The notes under the pieces were generated by a model. The model saw only the letters and a list, made by a program, of their open reading frames with translations, made no database searches and was not told the DNA's origin. A stretch of 64,000 nt of DNA from an uncultured Rikenellaceae bacterium (GTDB taxonomy: Bacteria; Bacteroidota; Bacteroidia; Bacteroidales; VadinHA17). Location of the stretch: assembly GCA_964389685.1 (NCBI GenBank), contig CAYMFM010000001.1:71089-135088 (forward strand), in the 5' to 3' direction. A program made the position numbers and the translations under genes. Shown here in pieces: positions 1 through 64,000 of the stretch (position 1 is the first letter of the stretch; each line of letters begins with the position of its first letter).

Positions 1-756
1 GTGAACAGAAAACTTGAGAAAGGAAAAAGAGTAGTGTTTGAGGAGGTGGGGACGTTCTATTATGACCGTTATGGGAATCTTCAATTTGAACCCGATGCAA
101 CCTCCAATTTTTTGCCGGATTCCTATGGGTTGTATGAATTTGCACTAACACCACTTGAGGAGTATGATGTAGAAAAGAGAATCCGGAAAAAATTTGCAGA
201 CAAAGAGCCGTCAAGAACCAATGTTCGGAGAAAGGTGCTGTGGCGGGTTGCCATTGCCGTTCCGCTGCTGGTTGCTCTTGTGGTTATTCCGTTAAAGACT
301 GATCTGCTGAAATTCAGAACCAATGTCTCCTCATTAAATCCCATTTCAAACACAGATGTGGTTGATTCCAATACAGAACAACCGGAGGAAGCCATTCAAC
401 CAGAAGTTATTGAAGAAGAGATAGCCGGGGAAAACCAGCTGGAAGCAGATAATGAAATAAGGCAGGCTGCTCTACCTGAAGAATCTGATGGTGTGGAAGA
501 AGGAACAGCAGCTGAAACCATTCCATCGGTTGAGTATTATATCATTGCCGGCAGCTTCCGCATTTTGGGAAATGCTGAGCGGTATAAGGAACGACTTGCC
601 GGGCAGGGTTATTCCTCAACCGTCATGAAGCAGGTGAATGGACTGCACCGGGTAACATTGAACGGTTACCCCACGAAAGAGGAAGCAGTATCGGCGCTTG
701 CCGAGTTGAGAAAAGACCCTTCCAATAAAGAGCTGTGGATTCTGCGTACGAATTAA
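1..756 (+). CDS. SPOR domain-containing protein (5' end cut by window edge)
   Basis: The ORF is open from nt 1. It has one TM helix ([20 protein letters not shown]), an acidic linker and a C-terminal SPOR-type module: [60 protein letters not shown]. Confidence 0.7.
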
Positions 757-2786
757 TTGATTTCTGATCCGTTATCAATGGTATTGGTTGGGCAGACAAA
801 GGTGAGTTTCCCCTCGTTATCGTGAGCCATCAGGATCATGCCCTGGGATTCAATCCCTCTTATGTTGCGGGGTTCAAGATTTAATACCACCGATACCTGC
901 TGTCCGATGATCCTTTCCGGCTCGAAAAATTCGGCTATCCCGGCAACTACGGTGCGTTTATCAAGGCCGGTGTCGATGAGCAGTTTGATCAGTTTATTTG
1001 TTTTAGGCACTTTCTCAGCTTCCAGGATGGTGCCGGACCGGATATCCAGTTTAGAGAAATCGTCAAATGTGATCCTCTCTTTTTGGGGAGAATGACTTTT
1101 CTCCTGCGAATCGGAAGGAGTTTTTGTTTTCATCAGTTTGTCAATTTGTTTCTGGATTATATCATCCTCAATTTTCTCAAAAAGCAATTCAGGTTTGTTT
1201 ATTTTTTGACCCACCGGCAGAAGGTTTTCCTGTCCGATATCCTCCCATTTATCGGCAGAAAAATTGAGGAATGCACAGATTTTCCTGACGGTACATGGCA
1301 GAAAGGGAGCAAGCAACAGGCCTAGGTTAGCCGTAATCTGCAACGAAATATAGAGGATGGTTCCAACCCTGGTTTTATCTTCCTTTATCACTTTCCACGG
1401 TTCCGTATCAGCCAGGTATTTGTTCCCCAGCCGTGCAAGATTCATGGCCTCCCTCAATGCTTCCCTGAACCGGTATTGTTCAAGACTCGTTTCAACGTTC
1501 TTCTTCAGTGCGGTTATTTCCGAAAGCACTTCCCGGTCGAAAGGGGTAAATTTGTCAGGAGGTGGGACTTTCCCTTCAAAATAGTTGTGCGCCAGGATCA
1601 TCGTTCTGTTTACAAAATTTCCCAGTATGGCAACCAATTCATTGTTGTTCCGGGTTTGAAAATCTTTCCAGGTGAAGTCATTGTCTTTTGTTTCCGGTGC
1701 ATTGGAACAAAGGGTATAACGCAACACATCTTCTTTTCCCTCGAACTCATCCAGGTATTCATGCAACCAGACAGCCCAGTTTCGGGATGTGGAAATTTTG
1801 TCTCCTTCGAGATTTAAAAATTCATTAGCCGGCACATTGTCGGGCAAAATATAGGTCCCTTCATCCCTTAACATGGCAGGGAAAATAATGCAATGAAAAA
1901 CAATATTATCCTTGCCAATAAAATGAACCATTTTTGTTTCGGGATCTTTCCAGTATTTTTCCCATTCATCGGTCAGTTCTTTTGTCGCTGATATATAACC
2001 AATGGGGGCATCGAACCAGACGTACATTACCTTACCGGTAGCACCTTCAATGGGGACAGGCACACCCCAGTCCAGATCACGGCTTACCGCCCTGGGTTGC
2101 AGACCCTGGTCTAACCAGGATTTGCATTGCCCGTATACATTGATCTTCCAGTTTTTGTGTTCTTCAAGGATCCATTTTTTCAGGAAGGGCTCATGCCGGT
2201 CCAGGGGAAGAAACCAGTGTCTTGTCTCTTTCAGGACCGGTTTGCTGCCACTGATGGTGGATCTGGGATTGATAAGATCCGTTGGACTCAACGATGTCCC
2301 GCAATGTTCACATTGATCACCGTATGCATTATCGTTTCCACAATGAGGGCAGGTTCCAATGATGTACCGGTCAGCTAAAAACTGACCTGCTTCGTTATCG
2401 TAATACTGCTCCGTAGTCTTTTCAATGAATTTCCCTTCCTCATACAGTTTCTTGAAAAATTCGGTTGCCGTTTCATAGTGAACCGGGGAAGATGTCCGGG
2501 AATAGATATCAAAATCGATCCCGAATCGTTCAAAAGAAGATTTGTTTAATGTATGGTATCTATCGACGATATCCTGGGGATGAACATTCTCCTGCCTTGC
2601 CTTCAGTGTTATCGGTACCCCATGTTCATCCGATCCGCAAATGGAAATAACATCTTCACCCTTTAACCGCAGATACCTTGTGTAAATATCCGATGGGACG
2701 TAAACGCCCGCCAGATGCCCGATGTGAATTGGCCCATTGGCATAGGGTAATGCGGAAGTAATGAGGTATCGTTTATACGTTTTCAT
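753..2786 (-). CDS. metG: methionine--tRNA ligase with C-terminal tRNA-binding (EMAPII/Trbp111-like) domain
   Basis: HIGH-type motif [14 protein letters not shown]; zinc knuckle [18 protein letters not shown]; KMSKS-type KISTSRN; C-terminal [27 protein letters not shown]...[11 protein letters not shown]. Confidence 0.95.
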
Positions 2787-2931
2787 ACAGAATGGATTTC
2801 GAAGCTGGTTAGATGGGCATCAGCAATTTTGACAAAGATAATTTAAGAATTCGGAATATAAAATCGATTGGAAATTCACCATAAGAGAATAAAATCCCCT
2901 ATTTTTATCTGTTGTTTTTCAAGTAAAAACG

Positions 2932-3294
2932 ATGAAAAAAGATGAACTGGGCAAACGGGGGGAAGAGTTAGCCGTTGCATTTCTCCTTAAAAAAGGATAC
3001 CGGATACTGGAACGTAACTGGCGTCACAATGCGAAGGAGATCGATATCATTGCCAGGGATAAAGATAAACTGGTTATAGTGGAAGTCAAATCCAGGGATC
3101 ACAACTATTATGAACATCCGGTATATGCTGTTACGGTAAAGAAACAACAGTTCCTGATCAATGCAGCAGACGCATATATCCGGGCAAACGACCTGGATAT
3201 GGAAACACGCTTTGACGTCATAAGCGTGGTGTTTTACCCCAAATCATTCGAAATTGATCACATTGACGGGGCATACTATCCAACGTTACGATAA
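2932..3294 (+). CDS. YraN family (UPF0102) endonuclease-like protein
   Basis: 120 aa. GEELAVAFLLKKGYRILERNWR...EIDIIARDKDKLVIVEVKSR matches the YraN pattern. Confidence 0.75.
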   Translation: MKKDELGKRGEELAVAFLLKKGYRILERNWRHNAKEIDIIARDKDKLVIVEVKSRDHNYYEHPVYAVTVKKQQFLINAADAYIRANDLDMETRFDVISVVFYPKSFEIDHIDGAYYPTLR

Positions 3295-3383
3295 TTACCA
3301 GTTATTATTCCGGTAACAAAGCAATACAAGGCTATCGAATAAACAAACATGCAGTCAAAAGACAACACCTAAACTATACTATC

Positions 3384-3953
3384 ATGAAAAAAATCGGAGG
3401 ATTCTTTGTTCAGGGATTGATTTATATTGCACCACTTGGAATAACCGCATATATCGTTTATCTGATCTTTACCTTCATTGACCGGTTACTGGACAAATAC
3501 ATCGATCCCATTTTACCGGTCAATATTCCCGGGATTAACCTGCTGGCAGTTATACTGGTGATTATGCTCATTGGAATTATTGGACAATCCATTATCGCCA
3601 GACCGGTTAAAAAACTTGCTGCAAAACTACTTGAAAAAGCCCCGTTGGTAAAAGTGATCTATTCAGCCATCCGGGATCTGTTATCCGCATTTGTGGGGAA
3701 AGAGAAAAAGTTCAATAACCCCGTCATTGTAAAGGTAAATCACCTTTCCAATCTGGAAAAACTGGGTTTTCTCACACAGAGCGATCTGGTGAACCTGGGA
3801 GTTAAAGACAATAAAGTGGCTGTATACTTTCCCCATTCCTATAATTTTTCAGGAGAGCTGTTTATCGTGCCCAGCGAATACGTGCGGCCCCTTGAGGCAT
3901 CATCTGCAGAGATCATGAAGTTCATTGTGTCCGGAGGAGCCAGTGGATTTTAA
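3384..3953 (+). CDS. DUF502-like membrane protein
   Basis: Two N-terminal TM helices followed by a soluble domain. PLVKVIYSAIRDLLSAF and FPHSYNFSGELFIVP are typical of the DUF502 family as I recall it. Confidence 0.55.
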   Translation: MKKIGGFFVQGLIYIAPLGITAYIVYLIFTFIDRLLDKYIDPILPVNIPGINLLAVILVIMLIGIIGQSIIARPVKKLAAKLLEKAPLVKVIYSAIRDLLSAFVGKEKKFNNPVIVKVNHLSNLEKLGFLTQSDLVNLGVKDNKVAVYFPHSYNFSGELFIVPSEYVRPLEASSAEIMKFIVSGGASGF

Positions 3954-4008
3954 CGGAGGAATTTATCAGGTAGTTCGTGTAGCTGGTTTAATGAGCAGTA
4001 AACCGATC

Positions 4009-4995
4009 TTACAGTAGCAGGTTACAGCCGCGGATATCACTATGGTCAAACCTGCCAAGTACTTCGAATCCATCATCTTCATGCAATTTGCCAAGATCCT
4101 GGGTTTCGACGAATGATACCGAGTGGATGTTAGCCAGGTCAATAATATTGATTCCACCGGTTCGGCCTGCCGGTAAATAATCAAAAGGATCGTAGGGATC
4201 GCGAATGAGGACCTTCATCCAGGGTGGTGTATGAAAGATCCCTCTTCCCCTGGAATAAGCCTGGGAGAGGATCTCGGTCATTCCATACTCGGAATGAATT
4301 TCGCTTACACCAAATTTTTCACACAGGCGATGGTGTAATTCATTCCGGGTAATCTCCTTTCTTCTTCCTTTCATTCCGCCGGTTTCCATTACAATGGTGT
4401 TTGTTATCGGCGAATTAAAGAATTCTGCAAAATCAAGAAGGGCAAAACTTACCCCAAACAGCAGGATTTGCTGCCCCTGCTTTTCCAGCTGAATCAACAT
4501 TTCCTTGAGATCATGGAAATTGTCAAGGTAGAATCCGCTGTTGGGATGCCCCGTTTGCCGGATCAATGCATCAACCATGTAGATCAGGGAGGACTCTTTC
4601 CGTTCAAGATAACCTGGCAATAGTGCCAGGATACAGAGATTTTTTAGGTCTCCGTAGTGGCTTTCAAATGTACGGCTAAAACTCTCCTCGTAAATGGAGA
4701 GGTCATAAATGCAATGCCGGCTTCTTTTTACCCCAGTTGTACCACTGCTCGTAAATTCTGCTTTAATGGTACCCTTGCCGGTAAGTAGTGGGAAGGATGC
4801 AAAACACTCCACCGGGAGAAACGGGATATCAATGATCTTCCTGATTTTTTCCGGATCAACTCCCAGATTTCTGATGTAAGCCCGGTACACCGGGTTATGT
4901 TCTGCCTGGTACCGGAAAAATTCCAGGGAGGTCGTTTCCAGTTGCTGAAAAGTCCGTACTTCAAATATTTTTTCCCTGAATGGATTGTTCATCAA
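4009..4995 (-). CDS. LuxE/PaaK-like acyl-protein synthetase / acyltransferase family protein
   Basis: 328 aa. N-terminal FRYQAEHNPVYRAYIRNLGVDP...IPFLPVECF and SSGTTG adenylate-forming motif. Family assignment is from memory. Confidence 0.5.
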   Translation of the reverse strand: MMNNPFREKIFEVRTFQQLETTSLEFFRYQAEHNPVYRAYIRNLGVDPEKIRKIIDIPFLPVECFASFPLLTGKGTIKAEFTSSGTTGVKRSRHCIYDLSIYEESFSRTFESHYGDLKNLCILALLPGYLERKESSLIYMVDALIRQTGHPNSGFYLDNFHDLKEMLIQLEKQGQQILLFGVSFALLDFAEFFNSPITNTIVMETGGMKGRRKEITRNELHHRLCEKFGVSEIHSEYGMTEILSQAYSRGRGIFHTPPWMKVLIRDPYDPFDYLPAGRTGGINIIDLANIHSVSFVETQDLGKLHEDDGFEVLGRFDHSDIRGCNLLL

Positions 4996-5029
4996 TCGTT
5001 ATCTTAAGATGGGCGGAAACGATGGATGC

Positions 5030-5578
5030 TCAGTCAAACAGAGTGGAACCATTGGGTTGATAAGCCCATTTAAAGGTGATTTCAGCATAGGGTTTTGTTC
5101 CGTTAAGGTAGGTTATAACATCTTTGATAACAATTTTACCATATTTTCCACCCAGTGTTTTAACGACCCAGATCTGGTATTCAAGTGCAGGTTTGGCCCA
5201 GTATGTATAGGTAAGGGAATCCGCTATTTGTTTGTAATTGTCAAAAAAATCGACTGCACTGTTCCAATCTGCAAATTCTCCGGCCAGGGCAATCAACGGT
5301 TTTTCCTGGACGTTATTCAAGATTTCCAGATAAGCGACCATCTCCTCTCCAGAGTTGTCTGGCATAACGATTAGATCCGGAGGATGTTTGCAGGATTGCG
5401 GATTGCAATAAACAACTTTTCCCAACTCAAAGGAAAACCCATTGAATGTATAGGTATCCCCTTCCAGGATGAGTTCCGAAGTGATGGTTACTTCGCCCGT
5501 TGTTGGTGTAGAACCATCCTCATCGCACCCGGTCACAAGGATGAAACATCCTATCCAGAGCCATACGATTTTTTTCAT
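5030..5578 (-). CDS. hypothetical lipoprotein
   Basis: Signal peptide with lipobox, MKKIVWLWIGCFILVTGCDEDG. Its start lies 1 bp after the stop of the upstream WD40 gene. Confidence 0.5.
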   Translation of the reverse strand: MKKIVWLWIGCFILVTGCDEDGSTPTTGEVTITSELILEGDTYTFNGFSFELGKVVYCNPQSCKHPPDLIVMPDNSGEEMVAYLEILNNVQEKPLIALAGEFADWNSAVDFFDNYKQIADSLTYTYWAKPALEYQIWVVKTLGGKYGKIVIKDVITYLNGTKPYAEITFKWAYQPNGSTLFD

Positions 5579-5579
5579 T

Positions 5580-6785
5580 CTATTCCTTGTTATTCAAACT
5601 GTTGTTTTTGAGCTGTTCAAGATATTTCCGGTAAAATTTCTGATACAGTTGATCTCGTTGTTTTTTCGCTTCTTCCATTCTTTCAGTATATTCCTGCCTG
5701 GATTCTGACCGGGACTTTTCCTGAAAAACAGGATTTTCTTCCATCTCAGCCTCGATCTCCTCCTTAAAATAATAATTGACGAACAGTTCCGGAGCAAGCC
5801 GCCACCATTTTGCCGTTTGATCGTATGATCCACTGATAAATGATTCTCCGTCAGGGCAAAATGCGACGCAACAGACAGCCCCTTCATGTCCGGTAAAGGT
5901 ATGAATACAATTTCCTGTGGACCGTTCCCAAAGTTTAATCGTCTGGTCCACTGAACCGGAAAGGAGATGATTGCCTGCAGGGCTGAATGCTACACTAAAA
6001 ACAGCAGCAGTGTGTCCTTCAAAGGTTCGGATCAGTTCTTTCTCATCCACATCCCAAAGTTTGATCGTATGATCACGTGAAGCACTGATCAGGTATTTGC
6101 CATCCGGGCTAAAATCAAGTGAGTAGATGTTCCCGGAATGGCCCTTGAAGGTGTGAATTATACGGTGGCTTGTCATATCCCATAACCGGATCGTTTCATC
6201 CAAAGACCCACTGGCAATCACGTTCCTCACGGGATGAAAAGCAACCGCAAGCACACTTTTTGAGTGGCCTTCAAACTCTGATAATTCCTTCAGGTTGATG
6301 AAGTCCCATAGCCTGAATGTGCGATCAAAAGAGCCTGTTACAATGCGGTCTCCGGCAGGATTAAAATCGATTGACCATACTGCTGTAGCATGACCACTCA
6401 ATGAGTTAATGTATTCTCCTTCCACGGTCCAAACCCGGATGATATTACGGTCTGAACCGACCAGGTATTTGCCATCCGGTGAAAAGGCAACGCATTGGAT
6501 TTCTCCGGTGTTATCATCTAACGTTAATAGATCTTTTTTCTCCCGGAGATCCCAGAGAATTACCTTTTGATCTTTGGAGCCTGTAACCAGCAACTCTTTT
6601 TCAGGATGAATATCGATCGAGTTGATAAAATCCGAATGTTTTTTAAAAGTATAGATGAGAAAATTATTCTCCTGTGCTTCCAGGGAGGTTCCAACGCCAA
6701 GCAGAAAAAGAGGAACCAACCAGGAGAGTATTTTTTTTTCTGTTAACGCAAAATAATTTTCACGATCACGCTTTAATCTATTCAT
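5580..6785 (-). CDS. WD40 repeat protein with N-terminal signal/TM and C-terminal charged coiled-coil tail
   Basis: About seven repeats with GH...SGS.D.T[IV][KR]LW[DE] signatures, e.g. GHSGNIYSLDFSPDGKYLISASRDHTIKLWD. Tail is EEIEAEMEENPVFQEKSRSESRQEYTERMEEAKKQRD. Confidence 0.8.
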   Translation of the reverse strand: MNRLKRDRENYFALTEKKILSWLVPLFLLGVGTSLEAQENNFLIYTFKKHSDFINSIDIHPEKELLVTGSKDQKVILWDLREKKDLLTLDDNTGEIQCVAFSPDGKYLVGSDRNIIRVWTVEGEYINSLSGHATAVWSIDFNPAGDRIVTGSFDRTFRLWDFINLKELSEFEGHSKSVLAVAFHPVRNVIASGSLDETIRLWDMTSHRIIHTFKGHSGNIYSLDFSPDGKYLISASRDHTIKLWDVDEKELIRTFEGHTAAVFSVAFSPAGNHLLSGSVDQTIKLWERSTGNCIHTFTGHEGAVCCVAFCPDGESFISGSYDQTAKWWRLAPELFVNYYFKEEIEAEMEENPVFQEKSRSESRQEYTERMEEAKKQRDQLYQKFYRKYLEQLKNNSLNNKE

Positions 6786-6857
6786 ATCCCTTATTTGTTA
6801 TCAATAAGTATGCCGGAATGGTTATTGTTTCGTGTTTGCCAGCTGGGTGAAAAAACA

Positions 6858-8054
6858 CTAACCCGTAATCGCTTTGATCCCCGGAAGTTCTTTCCCCTCC
6901 ATGTATTCAAGCATTGCACCACCCCCTGTAGAGACATAACTAACCTTGTCAGAAAGATGAAACTGGTTGACTGCAGCTACAGAGTCCCCACCACCGATGA
7001 GACTGAAAGCACCCGTTTGGGTGGCATTGGCAATGGCTTCTGCAATTCGTTGTGTTCCCTTTTTAAAATTTTCCATTTCAAATACACCCATCGGACCGTT
7101 CCAGAGGATGGTTTTAGATTGGGAGATGACCTTTTCGTATGTTTGAATGGTTTCATCCCCGATATCCAGCCCCATCCAACCATCCGGTACTTCACCTACT
7201 TTTGAAAAATCCCTCCGGGCATTATTATCAAATGCGTCAGCAATTACATTGTCAACGGGGAGATAAAGGGACACATTGTGGGCTTTGGCTTTGTCAATGA
7301 TCTCAAGAGCCAGGTCAAGTTTATCCTCTTCGACCAGTGAAGAACCGATTTTACCACCCTGGGCTTTGATGAACGTATACGTCATCCCACCTCCGATGAT
7401 CAGGTTCTCAATCTTGCTTAAAAGCTTTTCAATGATGAGGATCTTATCCGAAACCTTCGCTCCCCCCATGATGGCTGTGAAAGGTTTAACCGGATTGTGT
7501 AACACCCTGTCCATGCTGTTCAGTTCATTTCCAATGAGGTATCCGAACAGTTTGTCCTCTTCGAAAAAATTTGCAACAATAGTGGTTGAAGCATGGGCAC
7601 GATGTGCTGTTCCGAAGGCATCGTTCACATAAACATTGGCCAGACGGGAAAGCTCTTTGGCAAACCCTTCATCGCCCGTTGTCTCTTCCGGATGAAACCG
7701 AAGGTTTTCCAGTAAAAGCACCTCTCCCGGTTTAAGGTTTGTGGCCAGTTGAAATGTATCATCCCCAATGCAATCGGGAGCAAATTCAACCGGCAGTCCC
7801 AGCAATTCAGAAAGATGCGGAACAACATGTTTTAAGGAGAACTTCTCTTCATATTGACCCTTTGGCCTGCCAAGATGAGACATCAGAATAACTGCACCCT
7901 CGGACTGCAGGATTTTATTAATGGTTGGTAACGCTGCTCGTATCCTGGTATCATCAGTAATTTCGAATTGATCGTTTAACGGGACATTGAAGTCAACCCG
8001 GACAATTGCCCGCTTTCCCTCGAAATTGTATTTGTCAATTGTTTTCATTTCCAA
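6858..8054 (-). CDS. pgk: phosphoglycerate kinase
   Basis: [29 protein letters not shown] and [18 protein letters not shown] are all canonical Pgk motifs. Confidence 0.95.
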
Positions 8055-8227
8055 TCGTATTTAGTGAAAATTGATTACATCTCTACCTCATTCGAAAACA
8101 AAATTATTAAGTTTAACGCGTTTCGCAATGCGAAATGAAATAATAATTGAGATACCAATCCGTGGTGAAGGGTAACCGGGATTACACGGGAACAACTTTT
8201 TCCCGTGAGATTGCTTTAAGTTTTGCG

Positions 8228-8235
8228 TACCTTTG
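8228..8235 (+). promoter_or_regulatory. putative Bacteroidota -7 promoter box (TACCTTTG) for holB
   Basis: Exact match to TAnnTTTG, 28 bp upstream of the ATG at 8263. This placement argues against the longer 8233 ORF start. Confidence 0.3.
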
Positions 8236-8262
8236 CCAGATAGTAACAGCCTTGCATCAATC

Positions 8263-9405
8263 ATGCTTTTTAAACACATTGTCGGACAGGAAACGGTGAA
8301 ACAACGATTAATCCACTCTGTGGTTCAGGGCAGAATAAGTCATGCACAACTCTTTCTGGGCCCTGAAGGGTGTGGTAAATTGGCCATGGCAGTTGCCTAT
8401 GCTCAGTATTTAGCCTGCGAGAATCGGGGAAAATCGGATGCCTGTGGCGCCTGTCCCTCCTGCCTGAAATACGAAAAACTGATCCATCCTGATCTCCATT
8501 TTGTCTATCCCGTTTCAACCACAAAAACCATTACCAAAGATCCCATCAGTAACAATTTTATCCAGGAGTGGAGGAGCGCTGTACTTGACAATCCATACCT
8601 CTCCTTATCTCAATGGTATGAACGAATCGGAATAGAAAATAAACAGGGCATCATCAGCCGGAAGGAAAGTCACGAGATGATTCGCATCCTTAACCTGAAA
8701 TCTTTTGAATCGGAATATAAAGTGATGATTATTTGGATGCCGGAAAAAATGAACCAGGTTGCCGCAAATAAAGTATTAAAAATTCTGGAAGAACCACCAC
8801 CAAAAACCCTGTTTATACTGGTTTCCGAAAATACACATACATTCTTACCTACCATTTTATCCAGAACTCAAATCGTTAAGATACCCAGGGTTGATGATCA
8901 AAGCATGACAGACTCCCTGAAAGAAAACGATATGCTCACTCCGGAAGCGTTGCAGAATATCGTTAAGCTGGCAAATGGGAATTATTTGATGGCCCGGAAT
9001 CTACTCTATGAAAGAGCAGAAAATGAATTTTACCTAACCCAGTTCACTGTTATGATGAGGCTAACCTATGGGGGTAAAATACCGGATATCCTGCAATGGA
9101 TTGATGATCTGGTTGCCCTGGGAAGGGAGAAACAGAAGCATTTTCTTCTGTACGCAACACGCATGATCCGTGAAAATTTTATGCTGAATCTAATGGCCGG
9201 TAAAGACCGTGAAGTGATTTACCTCACTGAGAAGGAGGCAGAATTTTCAGAGAACTTTTCTCCATTTATTAGGGAGAAAAACGTAGCACATATCGTCGAT
9301 GAGTTGAATGAAGCCTTCGCAAATATCTCGGCAAATGCAAACAGCAGGATTGTTTTGTTTGACCTTTGCATGAAAATCATGAGATTGATTAAAATGGATT
9401 TTTAA
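8263..9405 (+). CDS. holB: DNA polymerase III subunit delta'
   Basis: The sequence from MLFKHIVGQE onward matches the clamp-loader N-terminus. P-loop-like GPEGCGKLAMA, zinc module CGACPSC, and SRTQIVKIPRV (SRC-like). The ORF track starts at 8233, but the internal ATG at 8263 is preferred. Confidence 0.8.
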   Translation: MLFKHIVGQETVKQRLIHSVVQGRISHAQLFLGPEGCGKLAMAVAYAQYLACENRGKSDACGACPSCLKYEKLIHPDLHFVYPVSTTKTITKDPISNNFIQEWRSAVLDNPYLSLSQWYERIGIENKQGIISRKESHEMIRILNLKSFESEYKVMIIWMPEKMNQVAANKVLKILEEPPPKTLFILVSENTHTFLPTILSRTQIVKIPRVDDQSMTDSLKENDMLTPEALQNIVKLANGNYLMARNLLYERAENEFYLTQFTVMMRLTYGGKIPDILQWIDDLVALGREKQKHFLLYATRMIRENFMLNLMAGKDREVIYLTEKEAEFSENFSPFIREKNVAHIVDELNEAFANISANANSRIVLFDLCMKIMRLIKMDF

Positions 9406-9492
9406 TTAACTTTACCTCCCGCTTACAGGTAGGCAAATTACCAAATTTCCCTCGAAGGGATTAAACAATTGAGTTTAACTATCAGAAAAGCA

Positions 9493-10647
9493 ATGAGTGA
9501 ACGTGGCAGTAATGTAAGACTCGATGGTACATCCTTACAGGTAAAATCCCCAAAATATTCCGGAGGTTGTTTTAAACTAAACGTTTATGATTGGCTGAAT
9601 GATGTTCCGGAAACAGAGATCTCAGGTGACCTGGTGGAAGTGCGGTTTAAAAACACAAGAAAAGGTTTTTACCGAAATACAAATAGGCTGCGGGTAATGA
9701 TCGGCGATATAGTTGCTGTGGAAGCTTCTCCGGGGCATGATATCGGAATCGTTTCATTAACGGGAGAACTTGTCCTTCACCAAATGAAGAAATCCAATAC
9801 CCCTGTTGAATCGGATGATCTTAAAAAGATATACAGAAAAGCAAAACCGGCAGATATCGAAAAATGGCAGGAGGCCATTAGCCTGGAAGATTCAACCATG
9901 CTGAAAGCCAGAAAAATAGCGGAAGACCTGAACCTGGATATGAAAATCGGAGATGTTGAATACCAGGGAGACAACACCAAAGCCATTTTCTATTATATCG
10001 CTGATGAGCGTGTTGATTTCAGGGAACTGATAAAAGTCCTGGCAGATGAATTTAAAATCAGAATCGAAATGAGACAGATCGGAGCCAGGCAGGAAGCGGG
10101 ACGGATAGGAGGGATTGGCTCATGCGGCAGGGAATTGTGCTGTGCATCATGGATAACGAATTTTGTCTCTGTAACTACCAGTTCGGCAAGATACCAGGAG
10201 TTGTCACTTAATCCGCAAAAATTAGCCGGCCAGTGTGGTAAACTGAAATGCTGCCTGAATTATGAACTGGATTGCTATCTAGATGCTCAAAAGGATTTTC
10301 CGGACAGATCCATTCCCCTGGAAACCGAACAGGGGACGGCCTATCATCAAAAAACAGATATCTTCAGAAGGCTGATGTGGTATTCATACGAGAAAGATTC
10401 CTCAGTAAACCTTACACCCATTGCAATAGAACGGGTGCTGCAAATCCATCAACTGAATAAGAAAGGGGGAAAAGTACCATCACTCATTGCTCAAGAGAAT
10501 ATTCCTGACCGTAAAATCCTCGATTACGAGAATGGTGTTAATGAAGACAGTTTAACCCGGTTTGATAAAGAATCTGGCAAATCTGGCAAAAGCAAAAGGA
10601 AAAAAGGAAAAGGTAAATACCGGACCAATAACAGGAAACCTGAATGA
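9493..10647 (+). CDS. PSP1 domain protein (RicT/YaaT-like)
   Basis: PSP1 core DIGIVSLTGE...KIAEDLNLDMKIGDVEYQGDNTKAIFYYIADERVDFRELIKVLADEFKIRIEMRQIG. Cys cluster GSCGRELCCASW...GQCGKLKCCLNYE. It lies directly downstream of holB, as in Bacillus. The start is uncertain: TTG at 9469 or ATG at 9493. Confidence 0.8.
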   Translation: MSERGSNVRLDGTSLQVKSPKYSGGCFKLNVYDWLNDVPETEISGDLVEVRFKNTRKGFYRNTNRLRVMIGDIVAVEASPGHDIGIVSLTGELVLHQMKKSNTPVESDDLKKIYRKAKPADIEKWQEAISLEDSTMLKARKIAEDLNLDMKIGDVEYQGDNTKAIFYYIADERVDFRELIKVLADEFKIRIEMRQIGARQEAGRIGGIGSCGRELCCASWITNFVSVTTSSARYQELSLNPQKLAGQCGKLKCCLNYELDCYLDAQKDFPDRSIPLETEQGTAYHQKTDIFRRLMWYSYEKDSSVNLTPIAIERVLQIHQLNKKGGKVPSLIAQENIPDRKILDYENGVNEDSLTRFDKESGKSGKSKRKKGKGKYRTNNRKPE

Positions 10648-11198
10648 CAGGTAAAGACTTCCAAACCATTTTCCGAAAAACCGGATCGTTAATGAATGTT
10701 CCTAATTCAAAGGAAAAACCCGTGAAATATGATTCAATAATCAACCCGATTCTTTGGCTGGTGTTGATTGCACTGATCTGCTCCTGCGATCGAAACCGGG
10801 TCTTTGAAGAAAACATAACGCTACCGAATCATCGATGGGACAAAACAAATGTTCTCGGTTTTGATGTGGAAATAACAGATACAATCAACCCCCATAACAT
10901 CTGCGTGAATGTTAGAAATGGAGGACAGTATCAGTACAGTAACCTTTTTCTTTTTATTCGAACCGTATCACCATCCGGACAATGGATTCGTGATACGATT
11001 GAATGCACATTGGCTGACCAAAAAGGACGTTGGCTGGGTAGCGGACTGGGAGATATCGCTACACTTCAGGTCCCTTACAAGGTGAATGTACGCTTCCCTT
11101 ACCCGGGATTGTATAGCTTTGAAATTGAACAAGCCATGCGAACCGACCAGTTAAAGCATGTGTTCGATATAGGTCTGCGGGTTGAACGAATGAAATGA
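10644..11198 (+). CDS. gldH: gliding motility lipoprotein GldH
   Basis: Lipobox LIALICSCD; YQYSNLFLFIRTVSPSG...ECTLADQKGRWLGSGLGD...YPGLYSFEIEQAMR...DIGLRVER matches the GldH family pattern. There is an ATGA overlap with the upstream stop. An alternative start is at 10692. Confidence 0.8.
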   Translation: MTGKDFQTIFRKTGSLMNVPNSKEKPVKYDSIINPILWLVLIALICSCDRNRVFEENITLPNHRWDKTNVLGFDVEITDTINPHNICVNVRNGGQYQYSNLFLFIRTVSPSGQWIRDTIECTLADQKGRWLGSGLGDIATLQVPYKVNVRFPYPGLYSFEIEQAMRTDQLKHVFDIGLRVERMK

Positions 11199-11911
11199 AT
11201 ACAAACGGATATCCTGTGGGGAAGAGAAAAGGTAAAAAATGGGCTGAAATGGAGACCTTCCAACACGTTTTTCAGCCTCCATTTCAGGAAATTTATAATA
11301 AGGACTTTCACCTGAAAGGAAAGTGGAAAGATTTTTTTTTTAAGAACGATAATCCCATTACACTGGAACTGGGCTGCGGAAAAGGTGAATATACCATCGG
11401 ACTTTCTACCAACTCTTCCCAACGGAATGTTATTGGAATCGATATCAAGGGAGCCCGCATATGGAAAGGGGCAACAATAGCATTGAATGAACAGTTGAAA
11501 AACGTTGCTTTCATCCGGACGCGTATCGAACAGATAACTTCCTTTTTTGCGAAGGATGAGATCGCTGAAATCTGGCTTACCTTCCCCGATCCTCAAATAA
11601 AAAAAAGAAGAAATAAAAAACGACTTACCGCAGCCCGATTTCTTAATGCATACCGGGAATTCCTGTCACCCGGGGGATGCATTCACCTGAAAACGGATAG
11701 TAAAGTCCTCTACGACTATACAATGCAAATGATTGCATACAATGACCTTCCACTGATCTTTGCATTAGAAAATCTTAATGAAGAACCAAATATCGACCCC
11801 GTTTTGTCCATCACTACCCAGTATGAGAAACAGTTCCTTGAACAGCATGTGACGATTAAATACCTTTGTTTTCAACTGCCTGCAGATACAGTAATCCATG
11901 AACCGGAATAA
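11195..11911 (+). CDS. trmB: tRNA (guanine46-N7)-methyltransferase
   Basis: SAM motif LELGCGKGEY; FPDPQIKKRRNKKRL; ATGA overlap with the gldH stop. Confidence 0.85.
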   Translation: MNTNGYPVGKRKGKKWAEMETFQHVFQPPFQEIYNKDFHLKGKWKDFFFKNDNPITLELGCGKGEYTIGLSTNSSQRNVIGIDIKGARIWKGATIALNEQLKNVAFIRTRIEQITSFFAKDEIAEIWLTFPDPQIKKRRNKKRLTAARFLNAYREFLSPGGCIHLKTDSKVLYDYTMQMIAYNDLPLIFALENLNEEPNIDPVLSITTQYEKQFLEQHVTIKYLCFQLPADTVIHEPE

Positions 11912-12260
11912 GTTGGTGGAACGCTCTTTTTTTGAACGGGTGTATGATGTCACCCGACAAATTCCCTATGGGAGGATTACCACCTATGGATCCATCGCCA
12001 GGTATCTCAGTTCGGGAAGAGCCGCCCGGATGGTCGGTTGGGCTCTTAACAATTCGCATCATCTTCCCGATTTCATACCTGCACACCGGGTGGTAAACAG
12101 AAATGGTGTCCTCACAGGAAAGCATCATTTTGGAAATACCAATACCATGAGCCAGCTTCTCGAGAATGAAGGTATAAGGGTTGAAGATGACCGGGTCATC
12201 GACTTCGAAAAGCACTTCTGGGATCCGCGAAAGGAACTGAGCGATCCATCCATTATATAA
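11898..12260 (+). CDS. MGMT-family DNA-binding protein (methylated-DNA--protein-cysteine methyltransferase C-terminal domain-like)
   Basis: IPYGRITTYGSIA and the PAHRVVN motif, where Ala replaces the usual Cys of PCHRV. It is therefore probably an alkyltransferase-like, non-catalytic form. Confidence 0.7.
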   Translation: MNRNKLVERSFFERVYDVTRQIPYGRITTYGSIARYLSSGRAARMVGWALNNSHHLPDFIPAHRVVNRNGVLTGKHHFGNTNTMSQLLENEGIRVEDDRVIDFEKHFWDPRKELSDPSII

Positions 12261-12322
12261 ATAAAAACTGTATATTTGTATTTTAATTTAAATCAAATTA
12301 ACATAATAAAATAGATTTTACC

Positions 12323-13423
12323 ATGAGTTTTACCCGGCAACAGGTTTTAGATGCATTAAGCAACGTAGTTCATCCGGAAAAGAAAAAGGACATTGTTTCA
12401 TTGGGGATGGTTGATGATCTTACGATCAAGGGCAAAGAGATTCGTTTTTCACTCCTGTTTCCCAGATCAAATGATCCGTTTATTTCTTCAATTAAGAAAG
12501 CATGCGTAAAGGCAGTTCTGGAAGACGTTGACTCAGAAGCTCAAATTCAGGAGAACATTACGGTAAAAGTTCCGCCGGCTGAACCAAAGAAGGAACTGTT
12601 ACCCGGTGTGAAAAATATTGTTGCGATAGCCTCGGGGAAAGGGGGCGTGGGAAAATCCACCATTGCTGTTAACCTCGCTGTATCGTTAGCGAAGAAAGGA
12701 TTACGTGTGGGGTTGATTGATGCAGATATCTATGGACCTTCCATTCCGAAAATGTTTGGTGTGGTAAAAGCCAAACCATTTGTTAATCAGGTTGAAGGGG
12801 TTGATATGATTGTTCCGATAGAACGTCACGGAGTGAAATTGTTATCCATCGGATTTTTTATTGATCCGGATAGTGCACTGGTTTGGCGTGGACCCATGGC
12901 TACCAATGCCCTGAAGCAAATGCTCGGGCAGGGAGATTGGGGAGAACTCGATTATTTACTGGTTGACCTTCCACCCGGAACCAGCGACATCCACCTTACA
13001 CTGGTTCAGGAGGTTCCTGTGACGGGTGCACTTATCATCAGCACGCCGCAGGAAGTAGCACTGGCAGATGCCATTAAAGGAATTAACATGTTTACAGGCG
13101 ATAGAATCAATGTACCGATTCTTGGACTGGTGGAAAACATGGCCTGGTTTACCCCGGCTGAACTGCCTGGAAACCGGTATTATATTTTTGGTAAAAATGG
13201 TTGTGAAAAGCTGGCAAAAAAGTATAACGTCTCCCTGTTGGGGCAGATCCCGGTAGTTGAGAGCATTTGTGAAGATGGAGATATGGGAAATCCTTCTGCT
13301 TTGGATGAAAAATCATCCACAGGCAAAGCATTTGTAAAGCTGGCTGAAAATGTGATAAAGCAGGTTGAGATTCGTAACAGAGAACAGGAACCCACAAAAC
13401 GAGTTGAAATTACCCGTAAATAA
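12323..13423 (+). CDS. Mrp/NBP35 (ApbC) family Fe-S cluster carrier ATPase
   Basis: N-terminal DUF59-like region, deviant Walker A ASGKGGVGKST, and DLPPGTSD. Confidence 0.9.
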   Translation: MSFTRQQVLDALSNVVHPEKKKDIVSLGMVDDLTIKGKEIRFSLLFPRSNDPFISSIKKACVKAVLEDVDSEAQIQENITVKVPPAEPKKELLPGVKNIVAIASGKGGVGKSTIAVNLAVSLAKKGLRVGLIDADIYGPSIPKMFGVVKAKPFVNQVEGVDMIVPIERHGVKLLSIGFFIDPDSALVWRGPMATNALKQMLGQGDWGELDYLLVDLPPGTSDIHLTLVQEVPVTGALIISTPQEVALADAIKGINMFTGDRINVPILGLVENMAWFTPAELPGNRYYIFGKNGCEKLAKKYNVSLLGQIPVVESICEDGDMGNPSALDEKSSTGKAFVKLAENVIKQVEIRNREQEPTKRVEITRK

Positions 13424-13444
13424 TCATTGTAAGATATAAAAAAA

Positions 13445-13702
13445 ATGAACATGGAAGCAGAAAAGAAAACCCAACTTTTAAGCAGGATAGATCGTGCCCT
13501 GGATAAAATACGTCCTTTTCTTCAGGCGGATGGGGGAGATATTTCCCTGATTGATGTGACCGATGACATGGTGGTCAAAGTAAAACTGGAGGGAGCATGC
13601 TTTGGCTGTCCGTTCAGCCAGCAAACCCTGAAATCAGGTGTTGAACAGGCACTTTTAAAAGAGATCCCTGAACTAAAGGAGGTTCAGCCTGTTAACGATT
13701 AA
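13445..13702 (+). CDS. NifU-like Fe-S cluster scaffold domain protein
   Basis: IRPFLQADGGDISLIDV...VKLEGACFGCPFSQQTLK, containing the GACxxC motif. Confidence 0.85.
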   Translation: MNMEAEKKTQLLSRIDRALDKIRPFLQADGGDISLIDVTDDMVVKVKLEGACFGCPFSQQTLKSGVEQALLKEIPELKEVQPVND

Positions 13703-13724
13703 CATCCGGATTTCACCGCTTCTG

Positions 13725-13750
13725 AAGGGCTTAGTAAGCCCTTTTTTTTT
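13725..13750 (+). terminator. rho-independent terminator after nifU-like gene
   Basis: Stem AAGGGCTT / AAGCCCTT with a 3-nt loop, followed by a T9 run. Confidence 0.6.
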
Positions 13751-13794
13751 GCCGGGGATAAACCGGGTTATAAAATATTCCATGGATCATAAAA

Positions 13795-13802
13795 TATGTT
13801 TG
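13795..13802 (+). promoter_or_regulatory. putative -7 promoter box (TATGTTTG) for porW/sprE-like gene
   Basis: Exact TAnnTTTG match, 38 bp upstream of the TTG start at 13840. Confidence 0.3.
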
Positions 13803-13839
13803 TAAATTACCAGTTTATTCTCTAAGACAACCCGGTAGA

Positions 13840-16494
13840 TTGATTACAAAAAAGATTACATATTGCTTGCTGGGTTCACTCACATTGATCCTGGTTGCCG
13901 GTTGTTCAGCTGAAAAGAATACCAGCTTGAGCCGGAATTTCCATGGACTCACCTCTCATTATAATATCTATTTTAACGGTTATGAAAATTTTCTTCGGGG
14001 TGTGGAAAAATGTGAGGATGCATTTGTTGATGATTATTCCAAAATACTCTCCCTGTTTACCTATGTCGATGAAAATATAGCTAAACAGATCGCTCCTGAA
14101 ATGGACCTTGCCATACAAAAAGCCTACAAAATTATCACATTGCATTCAATCACGGCCAAACCGGAAATGGAAACGGACGAAATGACCGATGATGAAAGGG
14201 CGTTTTATAATCAACCTGAATATAACCGGTGGGTGGATGACAGCTATCTGTTGATGGCAAAGGCTCAGTTTTATAAACATGACTATCATATTGCCCTGAA
14301 TACGCTGAAGCTCCTAATCAGTGAAGCCCTTGATGAAGAAACAAGGATGGAAGCCTATATCTGGCTTGCCAGAACAAACATCGAACTGGAAGAATATAAG
14401 GAAGCAGAGCGGATATTAACATTCATTGCTGATGAAGAGCCGGTAAAGGAGAAAATGGCTGTGGAGTATCATGCCACCTATGCCCATTATTTCCTGAAAC
14501 AGGAAGAGTATGAACGGGCTATCCCTCACCTGACCCCTGTCGTGGATAAAGTCCGCCGGAAAAAAGATAAACAGAGATATACTTTTGTCCTTGCGCAGCT
14601 TCATGAAGAGACAGGTGACTTTGGGGTAGCATCTGATCTGTACAAAGATGTGATCAGAATGAATCCACCCTATGAAATGACATTCAATGCAAGAATCAAT
14701 AAAGCCGGATCATTCGATGTAACCCGAGAGGATAGCGAAGAGATCAAAAAGGACCTGAAAAAACTGCTCAGGGACAAAAAGAATATCGATTACCAGGATC
14801 AGATCTATTATGCATATGGTAAAATAGCATACAAGGAAAACAGGATTGAGGAGGCGATCGGTTATTATAAAAAATCGGCTGCAAGCAGCATATCAAGCAG
14901 CTTTCAGAAGGGACTATCCTACCTGGAAGTTGCCGATATCTATTTCAGCCAGCTTGATTATCAACCCGCCCAGGCTTATTATGATAGTGCCGTTGCATTC
15001 CTGGCCCAAGATTATCCCAACCTGGATCAGATCCGTACCAAATCGCAAAACCTGACTGAACTGGTCAAATATATAAACATTGTTGAACTGGAAGATAGCC
15101 TGCAAATGGTTGCCGGATTATCTGACCAGGACAAATTTGCACTGATTGAAGGGATCATCAGAGAACTGAATGAAAATGAGCGATTAGAGCGGGAAGAACA
15201 AATTGAACGGCAGTTCAATACCATGAATTACTATGAGAACGAACGACGGTTCAGGAATGATATTCAACGGGAAGGGAAATGGTACTTTTATAATCCTTCG
15301 GCGTTGAGCTTTGGACGGAATGAATTCCGGTTAAAATGGGGGGAGAGAAGGCTGGAAGATAATTGGCGGCGTGCTAACAAATCAACCGTAAGCTTCGTTG
15401 CGTTCACCAGTGAATCCAACCAGACAAATCCAGATGCGACAGGAAATAACCTGGGTACCATTGATGTAAAATCACGTGAATATTACCTGAAAGATCTTCC
15501 TGTAAATGACTCCCTGCTGAAGATATCCGACATAAAAATTGCAGGTGCCCTGTACAATATCGGCAGAATTTATAAAGACGATTTTAACGATTTCAAACGG
15601 TCAATTACAACATATGAGGACCTTAATCATCGGTATCCGGCGAATGAATACCAGCTATCATCCTATTATTATCTCTATGATTTAAATAAAAATCTGCCCG
15701 ACCGGCAAAGAGAAAACCATTATAAAAACCTGATTTTATCCCAATACCCGGAAAGCGAATACGCTAAAATAATCTCTGATCCCGATTATTTTGATACCCT
15801 GAAAGCCGAGGAGAGAAAGGTGGTGACATTATATGAAGAAACCTACAAGATCTATTTGAACAAGGAGTATCAACAGGTGATCGAGCGGTGTAATTATGCC
15901 GATTCTGCATATGCTGGCGATGAATTGCTACCCAAATTCGGGCTGCTGAAAGCGCTCTCTATTGGAAGAACCCAGGATGTTAGAGCGTTTAAAAATGCTT
16001 TAACCGAACTGAGTGAAGCATTTCCTGATAGCAGGGAAAAGGAAAAGGCAAATGAAATCGTAGCCTTCCTCGACAGAACACTCCCGGTCTTAAAAGAGGA
16101 GGAGGAAGTGATCGAAGCACAGGAAATTTATGCTTACAACGATAGTGCTGTTCATTATTATTTGCTGGTGGTTAACCGGTTTCAGGTAAATGTAAACCAG
16201 CTCATATTTAACATTATCAATTACAACCTTGATCATTATGGTCAGGTGGATTTTGAAACAGGGGGAGAAATGCTGAACGACACATTGCATATCATTACAG
16301 TAAAACCTTTTCTTACCCTGTCCGATGCACAGGACTATTCAGAAAAAATTATCCTTGAAGAGAGTGTTATCAACGAACTTCCACAGGGCGATTACTATTC
16401 TTTCATTATCTCAGATGAGAATTTCACCACCTTAAAAAACGATAAATCGGTTTCCAAGTACGATAAGTTTTTTAAAATGAAGTATCTTCGGTGA
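13840..16494 (+). CDS. TPR-repeat lipoprotein, PorW/SprE-like type IX secretion component
   Basis: Lipobox LVAGCSAEKN followed by SRNFHGLTSHYNIYFNG, then multiple TPR-like repeats. Its size (884 aa) is similar to SprE/PorW, and it sits next to a PorX-like regulator. Family assignment is from memory only. Confidence 0.6.
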   Translation: MITKKITYCLLGSLTLILVAGCSAEKNTSLSRNFHGLTSHYNIYFNGYENFLRGVEKCEDAFVDDYSKILSLFTYVDENIAKQIAPEMDLAIQKAYKIITLHSITAKPEMETDEMTDDERAFYNQPEYNRWVDDSYLLMAKAQFYKHDYHIALNTLKLLISEALDEETRMEAYIWLARTNIELEEYKEAERILTFIADEEPVKEKMAVEYHATYAHYFLKQEEYERAIPHLTPVVDKVRRKKDKQRYTFVLAQLHEETGDFGVASDLYKDVIRMNPPYEMTFNARINKAGSFDVTREDSEEIKKDLKKLLRDKKNIDYQDQIYYAYGKIAYKENRIEEAIGYYKKSAASSISSSFQKGLSYLEVADIYFSQLDYQPAQAYYDSAVAFLAQDYPNLDQIRTKSQNLTELVKYINIVELEDSLQMVAGLSDQDKFALIEGIIRELNENERLEREEQIERQFNTMNYYENERRFRNDIQREGKWYFYNPSALSFGRNEFRLKWGERRLEDNWRRANKSTVSFVAFTSESNQTNPDATGNNLGTIDVKSREYYLKDLPVNDSLLKISDIKIAGALYNIGRIYKDDFNDFKRSITTYEDLNHRYPANEYQLSSYYYLYDLNKNLPDRQRENHYKNLILSQYPESEYAKIISDPDYFDTLKAEERKVVTLYEETYKIYLNKEYQQVIERCNYADSAYAGDELLPKFGLLKALSIGRTQDVRAFKNALTELSEAFPDSREKEKANEIVAFLDRTLPVLKEEEEVIEAQEIYAYNDSAVHYYLLVVNRFQVNVNQLIFNIINYNLDHYGQVDFETGGEMLNDTLHIITVKPFLTLSDAQDYSEKIILEESVINELPQGDYYSFIISDENFTTLKNDKSVSKYDKFFKMKYLR

Positions 16495-16574
16495 GGATTT
16501 CTGCCATTCAAAAATCCGCTACTTTTGGTATATTAAGCAGAAACCATTTATTTGGATGGTAAGGTACATGCACT

Positions 16575-18134
16575 ATGAGAAAAATTAAAATTTTATGGAC
16601 GGATGACGAGATTGATGTATTGAAATCTCATATTTTTTTCCTGGAGGAAAAAGGATTTATCATTGAAACCGCTACCAATGGTGATGATGCCATTGAATTG
16701 GTAAAACAATCAGATTTCGATCTGATATTTCTCGATGAGCACATGCCCGGAATGAGTGGACTGGAAACACTGAAGATGATAAAGAGTATCGCTCCCGATA
16801 TTCCCGTTGTTATGATAACAAAAAGCGAAGAGGAGAATATCATGGAAGAAGCGATAGGATCAAACATTGATGATTACCTGATCAAACCGGTTAATCCGAA
16901 CCAGATCCTGCATTCCATTAAGAAAAATATTGACCAGAAACGGCTTGTAACAGAAAAAACCACTTCAGATTACCGGGAAGAATTTGGGAAAATATCCGGA
17001 AAGATTAATGCTGCTGTGGGTTTTTCGGACTGGGTAAGCATCTATAAAGAATTGATTTACTGGCAATTGGAGCTTGATAAATCGGGGGAGACCGGTATGG
17101 CTGATGTGCTGGGTATGCAGGAAACCGAAGCCAACCATGCATTCGGGAAATTCATAAAAGCGAATTACCTCAACTGGTTTGATTCATCAAACACCGTTGA
17201 CAAACCACTTCTTTCACCGGATCTTTTTTCCCAGCAGATCTTTCCAATGCTGGATATGGGAGAGAAGGTTGTTTTTATCCTTGTTGATAACCTCAGATGG
17301 GACCAATGGAAGGTTATTTATCCTTCCATCACTGATTATTTCAGGATTGAACAGGAAGAGATCTATTGTAGCATATTACCGACAGCTACCCAGTATTCAA
17401 GAAACGCCATATTTTCCGGACTCATGCCCTTGAAAATTGAGCAACTTTATCCCGAATTCTGGGTGTTTGATGATGAAGATATGGGGAAAAACCTCTGGGA
17501 GAAAGAACTCTTGGAAAAGCAGCTACAACGTGCAGGGAAAGACTACTCATTCACCTACGAGAAGATAAACAATTTAGCTGCCGGGAAGAAACTGGTTGAC
17601 AATATTGCCGATTATATCCAACGACCCTTACTGGTTATTGTGTACAATTTTTTAGATATGCTTTCTCACGCCAGGACAGAAATTGAGATGATCCGGGAAC
17701 TGGCAGATGATGAACCGGCCTATCGGTCATTAACCTTCTCCTGGTTTCAGCATTCCCCTCTGCTGGAGTTGATTAAATCGCTGGCAGACCATGATGTAAA
17801 GCTGGTCATTACAACCGACCATGGATCGATTCGCGTTCAGGACCCCGTCAAGGTCGTGGGGGACAGGAGTACTTCAACTAACCTGAGGTATAAACAAGGG
17901 AAAAACCTGAATTATGATCCCCAGAAGGTTTTTGATATCAAAAAACCGGAATTGGCTTTTCTGCCCAGATCGAATGTTAGCTCACGTTATATATTCTCTG
18001 TTAATGACCAGTTCTTTGCCTATCCCCAGAATTATAACCATTACGTAAAATACTATCGAAACACCATCCAGCATGGAGGGATATCGATGCAGGAAATGCT
18101 GATTCCTTTTGTCAGACTTGCAACCGTTGGATAA
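16575..18134 (+). CDS. response regulator receiver + PglZ/alkaline-phosphatase-like domain protein (PorX-like)
   Basis: Receiver domain ILWTDDEIDVLKSHIFFLEEKGF...DLIFLDEHMPGMSGLE...ITKSEE...DDYLIKP. It is followed by a PglZ-type domain (ILVDNLRWDQW, TTDHGS). The 519-aa architecture matches PorX. Confidence 0.8.
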   Translation: MRKIKILWTDDEIDVLKSHIFFLEEKGFIIETATNGDDAIELVKQSDFDLIFLDEHMPGMSGLETLKMIKSIAPDIPVVMITKSEEENIMEEAIGSNIDDYLIKPVNPNQILHSIKKNIDQKRLVTEKTTSDYREEFGKISGKINAAVGFSDWVSIYKELIYWQLELDKSGETGMADVLGMQETEANHAFGKFIKANYLNWFDSSNTVDKPLLSPDLFSQQIFPMLDMGEKVVFILVDNLRWDQWKVIYPSITDYFRIEQEEIYCSILPTATQYSRNAIFSGLMPLKIEQLYPEFWVFDDEDMGKNLWEKELLEKQLQRAGKDYSFTYEKINNLAAGKKLVDNIADYIQRPLLVIVYNFLDMLSHARTEIEMIRELADDEPAYRSLTFSWFQHSPLLELIKSLADHDVKLVITTDHGSIRVQDPVKVVGDRSTSTNLRYKQGKNLNYDPQKVFDIKKPELAFLPRSNVSSRYIFSVNDQFFAYPQNYNHYVKYYRNTIQHGGISMQEMLIPFVRLATVG

Positions 18135-18150
18135 ACTGGAATTTTCACGG

Positions 18151-18576
18151 ATGAAAAGAATCCAGATTGATAGTAAAGACCAGCTTGGTAAAGTCGTTCA
18201 GGTCATTCTGGGAGCGTATCAGAATTATCGGATCTTTGCCTTCTATGGAGAACTGGGATCGGGTAAAACCACCACGATCCAGGAAATTTGCAGGAGACTT
18301 AACGTGAATGACGTGGTCCACAGCCCATCCTTTTCTATCGTGAATGAATACCGGTCCGCAAAAGGGTTTGTGGTGTATCATTTTGATCTCTACCGGATTG
18401 AAAAAATAGAAGAAGTTTTTGATCTTGGCTACGAAGACTATTTTTACAGTGGGAACTATTGCTTTATCGAATGGCCTGAATTGATTGAGGAGCTATTGCC
18501 TGCCGGCACAATACCCGTTAAAATTGAAGTAGGGTCTGCCGGGAAACGTTTTTTTCAGTTCGATAAACCACTCTGA
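18151..18576 (+). CDS. tsaE: tRNA t6A biosynthesis ATPase TsaE
   Basis: FYGELGSGKTT P-loop, HSPSFSIVNEY and HFDLYR. The ORF track start at 18109 overlaps porX, so the ATG at 18151 is preferred. Confidence 0.8.
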   Translation: MKRIQIDSKDQLGKVVQVILGAYQNYRIFAFYGELGSGKTTTIQEICRRLNVNDVVHSPSFSIVNEYRSAKGFVVYHFDLYRIEKIEEVFDLGYEDYFYSGNYCFIEWPELIEELLPAGTIPVKIEVGSAGKRFFQFDKPL

Positions 18577-18691
18577 TTCAATATCGGCAAATCTTCCCGC
18601 AACATGAAAAAGTTTGAATTTCATTTGAAATTGTCGTAATTTTAAATGCACTGGAATCGAAAGCAGGAAAGTTAATTTAAACCAGTCTGTT

Positions 18692-19912
18692 ATGAAAGAT
18701 CAGAAGGGATCAGAGTCGCTCATGTTCGGTAAGAGCAATTTACTTCCGCAGGAGGAAGTGCTGGAAGTTGGAAAAAGACAGAAGAAATTGATTATTGGGA
18801 TCCCCAGAGAATCCAAGAAAGATGAAAACCGCGTGGCATTGACACCGGAAGCAGTAGGATTGCTGGTGGATCAGGGACATGAAGTGAATGTTGAGAGCAA
18901 GGCAGGTAGCGATGCAAGCTATACTGATACAGATTATAGTGAGTACGGGGGGTTCATTGTGGATAGCCGAAAAGAGATCTTTAGTGCTGATATTATCCTG
19001 AAAATTGCTCCCCTTACACTCGGTGAGATTGAACAGTTGAAAGGGAACCAGTTGATCATTTCCTCCTTGCATGCCATTAATCAAACAGAAGCCTATTTTC
19101 GCCAGTTAATGCAGAAAAAGGTGACATCCATTGCCTTTGAAAATCTGAAAGATAAGTTTGACTGTTATCCCGTGGTTCGATCCATGAGTGAAATTGCGGG
19201 CATCACCTCCATACTCATCGCTTCGGAATACCTCAGTAATGTGCACAAAGGGAAAGGGGTTATGCTTGGAGGAATTACGGGTATTACACCGGCAGAGGTG
19301 GTGATTCTTGGAGCTGGAACTGCCGCTGAATATGCTGCCAGAGCAGCCATTGGTTTGGGAGCAGTGGTCAAGATCTTTGATAATTCAATCTATAAACTCA
19401 GGCGGTTGCAGAATTTTGTGGGACAACGGTTACATACTTCGATTTTCCATCCAAAAGTTCTCGAAAAAACACTGAAATCCGCCGATGTTGTGATCGGTGC
19501 TGTTCATCTGATCGGTAAAGGTCCCCGCTTTTATATTACAGAGGAAATGGTGAAAGGGATGAAGAAAGGATCGGTGATTGTTGACATTAGCATCGACCAG
19601 GGAGGTGTCGTTGAAACATCAGAAACAAAAAGCCATAACGATCCGGTATTTACAAAACACGGTGTCGTCCATTATTGTGTTAGTAATATCCCGTCAAGAG
19701 TAGCCCGAACTGCCTCCATTGCGCTGAGCAATGTTTTTGCGCCTATTCTTATCAATATCGGTAATTCAGGTGGTATCAAAACCCTGCTAAAAGAGGATAA
19801 GGGTTTGAGGAAAGGGGTATATATATATAATGGAATCCTGACCAACAGTTACATTGGCAACCACTTCGGAATCCTCTCAAAAGATATTGATCTGCTCCTC
19901 GCCGCCTTTTAG
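18692..19912 (+). CDS. alanine dehydrogenase / PNT-alpha family NAD-binding protein
   Basis: AlaDH/PNT N-terminal region (ENRVALTPE) and Rossmann motif VVILGAGTAAEYAARAAIGLGA. Confidence 0.7.
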   Translation: MKDQKGSESLMFGKSNLLPQEEVLEVGKRQKKLIIGIPRESKKDENRVALTPEAVGLLVDQGHEVNVESKAGSDASYTDTDYSEYGGFIVDSRKEIFSADIILKIAPLTLGEIEQLKGNQLIISSLHAINQTEAYFRQLMQKKVTSIAFENLKDKFDCYPVVRSMSEIAGITSILIASEYLSNVHKGKGVMLGGITGITPAEVVILGAGTAAEYAARAAIGLGAVVKIFDNSIYKLRRLQNFVGQRLHTSIFHPKVLEKTLKSADVVIGAVHLIGKGPRFYITEEMVKGMKKGSVIVDISIDQGGVVETSETKSHNDPVFTKHGVVHYCVSNIPSRVARTASIALSNVFAPILINIGNSGGIKTLLKEDKGLRKGVYIYNGILTNSYIGNHFGILSKDIDLLLAAF

Positions 19913-19934
19913 TAAAGCCCTAATCTGTTTTTGA

Positions 19935-21167
19935 ATGAGAATCATATATAACCTTGCTATCAGAATCTTCTCCTTCTTCATCTTCGTAGCTTCTGGTTTT
20001 AATATAAAAGCACGACTATTCAGATCGGGTCGCAGAGGTCTGTTTAAACAAATCCGGGAAAAGGTTAATCCCGATGAGGGGGTTATATGGTTTCATTGTG
20101 CTTCACTGGGAGAATTTGAACAGGGAAGACCGGTTATCGAATCGATAAAAACAGAGAGACCCGACCAAAAAATCCTCCTTACGTTCTTTTCTCCCTCAGG
20201 ATATGAAGTGAGAAAAAATTACGAGTTGGCCGATTACATCTTCTATCTCCCTTACGATACGAAAAAAAATGCAGAGCAATTCATTCGCCTTGTAAATCCG
20301 GAGATGGTTATTTTTGTCAAGTATGAATTCTGGTATCATTACATTCACACACTCAGCTTGAAGAACGTACCGGTTTATCTCATTTCATCAAATTTTCGTC
20401 CAAACCAGGTTTTCTTCAGGTGGTATGGTGGTTTTTTCCGGCAAATCCTTCACCTCTTTACCCACCTGTTTGTTCAGAACCACCGTTCCAAAGAACTGGT
20501 ATCATTCCTTCCTTCAGACCGGGTTACCGTATCCGGGGATACCCGGTTCGACCGCGTGCATGCCATTGCAAATCAGCGCAGGAACCTGCCGGTAATTGAA
20601 ACCTTCAAACGGGATCGGCTCACACTGGTAGCCGGAAGTACCTGGAAAGAGGATGAAGATATCCTGATCCGGTATATCAATGAGTTGGGGGGAGAACAAA
20701 AATGGATCCTGGTTCCGCATGAGATCCATGAGCATCACATCAACCGGATGATGCGATTGATGAACAGACCCACCATGCGTTATTCTGAGACCGGGGAAAA
20801 GGATTGTTCGCAGGCTGATGTCCTGATCATAGACAACATCGGAATGCTCTCATCACTTTATTACTATGGTAACCTCGCATTCGTTGGCGGGGGATTTGGA
20901 AAAGGGATCCACAATATCCTGGAGGCTGCAACCTATGGCATACCGGTGCTTTTCGGACCCAAATACAAAGCCTTCCAGGAAGCCATTGACCTGGTTAACC
21001 TGGGAGGGGCATTTTCCGTCAGAAGTTATGAAGAATTAATGAACATCCTTCAGCAACTTACGGGTGATCGGGAATACCTGAAAAACAGTGGATGCATTGC
21101 CAGGGATTATGTAAAAACAAACCTCGGAGCCACAAAATCCATTGTTGAAAAATTATTGAAGGATTAA
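19935..21167 (+). CDS. waaA: 3-deoxy-D-manno-octulosonic acid (Kdo) transferase
   Basis: WFHCASLGEFEQGRPVIE and the C-terminal GGGFGKGIHNILEAATYGIPVLFGP are typical of KdtA/WaaA. Confidence 0.85.
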   Translation: MRIIYNLAIRIFSFFIFVASGFNIKARLFRSGRRGLFKQIREKVNPDEGVIWFHCASLGEFEQGRPVIESIKTERPDQKILLTFFSPSGYEVRKNYELADYIFYLPYDTKKNAEQFIRLVNPEMVIFVKYEFWYHYIHTLSLKNVPVYLISSNFRPNQVFFRWYGGFFRQILHLFTHLFVQNHRSKELVSFLPSDRVTVSGDTRFDRVHAIANQRRNLPVIETFKRDRLTLVAGSTWKEDEDILIRYINELGGEQKWILVPHEIHEHHINRMMRLMNRPTMRYSETGEKDCSQADVLIIDNIGMLSSLYYYGNLAFVGGGFGKGIHNILEAATYGIPVLFGPKYKAFQEAIDLVNLGGAFSVRSYEELMNILQQLTGDREYLKNSGCIARDYVKTNLGATKSIVEKLLKD

Positions 21168-21233
21168 TTCCAACACCCTCTTTTATTCTCTATTTTTAAT
21201 CCTTTTTTATGCTTTTTAACCCTGAAAATCTTA

Positions 21234-23903
21234 ATGCCTATGAAATCTTTTTTGAGAACCTTTTTCAGTCTCACCTTCTGTTTTGCCCTGGTAGCAGCAT
21301 ACGGGCAGGGAACTGTTGAGGGTGTTGTAAAAGATCCTGCTGCAAATGAATCCCTCATCGGAGCCTCGATCCTTGTGCAGGGAGAATCAAGGGGTACGGT
21401 ATCCAATCTGGATGGGAGTTTTTCCCTGCAGTTGGAACCCGGCACTTATGTTCTTGAAATTTCCTTTGTGGGATATATAACTAAAACGGTGGACGTGACG
21501 GTAAGGGATGGACAGACAACCGACCTGGAAGAAATTGCATTGGATGTCAATGCAGTGGGTTTACAGGAGGTGCGGGTGGTCTCCTCGATGGCAATTGCCC
21601 GTCAGACACCGGTGGCCGTTTCATCCGTAAAACCCAGGCAGATCATGGAAAAACTGGGAAACCAGGAGTATCCGGAAATTCTGAAATCCACCCCCGGTAT
21701 ATACGCCACCAAGCAGGGAGGTGCATTCGGAGATTCCAGGGTGAACCTGCGTGGATTTGATCAGCGTAACATTGCGGTGATGATAAACGGTGTACCGGTC
21801 AATGATATGGAAAATGGATGGGTCTACTGGTCAAACTGGGCAGGACTTCCCGATGTAACCCAGTATATGCAGGTTCAACGAGGACTGGGTGCCGCTAAAA
21901 TCGCTGTTCCATCTGTGGGCGGAACCATCAATATCATGACACGCACAACAGATGCTGTCCGGGGTGGTAACTTCATTTATGGACTGGGAAATGATAAATA
22001 CCAGAAAATCGCCTTTACATTCTCAACCGGACTTTATGACAACGGCTGGGCATCAACCATATCACTCGCCAGTACAAACGGCGACGGATATGTGGATGGA
22101 ACCCAGTTTGAATCCTACTCCTATTTTTTGAACATTTCAAAACGGGTTAATGATAAACACTCCCTGGCATTTTCACTGTTTGGCGCCCCTCAATGGCACG
22201 GACAGAGAGCAACGGATCTATCCATCGAGACCTTTGAAAAGTATGGAATTAGATATAATGTGGACTGGGGTTATAAGGATGGAGCAATTGAATACGCCAG
22301 GAAGAACTATTACCACAAACCACAGGCAATCCTGAACCATTTCTGGACAGTAAATGAACGGACAAGCCTGTTAACCGCTTTGTATGCATCCATCGGTACC
22401 GGTGGAGGAACCGGCAGTTACGGTAATACAGATAAATTTTATGGTGACTACCTGAGGAATGGCCAGGTTGATTTTGACCGGATCGTTGATGAAAATGTAG
22501 CCCGCGGAAGCCTGGGATCGGAAAGCATACTCCGGTCATCCGTCAATAACCACAATTGGTATGGTGTCCTTTCAACCCTGAACCATAAATGGGGAAACCT
22601 GAGTGTAAACGGGGGGTTTGATGGAAGATATTACAAGGGTGAACATTACCGCATTGTGACTGACCTCCTGGGAGGAGAGTACTTTTTGGATATGAACCGA
22701 AATTACAACAAACCAATCAACGTTGCCGACGTTGGAGATAAAATTGATTACTATGACGATGGAGAAGTACTGTGGGCCGGCATTTTTGCACAGGCCGAAT
22801 ATACACTGGGTAACCTTTCGGCATTTGTTGCAGGGTCTTTTTCAGATAAAATGTACAGGCGAACAGACTACTTTAATTATTTTGATGATGACCTGAAAAA
22901 AAAGCTGAGAATTGATGCTCTTCTCTATGGGGGTTCCCATTTGCAACAAGAATACTTGGATCTGCTGGGAGAATCTACCTATAACAATGCCATGAATACC
23001 GACCAGGTTACTGACTGGACCACCTACCTGGGCTTCAGTTTCAAAGGGGGAGCAAATTATAACCTGAACGATAACCATAACGTATTCATCAATACCGGTT
23101 TCTTTGCCCGCCAGCCTGATTTTAATGCAACATACCTGAATTACCTGAATGTCCTGAATGAAGATGCCAGGAACGAAAAGGTATTCAGCTTTGAACTGGG
23201 TTACGGATTAAACACCAGTGTACTCATTGCAAACCTGAATGTGTATTATACTAAATGGCTGGATAAAACCTTCATTAGAACTTCCTCGCAAACCAATCCG
23301 GATGGTTCTGTCGACTACTTCACAGCCAATATCCTTGGAGTGGATGCACTGCATAAGGGAATTGAACTGGATCTGATTTACAGACCCATTAGCAAACTCA
23401 GTATTTTAGGTATGATCTCCCTGGCTGACTGGCGATGGTTGAACGACCTGGAAGATGTTAACCTGTTTGATGACAACCAGGAAATAGTGGGAACGTATAA
23501 CCTTTATCTAGCCGATGTTCATGTTGGAGATGCTGCCCAGACAACCTTTGCGCTTGGGATCGATTATGAACTATTGCAAGGAGTAAAAATTGGCGTTGAT
23601 TATAACTATTACGACAGGCTTTTTGCGGAATTTGACCCCCTCAGCAGAACTTCAGCCCCGGAAGATGACAAGAAAAATCCCGAAGCCTGGGAGTTACCAA
23701 CCTTCGGTCTGGTGGATGTAAACCTGCGATATGATTTTACCCTGGCAGGATTGAACGTATCATTTTTTGCAAACATGAACAACCTGTTTGATGAAAAGTA
23801 TATATCCGATGCTTATGATGGAGATTTTCATGACTGGAAAAGCGCTGAGGTATATTATGGATGGGGAAGATCATGGAGCGTCAGTTTGAGAGTCAACTTT
23901 TAG
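21234..23903 (+). CDS. TonB-dependent receptor with N-terminal carboxypeptidase-regulatory-like domain
   Basis: Signal peptide; CarbopepD_reg-like GTVEGVVKD...GASILVQGESRGTVSNLDGSFSL; plug region (LRGFDQRNIAVMINGVPVND); C-terminal beta-barrel ending in ...SLRVNF. Confidence 0.85.
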   Translation: MPMKSFLRTFFSLTFCFALVAAYGQGTVEGVVKDPAANESLIGASILVQGESRGTVSNLDGSFSLQLEPGTYVLEISFVGYITKTVDVTVRDGQTTDLEEIALDVNAVGLQEVRVVSSMAIARQTPVAVSSVKPRQIMEKLGNQEYPEILKSTPGIYATKQGGAFGDSRVNLRGFDQRNIAVMINGVPVNDMENGWVYWSNWAGLPDVTQYMQVQRGLGAAKIAVPSVGGTINIMTRTTDAVRGGNFIYGLGNDKYQKIAFTFSTGLYDNGWASTISLASTNGDGYVDGTQFESYSYFLNISKRVNDKHSLAFSLFGAPQWHGQRATDLSIETFEKYGIRYNVDWGYKDGAIEYARKNYYHKPQAILNHFWTVNERTSLLTALYASIGTGGGTGSYGNTDKFYGDYLRNGQVDFDRIVDENVARGSLGSESILRSSVNNHNWYGVLSTLNHKWGNLSVNGGFDGRYYKGEHYRIVTDLLGGEYFLDMNRNYNKPINVADVGDKIDYYDDGEVLWAGIFAQAEYTLGNLSAFVAGSFSDKMYRRTDYFNYFDDDLKKKLRIDALLYGGSHLQQEYLDLLGESTYNNAMNTDQVTDWTTYLGFSFKGGANYNLNDNHNVFINTGFFARQPDFNATYLNYLNVLNEDARNEKVFSFELGYGLNTSVLIANLNVYYTKWLDKTFIRTSSQTNPDGSVDYFTANILGVDALHKGIELDLIYRPISKLSILGMISLADWRWLNDLEDVNLFDDNQEIVGTYNLYLADVHVGDAAQTTFALGIDYELLQGVKIGVDYNYYDRLFAEFDPLSRTSAPEDDKKNPEAWELPTFGLVDVNLRYDFTLAGLNVSFFANMNNLFDEKYISDAYDGDFHDWKSAEVYYGWGRSWSVSLRVNF

Positions 23904-23935
23904 AATCCCTTATTTGAACCAGAAAAAAAACGATC

Positions 23936-25729
23936 ATGAAAACAATAATCTATTATTTGATATGCATCACACTGGTTTTTTCAGCCTGTGATCCCATGGA
24001 TGATATCCTGGATGAACTCAATGAACTGAATAAAGAATATGTGGGTGAAGCTACCTATACTCTCATCAGTGATGATTATGAAACCATAGCCGATCTGGCC
24101 CTCTATGCAGATTCCAATGATGTTGTCAATGCCAGCTTTATAGAAACAAACGAATATTTCTGCGACACGGTATCCGCTTCAAAATACATACCTGCACTCC
24201 TGTCAAACTTGTTTCCGGCATTTGGTAAGAACTCGGTTGCAACCATCACCTATAACTTCTATGATGGGTATCCTGGCTATTTAATGGGTTATGTCCAGGC
24301 TCCGTTTTATGAAGTGGCTTCTGAAGACTATCAAAGCGTTGGTGGTTCAGTGGAAGAGTATGAGTTTTTCCTTCCCGGCGATGAACCGGAGGATCATCTT
24401 CCGGGCATATTGATTAGTCAATTTCCAGACGCAGTTGATGGGGATATGGTGCTCGTTGAATGTAAGTATTCACCGGTTATACCAACCGGACCTGCCGAAA
24501 ACATCCTTTTTGAGGATGACTTTGAAGATGATGACCAGCTACTCAAGTGGACGGCATACAGTGTAGTGGGGGACCAGGTTTGGTCCCATTCAAGTTACAG
24601 TGGGAACAGTTTCGTAAAAATATCCGGTTATTATGATGGCGGGAACCACCTGAATGAGGATTGGTTGATCACTCCTGCGATTAACCTGGATGATACAGAA
24701 AATGAAATATTCACGTTTTCTACTATGTGTAATTATGCAGGCCCGGTTCTCGAAGTCAAATACTCATCCGATTATACAGGACCAGGGGATCCCTCAACGG
24801 CAACATGGACAGACTTTACCGGATATTCATTATCAGAAGGAGGATTTGAACTGGTTGAATCCGGTGAAATCTTCCTGGATGCCCTGACAGGATCAATTAA
24901 CATTGCTTTCGTATATACATCCACTGATGCTGAAAGTAAAACATGGGAAGTGGATGATGTAAAGGTCAAAACGGAATCCGATATTAGCTACAACACGGTA
25001 TATGATATCTACCAATTCAACGGGACCACCTGGTCCCCGGAAGAAGATCTGTTTGTTCTGGACTCGGATGAATACGATGCAATGGGAGATCCAGGGAAAT
25101 ACGATAACTTCTCGTCCAGTGAACCACCGGAAAACTATTTACCCCAGTATTTAAATGCACATTTACCCTATGCACAGGAAGAAGATAAAGTTGCGGTAAT
25201 GTACCGGTATTATGCGGGAACAACCATCTGGAAAGCCGATGAATATTCTGTTTCAGGAGGGCAATGGACAATGTACAAGCCCATAATCGAGCAATCCAGC
25301 CAGTTTATCCAGAATGGCGAGAAATGGGTGTTTGACCCAACCGTGATGTTTAGCCTGGTTTCTTCCGATTATCAGATAATCGTGGATTATGTTAATAACA
25401 ATGTCGATCCGGAATACGTGGATAGCTATGGTACCAGTGAATCATACTTTGGCGCAAGCGCCTATTATGGGAATTTTGATATCCGCCCGGGTTACCATGA
25501 ATTCGACCCTGAATCCTGGGAGGAAGCTCTCAAGGAAGCCATTGGAACAGCCCTGTTACCAGTCAAGTTCCCAAATGCTGTCACACAGGTGGAGGGTGTC
25601 GATGTTTATTATGTTGCCACCTTTGCTACCTATAGTGGTTCTGATGGTACTTATTCCATTACATTCCAATGCACTAAATCGGGGCCGGATCCCGAATTTA
25701 CGTACATAGAAGGACCGACTCCAAAGTAG
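23936..25729 (+). CDS. surface lipoprotein of unknown function, acidic (possible choice-of-anchor-J-like module), partner of the upstream TonB-dependent receptor
   Basis: Lipobox LVFSACD. It starts 32 bp after the receptor. The central segment FEDDFEDD...KWTAYSVVGDQVWSHSS...FVKISGY...NEDWLITPAINL resembles choice-of-anchor J/MAM-like modules. Confidence 0.45.
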   Translation: MKTIIYYLICITLVFSACDPMDDILDELNELNKEYVGEATYTLISDDYETIADLALYADSNDVVNASFIETNEYFCDTVSASKYIPALLSNLFPAFGKNSVATITYNFYDGYPGYLMGYVQAPFYEVASEDYQSVGGSVEEYEFFLPGDEPEDHLPGILISQFPDAVDGDMVLVECKYSPVIPTGPAENILFEDDFEDDDQLLKWTAYSVVGDQVWSHSSYSGNSFVKISGYYDGGNHLNEDWLITPAINLDDTENEIFTFSTMCNYAGPVLEVKYSSDYTGPGDPSTATWTDFTGYSLSEGGFELVESGEIFLDALTGSINIAFVYTSTDAESKTWEVDDVKVKTESDISYNTVYDIYQFNGTTWSPEEDLFVLDSDEYDAMGDPGKYDNFSSSEPPENYLPQYLNAHLPYAQEEDKVAVMYRYYAGTTIWKADEYSVSGGQWTMYKPIIEQSSQFIQNGEKWVFDPTVMFSLVSSDYQIIVDYVNNNVDPEYVDSYGTSESYFGASAYYGNFDIRPGYHEFDPESWEEALKEAIGTALLPVKFPNAVTQVEGVDVYYVATFATYSGSDGTYSITFQCTKSGPDPEFTYIEGPTPK

Positions 25730-25755
25730 TCTTGTAATTAACAAATGTTACAGTT

Positions 25756-25786
25756 AAAGCTGCCTTGATCAGGGCAGCTTTTTTTC
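25756..25786 (+). terminator. rho-independent terminator
   Basis: AAAGCTGCC ... GGCAGCTTT stem followed by a T-run. Confidence 0.6.
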
Positions 25787-25906
25787 CCTCTTTGCATAAT
25801 GAATGACACTGCATGATAAATGGTTTATTAACGGTGATGAACGGGGGCATTAAATATAAGAAAATAAGACCTGAATACCTTTATATAATCATTGGATTAA
25901 TGGATT

Positions 25907-25914
25907 TATATTTG
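25907..25914 (+). promoter_or_regulatory. putative -7 promoter box (TATATTTG) for nrdJ
   Basis: Exact TAnnTTTG match. It implies a leader of about 180 nt before the ATG at 26099. Confidence 0.3.
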
Positions 25915-26098
25915 TAAGATACTGATAAATAAAGAATTAAACAAGCAAGTTGAAAACTCTTCTGAAATGTTGATAATTAGGAATCAATCGATGTTGCCAA
26001 ACCTTTTGTCAATGCATAAATTGCAATACTCAATTTATTGGGGGGGGCCAATCCTACTTTTCATCATAACAATTACTTAACAATAATTATTTTCATCA

Positions 26099-28708
26099 AT
26101 GGGAGAATTGCTTGCTCAAAAAAAGGATGTTGAAGCAAAAGAAGGCACCGCTGCACAAAAATTGCCTCTCGAAGAGATAACCCAAACCAGGGTAAAGGAA
26201 GAGAGGAAAATTTATACGCACGATGAAGCCTTTGCAGCCTCCCTTGACTATTTCAACGAAGATGAACTTGCAGCCAGGGTCTGGGTCAACAAATACGCGT
26301 TAAAGGACTCCTTTGGAAACCTCTATGAACGAACTCCGGATGATATGCACCACAGGATGGCTCGTGAGATCCACAGGATTGAGTTGAAATATCCCAATCC
26401 ATTAAGTGAAGAGATCATTTACAATGTCTTGAGGAATTTCACCTATATCGTACCGCAGGGTGGTCCGATGACCGGAATTGGTAATGGTTTCCAGATCGCC
26501 TCTTTGTCCAATTGTTTTGTCATCGGGAACAGAGGGAATTCGGATTCCTACGGTGGGATTCTTAAGATTGATCAGGAGCAGGTACAATTGATGAAACGCA
26601 GGGGCGGTGTAGGACATGATCTGACACACATCAGGCCATCCGGTAGTCCGGTTCTCAACAGCGCATTGACATCCACCGGTGTTGTGCCATTCATGGAACG
26701 GTACTCGAACTCGACGCGTGAAGTAGCGCAGGATGGACGCAGGGGAGCCCTTATGCTGACCATATCTATCAAACATCCCGATGCTGAAAAATTTATCGAT
26801 GCAAAGCTCCAGGCAGGAAAGGTCACCGGCGCAAATGTTTCCGTAAAGATCGATGATGAATTCATGAAAGCCGTAACCGATGGTGGATCCTACATACAAC
26901 AGTACCCTGTTCATTCAAAAGAACCCACGGTCAGAAAGGAGATCGATGCCCGAAAATTGTGGGCAAAAATTGTTTACAACGCCTGGCTTTCGGCCGAACC
27001 AGGAATACTTTTCTGGGATACAGTGACCCGTGAATCCGTACCGGATTGTTATGCAGATCTGGGTTACCGGACCGTTTCTACCAATCCGTGTGGCGAAATA
27101 CCCCTCTGTCCCTATGACAGCTGCCGGCTACTGGCAATCAATTTATACAGTTATGTAAACGATCCCTTTACCGAAAAAGCAAAATTCGATTTTGAACGCT
27201 TTAAGGAGCATGCTGGTCTGGCACAACGGATCATGGATGATATCATTGACTTGGAACTGGAGAAAATAGATTCCATCCTGAAGAAGATCGGTGCGGACCC
27301 GGAAGGCGATGAGATAAAAGGAGTGGAGAAAAATCTCTGGACGAACATCCGTCACAAAACCGGAGAGGGAAGAAGAACGGGCATTGGGATAACCGCTGAA
27401 GGGGATATGATCGCTTCCCTGGGACTGCGATACGGCAGTGAAGATGCCATCGATTTTTCCACAGAAGTACACAAAACGCTTGCCCTTGAGGCGTACAGAT
27501 CTTCTGTGTACCTCGCAAAAGAGAGGGGCCCCTTTGCCCTCTATGATGCTGAACGGGAAAAAAATAATCCGTTCATTCGACGAATCAGGGAGGCCGATGA
27601 GGGTTTGTATAACTATATGCTTAAACATGGACGGAGAAACATTGCCCTGCTAACCATTGCACCTACGGGTACCACCAGCCTGATGACTCAAACCACTTCG
27701 GGCATTGAACCGGTATTTCGCCCGGTGTACAAACGGAGAAGAAAGGTGAATCCGAATGATCAGGATGTTCAAATCAATTTTGTGGATGAGATGGGGGATG
27801 CCTGGGAAGAATACAATGTGTTTCACCACAAATTTGTCGACTGGCTTAAATCACAGGATTACGATCCTGAAGAGGTGAAAACATATGGTGAAGAGGAGAT
27901 AGAGGAGATTGTGAGGAAATCACCCTATTATAAGGCAACCTCGAATGACGTTGACTGGGTTAGCAAAGTCAAGATGCAGGGAGCCATTCAAAAATGGGTT
28001 GATCACTCCATCAGTGTAACCATTAATCTTCCCAGGGATGTTGACAGCGATCTTGTTGCAACCCTCTACGTTACGGCATGGGAATCGGGGTGTAAAGGAG
28101 CTACCATCTATCGTGACGGCTCAAGAGACGGTGTCCTAATAACCAACCAGAGAGAAGATGTTGTTTTCCATAAGCGGCCCAAAGTACTGGATGCGGAGAT
28201 CATTCGTTTCAACAACAACAACGAAAAATGGATTGCTTTCGTCGGAATAAAAGATGGTAAACCGTATGAAATCTTTACCGGACTGGCAGATGAGGAGATG
28301 TTTCCCATTCCAAAATCCATCCACAGAGGACAGATTGTGAAGAATAAGGATGATAATGGCCGGAACAGGTATGACTTCCAATACACCGATAAATATGGTT
28401 ATATAAACACCGCCGGCGGACTCTCCCATATGTTCAAGCCGGAATTCTGGAATTATGCCAAGCTCATTTCCGGCGTCTTGAGACATGGCATGCCAATTCC
28501 CCATGTCGTGAATTTGGTCTCATCACTACAGCTCGACAGTGAAACGATCAATACCTGGAAGAATGGAGTGGAAAGGGCATTGAAAAAGTATATTCCGGAT
28601 GGTACAAAAGCAAAAGGAGGAACCTGTTCCGACTGCAAATCCAATAACCTGGTGTATCAGGAAGGATGCCTGGTTTGCATGGATTGCGGCTCATCAAAAT
28701 GCGGATAG
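26099..28708 (+). CDS. nrdJ: adenosylcobalamin-dependent (class II) ribonucleotide reductase
   Basis: Active-site STNPCGEIPL; ATP-cone-less RNR barrel (IAPTGTTSLM, GCKGATIYRDGSR); C-terminal Cys-rich tail CSDCKSNNLVYQEGCLVCMDCGSSKCG. Confidence 0.9.
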   Translation: MGELLAQKKDVEAKEGTAAQKLPLEEITQTRVKEERKIYTHDEAFAASLDYFNEDELAARVWVNKYALKDSFGNLYERTPDDMHHRMAREIHRIELKYPNPLSEEIIYNVLRNFTYIVPQGGPMTGIGNGFQIASLSNCFVIGNRGNSDSYGGILKIDQEQVQLMKRRGGVGHDLTHIRPSGSPVLNSALTSTGVVPFMERYSNSTREVAQDGRRGALMLTISIKHPDAEKFIDAKLQAGKVTGANVSVKIDDEFMKAVTDGGSYIQQYPVHSKEPTVRKEIDARKLWAKIVYNAWLSAEPGILFWDTVTRESVPDCYADLGYRTVSTNPCGEIPLCPYDSCRLLAINLYSYVNDPFTEKAKFDFERFKEHAGLAQRIMDDIIDLELEKIDSILKKIGADPEGDEIKGVEKNLWTNIRHKTGEGRRTGIGITAEGDMIASLGLRYGSEDAIDFSTEVHKTLALEAYRSSVYLAKERGPFALYDAEREKNNPFIRRIREADEGLYNYMLKHGRRNIALLTIAPTGTTSLMTQTTSGIEPVFRPVYKRRRKVNPNDQDVQINFVDEMGDAWEEYNVFHHKFVDWLKSQDYDPEEVKTYGEEEIEEIVRKSPYYKATSNDVDWVSKVKMQGAIQKWVDHSISVTINLPRDVDSDLVATLYVTAWESGCKGATIYRDGSRDGVLITNQREDVVFHKRPKVLDAEIIRFNNNNEKWIAFVGIKDGKPYEIFTGLADEEMFPIPKSIHRGQIVKNKDDNGRNRYDFQYTDKYGYINTAGGLSHMFKPEFWNYAKLISGVLRHGMPIPHVVNLVSSLQLDSETINTWKNGVERALKKYIPDGTKAKGGTCSDCKSNNLVYQEGCLVCMDCGSSKCG

Positions 28709-28725
28709 AATATAATGCAGGAGAA

Positions 28726-28757
28726 ATAAAAAACCCGGAATAACCTCCGGGTTTTTT
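28726..28757. terminator. bidirectional rho-independent terminator between convergent nrdJ and the kbl-like gene
   Basis: Stem ACCCGGA / TCCGGGT, flanked by an A-run on the left and a T-run on the right. Confidence 0.65.
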
Positions 28758-28767
28758 GATGTAAGAT

Positions 28768-30015
28768 TTACAATCCATATTTTTCGATAATCTCCTGTTT
28801 CGTCAATCCCAGAATACCATATTTTTCCCCAATTTTCACAAAGGCTTCCAGGGCTTTGTCCAGGTGATGGATCTCATGCCCGGCAGAGATCTGTGTGCGG
28901 ATCCTTGCCTGACCATTGGGAACAACGGGAAAGAAAAAGCCAATGGCATAGATTCCTTCGTTGTACAGATCCTTTGAGAAGTCCTGTGAAAGTTTCGCAT
29001 TGAACAGCATGACCGGGACGATGGGTGTATCTCCTTCTTTCAATACAAAACCTGCCTCCGTCAGACCTTTTCTCCAGTGCTTCGTGTTGTTTTCCAATTT
29101 ATCCCGGAGTTCGGTGCTTTTTGAAAGAATTTCCAGCACTTTCAGCACTCCGGAAACCACAACCGGAGCAATGGTATTGGAGAAGAGGTAGGGACGGGCT
29201 TTTTGCCTGCACATCTCCACCAGCTCTTTTCTGCCTGACACGCATCCCCCGGAAGCTCCTCCAAGAGCTTTCCCAAAGGTGGTGGTGATGATATCAACAT
29301 TCCCCAGAACGCCACATTTCTCATGTGTTCCCCTTCCGGTTTTACCGATGAAACCGGTGGCGTGTGAATCATCGACAAACAGCATGGCACCATATTTATC
29401 ACAAAGTCCGGCCATCTCATCAAGCTTTGCCGTATCCCCATCCATCGAAAAGACACCGTCGGTAATGACCATTTTAAACCGTTTGTCGGCATGGAGCTGC
29501 AATTTGCTTTCCAGGTGCTCCATGTTCGAGTGTTTAAACGTGTCATGCATGGCACTGCACAATCGGATCCCATCGATGATGGAAGCATGTACCAATCGGT
29601 CAGAGATCATAACATCCTGGTCCGATAAAACGGCTTCGAAAACTCCTGCATTGGCATCCATACAGGAAGGGAAAAGAATGGTATCTTCTGTTCCCAGAAA
29701 TTGGGTCATGCGGTTTTCAAGTTCCCGGTGGATATCCTGTGTCCCGCAGATAAACCGTACAGATGACATGCCATAACCCCTGGTATCTAGCCCTTCGTGG
29801 GCAGCTTTCACCACATCAGGATGGCTCGATAGACCAAGGTAATTATTGGCGCACATGTTGATTACTTTCTTCAGGGAAGACCCTGTGGGGAATTCAACCT
29901 CAATATCCGCTGCCTGGCTGGAATGGATAAACCGTTCTTCCTTGAAGATCCCGGCATTTTTTATCTGATCAATCTGATCCAGATAAATTTTTCTAATTGT
30001 TTCACTATAACTCAT
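28768..30015 (-). CDS. Kbl-type alpha-oxoamine synthase, diverged second copy (PLP-dependent acyltransferase)
   Basis: 415 aa. [12 protein letters not shown], Kbl-specific [21 protein letters not shown]-lysine motif [16 protein letters not shown] and PVVPNGQARIRTQISAGH. It differs from orthodox Kbl at VMISDRLVHASIIDG (Kbl has [15 protein letters not shown]) and has an extra C-terminal tail of about 15 aa. Confidence 0.8.
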   Translation of the reverse strand: MSYSETIRKIYLDQIDQIKNAGIFKEERFIHSSQAADIEVEFPTGSSLKKVINMCANNYLGLSSHPDVVKAAHEGLDTRGYGMSSVRFICGTQDIHRELENRMTQFLGTEDTILFPSCMDANAGVFEAVLSDQDVMISDRLVHASIIDGIRLCSAMHDTFKHSNMEHLESKLQLHADKRFKMVITDGVFSMDGDTAKLDEMAGLCDKYGAMLFVDDSHATGFIGKTGRGTHEKCGVLGNVDIITTTFGKALGGASGGCVSGRKELVEMCRQKARPYLFSNTIAPVVVSGVLKVLEILSKSTELRDKLENNTKHWRKGLTEAGFVLKEGDTPIVPVMLFNAKLSQDFSKDLYNEGIYAIGFFFPVVPNGQARIRTQISAGHEIHHLDKALEAFVKIGEKYGILGLTKQEIIEKYGL

Positions 30016-30108
30016 GGATAGATTATGGTTTGATTAAAACAGACTGGGTAGAACAATCCTGCCATAGGACACTGGAACCTGGTTCTCTGTCAGGATTTTA
30101 ATTTGTGA

Positions 30109-30354
30109 TTATCCGGTAAATTCCCGGATCAGGGTAACAATCTTATTGACTGAATCAAAAGCTTCAGGTGTTGCTCTATCGTCCGGGATGCTAATTGAGT
30201 ATTTGTTCTCCAGGAAACGTTTCAGGGAAACCATTGAAAACGAATCCACAATACCTCCGGAGATGAGAGGTGTATCGTATGCTATCTCCTCGTCGTCTTC
30301 CTCAAGGTATTCCTCAATTACATAGCTCAGGACAACATCTTTTATCTCTTCCAT
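30109..30354 (-). CDS. stand-alone acyl/peptidyl carrier protein
   Basis: 81 aa and acidic. The phosphopantetheine attachment motif GGIVDSFSMVSL (Ser38, codon 30241-30243) is closer to DltC-like LDSMGTV than to FAS ACP DSLD. Confidence 0.7.
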   Translation of the reverse strand: MEEIKDVVLSYVIEEYLEEDDEEIAYDTPLISGGIVDSFSMVSLKRFLENKYSISIPDDRATPEAFDSVNKIVTLIREFTG

Positions 30355-30395
30355 TTTTACGCTGTTTAAGTTAATAAATCATTTGTGTCTGTCTG

Positions 30396-32102
30396 TTATT
30401 CATCCTCTTCAAGGGTGGAGGTATCGCCAATCTCTTCCCCCCACTCTTTTGCATGAAGGATACGCCTCATAATTTTCCCGCTCCTTGTTTTCGGTAGTGT
30501 GTCCATGTATTCAATCTCCTGGGGCATGGCAAGGGGAGATAATTTCTTCCGGATGAAATTCATGATCTTCAGTTCAAGTTCATTGTTTGGTTCAAATCCG
30601 GGTTTCAGCGTAACGAATGCTTTAACGACCTCCATATTTACATCATCCGGTTTTGCCACTACAGCCGACTCGCTGACTGCTTCATGTTCCAGCAGAGCCG
30701 ATTCCACTTCGAATGGACTTACCAGGTGTCCGCCGGTATTGATAACATCATCGTCCCTGCCGATGAACCAGAAATAACCATCGCTGTCGAGGCTTGCCCT
30801 ATCGCCGGGCAAATACCACCCCTTTTTGAATTTCTTCCTGAACATCTCATCGTTGTTCCAATAGGTTCTCATCATGGCAGGCCATCCCGGTTTGAAAGCA
30901 ATTAATCCCACTTTCCCGGGTTCGGTAAAGGGTTCAAATGTTTTCGGATCCACAACCGTACCGGTAATTCCAGGGAATACCTTACCCATGGATCCCGGTT
31001 TTACTTTCATTCCCGGGAAATTGGTGATCATAATCGATCCGGTCTCGGTCTGCCAGTAAGAATCCAGAAATGGTTTGTTAAACACCTTTTCCGACCACAG
31101 AACAGCTTCTGCATTGAGGGGTTCTCCAACGCTGGCAAGATGACGAAGAGTACTCAGATCGAACCGTTTAACCAGTTCATTTCCTGCTTTCATCAACGAG
31201 CGGATTGCTGTGGGTGCGGAGTACCAAACCGATATGTTGTATTTTTCAATGAATCGATACCAGGCTTCAGCAGAAAACCCGGTATTGAGCACAGCCTGTG
31301 TGATCCCCATGCTCCATGGACCGATGATCCCATACGATGTCCCTGTAACCCATCCCGGATCAGCAGTACACCAATAGATATCATCTTCCTGGAGATCCAG
31401 GACCCATTTGGTTGTAAGGTATTGAGAGATCAGTGAATAATGGACGTGTTTTACTCCCTTGGGCTGCCCGGTTGTCCCTGATGTATAATGCAGTACAGAA
31501 GGGGATTCTGACTTTGTTGGAAAAATCTCAAATTGATCCATCGGTTCAGCATCTTCAAGTGAAAAAGCAACTTCATTTTTCTGAAGTGGTTTCCGGTCAT
31601 CATAGTCAACAATAATGATATGTTCCAGCGATGGCAGAAGATCCACGATTTTTTTAACTTTTGACAGATGCTTACGCTGTGTTATGATAGCCCGTGTCTG
31701 AGCGTTCTCAAGCCTGACATGGAGTGATTCATCACCGAAAGCAGAAAAGAGAGGTTGTACGATGGCTCCAATTTTCAGCACACCAAGAAATGACAGATAA
31801 AGTTCAGGTATGCGTTCCATAAAGAGGCATACCCGGTCCTCCTCTTTTATTCCCAGATTTCGCAAAAAAGCACCGATGGTATTGCTGGCCACCCGGATAT
31901 CATTGAATGTAAACTGTTTTTCATTCCCGCCAAAACCTTCCCAGAAGAGAGCCACCCTGTCTCTTTTGCCCTGCAGGCATATCCTGTCGGAACAGTACCA
32001 GCCAATGTTAATGATATTTCCATCGGAATAGTCTAATTCCTTCTCTGCAATGGACCAGTCAAATGCTCTGATCCTCTCATTATAAGCGCCAATATTTGCC
32101 AT
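30396..32102 (-). CDS. AMP-forming adenylating enzyme, acetyl-CoA-synthetase (AcsA)-like
   Basis: 568 aa. HYTSGTTGQPKG, YWQTETG (Acs WWQTETG-like), GDRASLDSDGYFWFIGRDDDVINTGGHLVSPFEVE, and C-terminal PKTRSGKIMRR. Confidence 0.8.
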   Translation of the reverse strand: MANIGAYNERIRAFDWSIAEKELDYSDGNIINIGWYCSDRICLQGKRDRVALFWEGFGGNEKQFTFNDIRVASNTIGAFLRNLGIKEEDRVCLFMERIPELYLSFLGVLKIGAIVQPLFSAFGDESLHVRLENAQTRAIITQRKHLSKVKKIVDLLPSLEHIIIVDYDDRKPLQKNEVAFSLEDAEPMDQFEIFPTKSESPSVLHYTSGTTGQPKGVKHVHYSLISQYLTTKWVLDLQEDDIYWCTADPGWVTGTSYGIIGPWSMGITQAVLNTGFSAEAWYRFIEKYNISVWYSAPTAIRSLMKAGNELVKRFDLSTLRHLASVGEPLNAEAVLWSEKVFNKPFLDSYWQTETGSIMITNFPGMKVKPGSMGKVFPGITGTVVDPKTFEPFTEPGKVGLIAFKPGWPAMMRTYWNNDEMFRKKFKKGWYLPGDRASLDSDGYFWFIGRDDDVINTGGHLVSPFEVESALLEHEAVSESAVVAKPDDVNMEVVKAFVTLKPGFEPNNELELKIMNFIRKKLSPLAMPQEIEYMDTLPKTRSGKIMRRILHAKEWGEEIGDTSTLEEDE

Positions 32103-32219
32103 AAAGCTTCAAGAAAATGGTGATTTTGAAAGGAACACAAGGTAGCACTAATTTGGTAAAAGTCGGGTATCTGACCTCCAGTTTTTCATCTTTTCTACAA
32201 CACATAAGGGTCTGCAACG

Positions 32220-33437
32220 TTACCGGCATTTCCCATTTTTAATCCAATCTTTCCTGATTTTTGCAAAAGTATCTATGGCATACCGGATATGTTCGGTGGT
32301 ATGTGCTGCACTGATCTGGACCCGGATTCTGGACTTCCCCTTGGGAACAACCGGATAGTAAAAACCGATAACATAGATACCATTGTCCAGCAGTTCGGAT
32401 GCAAGTTCCTGTGATAATTGGGCATCGTTGGGAAGGTGTCCCAGCATGATGGGAACAATGGGATGGGTTCCGGGTACAATGGTATAGCCGGCATCGGTCA
32501 CTCCTTTTCTGAATAACATGGTATTCTCCATGAGCTTGTCCCTCAGGTCGTTGGTGGCAGAGAGCATGTTCAGTACTTCAAGGGTTGCTCCCACAATGGG
32601 AGGGGCAAGGGAATTGGAAAAAAGGTATGGTCTGGAGCGCTGCCGCAGCATATCGATGATCTCCTTCCTGCCGGATACACAACCACCGGAGGCTCCTCCA
32701 AGCGCTTTACCGAAGGTGGTCGTGATCAGGTCAATCCGTCCAAGGGCATTACAATATTCAGCACTTCCTCGTCCGTTCTTGCCAATAAAACCGGTAGCAT
32801 GAGAATCATCAACACATACCAGGGCGTTATATTTCTCAGCCAGATCACAGATCTTATCGACCCGGGCAATGATCCCGTCCATCGAGAAGACACCATCGGT
32901 TACGATTAATTTGAATCTTGCCTGTTCACATTCGGGCTGTTTTAACTGTTCTTCCAAATCAGCCATATCGTTGTTTATGTAACGAAACCGATTGGCTTTG
33001 CAGAGGCGTACACCATCGATGATGGAAGCATGATTCAATTCATCCGAAATGATGGCAGATTCGGATCCGAGCAACGGTTCAAACACTCCGCCGTTCGCAT
33101 CAAATGCCGAGGAGTAGAGGATCGTGTCTTCAGTAACAAGGAATTCCGACATCTTCTGTTCTAATTCTTTATGAATATCCTGTGTTCCGCAAATGAAGCG
33201 AACAGAAGACATGCCAAATCCATGATTGTCGAGTGTCCTTTTTGCTGCCTCAATGACACGCGGATGAGACGATAACCCGAGGTAATTATTGGCGCAAAAA
33301 TTCAGCACCTTTAATCCCTTTTTCGTTTCAATCTCAATTCCCTGGGGAGTGGTGATGATCCTTTCCTCTTTATAGAGACCTGCTTCTCTTATTGCAAGCA
33401 GCTCCTTTTTTAAATGATCTTTAAATTTACTATACAT
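32220..33437 (-). CDS. kbl: glycine C-acetyltransferase (2-amino-3-ketobutyrate CoA ligase)
   Basis: By eye it aligns along its full length with E. coli Kbl: [93 protein letters not shown]. It lies immediately downstream of tdh. Confidence 0.88.
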
Positions 33438-33515
33438 AGATTTTAATGGTTTTCCGATGGAGCAAGTACAAATAAGATTCTTCTTTTGTCACGTAACCCC
33501 CAGCAGCACATCGCA

Positions 33516-34541
33516 TTACTCCCACCGTAGAATAACCTTACCACTATCTCCACGTTCCATGGCATCAAATCCTTTCTGGAATTCGTTGACATCAAGCCGG
33601 TGAGTAATGACGGGTGAAATATCCAACCCGGAAATAAGCATCTGTTCCATTTTATACCAGGTTTCAAACATTTCCCTGCCATAAATGCCCTTCAGATGCA
33701 ATGCTTTAAAAATGATTTTATCCCACTGGACAGTGGTATGATTTGGTAGAATGCCAAGCAGTGCAATTTTCGATCCGTTGTACATGTTTTCAATCATCTC
33801 TTCAAAAGCACTTGGCGAACCGGACATTTCCAGTCCAACATCAAATCCCACCATTCCCAACGCTGTAATGGTATCCTTAATTTTTTCTCCTTTTGACGGG
33901 TTAACGGTCATGGTAGCACCAAGCTGTTTAGCGATCTCTAACCTGGCATCGCTCAGGTCGCTTACAACGATATACCGTGCACCCGCAAAGCGGCAGATAG
34001 CCACTGCCATGCTGCCAATCAAACCGGCACCGGTGATCAGAACATCTTCCCCGATCACGGGAAAAGAGAGGGCAGTATGGGTTGCGTTTCCGAAAGGATC
34101 CATGATGGAGGCCAGCTCGTCACTGATCCTGTCATCCACTTTAATCACGTTCTCTGAAGGAAGGACCAGGTATTCTGCAAATGCACCGTCGCGGTGGACA
34201 CCGATGCCGATGGAATTCTGGCATACATGTTTTTTCCCTCTACGGCAATTCCTGCAGTGCCCGCAGGCAATATGTCCTTCTCCCGTGACCCGGTCACCGA
34301 TATGAATGTTTTTAACCCCCGATCCGATTTTATATACAGTTCCCATGTATTCATGCCCAATGGTCATGGGTGTTTTTATGGTTCGCCGGGCCCAATCATT
34401 CCAGAGATAAATGTGAAGATCCGTTCCACAGATTGCGGTCTTCCGGATTTTGACCATGACGTCGTTAATCCCTACTTCGGGAATGGGGACATCCTCCATC
34501 CAAATACCCTTTCCGGGTTTGGATTTTACCAGAGCTTTCAT
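33516..34541 (-). CDS. tdh: L-threonine 3-dehydrogenase
   Basis: [45 protein letters not shown] parallels the E. coli Tdh N-terminus. Zn-ADH motifs GHEYMG and [10 protein letters not shown] are present. The ORF track extends to 34631, but the ATG at 34541 matches family starts. Confidence 0.9.
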
Positions 34542-34742
34542 TTTTCCCATAGTACATGCAAGATGTGATGTGTTATTGCTGATCGAATTTCCAGATGATA
34601 ATCTCCCGGGAATCCAACCCGAAATTAACATAATTCTTCTGTAAAAAAAATGAAATTTGATCAGAACCTGTCAGGCAAATCGACCTTCTCAAAAAGGGCC
34701 CAAATGAAACAAAATAGTTGGAGGGGGTTTCATAGATCTGAC

Positions 34743-34750
34743 TATATTTG
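34743..34750 (+). promoter_or_regulatory. putative -7 promoter box (TATATTTG) for gltX
   Basis: Exact TAnnTTTG match, 19 bp upstream of the ATG at 34769. Confidence 0.3.
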
Positions 34751-34768
34751 TATAAATATCCATAAAAG

Positions 34769-36310
34769 ATGAAGGTTTCAAACAGACCCATTCGTGTTCG
34801 ATTTGCACCCAGTCCGACCGGACCACTTCACATGGGTGGAATGAGAACCGCCCTGTTTAATTTTCTCTTTGCAAGAAAACATAACGGGATATTTATCCTG
34901 AGAATTGAAGATACAGATCAGTCCCGGTTGGCAGAAGGTGCTGAACAATATATCGTCGATTCATTGGAGTGGTGTAATCTGCAGGTTGATGAGGGAGTGA
35001 CAGCCGGCGGTGATTTCGGACCCTATCGCCAGTCAGAAAGAAAATTGATCTATAAGGAATATTCCGATAAGCTGGTAGCCGAAGGGAAGGCCTATATAGC
35101 CTTTGACACACCGGAAGAATTGGAATTGGTTCGGCAGGAATATGACAGTCAGCAGAAAACTTTTACCTACGGGGTACATAATCGAAACAGACTCCATAAC
35201 TCACTTACCCTTTCCGGGAAGGAGGTGGAGCATAAGATTCATTCGGGAATCCCATACGCTATCCGATTTAAAATCCCGGAGAATGTTGATTTGAAATTCC
35301 GTGATATTATCCGGGGAGAAATAGTAGTAAACACTTCGACACTGGATGATAAGGTCCTGTTTAAATCGGATGGGATGCCAACCTATCACCTGGCAAATGT
35401 TGTCGATGATCACCTGATGAAAATTTCTCATGTCATACGTGGCGAAGAATGGCTGCCCTCACTGCCTTTGCACATTCTTCTCTATCAGGCGTTCGGTTGG
35501 GAATCCACCATGCCCCGGTTTGCCCACATGCCCCTTACCCTGAAACCGGACGGAAAGGGAAAGCTTAGCAAACGGGATGGAGATCGGTTGGGATTCCCCG
35601 TTTTTCCGTTGGAATGGACCAACCCGGAGACAGGAGAAAAATCTTCAGGGTATCGGGAGTCTGGTTATTTCCCCGAAGCGTTTGTGAATATGCTTGCCTT
35701 CCTGGGATGGAATCCAGGAACTGCAAAGGAGATCTTCTCCATGGAGGAATTGATAGAAGCATTCACACTGGAAAGAGTGGTGAAAGCCGGTTCCCGCTTT
35801 GATCCGGGAAAAGCAAAATGGTTCAACCATCACTATCTTCAGATGAAGAGCAACAGCGAGCTGGCAGAACGGTATCTCGAAATATTGACTGAGAAAGGGA
35901 TCAAAGCAGAGAAGAAATTTGTGCAACAGGTTGTTGAACTGGTTAAAGAGCGAGCCGACTTTATATCCGATTTATGGGACCACTCCTTCTTCTTCTTTCA
36001 GCCGCCTGAAACATATGACCGGAATGTGGTGAACAAACGGTGGAAGAAAGAGACCCCATTGATCATGAAAGAACTCATGACCCTGCTTTCTGATGTGAAC
36101 GATTTTACAGCATCCAATACTGAATCCGTGGTAAAAGAATGGATTGCCAGAAAGGAACTGGGAATGGGTGAGGTGATGAATGTCTTTCGCCTGTTTATTG
36201 TAGGAGTTCTGATGGGTCCACATCTCTTTGATATCATTGAAATCCTCGGAAAAGAAGAAACCCTGAACCGGATCAGAAGGGGATTAAAACAAATTGAGGG
36301 AACAACTTAA
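34769..36310 (+). CDS. gltX: glutamate--tRNA ligase
   Basis: RFAPSPTGPLHMGGMRTALFN (HIGH region), KLSKRDG (KMSKS), and MPTYHLANVVDDHLM. Confidence 0.95.
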   Translation: MKVSNRPIRVRFAPSPTGPLHMGGMRTALFNFLFARKHNGIFILRIEDTDQSRLAEGAEQYIVDSLEWCNLQVDEGVTAGGDFGPYRQSERKLIYKEYSDKLVAEGKAYIAFDTPEELELVRQEYDSQQKTFTYGVHNRNRLHNSLTLSGKEVEHKIHSGIPYAIRFKIPENVDLKFRDIIRGEIVVNTSTLDDKVLFKSDGMPTYHLANVVDDHLMKISHVIRGEEWLPSLPLHILLYQAFGWESTMPRFAHMPLTLKPDGKGKLSKRDGDRLGFPVFPLEWTNPETGEKSSGYRESGYFPEAFVNMLAFLGWNPGTAKEIFSMEELIEAFTLERVVKAGSRFDPGKAKWFNHHYLQMKSNSELAERYLEILTEKGIKAEKKFVQQVVELVKERADFISDLWDHSFFFFQPPETYDRNVVNKRWKKETPLIMKELMTLLSDVNDFTASNTESVVKEWIARKELGMGEVMNVFRLFIVGVLMGPHLFDIIEILGKEETLNRIRRGLKQIEGTT

Positions 36311-36433
36311 GTTGGAATTTTCTAAAACACGACTTAAGTTGGATGATCACCTGAAATAAAACCCTTTATTTGCAGAGAATGCAAAAATTTCATACCATAT
36401 AAAATACCTTAATGTTAGCCAGCGGAGGAAAAT

Positions 36434-37324
36434 TTGAAGATCTCAATTAACCAACTGAACAAAATCTATAAGAACGGGACCCAGGCACTGAAGGATGTGA
36501 ACCTGGAGATCGAAAACGGCATGTTTGGTCTATTAGGTCCTAACGGAGCGGGAAAATCTACGTTGATGCGTATCCTGGTTACGCTGATGAAACCCTCTTC
36601 TGGAACGATCAAGGTAAATGACTGGGATCTTCAGAAAAACAGACGGCATATTCGTTCCTTGCTGGGATATCTCCCCCAGGATTTCCGATTCTTTTCAAAG
36701 CTGAAAACCTGGGAATTCCTCGATTATTCAGCCGGATTGGCTGGATTAAAAAGGGGGAAACTCAGAAACCAGCAGGTTGATGAGATGTTGGATCAGGTCG
36801 GATTATATGAGGTAAGGGACCGCATGGCAAATAAACTGTCGGGTGGCATGAAAAGAAGATTGGGCATCGCACAGGCGCTGATCGGAGATCCCAGGATAAT
36901 CGTGGTGGATGAACCCACAACCGGACTGGATCCGGAGGAACGGATCAAATTCAGAAACCTCCTGTCGGACATGAGCCAGAAGGATATCATCATCGTGCTG
37001 TCAACCCATATTGTGGCTGATATCTCCAGCACCTGTAAAAACATGGCCCTGCTGAATGAAGGAGAAGTGGTTTTTAATGGGCCACCTGAGCAACTGATCG
37101 ATGTGGCAAAAGGCCATGTCTTTCTGATTCAGGCTACAATGGGTGATTTTGAAACCATCAAGGAGCGGTTTCCTGTAATATCCACCATCCCTTCTGAAAC
37201 GGGATGGGAAGTGCAGGTTGTGGCGGACACGATCGATGGTTTTCATGCTGAAAAGATCCATCCGAGCCTGGAACATGCCTACGTTTATTTTATGGAATAT
37301 CAACAGGATCGTACGGTGTATTAA
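36434..37324 (+). CDS. ABC transporter ATP-binding protein (free NBD, paralog of the NBD fused to the RND protein)
   Basis: Walker A GPNGAGKS (36536-36559), Q-loop GYLPQDF, signature LSGGMKRR, Walker B IIVVDEPTTGLD and H-loop LSTH. TTG start. Confidence 0.9.
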   Translation: MKISINQLNKIYKNGTQALKDVNLEIENGMFGLLGPNGAGKSTLMRILVTLMKPSSGTIKVNDWDLQKNRRHIRSLLGYLPQDFRFFSKLKTWEFLDYSAGLAGLKRGKLRNQQVDEMLDQVGLYEVRDRMANKLSGGMKRRLGIAQALIGDPRIIVVDEPTTGLDPEERIKFRNLLSDMSQKDIIIVLSTHIVADISSTCKNMALLNEGEVVFNGPPEQLIDVAKGHVFLIQATMGDFETIKERFPVISTIPSETGWEVQVVADTIDGFHAEKIHPSLEHAYVYFMEYQQDRTVY

Positions 37325-37387
37325 ACGATAATGTCTCTATGCGCATTTTATGATCGGTGCCATGTAATATAAACCAGAGAAAACGGA

Positions 37388-40300
37388 ATGTTATCCATTA
37401 GAAAAATATCCATTATTGCACGCTTTGAGATAAAAACCCTCCTAAGAAGCTGGTTTTTTCGGATTTTCGCGGGACTCTCCCTGGTTATCCTGATCTTTTT
37501 TGATATTGCCGGCATCACGGAAGTTGGTGAGGGAATCTGGTTAATCAGGGGAATTCCAGCCAATATTCCATTGGGTAATCTGTTTATGCTGAATATTGCT
37601 CAGGCAATTATTGCTGCTTTCCTTGCAACCGAGTTCCTGAAACGGGATCATAAACTGGATACCACCGAAGTCGTTTACATGCGATCCCTGAGCAATAGTG
37701 ATTACGTGCTTGGCAAGACCCTTGGAATATTAATTGTGTTTTTCCTGTTAAACTTCCTGGTATTAGCCATTGCAGCGGTCATGAACCTGACAAACCCGAA
37801 TATTGCTTTCGATTTGCAGGCGTACCTTATCTATCCTGTCATCATTTCACTTCCCACGCTGATTTACATTTTGGGGCTCTCCTTCCTGTTGATGATCCTT
37901 ATCAGAAACCAGGCCGTAACCATCGTTGTGTTGCTTGGTTATATTGCATCCCTGCTTTTCTATCTGGGTAAGAAATTCTACTTCCTCTTTGATTACATGG
38001 CATTCTCCTATCCCCTCATGAAATCTGATTTTGTTGGTTTTGGCAATACCCTTGAGATGGTTGCACAACGGGGCATCTATTTTTGCCTGGGATGCAGTTT
38101 CATCTTTTTAACCATCATCCTGTTTAAACGGCTGCCCCAGTCCAGAATCATGACCCGGGTATCATGGGTTGCCATGATCCTCCTTTTTGTGGCTGCCGGT
38201 TTGCTCGTTAAGCTTTACATGGATCCCATTTCTCAAGGCAAAAGATTGAGAGAAAACATGGTAGCCCTGAATAATGAATACGTGGATGATCCAACGGTTA
38301 CAGTAACACATTGTGACCTGAACCTGATACACAAAAAAGAGAAGATTGAGGTAACGGCCAGACTTAAATTTGTGAATAACACAGGAGTGGCTATCCGGGA
38401 GTATCTTTTCACCTTAAACCCGGGGTTGGAGGTCCTGGAAGTTTCTCGTAACGACGATTCATTATCGTTTGAACGGGATCTGCACCTGGTGCGGATTCAA
38501 CCAGAAAGCAACCTCTCACCAGGGGCAGAGGATTCACTGATCCTGCGGTATCAAGGGGTAATTAATAACCACGCATGCTATCTGGATATTGATGAATCCA
38601 TCCGGTCCGGTGAATTACGGCTGGATATGCTAACCGTGCATCGCAGGTATTCGTTCGTAACCCCTGAATACCTTCTTCTGACAGGTGAACTTTTGTGGTA
38701 CCCTGAAGCCGGGGTAAATTATTGCTCCACCATCCCGGGCTATCACAGAACAACCTTTGTGAAGTATACGTTAACGGTATCTTCTGATAAACACCTTGAA
38801 GCATTTTCTCAGGGTCAGATGAACCGTATGAGTGATGGAGTCTTTCATTTTGTCCCGGAAAATCCTTTATCCCGGTTATCTCTGGTGATCGGAAAGTATA
38901 TCCGGCGAACCATATCGTGTGATTCGGTTGAATATAACCTGATGACACTGCAGGGTCATGATTACTTTGAACCCTATATGAATGAGCTTGGTGATACACT
39001 CATTCCGGTGATCCGGGAGCTCAAACAGGATTATGAACGGGAAATAGATTTGCCCTATCTATTCCCAAGATTCTCCCTGGTGGAAGTGCCCATCCAGTTT
39101 ACATCGTATCCCAGGTTTTGGACCATGAGCCAGGAAACGGTTCAGCCGGAAATGGTCTTTCTTCCTGAAATGGGACTACCCATATGGCAGGCAGATTTTA
39201 AAGCAGGATTAGACCGGCAGAAAAGAAATGCCGAGAGAAATAACCAGGTTATATCTGATAAAGAGCTCCAGGCAAAGCTGCTGGGTCAGTTCATTCGTGC
39301 CATTATCACAACAGGGAACCAGGAAACATGGTTCTATGGGGGAAACATCGGATATGGAAGAAGCGCCTATTCCATATACCCCAATTATTGTAATTATGTG
39401 TACTATATTAAATCAGAGAGCTGCCCCATTGTCAATATGGCACTGGAATCTTACCTTGATAAAGGGGCTGCAGAATCTAATGATTTCTGGAGCAGAAACT
39501 GGCGTGGATTAAGTGATGAAGAGACAGCCAACCTTGCCCTGCAGGAAAATAGCTTCGACCAGATCCTTCTTGATCCGGAAGAAAACGAGGTGATTTACCA
39601 TGTAATCCGGCTCAAAGGATTTTACCTCTTTACCCTGCTGGAAAGTAAAATTGGAGCGGAACAATTTAAAAAATCATTGTTGTCTCTGCTTGGAGAGCAC
39701 TCATTTGAATCCCTGGAACTGGAGAAACTTGGCCAGGCCTTCCAGAAGGAGTATTCACTGGATGTCCAAACCCAGGTAGATGACTGGTTCAAAAGCGATC
39801 AATTACCCGGATTCCTGATTGGTGGTTTGGAAAGCTACGAATTCATTGACGGTGACCGAACCCGCTACCAGGTCCGGTTTAAGGCATCCAATCCGGAACC
39901 GGTTGAGGGATTGTTCATGTTGAGCTTCAGGACAGGAGATAGTGAAGGTGACCCTAAGTATTACAGCGGGAGCGGGTATTACAGCGGGCCACAGGGAAGC
40001 GATGAAACTGCAAGCAAGATAATTTATCTTGAACCGGGACAAACCAAGGAGATCGGAGCAGTCCTGGATGCCCAACCCCGATCATTGACCATCAATTCTG
40101 TGATTTCACAGAATATTCCATCCATCATTGATTTTAACTTTGGTGAAAATGAAGTAAATCGCAGGGCATCAGCATTTGATGGAGAACGAGTACTCCGGTC
40201 AGATTTCTCTTTTGAGAATCCGGATGAAATTATTGTTGACAATGAAGACCCTACCTTTGAACTGGTTGAAGCCTATACGGACAGTTATTTGAGGAAACTG

Positions 40301-40747
40301 GTTAAGGAGCATTCCAAAACAGAGGAACAAAAATATACCGGAGTTCGCTGGTGGAGACCTCCAGTGAATTGGCAGACCATTACACAATCGGGGTTCTATG
40401 GTAAATACATCCGCTCCGCAGTGTATACCAAATCAGGATCCGGGGAGAATAAAGCAATCTGGAAAACACCAATAGAGGAGGAGGGATTTTATGATGTATA
40501 TTGTCACATTGGTGATGCAACGGGCGTCTTATACACGGACCGAAACCAGCAGAATGCGAAATACCATTTCAAGGTTTTTCATGATGAAGGAATAGAAGAA
40601 ACCATTATGGAACTTCAAAACAGCGAGAATGGATGGAATTTCCTGGGGACCTATTTCCTCTCATCCGATACGGCAAAAGTGGAGATGTCAAACGACTCCG
40701 AAGGAAGAATGGTCGTTGCCGATGCCATAAAATGGGTGAAACAATAA
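37388..40747 (+). CDS. ABC-2-type permease (7 predicted TM) fused to a large extracytoplasmic M1-aminopeptidase-like domain lacking HExxH, plus a C-terminal beta-sandwich-like module
   Basis: N-terminal 280 aa contains 7 hydrophobic helices and an ABC-2-like segment TTEVVYMRSLSNSDYVLGKTLG. Residues ~295-390 (VTHCDLNLIHKKEKIEVTARLKFVNNTGVAIREYLFTLNPGLEVLEV...LILRYQG) resemble the M1 peptidase N-domain. There is no HExxH anywhere in the 1119 aa. The last ~130 aa (GFYDVYCHIG...AKYHFKVFHDEG...NGWNFLGTYFLSSDTAKVEMSN...VVADAIKWVKQ) match the pattern I associate with golvesin-C-terminal-like domains. Confidence 0.6.
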   Translation: MLSIRKISIIARFEIKTLLRSWFFRIFAGLSLVILIFFDIAGITEVGEGIWLIRGIPANIPLGNLFMLNIAQAIIAAFLATEFLKRDHKLDTTEVVYMRSLSNSDYVLGKTLGILIVFFLLNFLVLAIAAVMNLTNPNIAFDLQAYLIYPVIISLPTLIYILGLSFLLMILIRNQAVTIVVLLGYIASLLFYLGKKFYFLFDYMAFSYPLMKSDFVGFGNTLEMVAQRGIYFCLGCSFIFLTIILFKRLPQSRIMTRVSWVAMILLFVAAGLLVKLYMDPISQGKRLRENMVALNNEYVDDPTVTVTHCDLNLIHKKEKIEVTARLKFVNNTGVAIREYLFTLNPGLEVLEVSRNDDSLSFERDLHLVRIQPESNLSPGAEDSLILRYQGVINNHACYLDIDESIRSGELRLDMLTVHRRYSFVTPEYLLLTGELLWYPEAGVNYCSTIPGYHRTTFVKYTLTVSSDKHLEAFSQGQMNRMSDGVFHFVPENPLSRLSLVIGKYIRRTISCDSVEYNLMTLQGHDYFEPYMNELGDTLIPVIRELKQDYEREIDLPYLFPRFSLVEVPIQFTSYPRFWTMSQETVQPEMVFLPEMGLPIWQADFKAGLDRQKRNAERNNQVISDKELQAKLLGQFIRAIITTGNQETWFYGGNIGYGRSAYSIYPNYCNYVYYIKSESCPIVNMALESYLDKGAAESNDFWSRNWRGLSDEETANLALQENSFDQILLDPEENEVIYHVIRLKGFYLFTLLESKIGAEQFKKSLLSLLGEHSFESLELEKLGQAFQKEYSLDVQTQVDDWFKSDQLPGFLIGGLESYEFIDGDRTRYQVRFKASNPEPVEGLFMLSFRTGDSEGDPKYYSGSGYYSGPQGSDETASKIIYLEPGQTKEIGAVLDAQPRSLTINSVISQNIPSIIDFNFGENEVNRRASAFDGERVLRSDFSFENPDEIIVDNEDPTFELVEAYTDSYLRKLVKEHSKTEEQKYTGVRWWRPPVNWQTITQSGFYGKYIRSAVYTKSGSGENKAIWKTPIEEEGFYDVYCHIGDATGVLYTDRNQQNAKYHFKVFHDEGIEETIMELQNSENGWNFLGTYFLSSDTAKVEMSNDSEGRMVVADAIKWVKQ

Positions 40748-40799
40748 GATCGAGGAACAGGCGATGCAAACATTGAACAGTAAAAAATGAAATAATAAA

Positions 40800-42296
40800 A
40801 TGATGAAGATCAATCAAACCCTTTCGCAGACGAAAAAACTTCTGATTCCCCTGTTGTTTTTTTCGTGGACTCAACCTTCGGGTTTGTCACAAACACTGGT
40901 TACGCTGGAAAAGGCACTTGAAATAGCGGAGATAAATAGTCCGGATATCCGGCATTCCAGGTTGAATCTCCAGCGCTATGAGGAGACATTGAATGCTCAG
41001 TATGCCTCCTATAAATCGAAGCTGGCTCTTTCAGTTACGCCCCTCTATTACAGCCATGGACGGGAATTCTACGAATTCTATTCCACCTGGAATACCAGCG
41101 AAACATTTCGGTCATCCGGTGCTTTTACCATCTCACAACCCATTAAGATCACCGATGGTATCCTGACAATTTCAGACCGGTTCTCTTTCCAGAACTCCTA
41201 CAGTGAATTCAGTGATGAAACCAACCAGGCATTCAGCAACAACCTCTATATCCAGTTCGATCAGCCACTCTTTACCTACAACCGGTCAAAAATGCAGCTT
41301 AAAGAACTGGAGCTGGATTATGAGAATGCTGCCCTGAGTTATGCCATTCAAAAACTGGCGATTGAAAAAAACGTTACCCAGAGTTTCTATAATGTCTTTG
41401 ATTATCAAATGGGCCTTCAGATTGCTGAGGAGGAATACAAGAACCAGCAAATCAGTTATGAAATTATTAAAAACAAGGTGGAAGGCGGGTTGTCAGCCAT
41501 GGAAGAGCTGTATCAGGCTGAACTAAACCTGATGACCAGTAAATCAAACCTTCAGAACCAGCAGGTTGCTCTGGAGAACGCAAAGGATGCATTCAAACAG
41601 CTCATCGGTCTCTCTCTTTACGAAGAAATAGCCGTACTGGCGGACGTATCCATTCCTGAAGTGACCGTTGAAATGGGAAAAGCAATAGATCATGCACTGA
41701 AAAACAGGATGGAACTCCGGCAACGGGAGATCAGTATTGAAAATTCACAGTTTGAAATGATCCGAACAGCCGCGATGAATGAGTTCAAAGGGAATGTATC
41801 CGTTGCTGTTGGTCTCTTCGGAGATGATGAAAAGGTGCAGAACATCTATTCCTCACCCACCGATAACCAGCAGGTGAGTGTGTCGTTCGAGATTCCCATC
41901 TGGGACTGGGGTGAGAAAAAAGCCCGGCTCAAAGCAGCGGAAGCAGCCATGCAATCTCAGGAACTCTACCTGGAAGACGAAAACAACAACATCATCATCA
42001 ACATAAGAACCATTTACCGTAATTTGCAAAACCTTCTGACACAAATTGCAATAGCGGATCAAAACCAGAAAAATGCTGAACTCACGTACGAGATTAACCT
42101 GGAACGGTACCGAAACGGAGACCTTACCAGCATGGATCTCAGCCTGTTTCAAAATCAGCTCTCAGAAAAGAAAATTGCCTATTCAAGAGCATTGATCAAT
42201 TATAAAATTGAACTGCTGAACCTGAAGATCCAATCATTATGGGATTTTATCGAAAACAAATCCATCGTCCCGGAAGAGTTCACCCGGTCAGGTTGA
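40800..42296 (+). CDS. TolC-family outer membrane efflux protein
   Basis: 498 aa with a signal peptide. It has two OEP-type repeats with coiled-coil segments, e.g. LEKALEIAEINSPDIRHSRLNLQRYEE and AELTYEINLERYRNGDLTSMDLSLFQNQL. Confidence 0.85.
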   Translation: MMKINQTLSQTKKLLIPLLFFSWTQPSGLSQTLVTLEKALEIAEINSPDIRHSRLNLQRYEETLNAQYASYKSKLALSVTPLYYSHGREFYEFYSTWNTSETFRSSGAFTISQPIKITDGILTISDRFSFQNSYSEFSDETNQAFSNNLYIQFDQPLFTYNRSKMQLKELELDYENAALSYAIQKLAIEKNVTQSFYNVFDYQMGLQIAEEEYKNQQISYEIIKNKVEGGLSAMEELYQAELNLMTSKSNLQNQQVALENAKDAFKQLIGLSLYEEIAVLADVSIPEVTVEMGKAIDHALKNRMELRQREISIENSQFEMIRTAAMNEFKGNVSVAVGLFGDDEKVQNIYSSPTDNQQVSVSFEIPIWDWGEKKARLKAAEAAMQSQELYLEDENNNIIINIRTIYRNLQNLLTQIAIADQNQKNAELTYEINLERYRNGDLTSMDLSLFQNQLSEKKIAYSRALINYKIELLNLKIQSLWDFIENKSIVPEEFTRSG

Positions 42297-42313
42297 GCAG
42301 TTGAAAATCAAAT

Positions 42314-43429
42314 ATGAGGAACCATCCAAAACCGAAACATAATACACTGAAGATAATGAGTACAAATCCATTCAATTTGAAAAATTCGATTCTTGTCGTC
42401 GTAGTAATTACCACCCTGCTATCCTCCTGCCACAACCGGGAAGATGAGCTGGATACGGAGATTGCCGTTCCCGTTACAGTGGAGGAAGTCAAAGCCAGAT
42501 CGATTGAGCAATACGTTTCTTCAACGGGTAATGTTCTTCCAACCAAGGAAGTGTTACTTAAATCCCAGATTCCGGGCTATTACCGGGTAATGATTAATCC
42601 CGTTACCGGCCGGAAATTTGCACTGGGGGATATCGTAAAACAGGACCAGATCATCATTCAGTTGGAAGATCCAGCCTTTGAGAATGAGATAAAAATTGAA
42701 TCGCAAAAGCTCAACCTGGATATTTCTGAACGGGAATTCAATAAACAGCAATCGTTGTATGATAAAGGGGGAGTAACACTGCGGGAGTTGAAGAATGCAG
42801 AGATCAGCTTTATCAATGCGAAATATGCCTATGAGAATGCCCTCCTGCAGCTGGAAAAAATGAACATCAAAGCACCGTTCAAAGGAGTCATTGTCGACCT
42901 GCCGTATTATACGGAAGGGACACGGATTGAAGCGTCACTTCCCATGGTGAAACTCATGGATTACAGCCAGCTTTACCTGGAGATCCAAATGCCGGAAAAG
43001 GAACTGGGGAAAGTGAAGGTTAATCAACCGGTCCGGATTATGAATTATTCCCTGCCGGAGGATACCCTGTCGGGAAGCATTACCCAGTTGTCTCCGGCTA
43101 TTAATTCTGAAACAAGAACATTTAAGGGATCGGTCATGATCGCAAATCCAAACCTCCTGCTTCGACCGGGTATGTTCGTTCGGGCTGAAATCGTGGTAGC
43201 CAGTGAAGATAGTACCATCGTAATCCCGAAAGATATTATCCTCGTTAAACAGCGCGGCAAAACCGTCTTCGTTGTCGATAAGGGAGCAGCAGAAGAACGA
43301 ATCCTGGTGACCGGCCTTGAAAATCCGACTCACATTGAAGTGATTGGAGGACTGGAACTGAATGAGAGGCTGGTGGTCAGTGGATTTGAAACCCTCAGAA
43401 ACCAGTCAAAGGTGAGAATTATCCGGTGA
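42314..43429 (+). CDS. efflux periplasmic adaptor (membrane fusion protein) lipoprotein
   Basis: Lipobox LLSSCH, a biotinyl-lipoyl-like hairpin and coiled coil, APFKGVIVDL, and C-terminal LRPGMFVRAEIV...VIPKDIIL. Confidence 0.85.
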   Translation: MRNHPKPKHNTLKIMSTNPFNLKNSILVVVVITTLLSSCHNREDELDTEIAVPVTVEEVKARSIEQYVSSTGNVLPTKEVLLKSQIPGYYRVMINPVTGRKFALGDIVKQDQIIIQLEDPAFENEIKIESQKLNLDISEREFNKQQSLYDKGGVTLRELKNAEISFINAKYAYENALLQLEKMNIKAPFKGVIVDLPYYTEGTRIEASLPMVKLMDYSQLYLEIQMPEKELGKVKVNQPVRIMNYSLPEDTLSGSITQLSPAINSETRTFKGSVMIANPNLLLRPGMFVRAEIVVASEDSTIVIPKDIILVKQRGKTVFVVDKGAAEERILVTGLENPTHIEVIGGLELNERLVVSGFETLRNQSKVRIIR

Positions 43430-43470
43430 TGCCTGAGGAAAAATGATAGGTTACGTTAAAAGATCAACTG

Positions 43471-46400
43471 GTGAAAAAAATAACTGAATTTTCCGTCAAT
43501 TATCCCATAACCATTTTTATGATCGTTCTGGCAGTTATTCTGCTTGGCATCATATCGTTTGGCAAACTGGGAATAGACCTGTTTCCTGATCTGAATAACC
43601 CGAGAATATTCGTTGAAATAAAAGCCGGTGAAAAACCACCGGAGGAGATCGAAAAACAATATGTGGAAAATATTGAATCGCTCTCTATCCGACAGAAAGG
43701 AGCCATTCAGGTCTCTTCAATATGCAGGGTTGGATCAGCTCAGATTACCGTTGAATATTCCTGGGATACAGACATGGATGAAGCATTTCTTGACCTTCAG
43801 AAAACCTTAACAGGCTTTGCCCAGAATGCTGAAATAGAAGAGTTTAATATTACTCAGCACGATCCGAATGCCGTACCGGTGATGATTGTTGGGATTACTC
43901 ACAGCTCCATCAGAGACATGAATGAACTTCGGAAATCGGCAGAGAATTATCTGAGGAATGAGCTGATCCGGTTGGAAGGAATAGCGGAAGTGAAATTATC
44001 GGGCCAGGAGGAGAGTGAAGTATTGATTGAAACGAACAATTACCTTCTCAAGGCGCATAACCTGACCACCAGTGAAATCACCACCAGGATACAGAGCTTT
44101 AACCGAAATGTGTCGGGTGGATCCATTGTCGAAATGGGACGGCAATATATCATTAAAGGCGTTAGCTTGCTTGAGGATCTGGACGACATTGGAAACATCA
44201 TCGTTGGGTACAAATCACCCGAAACTCCAGGAATCGATCAATCAAACCTGACAAATCAGCAAGAGACGGAGGTGAATACCAATAACGTACCGATTTTTCT
44301 GAAAGATGTGGCTACCATCAAATACCAGAATAAAGACCCGGTGAATATTGTACGGATAAACCAGGAGCGGTGCATCGGATTGTCAATCTATAAAGAGACA
44401 AAATTCAATACCGTGAAAGCCGTAAAAGACCTCAAAGAGGCTTTTAAGGATATTCAAAAAGCGCTTCCGGGATATGAATTTGTTGTCATCCGTGACCAGG
44501 GGAACTTTATCACGTCCGCCATTAATGAAGTCGAACAAACCGGATTGATCGGGATTCTGCTGGCCATCATCATCCTGTATCTCTTTCTTCGCCGTATCGG
44601 AACAACATTTATCATCAGTGTTGCCATTCCGGTTTCCATTATTGCCACGTTTAACCTGATGTATTTCAATGGCCTTACCATAAATATCATGACACTGGGT
44701 GGACTGGCACTGGGTGCCGGAATGCTGGTAGACAATGCCATCGTGGTTATGGAAAACATCTTTAGGAACCTTGAATCCGGAATGTCTGTCAAGGATGCAG
44801 CAATCAAAGGAACAGCAGAAGTCGGAGGTGCTATTACTGCCTCAACCATAACCACCATTGTTGTCTTTTTACCCATCGTATACCTGCATGGAGCTTCCGG
44901 TGAGCTGTTTAAAGACCAGGCATGGACCGTTGCCTTCTCCCTGATCTCTTCCCTGTTTGTTGCCATTCTGGTAATTCCTGTTCTGGTTCACCGGTTTTTT
45001 AAAAAACCTCCTGCATTTACCGGTAAGGGATCGGTGCAGTTCAAATGGTATCCTGCCGTGTTGAGCAAAATCATCGATCGCCGATGGATCATTATATCGG
45101 TAGCTACCCTGCTCGTTGCTGCCTCAATCCTGCTCATCCCTCTGGTAGGCAGTGAATTCATGCCCAGCACGGATATAAGGGAATTTTCTCTGGAACTGGA
45201 ATTGCCGGAAGGAACCCAATTGGATCGAACAGCCACCACCGTTAAGACCGTCGAGCAGATAATCATGGATGTCCTGGGAGATGACCTGGATGTAATCTAT
45301 AGTCAAATAGGCCCCTCACCTGAAACAGGATCAGGTGAACAGGCCATTTTTGAGGACGAAAATACAGCTTCAATAAAAATTATCCTGAACAAAGAGGGAG
45401 AGTTTTCCAGCAATACCATCATATCCTCATTGGGGATGGTCCTGAATGATATCCCCGACCTGGAAGTTCGATTCCTCAAGGATGAGACAGCCCTGCAGGA
45501 AATCCTGGGAACCAGTGATGCCCCCATTGAAATAGAAATACAGGGCAAGGATTTCCAGCAGATCGAACAACTCACAGAAGAGGTGGTGGAAGTGGTTGAG
45601 AATATGGACCAGTTGTATAATGTAAAAACCTCTATCGAAGAAGGATTCCCGGAAATTGAAGTTGTTATCGATAGACTCAGGGCAGGAATGTACAATGTGG
45701 ATGTAAATAGCATCAGCAATCAATTGACGGACCAATTGATGGGGAAAAAAGCCGGAGAACTTGAGGATGAGGGGGAAATGAAGGATATAACCATCAAACT
45801 GCCCGATATCAGCCTTTCCCAATTACACAATACGTTGATCAAGAGCGGTACACAAACCTTTCATCTCTCAGATCTGGCAACGATCAAAACTACGGTTGCT
45901 CCCAAAGAGATACATCGGCGGAACCAGACACGCATTGGTAAAATCATGGCTCAGTATAGGGAAGATATTGCCTTCGATCATCTGATACAGCAGCTGGAAG
46001 AAAATATATCGCAAATCGAACTGCCTCCCGATTACAGGATCCAACTGGTTGGTGAAGAGCTGAAACGGAAGGAATCGATGAGTAACCTGACATTCGCACT
46101 GCTGCTTTCCATCATCCTTGTCTATATGGTCCTTGCTTCCCAGTTTGAATCACTGGTCCATCCCTTCACCATCCTGCTTACCATTCCCCTGGCAGGTGTC
46201 GGTGCAGTCCTGATCTTTTTTATCCTTGGACTATCCTTTAACATCATGGCCTATATCGGGATCATCATGCTGGCGGGCATTGCAGTGAATGATTCCATTA
46301 TCCTGGTAGATGTTGTCAATCAACGGATCCGGGAGGGGATGTCCCGGAAAGAGGCAATCATTGAAGGAGGACGGGTCCGTATCCGGCCCATTGTAATGAC

Positions 46401-46605
46401 AAGCATAACTACCATTCTTGCTCTGTTGCCCCTTACCTTCGGATTCGGCGAGAGTGCATCACTGCGGTCTCCCATGGCCCTCGCCGTGATCGGGGGACTG
46501 GTAACATCTACCCTGTTGACACTGGTCGTTATTCCTTGTGTCTATTATGTTTTGGATCAATTGAAAGAAAAATTATCACGCCAAGCCGCAAAGTCACAAA
46601 GATAA
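43471..46605 (+). CDS. RND (AcrB/AcrD/AcrF-family) efflux permease
   Basis: 1044 aa with 12-TM RND architecture. MKKITEFSVNYPITIFM N-terminus, TM4 GAGMLVDNAIVVMENI, TM10 GIAVNDSIILVD, and RIRPIVMTSITTILALLPL. GTG start. Confidence 0.9.
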   Translation: MKKITEFSVNYPITIFMIVLAVILLGIISFGKLGIDLFPDLNNPRIFVEIKAGEKPPEEIEKQYVENIESLSIRQKGAIQVSSICRVGSAQITVEYSWDTDMDEAFLDLQKTLTGFAQNAEIEEFNITQHDPNAVPVMIVGITHSSIRDMNELRKSAENYLRNELIRLEGIAEVKLSGQEESEVLIETNNYLLKAHNLTTSEITTRIQSFNRNVSGGSIVEMGRQYIIKGVSLLEDLDDIGNIIVGYKSPETPGIDQSNLTNQQETEVNTNNVPIFLKDVATIKYQNKDPVNIVRINQERCIGLSIYKETKFNTVKAVKDLKEAFKDIQKALPGYEFVVIRDQGNFITSAINEVEQTGLIGILLAIIILYLFLRRIGTTFIISVAIPVSIIATFNLMYFNGLTINIMTLGGLALGAGMLVDNAIVVMENIFRNLESGMSVKDAAIKGTAEVGGAITASTITTIVVFLPIVYLHGASGELFKDQAWTVAFSLISSLFVAILVIPVLVHRFFKKPPAFTGKGSVQFKWYPAVLSKIIDRRWIIISVATLLVAASILLIPLVGSEFMPSTDIREFSLELELPEGTQLDRTATTVKTVEQIIMDVLGDDLDVIYSQIGPSPETGSGEQAIFEDENTASIKIILNKEGEFSSNTIISSLGMVLNDIPDLEVRFLKDETALQEILGTSDAPIEIEIQGKDFQQIEQLTEEVVEVVENMDQLYNVKTSIEEGFPEIEVVIDRLRAGMYNVDVNSISNQLTDQLMGKKAGELEDEGEMKDITIKLPDISLSQLHNTLIKSGTQTFHLSDLATIKTTVAPKEIHRRNQTRIGKIMAQYREDIAFDHLIQQLEENISQIELPPDYRIQLVGEELKRKESMSNLTFALLLSIILVYMVLASQFESLVHPFTILLTIPLAGVGAVLIFFILGLSFNIMAYIGIIMLAGIAVNDSIILVDVVNQRIREGMSRKEAIIEGGRVRIRPIVMTSITTILALLPLTFGFGESASLRSPMALAVIGGLVTSTLLTLVVIPCVYYVLDQLKEKLSRQAAKSQR

Positions 46606-46626
46606 TTAACAGATGACTGAGAACGG

Positions 46627-49600
46627 ATGAAATTTATTGTACATAGGAAAACGCTGATCAGCATGTTGTTCATTGGATTAACCTTGCTGGGTTATATATC
46701 CTATAAACACCTCCCGGTTGAGTTGATCCCCAATGCAGAACTCCCTGTGTTGATTGTGAACGTGGCAAGCCCGCTTGAGGTTGATCCGAAGTACATGGAA
46801 AATGCAGCAGTGATCCCCCTGGAAGGGGTGATCGGTTCCCTGGAAGGAATAGAAGAGATTGAATCTACCGCCAGTTCGAGAAGGGGAGTCATCTACATCT
46901 CATTTTCCCAAAAAACAAACATCAAATACGCATACCTGAAATTGCAGGAACGGGTTGAAGTCATAAAGCCAACCCTCCCGGAAGGATTTTATGTCCAGGT
47001 GGTAAAGATTGATATAGAACAGCTATCCAATCAATTCATGGGATTACAGGTGCGGGGCAGTGGAGGTACAGACCGGGTTCGGAACGTGGTGGACCAGGAA
47101 ATCAAACCCGAACTGGAGAATGTGGATGGAATTGCCAGTGTAGAGGTGTTTGGCGGGAGAGAAAAATCGATCGAGATTATCCTGGATGAAGAGGCATGCA
47201 GAGCCCATGGAATCTCTCCGTCACAGGTTAGAAATCTGCTTTCTCAAAGCACAAAAAGCAAAACCTTTGTAGGGGATGTGGTCGAGAATAACCGCCGGTA
47301 TTTCGTGAATGTAACAGCAGAGTATCTTGAGATAGATGATATTCAAAACCTGGTAGTGGATGGCAGGGGCCCCATCTTGCTAAAAGACGTTGCTGAGATC
47401 TTCTTTGGTGTTAAAGAAGAATCATCCTATAGCCGGGTCAACGGAAAAGAAGCCGTTACCATCCAACTCGTCAGGGACCTGCAGGTGAACATGATCGATC
47501 TCTCCCACAGAACCAACGAGGTGATTGAAAAACTCAACCATGATCTGCGCTCAAAAGATATTGAAATTGTTATCCAGAATAATATGGCAGAGACTATGGA
47601 GGAGAATATCAACCTCATCATCCGGCTTGCTCTCATTGGAGGATTGCTGGCCATCTGTTTACTCTGGATCTTCCTTAAAAACCTCCGGTTGGTGGTTACC
47701 GTTGCCCTTGCTATTCCCATATCGGTATTTACGGCATTTAACTTCTTTTATGCTTTTAACATTTCATTAAACAGTTTAACCCTGGTGGGAATGGCCCTTG
47801 CCATTGGTATGCTATTGGATAACAGTGTTGTTGTGCTGGAAAGTATATATCGTATCGCAACCAGGAAAAAAGATGTTGACAAAATAGTGCTACAGGGGAC
47901 AAAGGAAGTATGGCGTTCGATTTTTGCTGGAACCCTTACCACGATGGCGGTTTTTCTACCCTTCCTTTTTGCATCGAACTTTCTCATCAGCCTGCTGGGG
48001 AAACACGTGGGTGTCTCGATCATCTCAACGCTGGGTGTCTCCCTTCTGGTAGCCCTTCTGCTCATCCCAATGACATCCCACTTCTTCCTTAAAAAAGGAT
48101 TGCAGAAAGGGAAGTTGAGGTTCCAGACCTTATCGTCAGATAACCGGCTGGTAAGGATCTATATTGTTTTGCTTAAAGCCTGTATGCGTTTTCCTGCAAG
48201 AACGATCATCGGAGCTGTTTTCCTCTTTTTCATTGCGGTTTTTATTAGCCTGGCAATAAGCATCAGTTCCGTGCAGGAAGTGGATACACCGGAATTTAAC
48301 CTCTATGTAACCATGCCGGGTGGTGCTACCCTGGAAACAACCAACCATATCGTGGAGCAGATTGAAGAAAACATCGAGACCCTGGAAGAGAAAGGTGATG
48401 TAATCAGTAAGGTGTATGAGGAGGAGGCCATTGTGACAATCAATTTGCAGGAAGATTATGAGAAAATCGGTGAACGGACTTTGGCTCAGATAAAACGGGA
48501 GATAAAGGACCGGGTTAGTGATATCCGGGCTGCTGAAATATCATTAGACAGACCCTCTTCAGGGTATGGCGGTGGGGGTATGACGGGTGGAGATCCGGGT
48601 GGCGGATTCGAACGGTTGCTTGGCATCGGCACAGAGGAGGAAAAGGTGTTGATCAAGGGACAGGATTTTGAGCGCATGCGGAATGTTGCCGAAGATGTCA
48701 GGTACTTCCTGGAAAGTCTCTCTTCAATAAACTCCGCATCCATGAGCATTGCCGATAACCGGCCGGAGATCCATATCACCTTCGACCAGCATATCCTGAG
48801 TCAGTATGGTATATCCCTGGCTTCAATCGCAAATGAACTGAATTCTTTCCAGAGCGAATTTTCATCCGGTATTACATTCAAACAGGGGGGTGAGGAATAC
48901 GATATCATCATTAAAAACAGGGCTGAGGAGGAGACACAACCCATGACCATGGATGACCTGAAGCAACTTTCAATACAGGGGGCAAGCGGCAGCAGCTATG
49001 AACTGGAAAACCTGGGGGATATAATCTATGCAACAGGTAACAGTGAAATCAACCGGGTGAACCAGGAAAAACAGATTGAGGTCCGTTACCAGTTTATTCC
49101 GGAAATGCTGGACTCAAAGTCGCTGCTTACTGCTGCAAGACTCGAAATCGACCAGATGGTTGCTGCTCTGCCAATTCCTGCAGGAGTGGCTATTGAGGTG
49201 TTTCATGAGGAGAATGAGTTGAAGGACTTCTATTTCCTGATTCTCGCAGCAATCATATTGATTTACATGATACTGGCAGCCGTATTTGAATCCTTATCAA
49301 CTCCTGTGGTCTTAATGTTCTCTATTCCCCTTGCTGCCATCGGATCCCTCATTGCCCTGATCCTGACAGGAAACTCCCTCTTTAATGCAAATACACTCAC
49401 GGGATTTCTGATCCTGCTGGGGGTGGTGGTGAATAACGGTATTATACTGATCGATTATTCCAGGATCCTCCGACAGCAGGGATTTAACCGGTCCAGAGCC
49501 CTCATGATGGCAGGGCTGGCACGCATCAGACCCATCTTGATCACTGCAGTCACCACCATTGTAGCTATGCTTCCCCTTGCCATGGGGAAGGCAGAATACG

Positions 49601-49700
49601 TAACATCCATCGGAGCTCCGTTTGCCATAACGGTGATCGGAGGATTATCGCTGAGTACCCTGCTTACACTGTTGTTTATTCCAACGTTTAATACCGGACT
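46627..49700 (+). other. RND permease module of the fusion protein (12 TM, two large periplasmic loops)
   Basis: TM4 ALAIGMLLDNSVVVLESIY (D398 N399 at 47818-47823), TM10 LLGVVVNNGIILIDY (N936 N937 at 49432-49437), and TM11-12 IRPILITAVTTIVAMLPLA...LSTLLTLLFIPTF. Confidence 0.8.
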
Positions 49701-51342
49701 CTCCAATGCCCTAACCTGGCTGAATAACCTGGATTGGAAAGAGAAAACAATACAACTTGTTGTATTTGCACTGTTTGTCGCGCTCATTTTTCTTCGGATT
49801 GACCGGGTTGTTATGAAACTTCTTTGCCTGTTTTTGATCATCATATTGATCCCGGGGCTGACCTATTTTGTAAAAACAAGCCTCCGGCAGGCAAAATCAA
49901 AACTCATAGAAGAGAGAGATCCCATAATGATAAAAATCCGAAGCCTGGTTAAAGTGTATGACAGGGATAGCCGATTTATCAGGGAATGGAAGGCTGCACT
50001 GCGAAAAAGAAAAGCCACAGATGGAGAAGAAGCGATGACCCGAAGGCGGTTATTTGAAGATCTGATCTGGCAGATGCCCCTGTTAGGCTTCCTCCTCTAT
50101 TTCACCTATTTTTACCTGGAGAGCAAGTTCTGGTTTTTTGTAATGCCTCATATTATCTTCCTTTTCTTCTTCCCGGTTTGGAAACCGGTCAGTATCTTTT
50201 TAAAGGAACGCTCAAAGGAGAAGAAAAAAGCATTCATTAAGCGGATTCAGAATGTTTTTTTAAAGATGATTTACTGGGGCTTCCCGATGCTGAACCTGAT
50301 TCTTTTCCAATTGCGGTGGGATAACCTCATCCTGGTTGTTTTTATCGCAATCTTCTGGTACCTGTTGCTGGGCATTTATGCTATTTCCGATAAGATACAC
50401 CGGGAAGAAATCAATATTTACAGATTGACCGGTAAATTCAAACGGCTCAGAACCAGTCTATACAGGCTGGTGGTTGCCATACCACTGATTGGGCGAAGGA
50501 GGAAGCCTTTTCGTGCTCTTGATGGAGTAACCCTTGAAATTGGAAAGGGAATGTTCGGATTGCTTGGACCGAATGGTGCCGGGAAAACAACCCTCATGAG
50601 AATCATTTGTGGGATCCTGGAACAAAGCTATGGCAAAGTGACAATCAATGGATTTGATACCCTGGAAAAGAGAGAAGAGCTGCAGGGACTGATTGGATAC
50701 CTGCCACAGGAATTCGGCATGTATGAAAACATGACGGCATACGAATTTTTGAACTACCAGGCAATGCTTAAAAACCTCATTGACAAAGAGAAAAGAGAAG
50801 AAATGGTGAATCATGTTCTCTCGTCAGTCCATATGGAAGGGCACAAGCATGAAAAGATCTCCTCTTATTCCGGCGGTATGAAACAGCGAATCGGCATCGC
50901 ACAGATCCTGTTGCACCTGCCACGAATACTGGTGGTGGATGAACCGACTGCCGGATTGGATCCGAGGGAGAGGATCCGGTTCCGAAACCTGCTGGTGGAA
51001 CTTAGCCGGGAAAGGGTAGTCGTTTTTTCAACCCATATCATTGAAGATATTGCCAGTTCATGCAATATGGTCGCCGTTCTGGACCACGGGAAGCTGAAAT
51101 ACCTTGGTGAACCATCAAAAATGGCAAAGATTGCAGAAGGACACGTCTGGCAATTCCAGGTTTCAGCAGAAGCATTTCACCAATTGCAACAAGAACTGCT
51201 GATCGTTCATCACATGCAGGATGGTGATCAGATCAGGGTCAGATGTGTGGCCGAGAAAGCACCGGTACCGGATGCGAAACCGGTGAAAGCCCTGCTGGAG
51301 GATTCATACCTTTACCTGTTGAAAGGAAACACTGAAGCCTAA
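46627..51342 (+). CDS. RND efflux permease fused C-terminally (via extra TM helices) to an ABC ATP-binding domain
   Basis: A continuous 1571-codon ORF. Residues 1-~1030 form a full RND permease, residues 1041-1082 add two extra TM helices, and residues 1100-1571 form an ABC NBD interrupted by a 4-TM insert. See the sub-features and findings. Confidence 0.85.
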   Translation: MKFIVHRKTLISMLFIGLTLLGYISYKHLPVELIPNAELPVLIVNVASPLEVDPKYMENAAVIPLEGVIGSLEGIEEIESTASSRRGVIYISFSQKTNIKYAYLKLQERVEVIKPTLPEGFYVQVVKIDIEQLSNQFMGLQVRGSGGTDRVRNVVDQEIKPELENVDGIASVEVFGGREKSIEIILDEEACRAHGISPSQVRNLLSQSTKSKTFVGDVVENNRRYFVNVTAEYLEIDDIQNLVVDGRGPILLKDVAEIFFGVKEESSYSRVNGKEAVTIQLVRDLQVNMIDLSHRTNEVIEKLNHDLRSKDIEIVIQNNMAETMEENINLIIRLALIGGLLAICLLWIFLKNLRLVVTVALAIPISVFTAFNFFYAFNISLNSLTLVGMALAIGMLLDNSVVVLESIYRIATRKKDVDKIVLQGTKEVWRSIFAGTLTTMAVFLPFLFASNFLISLLGKHVGVSIISTLGVSLLVALLLIPMTSHFFLKKGLQKGKLRFQTLSSDNRLVRIYIVLLKACMRFPARTIIGAVFLFFIAVFISLAISISSVQEVDTPEFNLYVTMPGGATLETTNHIVEQIEENIETLEEKGDVISKVYEEEAIVTINLQEDYEKIGERTLAQIKREIKDRVSDIRAAEISLDRPSSGYGGGGMTGGDPGGGFERLLGIGTEEEKVLIKGQDFERMRNVAEDVRYFLESLSSINSASMSIADNRPEIHITFDQHILSQYGISLASIANELNSFQSEFSSGITFKQGGEEYDIIIKNRAEEETQPMTMDDLKQLSIQGASGSSYELENLGDIIYATGNSEINRVNQEKQIEVRYQFIPEMLDSKSLLTAARLEIDQMVAALPIPAGVAIEVFHEENELKDFYFLILAAIILIYMILAAVFESLSTPVVLMFSIPLAAIGSLIALILTGNSLFNANTLTGFLILLGVVVNNGIILIDYSRILRQQGFNRSRALMMAGLARIRPILITAVTTIVAMLPLAMGKAEYVTSIGAPFAITVIGGLSLSTLLTLLFIPTFNTGLSNALTWLNNLDWKEKTIQLVVFALFVALIFLRIDRVVMKLLCLFLIIILIPGLTYFVKTSLRQAKSKLIEERDPIMIKIRSLVKVYDRDSRFIREWKAALRKRKATDGEEAMTRRRLFEDLIWQMPLLGFLLYFTYFYLESKFWFFVMPHIIFLFFFPVWKPVSIFLKERSKEKKKAFIKRIQNVFLKMIYWGFPMLNLILFQLRWDNLILVVFIAIFWYLLLGIYAISDKIHREEINIYRLTGKFKRLRTSLYRLVVAIPLIGRRRKPFRALDGVTLEIGKGMFGLLGPNGAGKTTLMRIICGILEQSYGKVTINGFDTLEKREELQGLIGYLPQEFGMYENMTAYEFLNYQAMLKNLIDKEKREEMVNHVLSSVHMEGHKHEKISSYSGGMKQRIGIAQILLHLPRILVVDEPTAGLDPRERIRFRNLLVELSRERVVVFSTHIIEDIASSCNMVAVLDHGKLKYLGEPSKMAKIAEGHVWQFQVSAEAFHQLQQELLIVHHMQDGDQIRVRCVAEKAPVPDAKPVKALLEDSYLYLLKGNTEA
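49747..49872 (+). other. two additional predicted TM helices (hairpin) following RND TM12
   Basis: TIQLVVFALFVALIFLRI (res 1041-1058) and VVMKLLCLFLIIILIPGLTYFV (res 1061-1082), followed by the basic segment KTSLRQAKSK. Confidence 0.6.
49924..49968 (+). other. first beta-strand segment of the fused ABC NBD
   Basis: IMIKIRSLVKVYDRD aligns with MKISINQLNKIYKNG at the N-terminus of the free NBD (36434). Confidence 0.55.
49969..50508 (+). other. ~180-aa insertion with four predicted TM helices inside the NBD
   Basis: Helices LIWQMPLLGFLLYFTYFYL, FWFFVMPHIIFLFFFPVW, VFLKMIYWGFPMLNLILFQL and LILVVFIAIFWYLLLGIYAI. The flanking and central loops are Lys/Arg-rich (KAALRKRKA, KERSKEKKKAFIKR, GKFKRLRTSLYR...GRRRKP), which is consistent with a cytoplasmic location. 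Confidence 0.55.
50509..51342 (+). other. core of the fused ABC NBD plus C-terminal accessory domain
   Basis: FRALDGVTLEIGKGMFGLLGPNGAGKTTLMRI (Walker A at 50566-50589), GYLPQEF, YSGGMKQRIGIAQ, ILVVDEPTAGLD and FSTH. The C-terminal AEGHVWQFQV... is paralogous to AKGHVFLIQA... of the free NBD. Confidence 0.85.
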
Positions 51343-51353
51343 ATACGATATCG

Positions 51354-52073
51354 ATGAATTGGAGTAAAAAAGTAGCGAATGGTGTCATCCTGCTGGTAAA
51401 AATGATCCGGTATAACCTGAAGATCGTTTTTGCCAATAAATTCCTCTATTTTCTACTCGCCGCATTCGCATTTTTTGTTCTGGTTACAGTTATTGATCTC
51501 TTTTCCGGAACCGGTGCTACCATTGAGGGGGTCTATTATTTATTGCTGTTCCCGGGAATATTGCTGATCTTCTATCCCACAGCCTTCGGTATACAGAATG
51601 ATGAAGATTCCAGAATGCTTGAAATTATTTTTGGCATTCCCAATTACCGGTACAAAGTATGGCTGGTGCGCCTGGCACTGATCTATCTCATCGTTTTTTT
51701 GCTGTTGCTTGCACTGGGATTACTCAGCTCATTTGCACTGGTCAGGATCCCGGTTTTCGAAATGTCATTCCAGCTGATGTTTCCGATATTCTTTATTGGA
51801 AGCCTTGCCTTTATGCTTTCAACATTGATAAAAAATGGAAATGGTACTGCGGTAGTCATGGTCGTGATCGGAGTTGGATTTCTCATTGCTGCCGAACCCC
51901 TGGCAGATAGTGCATGGAATATCTTTCTCAATCCCTTCGATCTGCCCGGGGATATGAATCAGGTCATATGGGCTGAAGTATCCATGAAAAACCGCCTTTA
52001 CCTTCTGACAGGAATGATCCTTGCCAACCTGTATGGCCTCTATAACCTGCAAGCCAGGGAGAAGTTTGTGTAA
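51354..52073 (+). CDS. ABC-2-type permease-like membrane protein (6 predicted TM)
   Basis: 239 aa, starting 11 bp after the fusion gene. It has six hydrophobic helices and the segment DEDSRMLEIIFGIPNYRYKVWLVRLAL, which resembles the ABC-2 motif after TM2. Confidence 0.6.
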   Translation: MNWSKKVANGVILLVKMIRYNLKIVFANKFLYFLLAAFAFFVLVTVIDLFSGTGATIEGVYYLLLFPGILLIFYPTAFGIQNDEDSRMLEIIFGIPNYRYKVWLVRLALIYLIVFLLLLALGLLSSFALVRIPVFEMSFQLMFPIFFIGSLAFMLSTLIKNGNGTAVVMVVIGVGFLIAAEPLADSAWNIFLNPFDLPGDMNQVIWAEVSMKNRLYLLTGMILANLYGLYNLQAREKFV

Positions 52074-52239
52074 TAAATGCCTCAATTGCCTTAAATTTGT
52101 AAATGCCTCAAATTTACCAATTCCTTTGTTAATTATCCTGTTGATTACTTTTCATTTAGGCCGAAAATACGCATGATGAATTTTCATAATTTTACGATGG
52201 GATGTTTGGGAATTCCCGGACGGGAAGGAAAAAGATAAC

Positions 52240-53238
52240 ATGGAGGAGAAAAAACAGCTGTTAAACGGATTGTTAGGGATCATTTTTTTTACCTGCTTCA
52301 CTTTCTCTTTAGGAGCTCAGGATAGTTATACTGTGGTGAAAGCCCAAAAGGGAGAAGGGATTTATTCCCTATTAGCCCGGAATAATCTTGCGCCTGCAAA
52401 ATACTTTGATCAGTTTGTTGAGCTCAACGCCGCATCACTGGACAAAAACAATACCCTGATTGAAGGGAAGAATTATAAGATCCCGGTGGTGAGTGAAGTT
52501 GGCCGGTATCCTATCTTCGGGAAAGAGTATGAACTGGTAGAGCGGAAAGATAACCAGCTGGCAGGTGCGGTTTTTTATCTTGTTAGCGGACACGGAGGGC
52601 CGGATTGGGGAGCCAATGTGAAGATTGGGAGCAGAACGGTTTGTGAAGATGAATATGCGTATGATATTACGCTACGGCTCGCCAGGAGATTAATTGAACA
52701 CGGAGCACTTGTGTACATGATCACCCGGGATAACGATGACGGTATACGAAATGAAGAATACCTGAAACCGGATCGGGATGAGACCTGTTACCCGAATCAT
52801 AAAATTCCGGCAAAACAGACGACAAGATTGAGGCAGAGAGCATCCGCCATAAACCAGCTATATCGCAAAAACAGATCCAGATCATACCAGCGTGCAATCG
52901 TTATTCATCTCGATTCGCAAAGCAAAAGCAGTAATATCGATGTCTATTTTTACCACCATCCCAATAGCAAAGCCGGAAAACAACTCTCTGAAACGCTTCA
53001 AAAAACACTGAAAAAGAAATACCAGATCCATCAGCCATCCAGGGGATATACCGGAACCGTCGGAACAAGGAGCTTATACATGTTAAAAAAGACGACACCC
53101 GTTACTACGTTCATTGAGCTGGGAAACATAAGAAATTACCGGGACCAGGTGAGGTTTTTAAAAGAAAACAACCGGCAGGCACTGGCAAACTGGCTTACCG
53201 AAGGATTGATACAGGATTATCGGTTACACCGAAACTGA
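52240..53238 (+). CDS. N-acetylmuramoyl-L-alanine amidase family protein with N-terminal LysM-like segment
   Basis: LysM-like YTVVKAQKGEGIYSLLARNNL...GKNYKIPV. Amidase_3-like LVSGHGGPDWGA...EDEYAYDITLRLARRL...VIHLDS. Confidence 0.7.
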   Translation: MEEKKQLLNGLLGIIFFTCFTFSLGAQDSYTVVKAQKGEGIYSLLARNNLAPAKYFDQFVELNAASLDKNNTLIEGKNYKIPVVSEVGRYPIFGKEYELVERKDNQLAGAVFYLVSGHGGPDWGANVKIGSRTVCEDEYAYDITLRLARRLIEHGALVYMITRDNDDGIRNEEYLKPDRDETCYPNHKIPAKQTTRLRQRASAINQLYRKNRSRSYQRAIVIHLDSQSKSSNIDVYFYHHPNSKAGKQLSETLQKTLKKKYQIHQPSRGYTGTVGTRSLYMLKKTTPVTTFIELGNIRNYRDQVRFLKENNRQALANWLTEGLIQDYRLHRN

Positions 53239-53279
53239 CGTCTTAAAAACAATTTCTGAAATCCTCGATTTTCTAAGGA

Positions 53280-54041
53280 TTAAAATCCAATGGCATTCCC
53301 ACCATCTACCGGCAATTGAACACCGGTTATAAATGCCGAAGCATCAGAAGCAAGAAATACAACCGCATAACCGATCTCTTCCGGTGTGCCAAACCGTCTC
53401 AGGGGTGTACGCTCCAGGATCTTTTTTTCTTTTTCCGGAAATCGTTTGATCGCCTCTTCATGCATGGGCGTGACGATGAAACCGGGTGCAATGGCGTTAA
53501 CCCTGACGCCCGAAGGGGAAAGATCAGTTGCCAGGGAACGGGTCAAGCCAAGAAGTCCTGATTTTGATGCAGCATAGGGCGCCACGTCCTGTAATCCATA
53601 AATGGCAGCCAGGGAGGTGATCATGATGATTGACCCCCTGTTTCGCTGAACCATGAACGTTGCAACCTCACGGGTTAACGAAAAAACACCGGACAGATTT
53701 GTGTTCATAATAGACTGGAAATCAGTGTCTGATACCTCAAAAGGGGATTTTACATCGTTGATGCCTGCGTTGTTCACCAGAATATCGATCGATCCGTGTC
53801 TTGATTCTATGAAGCGGACGAAATCGGGGATAGCATCTAATTCCGTGATGTCATGAATGACATAGCTGGACCGTTCACCCAGCTCTATAGTTGCATTTTT
53901 AAGCACCTCTTCTCTTCTGCCGGTAATGACCACCGATGCCCCGGCATTAACCAGGCATTTCGAGATACCAAATCCAATTCCGGTTCCTCCACCGGTAACC
54001 AAGGCCAGCTTTCCTGTTAGTTCGAATGGGTTTCCTGACAT
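53280..54041 (-). CDS. SDR family oxidoreductase
   Basis: TGGGTGIGFG cofactor motif, NNAG, catalytic YAASKSG, and PGFIVTP. Confidence 0.85.
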   Translation of the reverse strand: MSGNPFELTGKLALVTGGGTGIGFGISKCLVNAGASVVITGRREEVLKNATIELGERSSYVIHDITELDAIPDFVRFIESRHGSIDILVNNAGINDVKSPFEVSDTDFQSIMNTNLSGVFSLTREVATFMVQRNRGSIIMITSLAAIYGLQDVAPYAASKSGLLGLTRSLATDLSPSGVRVNAIAPGFIVTPMHEEAIKRFPEKEKKILERTPLRRFGTPEEIGYAVVFLASDASAFITGVQLPVDGGNAIGF

Positions 54042-54288
54042 GATAATGATTTGTTAACAAAAATATTGATCTGGTTAAAAAAATATCCAATAACCAATCG
54101 CAGTGTTTAAATGTACACTATATCTTCATGAATTCATATCAAAGAAGGGTGAACTCATCTACAAATTCAATGAATTCGTCAATGATATTGCAATTTCAAG
54201 AAAATAGTAACGATTTTTTCATAGTAAGGAGCAACCTTTTTGGTGAATTATACATCATTGAACTGAGGGGTTAGTGTTGAAATGAGCA

Positions 54289-54333
54289 AAATTTGCAAGC
54301 CGGAATGTGAGCATTTCTCCGGCTTGCAAATTT
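54289..54333. promoter_or_regulatory. perfect 16-bp inverted repeat (candidate operator) upstream of the small wHTH gene
   Basis: AAATTTGCAAGCCGGA (54289-54304), a 13-nt spacer, then TCCGGCTTGCAAATTT (54318-54333). It ends 37 bp before the ATG at 54370. Confidence 0.4.
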
Positions 54334-54369
54334 GATCGCAATTTTTTATTAGAAAAGGAGGATATTTTT

Positions 54370-54597
54370 ATGGAAGAAAAGAAACAAATAAGACTGGATG
54401 AGATCAATAATCCTACCAAGCAGGAAATTATTAAAATACTGCAGGAAAATGATCTTTGTTCATTGGGTCAGATCATTAAGAGGCTATCCATATCTTACTC
54501 TGCAGGATTGAAGTACATTCTGGAGTTGAAAAAAGATGGGATTATCGATAATAACCTGATGCCTCCCTATTTTAATCTGGCCAGCAAGGTGCTCTGA
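54370..54597 (+). CDS. small winged-helix DNA-binding-like protein
   Basis: 76 aa. QEIIKILQENDLCSLGQIIKRLSISYSAGLKYILELKKDGII has an HTH/wHTH-like pattern. AAGGAGG lies 8 nt upstream of the ATG. The ORF-track GTG start at 54307 falls inside the inverted repeat and is less likely. Confidence 0.45.
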   Translation: MEEKKQIRLDEINNPTKQEIIKILQENDLCSLGQIIKRLSISYSAGLKYILELKKDGIIDNNLMPPYFNLASKVL

Positions 54598-54629
54598 TCC
54601 TTCTGTTTAGAAGGTCTATATAAAAAGAG

Positions 54630-54665
54630 CCCTGGAGTTTATATAACTTCAGGGTTATTTTTTTT
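54630..54665 (+). terminator. rho-independent terminator
   Basis: Stem CCCTGGAGTT / AACTTCAGGG with one G-U pair, a 5-nt loop and a T-rich tail. Confidence 0.55.
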
Positions 54666-54764
54666 AAATAGGATTAATAGTCTAAAGAATAAGTAGAGTA
54701 TTATTGTTTTGAGATATCAGATTCTTGTGTATCTTAGTTCTTAGGAATAAAAATTTCAGAAAAT

Positions 54765-54956
54765 ATGTTTGATTACAAGTTCATTACCATCAAGGCAACT
54801 TCATTTAAACACAAACCAAAAGAAGACTACCACAAGTTGATAGAAGAGCATGCCAGGAGCGGATGGCGTTTTGTACAAATCTTTGCACCCGGCACTTTTG
54901 GTTATGGTAATCCGGGATATTACGAGTTAATATTCGAGAAGCACCAACCGGTTTAA
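54765..54956 (+). CDS. DUF4177-like small protein
   Basis: 63 aa. YKFITIK...LIEEHARSGWRFVQIFAPG...YYELIFEK matches my recollection of the DUF4177 pattern. Confidence 0.55.
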   Translation: MFDYKFITIKATSFKHKPKEDYHKLIEEHARSGWRFVQIFAPGTFGYGNPGYYELIFEKHQPV

Positions 54957-54961
54957 ACAGT

Positions 54962-55783
54962 TTACTTGTTTGGGTAGATCGGTTCGACCCACTCTTCTGC
55001 GGGAGCATATTTGCTCTGGCTGGCCCAGGTGATCCCGCGCTTCATGATCTCCAGGGCTTCCGGTACAGAAAAATCGCTGGAGACATGCCCGAGTGATGAA
55101 TAGAAGACACGGCCCTTGCCGTACATCTTTTTCCATACAACCGGCATCACGCATCCCTCGATCCAGAAAGCATGTTTATCACTGAAAGTAGTGGTTGCCA
55201 GGACTTTCACGTTAGGATCTACGTGCATATAGTACTGCTCGGAGTGCATATCAAAATCGGGAAGACCCTTGGTTACCGGATCTTCATGATTGGTAATATT
55301 TACCCTGTAATCAATTACCCCTCCCGGATGTGCAACCCATTGACCACCGACCATAAACTGGTACTCGGTGTTCTGGCGAAAGGAATCCCCCAATCCACCA
55401 TGCCATCCTGCCAGGCCAACCCCTCCTTTTACAGCATTCAGCAATGCCCTTTCCTGTTCACCGGTAATGGTGCCCATGGTATAGACCTGAATGATCAGAT
55501 CCACTCCATCCATTAACTCCTTATCCAGGTAAGCATCCAGTGTATTGGATACGGTCACTTCAGCCCCCATCTCCTCAAGCCAGGGTTGGAAAATATCCAC
55601 ACACTGTTTTGGTTCGTGGCCGTCCCATCCACCCCACACCATCAACACTTTTTTCCCCTGCAGGGTCTCTTCCACGGGTACTGACATACAGGAAAAAGTT
55701 GTTTCTGTGGCGAACAGGATCACCAGACTTAAGAATATCAACTTATACATAAAACCTGCTCCTTTAATCGTTTGCTGATTCAT
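54962..55783 (-). CDS. ThuA domain-containing (class I glutamine amidotransferase-like) protein, secreted
   Basis: Signal peptide; [26 protein letters not shown], and FYSSLGH. Confidence 0.7.
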
Positions 55784-55809
55784 GGTATCTATTGCTTATG
55801 GTTTGAAAG

Positions 55810-56067
55810 CTAACTCAGCATCAATCCGATTTTCTTCTCAAGGGTTATTTTGAATTCATCGCAGCATGCGGTGACGTGGATAAAATAGGTGTCGGGGGGT
55901 GTAAATTTCAATTCAAACTCTCCCGGTTTATCATGTACCGGACATTTAATTTCGGATATACTGGAAGAGATGATGGAGGCATAGGTATTCGCCAGTGCTG
56001 GTTTGGGTTTCCCATCCGGGTTCTTGAAAACGATCTTATGCATGGCAGAGGAGATATATACATGCAA
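55810..56067 (-). CDS. hypothetical small protein
   Basis: ORF only. The Cys/His pattern KCPVHDK...HVTACCDEF hints at metal binding. I recognise no family. Confidence 0.3.
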   Translation of the reverse strand: MHVYISSAMHKIVFKNPDGKPKPALANTYASIISSSISEIKCPVHDKPGEFELKFTPPDTYFIHVTACCDEFKITLEKKIGLMLS

Positions 56068-56320
56068 GTTAAATTAAAATATCGATAAAACCTATGAAGG
56101 CAGAAATCATTTGCTGTAAACCATATTCAAACAGAAACCCATTAATTTTTTTGAATCAACAGGTTGAGGCGAAGGCTAATAATAAGTACCCTCGTGCTAT
56201 GACTGTGTGAAAGCTATGCGGGTGGCAGTTCATAGTACGAGTATTGGTAGTTCAGGGTCCTGGGTGCTCGGTCCCCTGACGTTCGCTATGCTTAGCCAGG
56301 GTCTTCGACCATGACGCTCC

Positions 56321-57649
56321 TCATCCAATTGTCCTTATTATCGCATCTGATTTAATCGTCAGGAAAGCAGCATAAAGTGGGAGATTGATGAAATCATTCT
56401 TCTCAATGAAATTTCTGGGTGATATACGAATGACAAATGTTGGCTGGTATTTCTGTGCATAACTTCTGAGACTTTTCAGGTTTCTGCTCAAACCGCTTTT
56501 GACTTCAACCGGAAAGATTTCATTATCCGATTGGATGATGAAATCAACCTCAGCATCACTTTTCGATTTCCAGTAAAACAAATCCTTATTGCCTGATGCA
56601 ATCAGTTCGGTTGCCACAAAATTTTCGATAAAAGCACCCTTATATTCTTTAAATAGGTCAGTTGGTTTAAGAATTATATCCGGGGTAAGATTTAACATGG
56701 CTCCCAATAATCCTGTGTCGAGTACATATACTTTAAACTTTGAATAATCAGCAAAGCCGGGGAGTGGCATTTTGGGAGTGTTTACCTGATAAGCTATGTG
56801 AATCAATCCGGCTTTTTTGAGCCATTCAAAGGTCTGCTCATAATTAGCTGCCCGTGCTTTTTTACGCACGTCACTGTACTTGAATTTTTTATTTTCTTTT
56901 GCCAGCTGGTAAGGAATGGATTGCCATAGTTCAGAGGTTTTTATGGCTTGCACTGCACCGGTATACTTTGAAAAATCTCTTTTGAATGCTTCAAGGACTT
57001 CGACCTGGATTTTCCTTACGGAGGAAATATCTTCATGATCCAGATAATCCTGTAACACCTCAGGCATACCTCCCAGAAACAGGTACATTTTCAGATGATT
57101 CAGTAATTTGTCATGCAATATGTTTGGGAATGCCTCAGCCGAATTTGTGGTTATCAGTTTGTCAGCTAGAAGCTCTTCTCCAAAAGCTACCAGGTACTCG
57201 GTGAAGTTCATCGGGAACATGGTCATAAAATTAACCTTACCCACCGGGAAACTGCGCTGTTTTCCCACACTGATTCCGAGCAGTGATCCGGCAGCAATAA
57301 TATGGTATTCCGGGGTTTGCTCACAAAAGTATTTCAGGGAGGTGAGCACTTCCTGCACAGCCTGAATTTCATCGAAAAAAATGAGTGTATTGTCGCGTAC
57401 AACTTTTTTACCAATGTACAGACTGATATTGTTGATTATATGTTGAGGATTCAAACTTCCCTGGAAGAGAGATTTTAAGTCTGGGTCCTGTTCAAAGTTC
57501 AGATAAACGAAATCGGGATATTCATTGTTCCCAAATTCGTTGACCAGGAAAGTCTTACCCACTTGACGCGCTCCCTGCAACAACAGCGGCTTACGATTCC
57601 GACTGTTTTTCCACAATAACAGATCTTTATATAGGGCTCGTTTCATCAT
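56321..57649 (-). CDS. AAA+ ATPase with DUF4143-type C-terminal domain
   Basis: P-loop LLQGARQVGKT, Walker B LIFFDEIQ, and C-terminal FYWKSKSDAEVDFII...PVEVKSG, typical of the AAA_14/DUF4143 family. Confidence 0.8.
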   Translation of the reverse strand: MMKRALYKDLLLWKNSRNRKPLLLQGARQVGKTFLVNEFGNNEYPDFVYLNFEQDPDLKSLFQGSLNPQHIINNISLYIGKKVVRDNTLIFFDEIQAVQEVLTSLKYFCEQTPEYHIIAAGSLLGISVGKQRSFPVGKVNFMTMFPMNFTEYLVAFGEELLADKLITTNSAEAFPNILHDKLLNHLKMYLFLGGMPEVLQDYLDHEDISSVRKIQVEVLEAFKRDFSKYTGAVQAIKTSELWQSIPYQLAKENKKFKYSDVRKKARAANYEQTFEWLKKAGLIHIAYQVNTPKMPLPGFADYSKFKVYVLDTGLLGAMLNLTPDIILKPTDLFKEYKGAFIENFVATELIASGNKDLFYWKSKSDAEVDFIIQSDNEIFPVEVKSGLSRNLKSLRSYAQKYQPTFVIRISPRNFIEKNDFINLPLYAAFLTIKSDAIIRTIG

Positions 57650-57751
57650 TTATCTCCTAAAAAGTGCAACAAATATACAAATTTATCTCCACAAAAGTGC
57701 AAATTTATATTAATATTACTCCATAAAAATGTAAAAACCTTGCAAATTTAT
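57650..57751. repeat. three imperfect direct repeats with 33-bp periodicity immediately upstream of the AAA ATPase start
   Basis: TTATCTCCTAAAAAGTGCAA (57650), TTATCTCCACAAAAGTGCAA (57683) and the degenerate TTACTCCATAAAAATGTAAA (57716). Confidence 0.45.
57670..57677 (-). promoter_or_regulatory. putative -7 promoter box (TATATTTG on minus strand) for the AAA ATPase gene
   Basis: The reverse complement of CAAATATA is TATATTTG, an exact TAnnTTTG match, about 20 nt upstream of the ATG at 57649. Confidence 0.3.
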
Positions 57752-57932
57752 TCCCCCAAACCCTTAACAAATAACTTATTAACATTTAACGTATCAACTG
57801 AAAATTCTGGTATACCGGCATTTTCCCTTCCGGCGGAAAGTGACAATCCCAACTTCTTTCGTAAATTTTTAATATGACAGGATTTCGTTAAATTTACTCC
57901 AGAGTGATCATTCTACTTAAGCGTTTGATTTA

Positions 57933-60900
57933 TTGACCATGAAAAATATATTGTTCAGGATAACGATTTTGCTGTTTCTTCTTTCCTCTGCCGGACTGGC
58001 TCAGGATATGGAACAGCCATTCATACCGCGCCATGCAGGGAACTTTTTTGATCCGGGCTACATCCTGGAAGACCGAAACATGGATAGCATTACTGATTAT
58101 ATCCAGTGCACCCTGGTTCTTCCCCAGAACCCTTCTGAATCGGAAATAGCATCTGCTGCCAACATCGCGGCACGACTCGGATACGAAACAACCTCGGCGG
58201 ATTTTAACCGGGTCGGTTATGATTCGGATAAGAATCCCTTTTATGACCAGCCGGTTATCATCATCGGTTCACGAAACAGACTGATCAACCGGTCTGATGA
58301 ACTCGAAAAGAATGCCGGAAAGGGATTAAAACCGGGACAGGGAGATATCTGTTTTTTTAAGCATGATGAATTCTTCAGAAAAGGGGGAGTAGCCATAACC
58401 GGATATGACGCAACCGGCCTGCTGGCTTCTGCAAACTACTTTGCAGGTCGTTTCCCCGAAATCTGGAACCTGGATGGTAAGAAATTTTCAGATGTTCATA
58501 CACAGTTTAGTGAGTTTTTCGCAGGAAGAAATATTAATCAACAGGAGATATTTTCCTCACGGATTGTGATTGATGCAGACAGTCCGGGTGTAAAAAAGCT
58601 GGTTCTGCACATCGATTTCCCCGATTGTGCAAACCTTGATTCGGCAAAAATGGCATTGACGCGGAAAAAGAAAGATGAACCGGATGGGGATAATAACAAA
58701 AACGACTCTGTTCCGGAAAACAAGGTCGATCGGGCGTCACTTGATTTTTTTGGACTCCACCGGATTGAAATTTACCTTCAGTGTCCCGGTAAACGTGAGG
58801 TCATCGACCTTCTGCCCATGAAGGAATGGGTGATGGAAAAACGGGTTTCAAATCCTGCTGCCAACACATCCGATTTCTCGCTGTCACAATTGTATACCCT
58901 GACCGGTATGTTTTCTGATAACAACAGGGATTATGTTCCGGATCATGTGAATGCATACCTTTCCCTGGATGGTGAAGATGCAGCACAGGGTATAATTGAT
59001 TTCTCTTTTCGTACCGGTCTCGAAACAGCGGGAATGCGGTTACCGTTTGTGGTCGTTGCCGGAGAAGAGGAACACCCGGGAAAACCTGGATTTCCAATAC
59101 TTTTTGGCAGGGACCACTATTCCATCAAAAAGCTGGAAAAAGAGGAACGGATTCACGGAGTTTCATCGGAGCCGGGGATCGGGTTCATTCAGTTCATACC
59201 GGAAGCATTTCAAAAGAGACATGCCATGGTCATCAGCGGAACCGATCAGGATGGACTGGAATCCGTTTCGGATTACCTCTCAAGACGGATACCTTACCTG
59301 TGGAAGTACGGGAAAGGGAACTACCTCCTGGAAGACATTGAGGGGGATGTCAGGAAATTTTTCCAGGTAAAAAATGCCCCCGGTCAGGTAACGGTGACAA
59401 TCCATAAACTCAAAACATGGATGGATCGGATAGCCGACAAGGAGATTGAATCCCTGAGCATTGAGCTGGCAGTAAAGGAGGCACCGGAAGGATTAACGGA
59501 CTTTATTGAAGACATGGTAAAAGAATACTTCCCGAAAGCAGCAATAGATATTGATCTGTTCACCACCGGATATGGTGTAGGAAAAACGATTTTTGAAGAG
59601 CAGGTTGAGATCCCCTGGGAGGTGGATGAGTTCTGGAGCCTGTTCAGGGACGAGGCATTGCCTGAACTGGATAACGGAGCCCGGGGGATTATTGAAGTGC
59701 GGGTGAGTGAATCGACTGAAGTGCGTGCGCAAATAAAACAGCAGATCAAAGACGAATTGAATGCAAACGGGATCGATCCGGCATCGTTCGAGATCGTCGT
59801 GCTGTCAGCCTATAAACAGGGGTTCAGCTGGCTGAATGATTATATCCTGCCTGAAATCCGGGAGAGGGACATCGGTGAGATTGCCATCACCTACCATACC
59901 CTGAAAGAATCGGATGAAATACGCTGGCAGACCGTAAACGCCAACACCCGCTGGTTGCAGGAGATCTTCCCGATCGATACCATCCTTGCCCGGGAACTGA
60001 ACATACCGGCTTCAAAAATCACCTTTCACCGGCAGGTAGAGAAGGACCCGATCTACACTGTAACCGTTACTGACCCGGAAGACAAGCTCATTCTTGAGGA
60101 GTCGTTTGATCCGAAGTATGTGATCCGCCCCTTCTTTGACCTCTTTCCGGAGTATGAATCGGTCAGGGTGACCACAGGGTGGGTCTTTGTACAGAACGGA
60201 GACAGGGTGATCCTGGATAAACGGATCAAAACGGATCCTGAAAAATTCTGGGATCATCTGCAAACAGAAACCTACCGCAAAATTATCGATTACGTAATGG
60301 ATGTGCAGGATGGAAAACCATCGGTTCTGAATGCACCCTATTTCGATGAATTGAAAGTCGAGCTTACATTGAGTGAACCCAATTACCGGCTCGGTATCGA
60401 CGAAGAGGTAATATCCTCCACGGATGCCCTTCACGAAGACATCATGTTCCACACGCTGGCGCTTTTTAACCGGATCGGTGGCAGATACGGTGTCGGGGGA
60501 CTGCCTTATCCGGGCAGAATATTGCCGTTGTTGAACTCACCGGTTGATGGGAAACCGGGTTACGCCAGGATTACCTTCACCGGGAAGGAAAAAGCAACGC
60601 CGGAAGTGTTTCTTTCCTATAAAGAAGCGGACCATGAAATGGTTACCCAACGGTATACGCTGGTGCCAATGGATGTTAAAACGCCCCTTCTGCGTGGGAT
60701 CGAGCTGAAACACGGCATGGAAGGAATTAACAAACTGTTGTTCGATGTAGTGGCAACCGATTCAGTGGACCGGTATGAAGAGTTTAAAGCAAGAGGATCG
60801 GAAATACAGATTGACCTCGCATTCATACCCGTTGAGAAGTTAACCGATATGGTGAATATACTTGGAAAACTTCAGCAGAAAGGAATGTATGGTGAAGCGT

Positions 60901-62174
60901 TGAGCTATGACAAGGTGAACGAACTGATGTTCCGGGTTACCCTTGAAGACAGCATAAAATATTCAAGACTCGTTTCACTGAAACAGAATACTACCACGGT
61001 GGATACGGATAAAAACGCATTGCCGGCCATCACCATTGCCTCGGGTGGCGGACAGATCATCCAGTGGAACAGGCCCATGCCTCCAGGTGAAGTTGCACTT
61101 GACCTGTCCATCCTGAACCGGTTCCCCGAAATCAATGCCTATTACATGGCAACATCCTTCCTCGGACACAATGTGTATGCTGCCGACATCATGTATCCTG
61201 TCGATGGGAAATACATTTCCCAGGCAAAGCTGAATGCCCTGAAGCCTACACTGATGCTCATTGGCAGGGTTCATGGGAATGAAGTTTCCAGCACCAGTCA
61301 TCAGTTGAAGCTGGCGGAATTGTGTGCCACCGATACAGCCTATCGCAAATTCCTGAAAAAGGTTAACCTGGTGATTTACCCCATGGTTAATCCGGATGGT
61401 GCCCAAACGGCTTACGAAATGTTCCTGGAGAATCCCGATTTTATGCTGCATGCCGGCCGGTATGGTGCACTTGGTTACGACGTGCCGAGGGGAGGCAGAA
61501 ATGCGGATCATATCTATCCGGAAGCAGGTGTGGTAGGCCGGTTGAGAGAGACATGGCTGCCCGATGTGTTTGTGGATATGCATGGTGTTCCAACACACGA
61601 ATGGGTACAGTATTTTGCCGGTTATAGCGCCTGGGTTAACAGCAGGGTGGGCGGTGCAAGGAATTACTGGCTGCCCCGCGGATGGTATATCCCCGGATTT
61701 AGCTGGATTGAAGATAAAGAATACCCGGAACTGATGAAAGTTCAGAAAGCGATTACCGATTCCATTACAACGGGGGTGATGTCACTGCAGGAAGTGAAAG
61801 CCATGAATGATCGGTTTTATGACCGATACATCAAATACGGGAAACAGGATCCGGATACCTACCGGGAATACTTTTACGAAGGAGTCCAGCTGGAAGCCCG
61901 GTTGAAAGGCAGAAAAGTATCGGAATCGGGAATAACCGGGTCAAACATCACCTATTACGCCATTACCACTGAATCAGCTGACGAAACGGCTTATGGTGAA
62001 TGGCTTCAGCTGGTCTGTACCGCAGGACTGGCGAATAGTACAGCCTTACTGAATTACCTTGCTAACGGCGTAAACCGGATTGAATGCCAGACTGAAGATC
62101 ATGGTGATTTTGTAACCAGAAGCGTCTTCCGGAAAAAACCGGTACTCCCGTATGAAAAAGAACAGGAAAAATGA
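57933..62174 (+). CDS. very large secreted protein with C-terminal M14 zinc carboxypeptidase domain
   Basis: Signal peptide MKNILFRITILLFLLSSAGLA. M14 motifs occur in the last ~350 aa: GRVHGNEVSS (HxxE), YPMVNPDG and VDMHGVP. I recognise no family in the first ~1000 aa. Confidence 0.7.
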   Translation: MTMKNILFRITILLFLLSSAGLAQDMEQPFIPRHAGNFFDPGYILEDRNMDSITDYIQCTLVLPQNPSESEIASAANIAARLGYETTSADFNRVGYDSDKNPFYDQPVIIIGSRNRLINRSDELEKNAGKGLKPGQGDICFFKHDEFFRKGGVAITGYDATGLLASANYFAGRFPEIWNLDGKKFSDVHTQFSEFFAGRNINQQEIFSSRIVIDADSPGVKKLVLHIDFPDCANLDSAKMALTRKKKDEPDGDNNKNDSVPENKVDRASLDFFGLHRIEIYLQCPGKREVIDLLPMKEWVMEKRVSNPAANTSDFSLSQLYTLTGMFSDNNRDYVPDHVNAYLSLDGEDAAQGIIDFSFRTGLETAGMRLPFVVVAGEEEHPGKPGFPILFGRDHYSIKKLEKEERIHGVSSEPGIGFIQFIPEAFQKRHAMVISGTDQDGLESVSDYLSRRIPYLWKYGKGNYLLEDIEGDVRKFFQVKNAPGQVTVTIHKLKTWMDRIADKEIESLSIELAVKEAPEGLTDFIEDMVKEYFPKAAIDIDLFTTGYGVGKTIFEEQVEIPWEVDEFWSLFRDEALPELDNGARGIIEVRVSESTEVRAQIKQQIKDELNANGIDPASFEIVVLSAYKQGFSWLNDYILPEIRERDIGEIAITYHTLKESDEIRWQTVNANTRWLQEIFPIDTILARELNIPASKITFHRQVEKDPIYTVTVTDPEDKLILEESFDPKYVIRPFFDLFPEYESVRVTTGWVFVQNGDRVILDKRIKTDPEKFWDHLQTETYRKIIDYVMDVQDGKPSVLNAPYFDELKVELTLSEPNYRLGIDEEVISSTDALHEDIMFHTLALFNRIGGRYGVGGLPYPGRILPLLNSPVDGKPGYARITFTGKEKATPEVFLSYKEADHEMVTQRYTLVPMDVKTPLLRGIELKHGMEGINKLLFDVVATDSVDRYEEFKARGSEIQIDLAFIPVEKLTDMVNILGKLQQKGMYGEALSYDKVNELMFRVTLEDSIKYSRLVSLKQNTTTVDTDKNALPAITIASGGGQIIQWNRPMPPGEVALDLSILNRFPEINAYYMATSFLGHNVYAADIMYPVDGKYISQAKLNALKPTLMLIGRVHGNEVSSTSHQLKLAELCATDTAYRKFLKKVNLVIYPMVNPDGAQTAYEMFLENPDFMLHAGRYGALGYDVPRGGRNADHIYPEAGVVGRLRETWLPDVFVDMHGVPTHEWVQYFAGYSAWVNSRVGGARNYWLPRGWYIPGFSWIEDKEYPELMKVQKAITDSITTGVMSLQEVKAMNDRFYDRYIKYGKQDPDTYREYFYEGVQLEARLKGRKVSESGITGSNITYYAITTESADETAYGEWLQLVCTAGLANSTALLNYLANGVNRIECQTEDHGDFVTRSVFRKKPVLPYEKEQEK

Positions 62175-63373
62175 ACGGGAAAAACCGATTGACAAAGACC
62201 ATTTCCTTCACCCTGCTGTTTGCTCTGGCAACAGGAACACTGCTTGCCCAGTCTAACCTTTTTGAGCGGGGGTATGTGATACTGAATAACCGGGATACCC
62301 TTTTGGGTTTTGTCAAAGACCTGGCGGTACGAACAGACCTCTACCTGTCGGTTACCTTCAGCGATAATCAGGCCGGTACAAACCCGGTTATCTACAGTCC
62401 GTATGAGGTGATTGAATATTATTATGAACCCGGTTTATGTTTCATAAATCGGGAGATAGACTGGAACAATGAATCAGGAAAACGATTCCTGCAGTGCCTG
62501 GTGAAAGGATATGCATCGCTCCATTATTATGAGACCGTTGAGGGGTCGGTTTACCTCCTGGAAAAAGCAGGGGAGCCATTACAATACTTAGAGGAGCAAC
62601 CGGATGATCCCCGGTTGATGGATCAGCCATCCGTTGAAAAGATGAGGGATTTTGTATCCGGTTGCCCGGAAGTGATGGAAAAGGTAAATACCCTGTCCAA
62701 CCAGAGCAAGGATCTCATCCGGTTGATAAGACAATATAACCGGTGCACACGGGCTGACCAGGAGATAGTACTCTATAAACCTGGGAAGGAAAAATCCTTC
62801 CGGGTAGGTGTTACTGCAGGACTCAACCTCTCTTATCTAAAGATCCACGCAGATATTCCCTACCGGAATGTGAACCTGAAACCGGGAATGGGTTTCAACC
62901 TGGGGGTTGGATTTGATTTCTATTTCCTGAAACGGTTCTCGGTAAGTGTCAAGACCATGCTGGTTTCCAGTAACGCATCACTCTGGGATTATCCTGTCGA
63001 CGATCCCGATACAACGTTCCGGGAAGATGATGTGCTGTTTAACTTTTTATACATTGATTTTCCGGTAGCATTGAAAGTCAACCTCACCTCCGGACGACTT
63101 AAGGCATTCGTGGAAGGCGGTATATGGTTTGGCGTGCTGATCGAACAGGACATTGCTTCCCAGAGTACTTTCCCTGAACGGAGCACAACCTACACACTTG
63201 ATATCAATCGGTTAAAGCAGGGGTATACCGGAGGTTTTGGGATTGCCATCCCTTCCAGCCGTCGGTCGGAGATCTCCTTTGAGATCGGGTACATTTACCA
63301 GAAAGCCGCTGCCGGTAGTTCCGATGGCTTTACCATGAATAACGTGTTTCTGCAGATGAGTTATCTTTTTTAG
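62171..63373 (+). CDS. outer-membrane beta-barrel (porin-family-like) protein
   Basis: Signal peptide. The C-terminal half has alternating beta-strand patterns and a terminal aromatic residue (...FLQMSYLF). There is an ATGA overlap with the M14 gene stop. Confidence 0.55.
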   Translation: MNGKNRLTKTISFTLLFALATGTLLAQSNLFERGYVILNNRDTLLGFVKDLAVRTDLYLSVTFSDNQAGTNPVIYSPYEVIEYYYEPGLCFINREIDWNNESGKRFLQCLVKGYASLHYYETVEGSVYLLEKAGEPLQYLEEQPDDPRLMDQPSVEKMRDFVSGCPEVMEKVNTLSNQSKDLIRLIRQYNRCTRADQEIVLYKPGKEKSFRVGVTAGLNLSYLKIHADIPYRNVNLKPGMGFNLGVGFDFYFLKRFSVSVKTMLVSSNASLWDYPVDDPDTTFREDDVLFNFLYIDFPVALKVNLTSGRLKAFVEGGIWFGVLIEQDIASQSTFPERSTTYTLDINRLKQGYTGGFGIAIPSSRRSEISFEIGYIYQKAAAGSSDGFTMNNVFLQMSYLF

Positions 63374-63401
63374 TGAACAGTGAACAGTGAGCTGTGAGCA
63401 G
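63374..63401. repeat. four tandem heptamers TGARCWG directly after the stop codon
   Basis: TGAACAG TGAACAG TGAGCTG TGAGCAG. Confidence 0.5.
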
Positions 63402-63558
63402 AAAGAAATGAGTAGCGAGAAGTGAGTTGTGAGAAGAAATGGGTCCTCGGTAAAAGAGATTATAAAGGAGTAGTGAGTGATTAGTTGGATGGAACCTTAG
63501 CAACAAGGCATCTTTGTCGTTAATGAATTGATAATGCACCGGAATGGATCCAGTGTAG

Positions 63559-63579
63559 AGACGCCCAATCTGGGTGTCT
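63559..63579. repeat. hairpin / inverted repeat 1
   Basis: AGACGCCCA atc TGGGTGTCT: 9 bp with one G-U pair. Confidence 0.5.
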
Positions 63580-63613
63580 TTGGGTTGAAGACATATACAA
63601 AACTCACAAGTAT

Positions 63614-63642
63614 TCGTCGCCCGATCTGCAGTCGGGCGACGA
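63614..63642. repeat. hairpin / inverted repeat 2 (perfect 11 bp)
   Basis: TCGTCGCCCGA tctgcag TCGGGCGACGA. Confidence 0.55.
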
Positions 63643-63760
63643 GGAAACACATACACAATATAACATAGGTTATTTAAAGATATCCCCCTTGGGAGGGGGA
63701 AATAGGGGGAGGAAAGTTTTCCGGGTGATCAACTCGGACAAAAAATAAAACGCCCCAAAA

Positions 63761-63791
63761 GTGATACGATGACTCGCAGTCATCGTATCAC
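63761..63791. repeat. hairpin / inverted repeat 3 (perfect 13 bp)
   Basis: GTGATACGATGAC tcgca GTCATCGTATCAC. Confidence 0.55.
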
Positions 63792-63860
63792 TCTCAACAC
63801 AAAAAATTGGATATGATAACAGGATCGTTTAAATTTAACCATCTAATAATACCCATCCCC

Positions 63861-64000
63861 ATGAAAACCACATTCCAAACCAATCCGGTACAATGGCATC
63901 CATTCCTTTACATTACGATCATCGCATTCGTTGTTCTTGCAGCATCATGCAAAAGAGCGGAAGCCCCTGTTGAAACTGCTTTTCCCCTGAAAGAGTATGT
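63861..64000 (+). CDS. lipoprotein, 5' fragment (runs off the window)
   Basis: An ATG at 63861 opens MKTTFQTNPVQWHPFLYITIIAFVVLAASCKRAEAPVETAFPLKEY with lipobox LAASC. The frame is open to the window end. Confidence 0.4.
   Translation, partial: MKTTFQTNPVQWHPFLYITIIAFVVLAASCKRAEAPVETAFPLKEY

Follow-up and report, generated by a model that had tools for sequence, protein, structure and literature searches.

A conserved ligase, carrier protein and Kbl-like synthase gene module proposed to link acetate, glycine and threonine in uncultured bacteria

In the window, by which we mean the whole 64,000-nucleotide stretch of DNA analyzed, the genes tdh and kbl are followed by three more, which encode an AMP-forming ligase, a small, 81-residue carrier protein (CP) and another Kbl-type alpha-oxoamine synthase (AOS), 415 residues long (AOS415). 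The ligase-CP-AOS415 order was unchanged over at least eight phylum-level lineages, and we consider it likely that the three proteins form one unit that performs the Kbl reaction on protein-bound pantetheine, coupled to ATP/AMP, whichever way it runs. If this is true, hundreds of uncultured anaerobic species would carry an undescribed machine linking acetate, glycine and threonine via a protein-bound acetyl group in place of CoA. Our literature search found no paper describing the module; databases name the ligase as plain Acs, and AOS415 is publicly annotated as plain glycine C-acetyltransferase or 2-amino-3-ketobutyrate CoA ligase.

Layout and boundaries of the operon

Gene calls and a hairpin at the operon end bore out the preliminary description of five co-directional minus-strand genes followed by a bidirectional terminator. 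The features are:

33516-34541, minus strand: tdh, 341 aa; best family NF003808 (537 bits, cut-off 380)
32220-33437, minus strand: kbl, 405 aa; best family TIGR01822 (642 bits, cut-off 493)
30396-32102, minus strand: ligase, 568 aa; NF003313, acetate-CoA ligase (752 bits, cut-off 729)
30109-30354, minus strand: carrier protein (CP), 81 aa; PF00550 (22.3 bits, cut-off 20.8)
28768-30015, minus strand: second AOS (AOS415), 415 aa; TIGR01822 (573 bits, cut-off 493)
28728-28757, no strand: strong, intrinsic-terminator-like bidirectional hairpin at the operon end, 13-pair stem between an A-run and a T-run

The hairpin lies between the AOS415 stop and a convergent ribonucleotide reductase gene, which limits the cluster on one side; a divergent gltX limits it on the other. 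The gaps between the five genes were, in order, 78, 117, 41 and 93 bp, so the lengths given earlier for the gap after kbl and the gap before its paralog were correct. The suggestion that these two gaps may hold internal promoters found no support, as neither contained a sigma-70-like promoter in a scan that does not cover Bacteroidota promoters. The protein motifs quoted in the preliminary description (37 and 15 letters) were all found exactly as quoted.

Judged by its family match, the tdh product is a Zn-dependent (MDR-type) L-threonine 3-dehydrogenase. NF003808 aligned to residues 1-341 of 341, the JGI call gives 344 aa, and translation probably does not begin at an upstream in-frame ATG at 34631. 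By the same kind of evidence, kbl is a canonical CoA-dependent glycine C-acetyltransferase, with 61% mean identity to E. coli-type Kbl structures and the PLP lysine at K244.

Conservation of the trio and its accessory genes

CP was present in at least 586 species-level genomes. The ligase-CP-AOS415 order was kept in Bacteroidota, Zixibacteria, Acidobacteriota, Cloacimonadota, Delongbacteria, KSB1, Ignavibacteriales and Bipolaricaulota, and was seen again in essentially all of 80 related genome loci. Among testable genome loci, 64 of 69 and 70 of 72 had the trio genes side by side, most of the exceptions being frameshifted assemblies, and median gaps within the module were a few tens of bp. The module proteins were 70-89% identical while synonymous sites were saturated: AOS415 genes from nine lineages each had exactly 415 codons and 81-89% protein identity, with four-fold degenerate third-position identity of just 8-52% and GC3 of 0.25-0.95. 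Host lineages such as Cloacimonadota, Aminicenantes, Zixibacteria and Bacteroidales are uncultured and recovered from metagenomes, and we take them to be fermentative anaerobes.

The frequent partners of the module were AcpS, a second AOS (usually canonical Kbl), Tdh, SatP and a Pat-like ACD-GNAT protein. Of 62 testable loci, 42 had a gene for an AcpS phosphopantetheinyl transferase immediately upstream of the ligase gene; the window has none, and its phosphopantetheinyl transferase must therefore be encoded elsewhere. Two unrelated, non-homologous types of Tdh co-occurred with the module, the Zn-type in the window and in loci L026 and L060, and the SDR-type (PDB 7ol1, E 5e-121) in Zixibacteria, Acidobacteriota, Ignavibacteriales, Cloacimonadota, KSB1 and some Bacteroidales, yet Tdh lay within 10 kb of the module in just about one-sixth of loci. 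A minimal complete operon, Tdh-AcpS-ligase-CP-AOS415-SatP, was found in Cloacimonadota. SatP (PF01184, E 1e-40), of a family of acetate anion channels, was encoded directly 3' of AOS415 in 20 loci of three phyla. A Pat-like GNAT protein was encoded beside the module in about 17 loci; all 17 full-length copies kept the ACD phosphohistidine motif SHTG, which is absent from crystallised Pat. From this motif the Pat-like neighbours may be active acetate-forming, ATP-forming enzymes, and the GNAT could be an off-switch for the ligase. No MBOAT or other candidate consumer gene was conserved within 10 kb in the 80 loci, and no lipid or other tailoring gene was conserved nearby.

The conserved core is thus the trio, and tdh and kbl are variable accessories. 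The full window arrangement (Zn-type tdh and kbl, without AcpS) was otherwise found only in two close Bacteroidales relatives, L026 and L060. The preliminary description had read the trio as a carrier-fed AOS pathway grafted onto threonine catabolism. The trio order, the adjacent AcpS and the two Tdh types support a carrier-fed AOS unit joined to threonine metabolism, but because the trio is conserved and tdh and kbl vary, it is not best called a graft onto tdh-kbl.

Sequence features of the three core proteins

The ligase appears to be an Acs-derived, AMP-forming acetate:carrier-protein ligase. It also matched PF00501 and PF13193, as well as the 572-aa AcsA-type structure 9g79 (E 2e-170, ~47% identity), which we take to be B. 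subtilis AcsA. Its acetate pocket (V252, T253, V325 and W350, equivalent to S. enterica Acs V310, T311, V386 and W414) was conserved in 69-73 of 73 ligases, and its A10 lysine (K543) was also conserved. The otherwise universal arginine of the A8 motif, on the other hand, was replaced by leucine in 73 of 73 ligases (L460 in the window, codon 30723-30725). This arginine, R526 in S. enterica, has been described as highly conserved and important in the thioester-forming step (PMC10455477). The same replacement was found in about a dozen further Acs-like clusters (50% identity). The gene context of four such clusters was examined, and in three of them the ligase adjoins a carrier protein of 77-82 aa as well as an MBOAT/DltB-like protein. 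The window ligase was 45-46% identical to the ligases of the Dlt-like loci L096 and L100 and 41% identical to that of L101; at the W414 position the module ligase has Trp and the Dlt-like ligases Phe. We predict that CP is the acyl acceptor and acetate the substrate. The ligase may still use CoA as well, since it passes the NCBI acetate-CoA ligase cut-off and keeps a basic residue equivalent to Acs R584.

From its sequence, CP is a dedicated phosphopantetheinyl carrier protein of the DltC/PCP-like kind, with the motif GGIVDS38F and S38 (codon 30241-30243) as the predicted attachment serine. Its nearest solved structures include the type II PCPs PltL and PigG and DltC, and it scored far below FAS-type ACP models. 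Across phyla, 47 of 81 columns were invariant and identity was 72-85%; homology extended to two CPs of Dlt-like loci (E 5e-10 and 5e-6). A low-confidence AlphaFold model (pLDDT 67) places helices at 3-16, 35-52 and 69-80.

AOS415 shared 56% identity with its kbl paralog in the window and 52-54% with Kbl enzymes, and its TIGR01822 score clears the cut-off for Kbl equivalogs. Every catalytic, PLP-, glycine- and carboxylate-binding residue of Kbl was retained, including the PLP lysine (K249) and catalytic H143, and glycine is its predicted substrate. The AOS415 proteins cluster apart from Kbl, in a clade of much higher conservation (55% against 32% invariant columns). It has the clade-specific V142, H157/D158/T159, five inserted residues (41-45) and a C-terminal tail; invariant changes near the active site are N135V, F112M, S109P and A128V (E. 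coli numbering). Five positions with a conserved basic residue in 37 Kbl sequences carried neutral residues in 74 AOS415 sequences (K147S, R150H/Q, R152T, K362Q and K364Q), and Y151 of Kbl was changed to D. The window kbl serves as an internal control, because it retains all five (K147, R150, R152, K362 and K364) in the same operon. Kbl R150 aligned without gaps to K156 of R. capsulatus 5-aminolevulinate synthase (ALAS), a lysine that lines the CoA adenosyl pocket (PMC4615937). We propose that AOS415 is a Kbl-derived alpha-oxoamine synthase that uses the carrier protein in place of CoA, its thiol partner changed and its chemistry unchanged; the significance given here to the lost basic residues comes from homology to ALAS and not from a Kbl-CoA structure.

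Proposed reactions, alternatives and relation to known systems

The architecture, conservation, family assignments and residue patterns are as observed above; the reactions built on them, with CP as shared acyl acceptor and donor, acetate and glycine as substrates, and all kinetic properties, are predictions. A phosphopantetheinyl transferase, in most relatives the adjacent AcpS, would turn apo-CP into holo-CP at Ser38. The ligase would interconvert acetate, ATP and holo-CP with acetyl-S-CP, AMP and PPi, and AOS415 would interconvert acetyl-S-CP and glycine with 2-amino-3-oxobutanoate (AKB) and holo-CP. Tdh would join AKB and L-threonine (NADH/NAD+), and Kbl would join AKB and acetyl-CoA. The preliminary description considered the sequence unable to reveal the substrates, which was too pessimistic: the intact pocket, SatP after AOS415, and the Kbl residues and equivalog score point to acetate, glycine and AKB.

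A private carrier pool would be sensible in both directions, as its acetyl/thiol ratio could be pushed well away from the ratio in the CoA pool. Our best explanation overall, held tentatively, is the module with a lean toward the forward direction, because the ligase lineage normally loads carriers and the accessories (channel and Pat-like GNAT) resemble acetate-utilisation operons. Taken by itself, the forward mode, from acetate activation through condensation to AKB and on to threonine, has somewhat less than an even chance. Were the ligase to run forward while Kbl cleaves, the net result would be the acetyl-CoA synthetase reaction and the module would be pointless.

The same architecture in reverse, as an energy-conserving, ATP-yielding branch of threonine fermentation, is doubtful in absolute terms and almost as likely as the forward mode. 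Tdh would convert threonine to AKB, AOS415 with holo-CP would cleave AKB to glycine and acetyl-S-CP, and the ligase would run backwards, from acetyl-S-CP, AMP and PPi to acetate, ATP and holo-CP; SatP would release the acetate and Kbl would be a parallel exit to acetyl-CoA. To our knowledge, Tdh and Kbl serve catabolism wherever they have been studied, and AOS415 is Kbl-derived with the non-decarboxylating active-site residues kept. The hosts are presumably anaerobic fermenters, the Pat-like proteins with SHTG may make acetate and ATP, and an acetate anion channel suits efflux. Acs1 of Syntrophus aciditrophicus makes ATP from acetyl-CoA, AMP and PPi (PMC4992975, PMC13404658), indicating that such AMP-forming enzymes can run toward ATP. 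However, all known adenylate-forming carrier-protein ligases run toward loading, the Dlt-like relatives of the module ligase included; a Kbl plus ACD route would already yield ATP, which makes the gain from a second route questionable; and a GNAT regulator makes more sense on an ATP-consuming enzyme.

The homology of the ligase and CP to pairs encoded beside MBOAT proteins would also fit acetyl-S-CP as a product that the module does not recycle, made from acetate via the ligase or from threonine via Tdh and AOS415. As in the Dlt-like relatives, it would go to an unlinked consumer such as an MBOAT-type O-acetyltransferase that modifies a polymer of the envelope. We regard this as improbable, since no MBOAT or other candidate consumer was conserved within 10 kb in the 80 loci and the conserved partners (second AOS, Tdh and SatP) all act on AKB or acetate. 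Slightly less probable still is a specialised metabolite, in which a different short acid on CP would undergo decarboxylating condensation with another amino acid to give an aminoketone, pyrazine precursor or lipid head group. The invariant AOS415 changes next to the active site would suit it, and carrier-fed AOS enzymes typically belong to lipid and natural-product pathways (PMC9386255, PMC9304779). Against it stand the intact acetate pocket, the linkage of SatP to the module, the Kbl equivalog score of AOS415 together with its intact glycine/carboxylate-binding residues, and a cross-phylum conservation of 81-89%, which is unlike secondary metabolism. The unusual lipid head group and special aminoketone suggested earlier found no support, no long-chain features or conserved lipid or tailoring genes being found nearby, and a pyrazine precursor would form just spontaneously, as a by-product. 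Least probable of all is an ordinary Acs and a redundant CoA-dependent Kbl isozyme with an unrelated or housekeeping ACP between them by chance, which would agree with the NCBIfam equivalog scores of the ligase (Acs) and AOS415 (Kbl) and the public annotation of the latter, but not with a trio order invariant across phyla despite saturated synonymous sites, a dedicated AcpS, a CP so conserved and so far below FAS-type models, a ligase without the A8 arginine that falls among carrier-linked ligases, or the loss from AOS415 of five basic residues that kbl of the same operon retains.

The carrier-based module that we favor shares AKB chemistry, catalytic residues and, in this operon, a real tdh and kbl with the Tdh-Kbl threonine cleavage pathway (E. 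coli kbl-tdh; Kbl structures 1fc4 and 7bxp). It differs in that the proposed thiol partner is the 81-aa CP instead of CoA, the acetyl thioester would be made or consumed by an AMP-forming ligase, and AOS415 has the insertion and tail and lacks the five basic residues. Citrate lyase and malonate decarboxylase are acetyl-ACP systems with their own ligase (CitC acetate:HS-ACP ligase with CitD) and likewise run anaerobic catabolism on private acetyl-ACP with an ATP-dependent acetate-ACP ligase; there the ligase only re-activates the carrier, outside the stoichiometric cycle, the proteins are presumably non-homologous to those of the module, and the prosthetic group is presumably different.

The DltA-DltC-DltB(-DltX) D-alanylation system and the Dlt-like loci, in which the ligase is Acs-derived, have homologous ligase/CP pairs; the A8 Arg-to-Leu change is common to the Dlt-like ligases, and CP is 29% identical to the CPs of those loci with a common PLxSxGxxDSF motif. 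There the carrier gives its acyl group to a membrane MBOAT and an extracellular polymer is modified, whereas the module partner is a soluble PLP enzyme. With AMP-forming Acs under Pat/AcuA lysine-acetylation control the module shares ligase homology, the acetate pocket, the A10 lysine and an adjacent Pat-like GNAT, but its predicted acceptor is CP, leucine replaces the A8 arginine, and the Pat-like proteins, unlike crystallised Pat, retain the ACD catalytic histidine. The two precedents cited in the preliminary description are both real, namely serine palmitoyltransferase with a dedicated ACP and acyl-ACP synthetase in Caulobacter/Rhodobacteria (PMC9386255) and the sulfonolipid AOS of Alistipes that uses acyl-ACP (PMC9304779). 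In both, as proposed here, an adenylate-forming ligase loads a dedicated carrier that feeds an AOS encoded alongside. Those systems use long-chain fatty acids in a decarboxylating condensation with serine or cysteate that starts lipid synthesis, whereas the module is predicted to use acetate and glycine with a Kbl-type (non-decarboxylating, reversible) AOS and an Acs-derived ligase, in the context of central threonine, glycine and acetate metabolism.

The gene cluster in the window

We analyzed the cluster by gene calls and family models and found that its five genes were co-directional on the minus strand, as the preliminary description had claimed; the sequence motifs quoted there were likewise all present in the window.

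Genes of the cluster and the hairpin that closes it (family-model score, with the model cut-off in brackets)
33516-34541, minus strand: tdh, threonine dehydrogenase (Tdh), 341 aa; NF003808, 537 bits (380)
32220-33437, minus strand: kbl, 405 aa; TIGR01822, 642 bits (493)
30396-32102, minus strand: AMP-forming ligase, 568 aa; acetate-CoA ligase equivalog NF003313, 752 bits (729)
30109-30354, minus strand: carrier protein (CP), 81 aa; PP-binding domain PF00550, 22.3 bits (20.8)
28768-30015, minus strand: AOS415, the second Kbl-type alpha-oxoamine synthase (AOS), 415 aa; Kbl equivalog TIGR01822, 573 bits (493)
28728-28757: 13-pair hairpin closing the cluster against a convergent gene

From tdh through AOS415, the genes were separated by 78, 117, 41 and 93 bp. 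Beyond the hairpin lay a convergent gene for a class II ribonucleotide reductase, and gltX was divergent at the other edge of the cluster. The two paralogs, kbl and AOS415, were 56% identical. A sigma-70 scan, whose model is ill-suited to Bacteroidota, detected no internal promoters in the 117-bp and 93-bp gaps, and the window and seven related loci contained no Rfam match to a riboswitch or leader that would hint at a regulating ligand. The tdh frame (33516-34631, minus strand) stayed open for a further 90 bp in front of the probable start, as far as an ATG at 34631. Alignment to the family model began at the Met at 34541, and the JGI product, of 344 aa, started at 34550.

Other genes noted in the window
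46627-51342, plus strand: 1571-aa ORF, AcrB/RND (PF00873, residues 2-1021) fused to a C-terminal ABC ATPase (PF00005, 1299-1442)
37388-40747, plus strand: 1119-aa multi-pass membrane protein with a C-terminal Golvesin_C domain, beside an ABC ATPase gene
23936-25729, plus strand: 597-aa lipoprotein-like protein with no Pfam match, downstream of a TonB-dependent receptor gene

Upstream of the 1571-aa ORF were genes for an OEP, a HlyD-type adaptor and a normal AcrB of 1044 aa. Since RND pumps are powered by the proton-motive force, its fusion to an ABC ATPase is unusual.

Distribution, conservation and accessory genes

The protein collection contained more than 8000 relatives of CP. The best 120 were 78-100% identical, and those among them with a named source came from Zixibacteria, Cloacimonas, KSB1, Bacteroidales and Acidobacteriota. 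When one genome per species was scanned, CP proved to be encoded in at least 586 species-level genomes. The best 80 loci were all from metagenome-assembled genomes, as was every organism-labelled related locus, and belonged to Aminicenantes/Acidobacteriota (about 29), Bacteroidota (about 24), Delongbacteria (7), "Eubacteriales" bins (7), Zixibacteria (5), unclassified genomes (5), Ignavibacteriales (1), Cloacimonadales (1) and Bipolaricaulota (1). None of the related loci could be traced to a cultured host. The closest relative among them, L060, a locus labelled Rikenellaceae, encoded proteins 88-96% identical to those of the window. AOS415 directly followed CP in 70 of the 72 loci where the contig permitted the test, and the ligase directly preceded CP in 64 of 69, the exceptions being mostly long-read assemblies with frameshifts; wherever the ligase was found, the CP gene lay 12-207 bp downstream of it. 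The trio of ligase, CP and AOS415 is the core of a widespread module.

When the AOS415 genes of nine lineages were compared, each was found to have exactly 415 codons, with a protein identity of 81-89%. Recent horizontal transfer was rejected as the source of this cross-phylum identity, since the four-fold degenerate third positions were only 8-52% identical and GC3, which spanned 0.25-0.95, tracked each host. The similarity is therefore old and kept by very strong purifying selection. With synonymous sites saturated at 81-89% protein identity, the module proteins are among the most conserved that these phyla share. Such conservation implies that the function is under strong selection and probably involves many protein partners, and its strength suggests several tight protein-protein interfaces.

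In 42 of 62 testable loci, the gene immediately preceding the ligase encoded an AcpS-type phosphopantetheinyl transferase; the usual distance was 14-23 bp, and in a few loci the two ORFs overlapped by 8-38 bp. No phosphopantetheinyl transferase was found within the 64-kb window; the window and two close Bacteroidales relatives (L026 and L060) were unusual in carrying Zn-type tdh-kbl in the place of AcpS. P0344, a related protein outside the window, is a 643-aa ORF with an AcpS domain (4-65) and a segment 66% identical to the module ligase, and could be either a real AcpS-ligase fusion or an artefact of a frameshift or gene calling. A second AOS was present in about 39 of the 80 loci (22 of the 33 with full flanks). 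It was usually a canonical Kbl, 60-79% identical to the kbl of the window, and in Zixibacteria and Ignavibacteriales it was divergent, being about 33% identical and below all curated cut-offs. Two unrelated forms of Tdh occurred near the module: the Zn-type, as in the window, and an SDR-type (PDB 7ol1, E 5e-121) in Zixibacteria, Acidobacteriota, Ignavibacteriales, Cloacimonadota, KSB1 and some Bacteroidales. Because the two Tdh forms are not homologous yet have the same activity, their exchange is good evidence for the chemistry of threonine and 2-amino-3-oxobutanoate (AKB) belonging to the module.

A gene for a SatP/AceTr acetate channel (PF01184, E 1e-40) directly followed AOS415 in 20 loci of Aminicenantes, Bacteroidales and Cloacimonadota, with 73-79% identity. 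The Cloacimonadota operon Tdh-AcpS-ligase-CP-AOS415-SatP, without Kbl, is the minimal complete version. A Pat-like protein of roughly 900 aa (PDB 9isq, E 1e-158), with ACD and GNAT parts, adjoined the module in about 17 loci (17 in all were recorded, for example L004:11639-14359, L045:13180-15867 and L067:13003-15771). The phosphohistidine motif SHTG of ADP-forming acyl-CoA synthetases, which is missing from the crystallised Pat proteins 9isq and 9it0, was kept in all 17 full-length copies, so the Pat-like proteins may be catalytically active ACD-GNAT fusions.

All-against-all ORF clustering of the first 89 loci returned only the second AOS, AcpS, Tdh, the Pat-like protein and a porin-like protein as conserved neighbours, and none that would name a consumer or a pathway; SatP was identified separately. 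The ORF caller was simple, and one cluster of spurious antisense ORFs in high-GC loci was disregarded. The roughly 440-aa porin-like protein (L070:2940-4256, minus strand, and 17 other loci), provisionally so called from its sequence pattern alone, has a signal-peptide-like N-terminus and no Pfam match; it was found near the SatP or Pat-like gene in Bacteroidales and Aminicenantes loci, with 45-76% identity. Just upstream of the SDR-Tdh-AcpS-ligase-CP-AOS415 operon of an Acidobacteriota locus were genes for a sigma-54 activator and for a 239-aa protein (L007:5817-6536) that has a bacterial-microcompartment shell (BMC) domain; BMC homologues also occurred near the module in L015 and L019.

Residue patterns of the synthase, the carrier and the ligase

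Besides TIGR01822, AOS415 passed the Kbl equivalog NF005394 (570 bits, cut-off 460), and the source-named homologues listed were all annotated as "glycine C-acetyltransferase" or "2-amino-3-ketobutyrate CoA ligase". Invariant in 74 AOS415 sequences were the PLP lysine K249, the stacking H143, DDSHATG, the carboxylate-binding ARIR (ARIRTQ) and CANNYLG (CANNYLGLS). Since the catalytic residues of Kbl are thus kept, the chemistry of AOS415 on glycine and AKB should be unchanged. AOS415 did not fall inside the Kbl clade: by identity clustering, which is not a rooted tree, its 74 distinct sequences formed a tight cluster of their own with a mean identity of 82%. It was 52-54% identical to every Kbl group, while Kbl proteins across phyla were 57-63% identical among themselves, and 55% of its columns were at least 97% invariant (n=74) as compared to 32% in Kbl (n=37).

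The invariant changes in AOS415 were S109P, F112M, A128V, N135V, E160H, L264C, S268A and H325T (E. coli numbering). In addition, five basic residues conserved in 37 Kbl sequences were neutral in the 74 AOS415 sequences (K147S, R150H/Q, R152T, K362Q and K364Q), accompanied by Y151D. We aligned the R. capsulatus 5-aminolevulinate synthase (ALAS) sequence, recovered from a PDB alignment, and found that its K156 matched Kbl R150 and AOS415 H157 without gaps. In ALAS this lysine forms part of the wall of the adenosyl pocket and makes a hydrogen bond to the ribose of succinyl-CoA (PMC4615937). The kbl of the same operon keeps all five basic residues and so serves as an internal control. AOS415 also carries a conserved 5-aa insertion (residues 41-45) and a C-terminal tail of roughly 13 aa. 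From this pattern we infer that AOS415 has probably lost the CoA nucleotide site and adapted to a protein-borne pantetheine.

In 16 CP sequences the motif GGIVDS38FSM was invariant, and 47 of the 81 columns were invariant across phyla. A low-confidence AlphaFold model (pLDDT 67) predicted Ser38 to be at the N-terminus of a helix spanning residues 35-52; the model was too poor for the fold search to be informative. CP scored well below the model of the fatty-acid-synthase ACP, AcpP (TIGR00517, 28.6 bits, cut-off 70). The ornithine-lipid ACP of OlsHI gave the best NCBIfam match (NF052616), yet it was also rejected at 64.6 bits against a cut-off of 130; OlsH was reported to need no ACP in a paper on the ornithine-lipid OlsHI pathway.

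The ligase aligned with the 572-aa AcsA-type structure 9g79 at about 47% identity (E 2e-170). The acetate pocket of the S. enterica enzyme (V310, T311, V386 and W414) corresponded to V252, T253, V325 and W350; the first three were present in all 73 ligases and W350 in 69, with Phe in the other four. The conserved pocket, together with the SatP linkage, makes acetate the most likely acid. We noted that at the A8-motif arginine (S. enterica R526) all 73 module ligases had Leu, but that Arg was kept in the 9g79 AcsA, 8rpk, S. enterica Acs and P0241 and P0242, which represent the closest AcsA-like clusters. This arginine has been described as highly conserved, with a role in stabilising the thioester-forming conformation (PMC10455477). 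The module ligase also has an invariant R518-K519-K520 patch. In an exhaustive search of 1.84 billion cluster representatives, the nearest other clusters were only 45-49% identical to the ligase. P0243, an AcsA-like ligase outside the window that is 49% identical to that of the module, was split by a LAGLIDADG homing-endonuclease intein.

The Arg-to-Leu change was rejected as a mark of the module alone, being common to roughly a dozen other Acs-like clusters; it marks a broader Acs-derived lineage and led to carrier-linked, Dlt-like relatives. Three of the four lineage members examined (P0246, P0247 and P0262) adjoined a 77-82-aa carrier protein and an MBOAT/DltB-like protein. The fourth, P0245, was located in a polysaccharide cluster, and no CP was found in its context.

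Dlt-like loci with an Acs-derived ligase in the place of DltA
L096:129-4630
L100:6001-11524
L101:2634-6963

The ligases of these three loci, each encoded beside a 77-82-aa carrier and an MBOAT protein, had the A8 motif GHL and Phe at the position of Acs W414, where the module ligase keeps Trp. Two of the three contexts, L096 and L101, contained an extra ORF of roughly 40 aa ending in F-x-Y-x-x-F, which we take to resemble DltX. The loci may represent a carrier-dependent O-acylation system for an envelope polymer. The CP of the window was homologous to two of the Dlt-like-locus carriers (29% identity; E 5e-10 and 5e-6), with the motif PLxSxGxxDSF in common. The carriers beside the lineage relatives and the homology of CP to them place the ligase-CP pair in a lineage of carrier-loading ligases. 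No other evidence for acylation of CP by the ligase is as strong as this membership, and both the gene context and the lineage relatives argue for CP rather than CoA as the acyl acceptor.

Proposed reactions and comparison with known systems

We consider the following scheme likely, whichever way it runs. AcpS would prime Ser38 of CP, and the ligase would then catalyze acetate + ATP + holo-CP <-> acetyl-S-CP + AMP + PPi. AOS415 would catalyze acetyl-S-CP + glycine <-> AKB + holo-CP, and AKB would be joined to threonine by Tdh and to acetyl-CoA by Kbl. Forward or backward, the scheme would profit from a private carrier, whose acetyl/thiol ratio can be pushed to a value quite different from the one in the CoA pool.

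As to the direction, we lean slightly and tentatively towards acetate activation leading through AKB to threonine. To our knowledge, all carrier-loading adenylating enzymes, the ligase's own relatives included, run in the loading direction, and AOS enzymes other than Kbl condense. In addition, acetate activation is typically accompanied by an acetate channel and a Pat-like GNAT. The opposite flux, from threonine to glycine, acetate and ATP, seems to us only a little less likely and has its own points in favour: in all organisms examined, as far as we know, Tdh and Kbl serve catabolism, the host lineages are presumably fermentative anaerobes, SatP is an anion channel, and the Pat-like protein retains the catalytic histidine of ACD. 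An AMP-forming Acs able to make ATP also has a precedent in Acs1 of S. aciditrophicus (PMC4992975, PMC13404658). None of the arguments on flux direction, whether from thermodynamics, SatP, the Pat-like protein or host ecology, is decisive. A ligase running forward with Kbl cleaving is an unattractive combination, since the net reaction would merely be that of acetyl-CoA synthetase.

It is possible, if less likely than not, that the module performs a new substrate-level phosphorylation, in which the energy of C-C cleavage of threonine-derived AKB would be captured as an acetyl thioester on the private CP and the ligase, working backward, would make ATP from AMP and PPi. If so, anaerobes with a PPi economy would gain a CoA-independent route from threonine to glycine, acetate and ATP. 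The mirror image, in which ATP would drive the building of threonine out of glycine and acetate without CoA, would be about equally novel.

Export of acetyl-CP to an unlinked consumer such as an MBOAT protein is very improbable, as no MBOAT-like gene was conserved near the module. Still less probable are other substrates or a specialised metabolite, given that the acetate pocket and the Kbl residues are intact, SatP is linked and the conservation is extreme. That the enzymes are ordinary CoA enzymes beside an incidental ACP is the least credible, against the invariant synteny, the dedicated AcpS and the residue patterns.

If the carrier-fed scheme is confirmed, AOS415 would be the first Kbl-type enzyme to work with a carrier protein, and the ligase would define an Acs-derived acetate:carrier-protein ligase family that also serves Dlt-like envelope-acylation systems; the module itself would then be new either as an ATP-conserving step of fermentation or as a route to threonine. 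Current annotations hide it, with AOS415 labelled as Kbl and the ligase passing the curated NCBI "acetate-CoA ligase" model, so metabolic reconstructions for Cloacimonadota, Aminicenantes, Zixibacteria and many Bacteroidales would overlook the proposed connection of threonine and glycine with acetate, which is independent of CoA and coupled to ATP/AMP.

Our search of the full-text literature brought up no account of the module. Among known systems, its logic comes closest to that of the trio of serine palmitoyltransferase (SPT), ACP and acyl-ACP synthetase in bacterial sphingolipid synthesis (PMC9386255) and of the sulfonolipid AOS that uses acyl-ACP (PMC9304779). As in the SPT trio, an AOS, a dedicated carrier and an adenylate-forming ligase are encoded together in the module. 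However, the SPT systems use a long-chain acyl group and a serine-specific, decarboxylating AOS, whereas AOS415 scored 231-307 bits with the SPT models (cut-offs 500-670), and the module ligase scored 293 bits with the long-chain ligase model (cut-off 476) and keeps the acetate pocket. Relative to the known carrier-fed AOS systems, what is new is the C2 substrate class, the reversible Kbl-type AOS, the Acs-derived ligase and the setting in central metabolism.

Follow-up and report, generated by a model that had tools for sequence, protein, structure and literature searches.

An ABC-2-type permease with an M1-aminopeptidase-like ectodomain lacking the catalytic motifs, encoded in a conserved RND/ABC gene cluster

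A predicted membrane protein of an uncultured Rikenellaceae bacterium joins the permease part of an ABC transporter to a large ectodomain resembling an M1 aminopeptidase, which raises the question of whether this ectodomain is an enzyme and which pump it serves. The window analysed is a 64,000-nucleotide stretch of the genome (GCA_964389685.1 CAYMFM010000001.1:71089-135088). What we establish below is how the protein is built from domains and which folds these have, that the catalytic motifs of M1 enzymes are lost, how broad the family is, and that gene order around it is conserved. We somewhat favour the interpretation that the ectodomain is a periplasmic binding arm, non-enzymatic and actuated by ATP, that serves an RND/ABC export machine.

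The open reading frame proposed in an earlier sequence-only reading of this DNA is real, as homologues can be aligned to the protein from residue 1 through its end. Four parts can be distinguished: seven transmembrane (TM) helices, domains I-III of the M1-aminopeptidase fold, a further beta-sandwich, and a module resembling Golvesin_C and the carbohydrate-binding domain of xanthan lyase (AF2 model, pLDDT 81.9, pTM 0.78). Their positions are as follows.

37388-40747, plus strand: entire reading frame, ABC-2 permease with pseudo-M1 ectodomain and Golvesin_C module (1119 aa, ATG start)
37388-38281, plus strand: interface helix, six-TM ABC-2 core and extra TM7 with helical stalk at 253-298 (residues 1-298; AF2 helices)
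38300-38950, plus strand: beta-rich domain, equivalent of M1 domain I (residues ~305-521; AF2 strands, within Foldseek M1 alignments of ~650 columns)
38960-39802, plus strand: thermolysin-like M1 "catalytic" domain without catalytic apparatus (residues ~525-805; 3CIA profile match and Pfam Peptidase_M1)
39815-40207, plus strand: beta-sandwich(es), the first being M1 domain III (residues ~810-940; AF2 strands 810-936, extent of Foldseek M1 alignment)
40220-40747, plus strand: Golvesin_C / Xly-CBD-like (CBM6-35-36_like_2) beta-sandwich (residues ~945-1119; Pfam, C-terminal domain of 6F2P)

The family is widespread and uncharacterised. It comprises 873 clusters at 50% identity with uniform architecture, and its members are found in Bacteroidota, KSB1, Krumholzibacteriota, Melioribacteraceae and relatives.

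The N-terminal region, residues 1-298, is the best-conserved portion of the protein. In the AF2 model an interface helix (residues 4-20) is followed by helices at 22-43, 59-89, 103-135, 143-172, 175-196, 221-245 and 253-298, in agreement with the seven TM helices predicted previously. When the transmembrane domain (TMD) was modelled on its own (pLDDT 72.8), the top Foldseek match was NosY (7o0y_D, E=5.5e-4, TM 0.51-0.56), followed by PmtD, ABCG, TarG, Wzm and CcmB/C. Because NosY, the best match of this model, has six TM helices, TM7 is best regarded as an add-on, and the TMD is modelled as a NosY-like ABC-2 (type V) six-helix core plus this extra helix. The TMD of the window protein has no Pfam match even at E<=10 and no PDB sequence match, and PF12679 (ABC2_membrane_2) is matched by 19/40 family members (best E=1e-5). 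The assignment to the ABC-2 class, already made from the sequence, rests on the fold, with a TM-score of only about 0.5, on these family members and on the adjoining ABCA/DrrA/NosF-type ATPase, and in our view it holds. The most conserved loops (FLKRDKKLDTTEVVYMRS at 83-100, IRNQ at 172-175 and KRLPQS at 247-252) lie on the expected ATPase-facing side; the C-terminal part of ~840 residues is therefore likely to be periplasmic.

The protein is encoded within a cluster of seven genes in the order ABC ATPase, 1119-aa permease, TolC-like outer-membrane factor (OEP), periplasmic adaptor (MFP), RND1, RND2 joined to a further ABC ATPase, and a 239-aa ABC-2 permease candidate. The genes surrounding the permease gene in the window are listed here.

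36434-37324, plus strand: NBD1, partner ABC ATPase, 296 aa (Pfam ABC_tran E=7e-33)
40800-42296, plus strand: TolC-like OEP, 498 aa (Pfam OEP E=3e-45)
42314-43429, plus strand: MFP, 371 aa (TIGR01730 RND_mfp, 178 bits vs cut-off 94.9)
43471-46605, plus strand: RND1 permease, 1044 aa (Pfam ACR_tran E=4e-211)
46627-51342, plus strand: RND2 permease with six extra TM helices and NBD2, 1571 aa (ACR_tran at 2-1021, ABC_tran at 1299-1442)
51354-52073, plus strand: 239-aa six-TM protein, the last gene of the cluster (homologues, a few with PF12698)

Intergenic gaps within the cluster are only 11-63 bp in the window, and the order is fixed in 56-73 of 57-74 testable loci, which span Bacteroidota, KSB1, Krumholzibacteriota and Melioribacteraceae. 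The NBD1 gene lies directly upstream of the permease gene in 73/74 loci, and downstream of it order and strand are retained in 67/69 (OEP), 63/65 (MFP), 59/61 (RND1) and 56/57 (RND2) loci. The gene for the 239-aa protein directly follows that for RND2::NBD2 in loci L082, L083, L084 and L086, with one small gene between them in L087. There the cluster ends, and flanking and downstream genes vary between loci.

With respect to the individual proteins, the nearest NCBIfam models of NBD1 are DrrA and GldA, both below cut-off, and its best PDB relatives are the NBDs of ABCA4/3/1/7 (E~1e-54), with NosF at 4.5e-36; by sequence it appears to be an ABCA/NosF/DrrA-type ATPase. The RND proteins score below the cut-off of every NCBIfam model, and the closest equivalog-type models of RND1 are MdtC and MdtB. 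The fusion of RND2 to NBD2 is also present in L001, L084, L086, L087 and many database proteins, the linker with its six extra TM helices is conserved, and NBD2 is a paralogue of NBD1 (40% identity, canonical motifs in both). A literature search found no published description of an RND protein fused to an ABC NBD. The 239-aa protein has more than 5600 homologues, the listed ones being ~60-65% identical and drawn from several phyla; a few of them carry PF12698 (ABC2_membrane_3), and it is probably a second ABC-2 permease.

The sequence-only reading had described a two-gene ABC system. The ATPase does adjoin the permease, but this description is incomplete, as it missed a seven-gene cluster fixed across several phyla. 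The cluster context therefore changes what "the pump" most likely is, and the interest of the 1119-aa protein lies mainly in it. Conserved synteny, the sole evidence on this point, suggests that the ABC pair may be coupled physically or functionally to the RND pump. The principal alternative is that ATPase and permease form a stand-alone ABC-2 exporter whose ectodomain captures or releases a ligand of its own, the RND/ABC neighbours being an independent efflux system travelling along. An NBD and a TMD are normally sufficient for ABC-2 systems, and three loci are consistent with autonomy of the pair: a solitary homologue in a Latescibacterota single-cell genome (L023) has neither ATPase nor RND genes nearby, L021 has a second, tandem copy of just the ATPase and permease genes, and in L015 4.4 kb of DNA lie between these two genes and that for OEP. 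We nevertheless regard this alternative as rather unlikely, since, over at least four phylum-level lineages, more than 95% of the testable loci keep the order while the flanks outside the cluster are not conserved, and since the ATPase fused to RND2 within the cluster is a paralogue of the one belonging to the pair.

The C-terminal module bears on what the proposed binding arm might bind. A golvesin-C-terminal-like beta-sandwich had been suspected in the last ~130 residues, and Pfam Golvesin_C (PF25275) indeed matches residues 994-1117 well above threshold (E=3e-15, 56.9 bits vs cut-off 31.6), as it does all 40/40 family members. A profile match to the C-terminal domain of xanthan lyase 6F2P (residues 987-1113 vs 922-1038 in 6F2P, E=3e-7) covers nearly the same region. 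An EIIVDNEDPxF motif is conserved at 947-957, which suggests an insertion within the domain and a domain start close to residue 945. The Golvesin_C / CBM6-35-36_like_2 class is treated as carbohydrate-binding, and two Bacteroides proteins with a domain of this class, Cbeg4 and Cbeg5, have been reported as lectins (PMC9166713). By analogy with its class, the module may bind carbohydrate here as well. The match to the golvesin/xanthan-lyase CBD-like domain (PF25275; CBM6-CBM35-CBM36_like_2) is clear, but here the domain is part of a transporter subunit, whereas elsewhere it is found on glycan-active enzymes or secreted lectins.

A carbohydrate-binding class of domain would also suit an FtsEX-like role as envelope anchor or regulator, in which Golvesin_C and the pseudo-peptidase groove bind peptidoglycan (glycan strand and peptide stem) and the ATPase cycle positions the pump in the wall or controls a wall hydrolase. 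An M1 fold, being built to hold a peptide N-terminus, is suited to such binding, and an Amidase_3 gene lies downstream of the cluster in the window and in close relatives. However, the amidase is replaced by GH16, M3 peptidase or GH97 genes in more distant loci, and the TMD is of type V (NosY-like) rather than of the type VII fold of FtsX and MacB, so that we consider this role improbable.

The binding-arm interpretation depends on the ectodomain not being a peptidase. Its relation in fold to M1 peptidases, suggested by the sequence-only reading, is confirmed by Foldseek: top PDB matches of the ectodomain are exclusively M1 aminopeptidases, including ERAP1, F3 and PepN, with IRAP (8cgp_B, E=1.4e-16) the best; E-values over these matches run from 1.4e-16 to 5e-14, with ~650 aligned columns. 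Similarity to M1 enzymes can also be recognised by sequence over the C-terminal half of the catalytic domain, where the family profile matches the cold-active aminopeptidase 3CIA (E=1.1e-7, query 682-823). Pfam Peptidase_M1 (PF01433) is below threshold in the window protein (21.7 vs 27.7 bits; residues 719-800, profile positions 136-218 only) and matches 37/40 family members. The M1 N-domain, previously placed at residues ~295-390, is present and extends more widely, over ~305-521. The helical domain IV, or capping domain, is absent according to both the AF2 model and Foldseek.

It is noticeable that every catalytic hallmark tested is missing throughout the family. The window protein has neither HExxH nor a GAMEN-like motif, as had been noted before, and HExxH does not occur in the active-site helix of any of 263 family members (the window protein plus 120 and 142 relatives); among the 262 relatives only four contain HExxH or HxxEH, in each case within the N-domain (positions 312-405). 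The family alignment has no conserved His in columns 600-700, and profile alignment to 3CIA places a hydrophobic residue at the position of the third zinc ligand (the Glu of LNEGF). The catalytic Tyr, Y381 in Escherichia coli PepN, corresponds to R741 in both the hhalign alignment to PepN and the 3CIA profile alignment, and across the family this position is occupied by K in 87/121 and by R in 20/121 sequences. No GxMEN is found in the window protein; the strand following the conserved LVEVP reads ETVQPEMVFLPE and, judging from the order of secondary-structure elements, is the likely positional equivalent of GxMEN. Zinc ligands and catalytic Tyr have thus been lost family-wide, in line with the inactivity predicted earlier, and by sequence the M1 part appears to be a pseudoenzyme. 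Compared with M1 aminopeptidases such as PepN, ERAP1/IRAP, tricorn factor F3 and the LTA4H-like ColAP (3CIA), it shares the fold of domains I, II and III, but has no HExxH-E zinc site or GAMEN, has Lys or Arg in place of Tyr, lacks domain IV and is tethered to the membrane by an ABC permease.

Residues Q586, P587, E594 and E687 are invariant across the family and K743 (119/121) and G744 (117/121) nearly so, indicating that purifying selection is still acting on the pseudo-M1 domain; H315, H524, D536, E566, D603 and E626 are further invariant positions. Such complete or nearly complete conservation of several mostly charged residues within and near the former active-site region, namely of E583, Q586, E594, D603, E626, E687 and K743, together with H315 and H524, could be taken to mean that the ectodomain is still an enzyme with a non-canonical site, using another metal site or a Glu/Lys mechanism in order to process exported cargo in the periplasm. 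We find this very unlikely, as the family throughout has none of the three zinc ligands and lacks both the HExxH Glu that acts as general base and the catalytic Tyr, the capping domain is missing, and the ALES and KxKG motifs are not strictly kept in the wider family. Since the M1-like module lacks all tested hallmarks throughout the family, the best reading of the sequences is the one advanced before, a substrate-binding or scaffold domain and not a canonical enzyme.

Orthologues are publicly named "hypothetical", "ABC transporter permease subunit", "golvesin C-terminal-like", "xanthan lyase" or NosY-type "multi-copper enzyme maturation" permease. That the protein is in fact a xanthan lyase or such a maturation permease has next to no credibility: NosY is the nearest TMD fold and the C-terminal domain resembles that of 6F2P, but the domain content already contradicts both names. 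We rejected a PL8 xanthan lyase because the protein has no lyase Pfam domain or PL8 catalytic region and only its non-catalytic C-terminal domain of ~120 residues matches 6F2P, so the label "xanthan lyase" is wrong. A NosDFY(L) N2O-reductase maturation system was rejected because no NosD, NosZ or NosL domains were found in 17 neighbouring ORFs (>=80-120 aa, 30396-63373). The GldAFG gliding-motility transporter was rejected as well: with TIGR03522 the ATPase reaches 192.7 bits where the cut-off is 402.6, and no GldG-like gene lies within the cluster.

Returning to the ATP-actuated arm, there is a precedent for an ABC-2 dimer that drives an effector in the periplasm: NosDFY, whose structures (PDB 7O0Y and others) are the top structural matches of the TMD. 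NosDFY offers the closest solved TMD fold, with a TM-score of only ~0.5, its NosF-type NBDs are related to NBD1, and its ABC-2 dimer spends ATP on actuating a large periplasmic protein rather than simply pumping a solute, which is the mechanism favoured here. The two differ in their effector: NosD is a beta-helix protein in its own right, while the one here is fused via TM7 and has an M1 plus CBM-like fold. Under this mechanism the 1119-aa protein would form the membrane part of an ABC complex of type V (ABC-2), akin to NosFY and ABCA, with its ATPase encoded at 36434-37324, and TM7, following the six-helix core, would place the arm in the periplasm. The arm, consisting of M1 domains I-III without zinc binding or catalysis, one beta-sandwich and the carbohydrate-binding-type Golvesin_C, would act as a non-enzymatic binding or hand-over element positioned by cytoplasmic ATP hydrolysis, through mechanotransmission of the kind by which the NosY dimer actuates periplasmic NosD. 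It would work within the seven-gene export apparatus (OEP, MFP, RND1, RND2::NBD2 and the second ABC-2 permease): at the inner membrane the ABC parts may extract or present an amphiphilic or polymer-linked cargo, bearing peptide and/or glycan, which is then expelled via the RND-MFP-OEP duct. That ATP drives the arm's movement is our inference, as is the kind of cargo.

A more far-reaching possibility, which we put forward tentatively and think doubtful, is that the seven genes encode one integrated, previously undescribed envelope machine, with covalent coupling of RND2 to ABC, two ABC-2 permeases, and the pseudo-M1/Golvesin arm as a cargo-holding or gating element. If so, ATP and proton-motive force would drive a single export pathway, and RND2 would link an ABC ATPase covalently to a hetero-oligomeric RND pump with its MFP and OEP. 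There might even be a heterodimeric ABC unit, made of NBD1 plus the 1119-aa permease and NBD2 plus the 239-aa permease, that docks on the RND trimer.

Tripartite pumps of the MdtABC-TolC type likewise combine OEP, MFP and two adjacent RND paralogues, but here RND2 has six extra TM helices and a C-terminal NBD, and there are two ABC-2 permeases and a second NBD. ABCA-type lipid exporters resemble the system in their NBDs, which are the closest to NBD1, in their type V TMD and in a very large extracytoplasmic domain; their ectodomains, however, sit between TM1 and TM2 and have another fold, and an ABCA-like function such as amphiphile hand-off would be conjecture by analogy.

ABC-2/M1 fusions as such are already known. 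The "peptidase-fused" ABC-2 family TCDB 3.A.1.145, functionally uncharacterised, combines an N-terminal ABC-2 permease with a C-terminal M1-peptidase-type domain, and its Myxococcus xanthus member Q1D520 has been described with 13 TMS and a zinc-dependent peptidase domain (PMC3924187). Compared by description, both families unite ABC-2 and an M1-type domain in one polypeptide; the present one is set apart by 7 TM helices instead of 13 TMS, by the absence of zinc and catalytic motifs, by the added Golvesin_C and by linkage to the RND/ABC cluster. One member of TCDB 3.A.1.145 also carries a "multi-copper enzyme maturation" annotation (PMC3924187).

The ORF at 37388-40747 (+ strand) begins with an ATG and encodes a protein of 1119 aa, whose relatives align with it from residue 1 to the C-terminus. 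We modelled this protein with AlphaFold2 using 40 homologues as input and recovered a model of good quality (mean pLDDT 81.9, pTM 0.78).

Parts of the AlphaFold2 model of the 1119-aa protein
N-terminus: interface helix
Up to residue 298: seven long hydrophobic helices, the last spanning 253-298 and continuing as a stalk
Residues 305-521: beta-rich domain
Residues 535-802: mixed, mostly helical domain
Residues 810-960: beta-sandwiches
Ending at residue 1119: final beta-sandwich

The seven helices agree with the seven transmembrane (TM) helices predicted in the sequence-only reading, and the golvesin-like C-terminal module proposed there is the Pfam domain Golvesin_C at residues 994-1117 (E=3e-15, scoring 56.9 bits with the cut-off at 31.6). 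The same reading had proposed an M1-like ectodomain, and a Foldseek search of the full model against the PDB indeed ranks only M1 aminopeptidases at the top (IRAP 8cgp_B, E=1.4e-16, about 650 aligned columns; also ERAP1, tricorn factor F3 and PepN). The profile of the family matches 3CIA, an LTA4H-like, cold-active aminopeptidase (E=1.1e-7), along with further M1 enzymes. Peptidase_M1 is found in 37 of 40 family members, and as a sub-threshold Pfam match in the window protein (residues 719-800, E=1.8e-4, 21.7 against 27.7 bits). None of the NCBIfam models matches the 1119-aa protein.

The catalytic apparatus of this fold has been lost. As had been read from the sequence, the window protein contains neither HExxH nor a GAMEN motif. 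We searched its 120 nearest relatives in the database, together with another 142 representatives at 50% identity, and found HExxH or HxxEH in only four proteins, in all of them within the N-domain (positions 312-405). From residue 600 to 700, the alignment has no column with a conserved His. When the profile is aligned to 3CIA, the third zinc ligand (Glu in LNEGF) lies opposite a hydrophobic residue, with the invariant E687 three residues beyond that position. The catalytic Tyr (PepN Tyr381) lies opposite R741, both in this alignment and in an hhalign comparison with E. coli PepN; across the family its position is held by Lys (87/121) or Arg (20/121). Since hhalign of the family profile to PepN covers the C-terminal part of the catalytic domain only, the positions equivalent to HExxH and GAMEN were assigned from the order of secondary structures and the 3CIA profile alignment. 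The strand following the conserved LVEVP reads ETVQPEMVFLPE. M1 enzymes have a helical domain IV as a cap over the substrate cavity; the window protein lacks it. Several residues of the former active-site region are nevertheless invariant or nearly so (E583, Q586, P587, E594, D603, E626, E687, K743 and G744; Q586, P587 and E594 invariant), and this conservation in the alignments may reflect selection for a binding surface that has been kept. H315, E434, H524, D536 and E566 also count among the invariant positions of the protein.

As for the membrane part, the transmembrane domain (TMD) of the window protein alone matches no Pfam model and, by sequence, nothing in the PDB. ABC2_membrane_2 is matched by 19 of 40 family members (best E=1e-5), and orthologues are named ABC permeases by JGI and RefSeq. 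A model of the TMD only (pLDDT 72.8) finds as its best structural match NosY of NosDFY (7o0y_D, E=5.5e-4, TM-score 0.51/0.56), followed by PmtD, ABCG transporters, TarG, Wzm and CcmB/C. Family matches, names and the TMD model together support placing the membrane part among the ABC-2 (type V) permeases, with one helix more: as NosY has six TM helices, the seventh would be an addition, by which the C-terminal ~840 residues cross the membrane. Conservation along the protein is highest in the N-terminal helix and in the loops FLKRDKKLDTTEVVYMRS (83-100), IRNQ (172-175) and KRLPQS (247-252); these segments lie on the side where contact with the ATPase is expected, and the ectodomain is therefore presumably periplasmic. 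The gene directly upstream (36434-37324) encodes an ABC ATPase, NBD1, whose closest solved relatives are the nucleotide-binding domains of ABCA4, ABCA3, ABCA1 and ABCA7 (E~1e-54); NosF is related as well (4.5e-36).

Downstream of the permease lie five further genes on the same strand, separated by gaps of 11-52 bp. We examined gene order by searching 81 related loci (80 taken from GTDB species representatives) with the window proteins in tblastn, counting only loci with enough flank and requiring the same order and strand. The upstream ATPase is in place at 73/74 loci.

Genes downstream of the permease, with the loci at which they are in place
40800-42296, +: TolC-like outer-membrane factor (OEP); 67/69
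42314-43429, +: periplasmic adaptor (MFP); 63/65
43471-46605, +: RND permease RND1; 59/61
46627-51342, +: 1571-aa RND permease RND2 with extra TM helices and a second ABC ATPase domain, NBD2 (ACR_tran 2-1021, ABC_tran 1299-1442); 56/57
51354-52073, +: 239-aa six-TM protein without a Pfam match of its own

Across loci, the neighbouring genes are about 50-80% identical, compared with about 40% for the permease. The 239-aa gene directly follows the RND2::NBD gene at L082, L083, L084 and L086, and at L087 one small DJ-1/PfpI gene stands between them. Genes beyond it vary (Amidase_3, an unannotated gene, GH16, M3 peptidase or GH97), as do those before the ATPase (gltX in the window; at L001 a GFO/IDH/MocA oxidoreductase preceded by GH97). 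Because both flanks vary between loci, the conserved unit comprises seven genes and ends with the 239-aa gene. The sequence-only reading had assumed a coupled pump; its permease stands, while the RND, OEP and MFP context revealed by the conserved gene order had escaped it. The Amidase_3 (N-acetylmuramoyl-L-alanine amidase) gene at 52240-53238 (+), 166 bp past the cluster, is kept in the close relatives L082 and L083 and was rejected as an eighth member because it is not conserved in distant loci. A promoter and terminator scan of the cluster returned sites not above shuffled sequence, the consensus used being that of sigma-70, which is unsuited to Bacteroidota.

In RND2::NBD2, six extra TM helices join a complete RND permease to the ABC ATPase domain. 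This fusion is conserved across phyla, and databases contain many examples, with names such as 'efflux RND transporter permease subunit'; our literature search for RND-ABC fusion proteins returned nothing. Over 272 residues, NBD1 and NBD2 share 40% identity, and the Walker A, Walker B, signature and H-loop motifs of each are canonical. More than 5600 homologues exist of the 239-aa protein; the matches listed are about 60-65% identical and represent several phyla. ABC2_membrane_3 is present in a few homologues, and the 239-aa protein is probably a second ABC-2 permease and the partner of the RND2-fused NBD. In the region of RND2 residues ~1099-1290 (window ~49920-50500), the first beta-strand of NBD2 has a motif conserved in 52 sequences, IxIRNLVKIYDRDSRFxREWK, which ~180 residues with four hydrophobic helices separate from the remainder of the domain, starting at ~1290; NBD2 is thus predicted to carry a membrane insertion within the ATPase domain. 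In TM4 of both RND1 (43471-46605) and RND2 (46627-49689), 'DN' replaces the 'DD' of AcrB, and the TM10 Lys is absent; TM10 has ND or NN in RND1 orthologues (32 and 21, respectively) and NN in 54/56 RND2 orthologues. Judged by these motifs, the two seem to form an RND subfamily of their own, in which the proton relay has an unusual layout. The idea of an ATP-driven RND arising from proton-relay loss in RND2 is unsupported, as the TM4 Asp is kept by both paralogues and TM10 is variable.

The explanation that we consider moderately probable is that the pseudo-M1/Golvesin_C ectodomain is moved by ATP and serves RND-MFP-OEP export. An ATP-moved ectodomain is favoured by two precedents: NosFY, the nearest structural relative of the TMD, which we take to pump no solute and to use ATP to actuate the periplasmic NosD, and the ABCA proteins nearest to NBD1, which are type V exporters whose ectodomains are very large. 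ATP binding and hydrolysis would move the fused ectodomain, which could bind or hand over cargo via its open M1-type groove and via a glycan ligand on Golvesin_C; the adjacent RND-MFP-OEP duct would then expel the cargo across the outer membrane. The types of domain suggest a cargo that is peptide- and/or glycan-bearing or amphiphilic. The M1 fold that is not an M1 enzyme, and the architecture, are much firmer parts of this explanation than coupling and cargo. To our knowledge, M1 pseudo-peptidases are rare as binding modules, and no bacterial transporter is known to carry one. The fixed link to an RND pump bearing its own ABC ATPase also raises the possibility of a hybrid ATP- and proton-driven export machine, not yet described; we only tentatively regard the cluster as such an envelope machine, powered by ATP and PMF, with the 1119-aa protein as its periplasmic cargo arm.

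An independent two-gene exporter, with the RND cluster a mere travelling companion, would fit an orphan homologue amid sugar-acid metabolism genes without ATPase or RND neighbours (L023, 4062-7496, a Latescibacterota single-cell genome) and a tandem duplication of the ATPase and permease pair (L021, 10001-19324, in a MAG labelled 'archaeon' and probably mis-binned). It is hard to reconcile with a gene order more than 95% conserved across phyla and with a paralogous NBD fused to RND2, and we consider it unlikely. A third exception, a 4.4-kb insertion, lies between the permease and OEP genes of L015 (5951-10389). An FtsEX-like wall anchor or regulator is attractive in view of Golvesin_C and the window's Amidase_3 gene, but distant loci do not keep the amidase and the TMD belongs to type V, not type VII, making this improbable. 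That the ectodomain is a residual enzyme with a non-canonical site is less probable still, all M1 catalytic elements being gone.

The 1119-aa protein belongs to a large family in several FCB-group phyla. The full-length architecture (about 1100-1150 aa) is found in 120/120 best matches, which come from Bacteroidota, KSB1, Krumholzibacteriota, Calditrichota, Melioribacteraceae and Zhuqueibacterota. A search with the ectodomain (residues 300-810) against 1.84 billion 50%-identity representatives yielded 873 clusters at E<=1e-3, of which 330 reach E<=1e-30. Within the top 150, full-length entries have an ectodomain that begins near residue 300, and the shorter entries look like fragments. Orthologues occur in cultured Mariniphaga, Prolixibacter, Sunxiuqinia, Mangrovibacterium, Gaoshiqia, Labilibaculum and Puteibacter. 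With Prolixibacter, Mariniphaga, Sunxiuqinia, Mangrovibacterium and Labilibaculum as cultured hosts, the export-machine question can be tested directly. Public names of the orthologues include 'ABC transporter permease subunit', 'xanthan lyase', a 'multi-copper enzyme maturation' permease, 'golvesin C-terminal-like domain-containing protein' and 'hypothetical protein'; none mentions the M1-like part and none is experimental. The misleading 'xanthan lyase' (GenBank records of Mariniphaga sediminis, Prolixibacter bellariivorans and Puteibacter caeruleilacunae) is corrected by domain analysis: it is an annotation error stemming from the C-terminal Golvesin/Xly CBD-like domain alone. That database names are true, implying xanthan lyase or Nos maturation, is hardly credible, contradicted by domain content and neighborhood; Nos, Gld and xanthan-lyase assignments were rejected on membership tests.

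Fusions of ABC-2 permeases with M1 peptidases have been catalogued without function as TCDB 3.A.1.145, including M. xanthus Q1D520, of 1200 aa with 13 TMS and a 'zinc dependent' M1 domain (PMC3924187). In contrast to the description of Q1D520, the window family has seven TM helices; it further differs from 3.A.1.145 in the loss of zinc and catalytic motifs throughout, the Golvesin_C module and an obligatory link to the RND/ABC cluster. Our search for literature on ABC permease/M1 fusions found nothing beyond this TCDB survey. The 'golvesin' papers found, a lectin paper excepted, concern a Dictyostelium marker, and a published xanthan CBM paper is not relevant to the Golvesin_C-type domain.

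Elsewhere in the window, a 1413-aa protein (57933-62174, +) that matches Peptidase_M14 in part (1062-1162) and is weakly BcsB-like at its N-terminus is encoded by a gene overlapping the start of that for a 400-aa OMP_b-brl_2 outer-membrane beta-barrel (62171-63373, +), and the two are another large, poorly annotated envelope pair. A 442-aa AAA_14 and DUF4143 ATPase (56321-57649, -) lies between a ThuA-like gene and the 1413-aa ORF.
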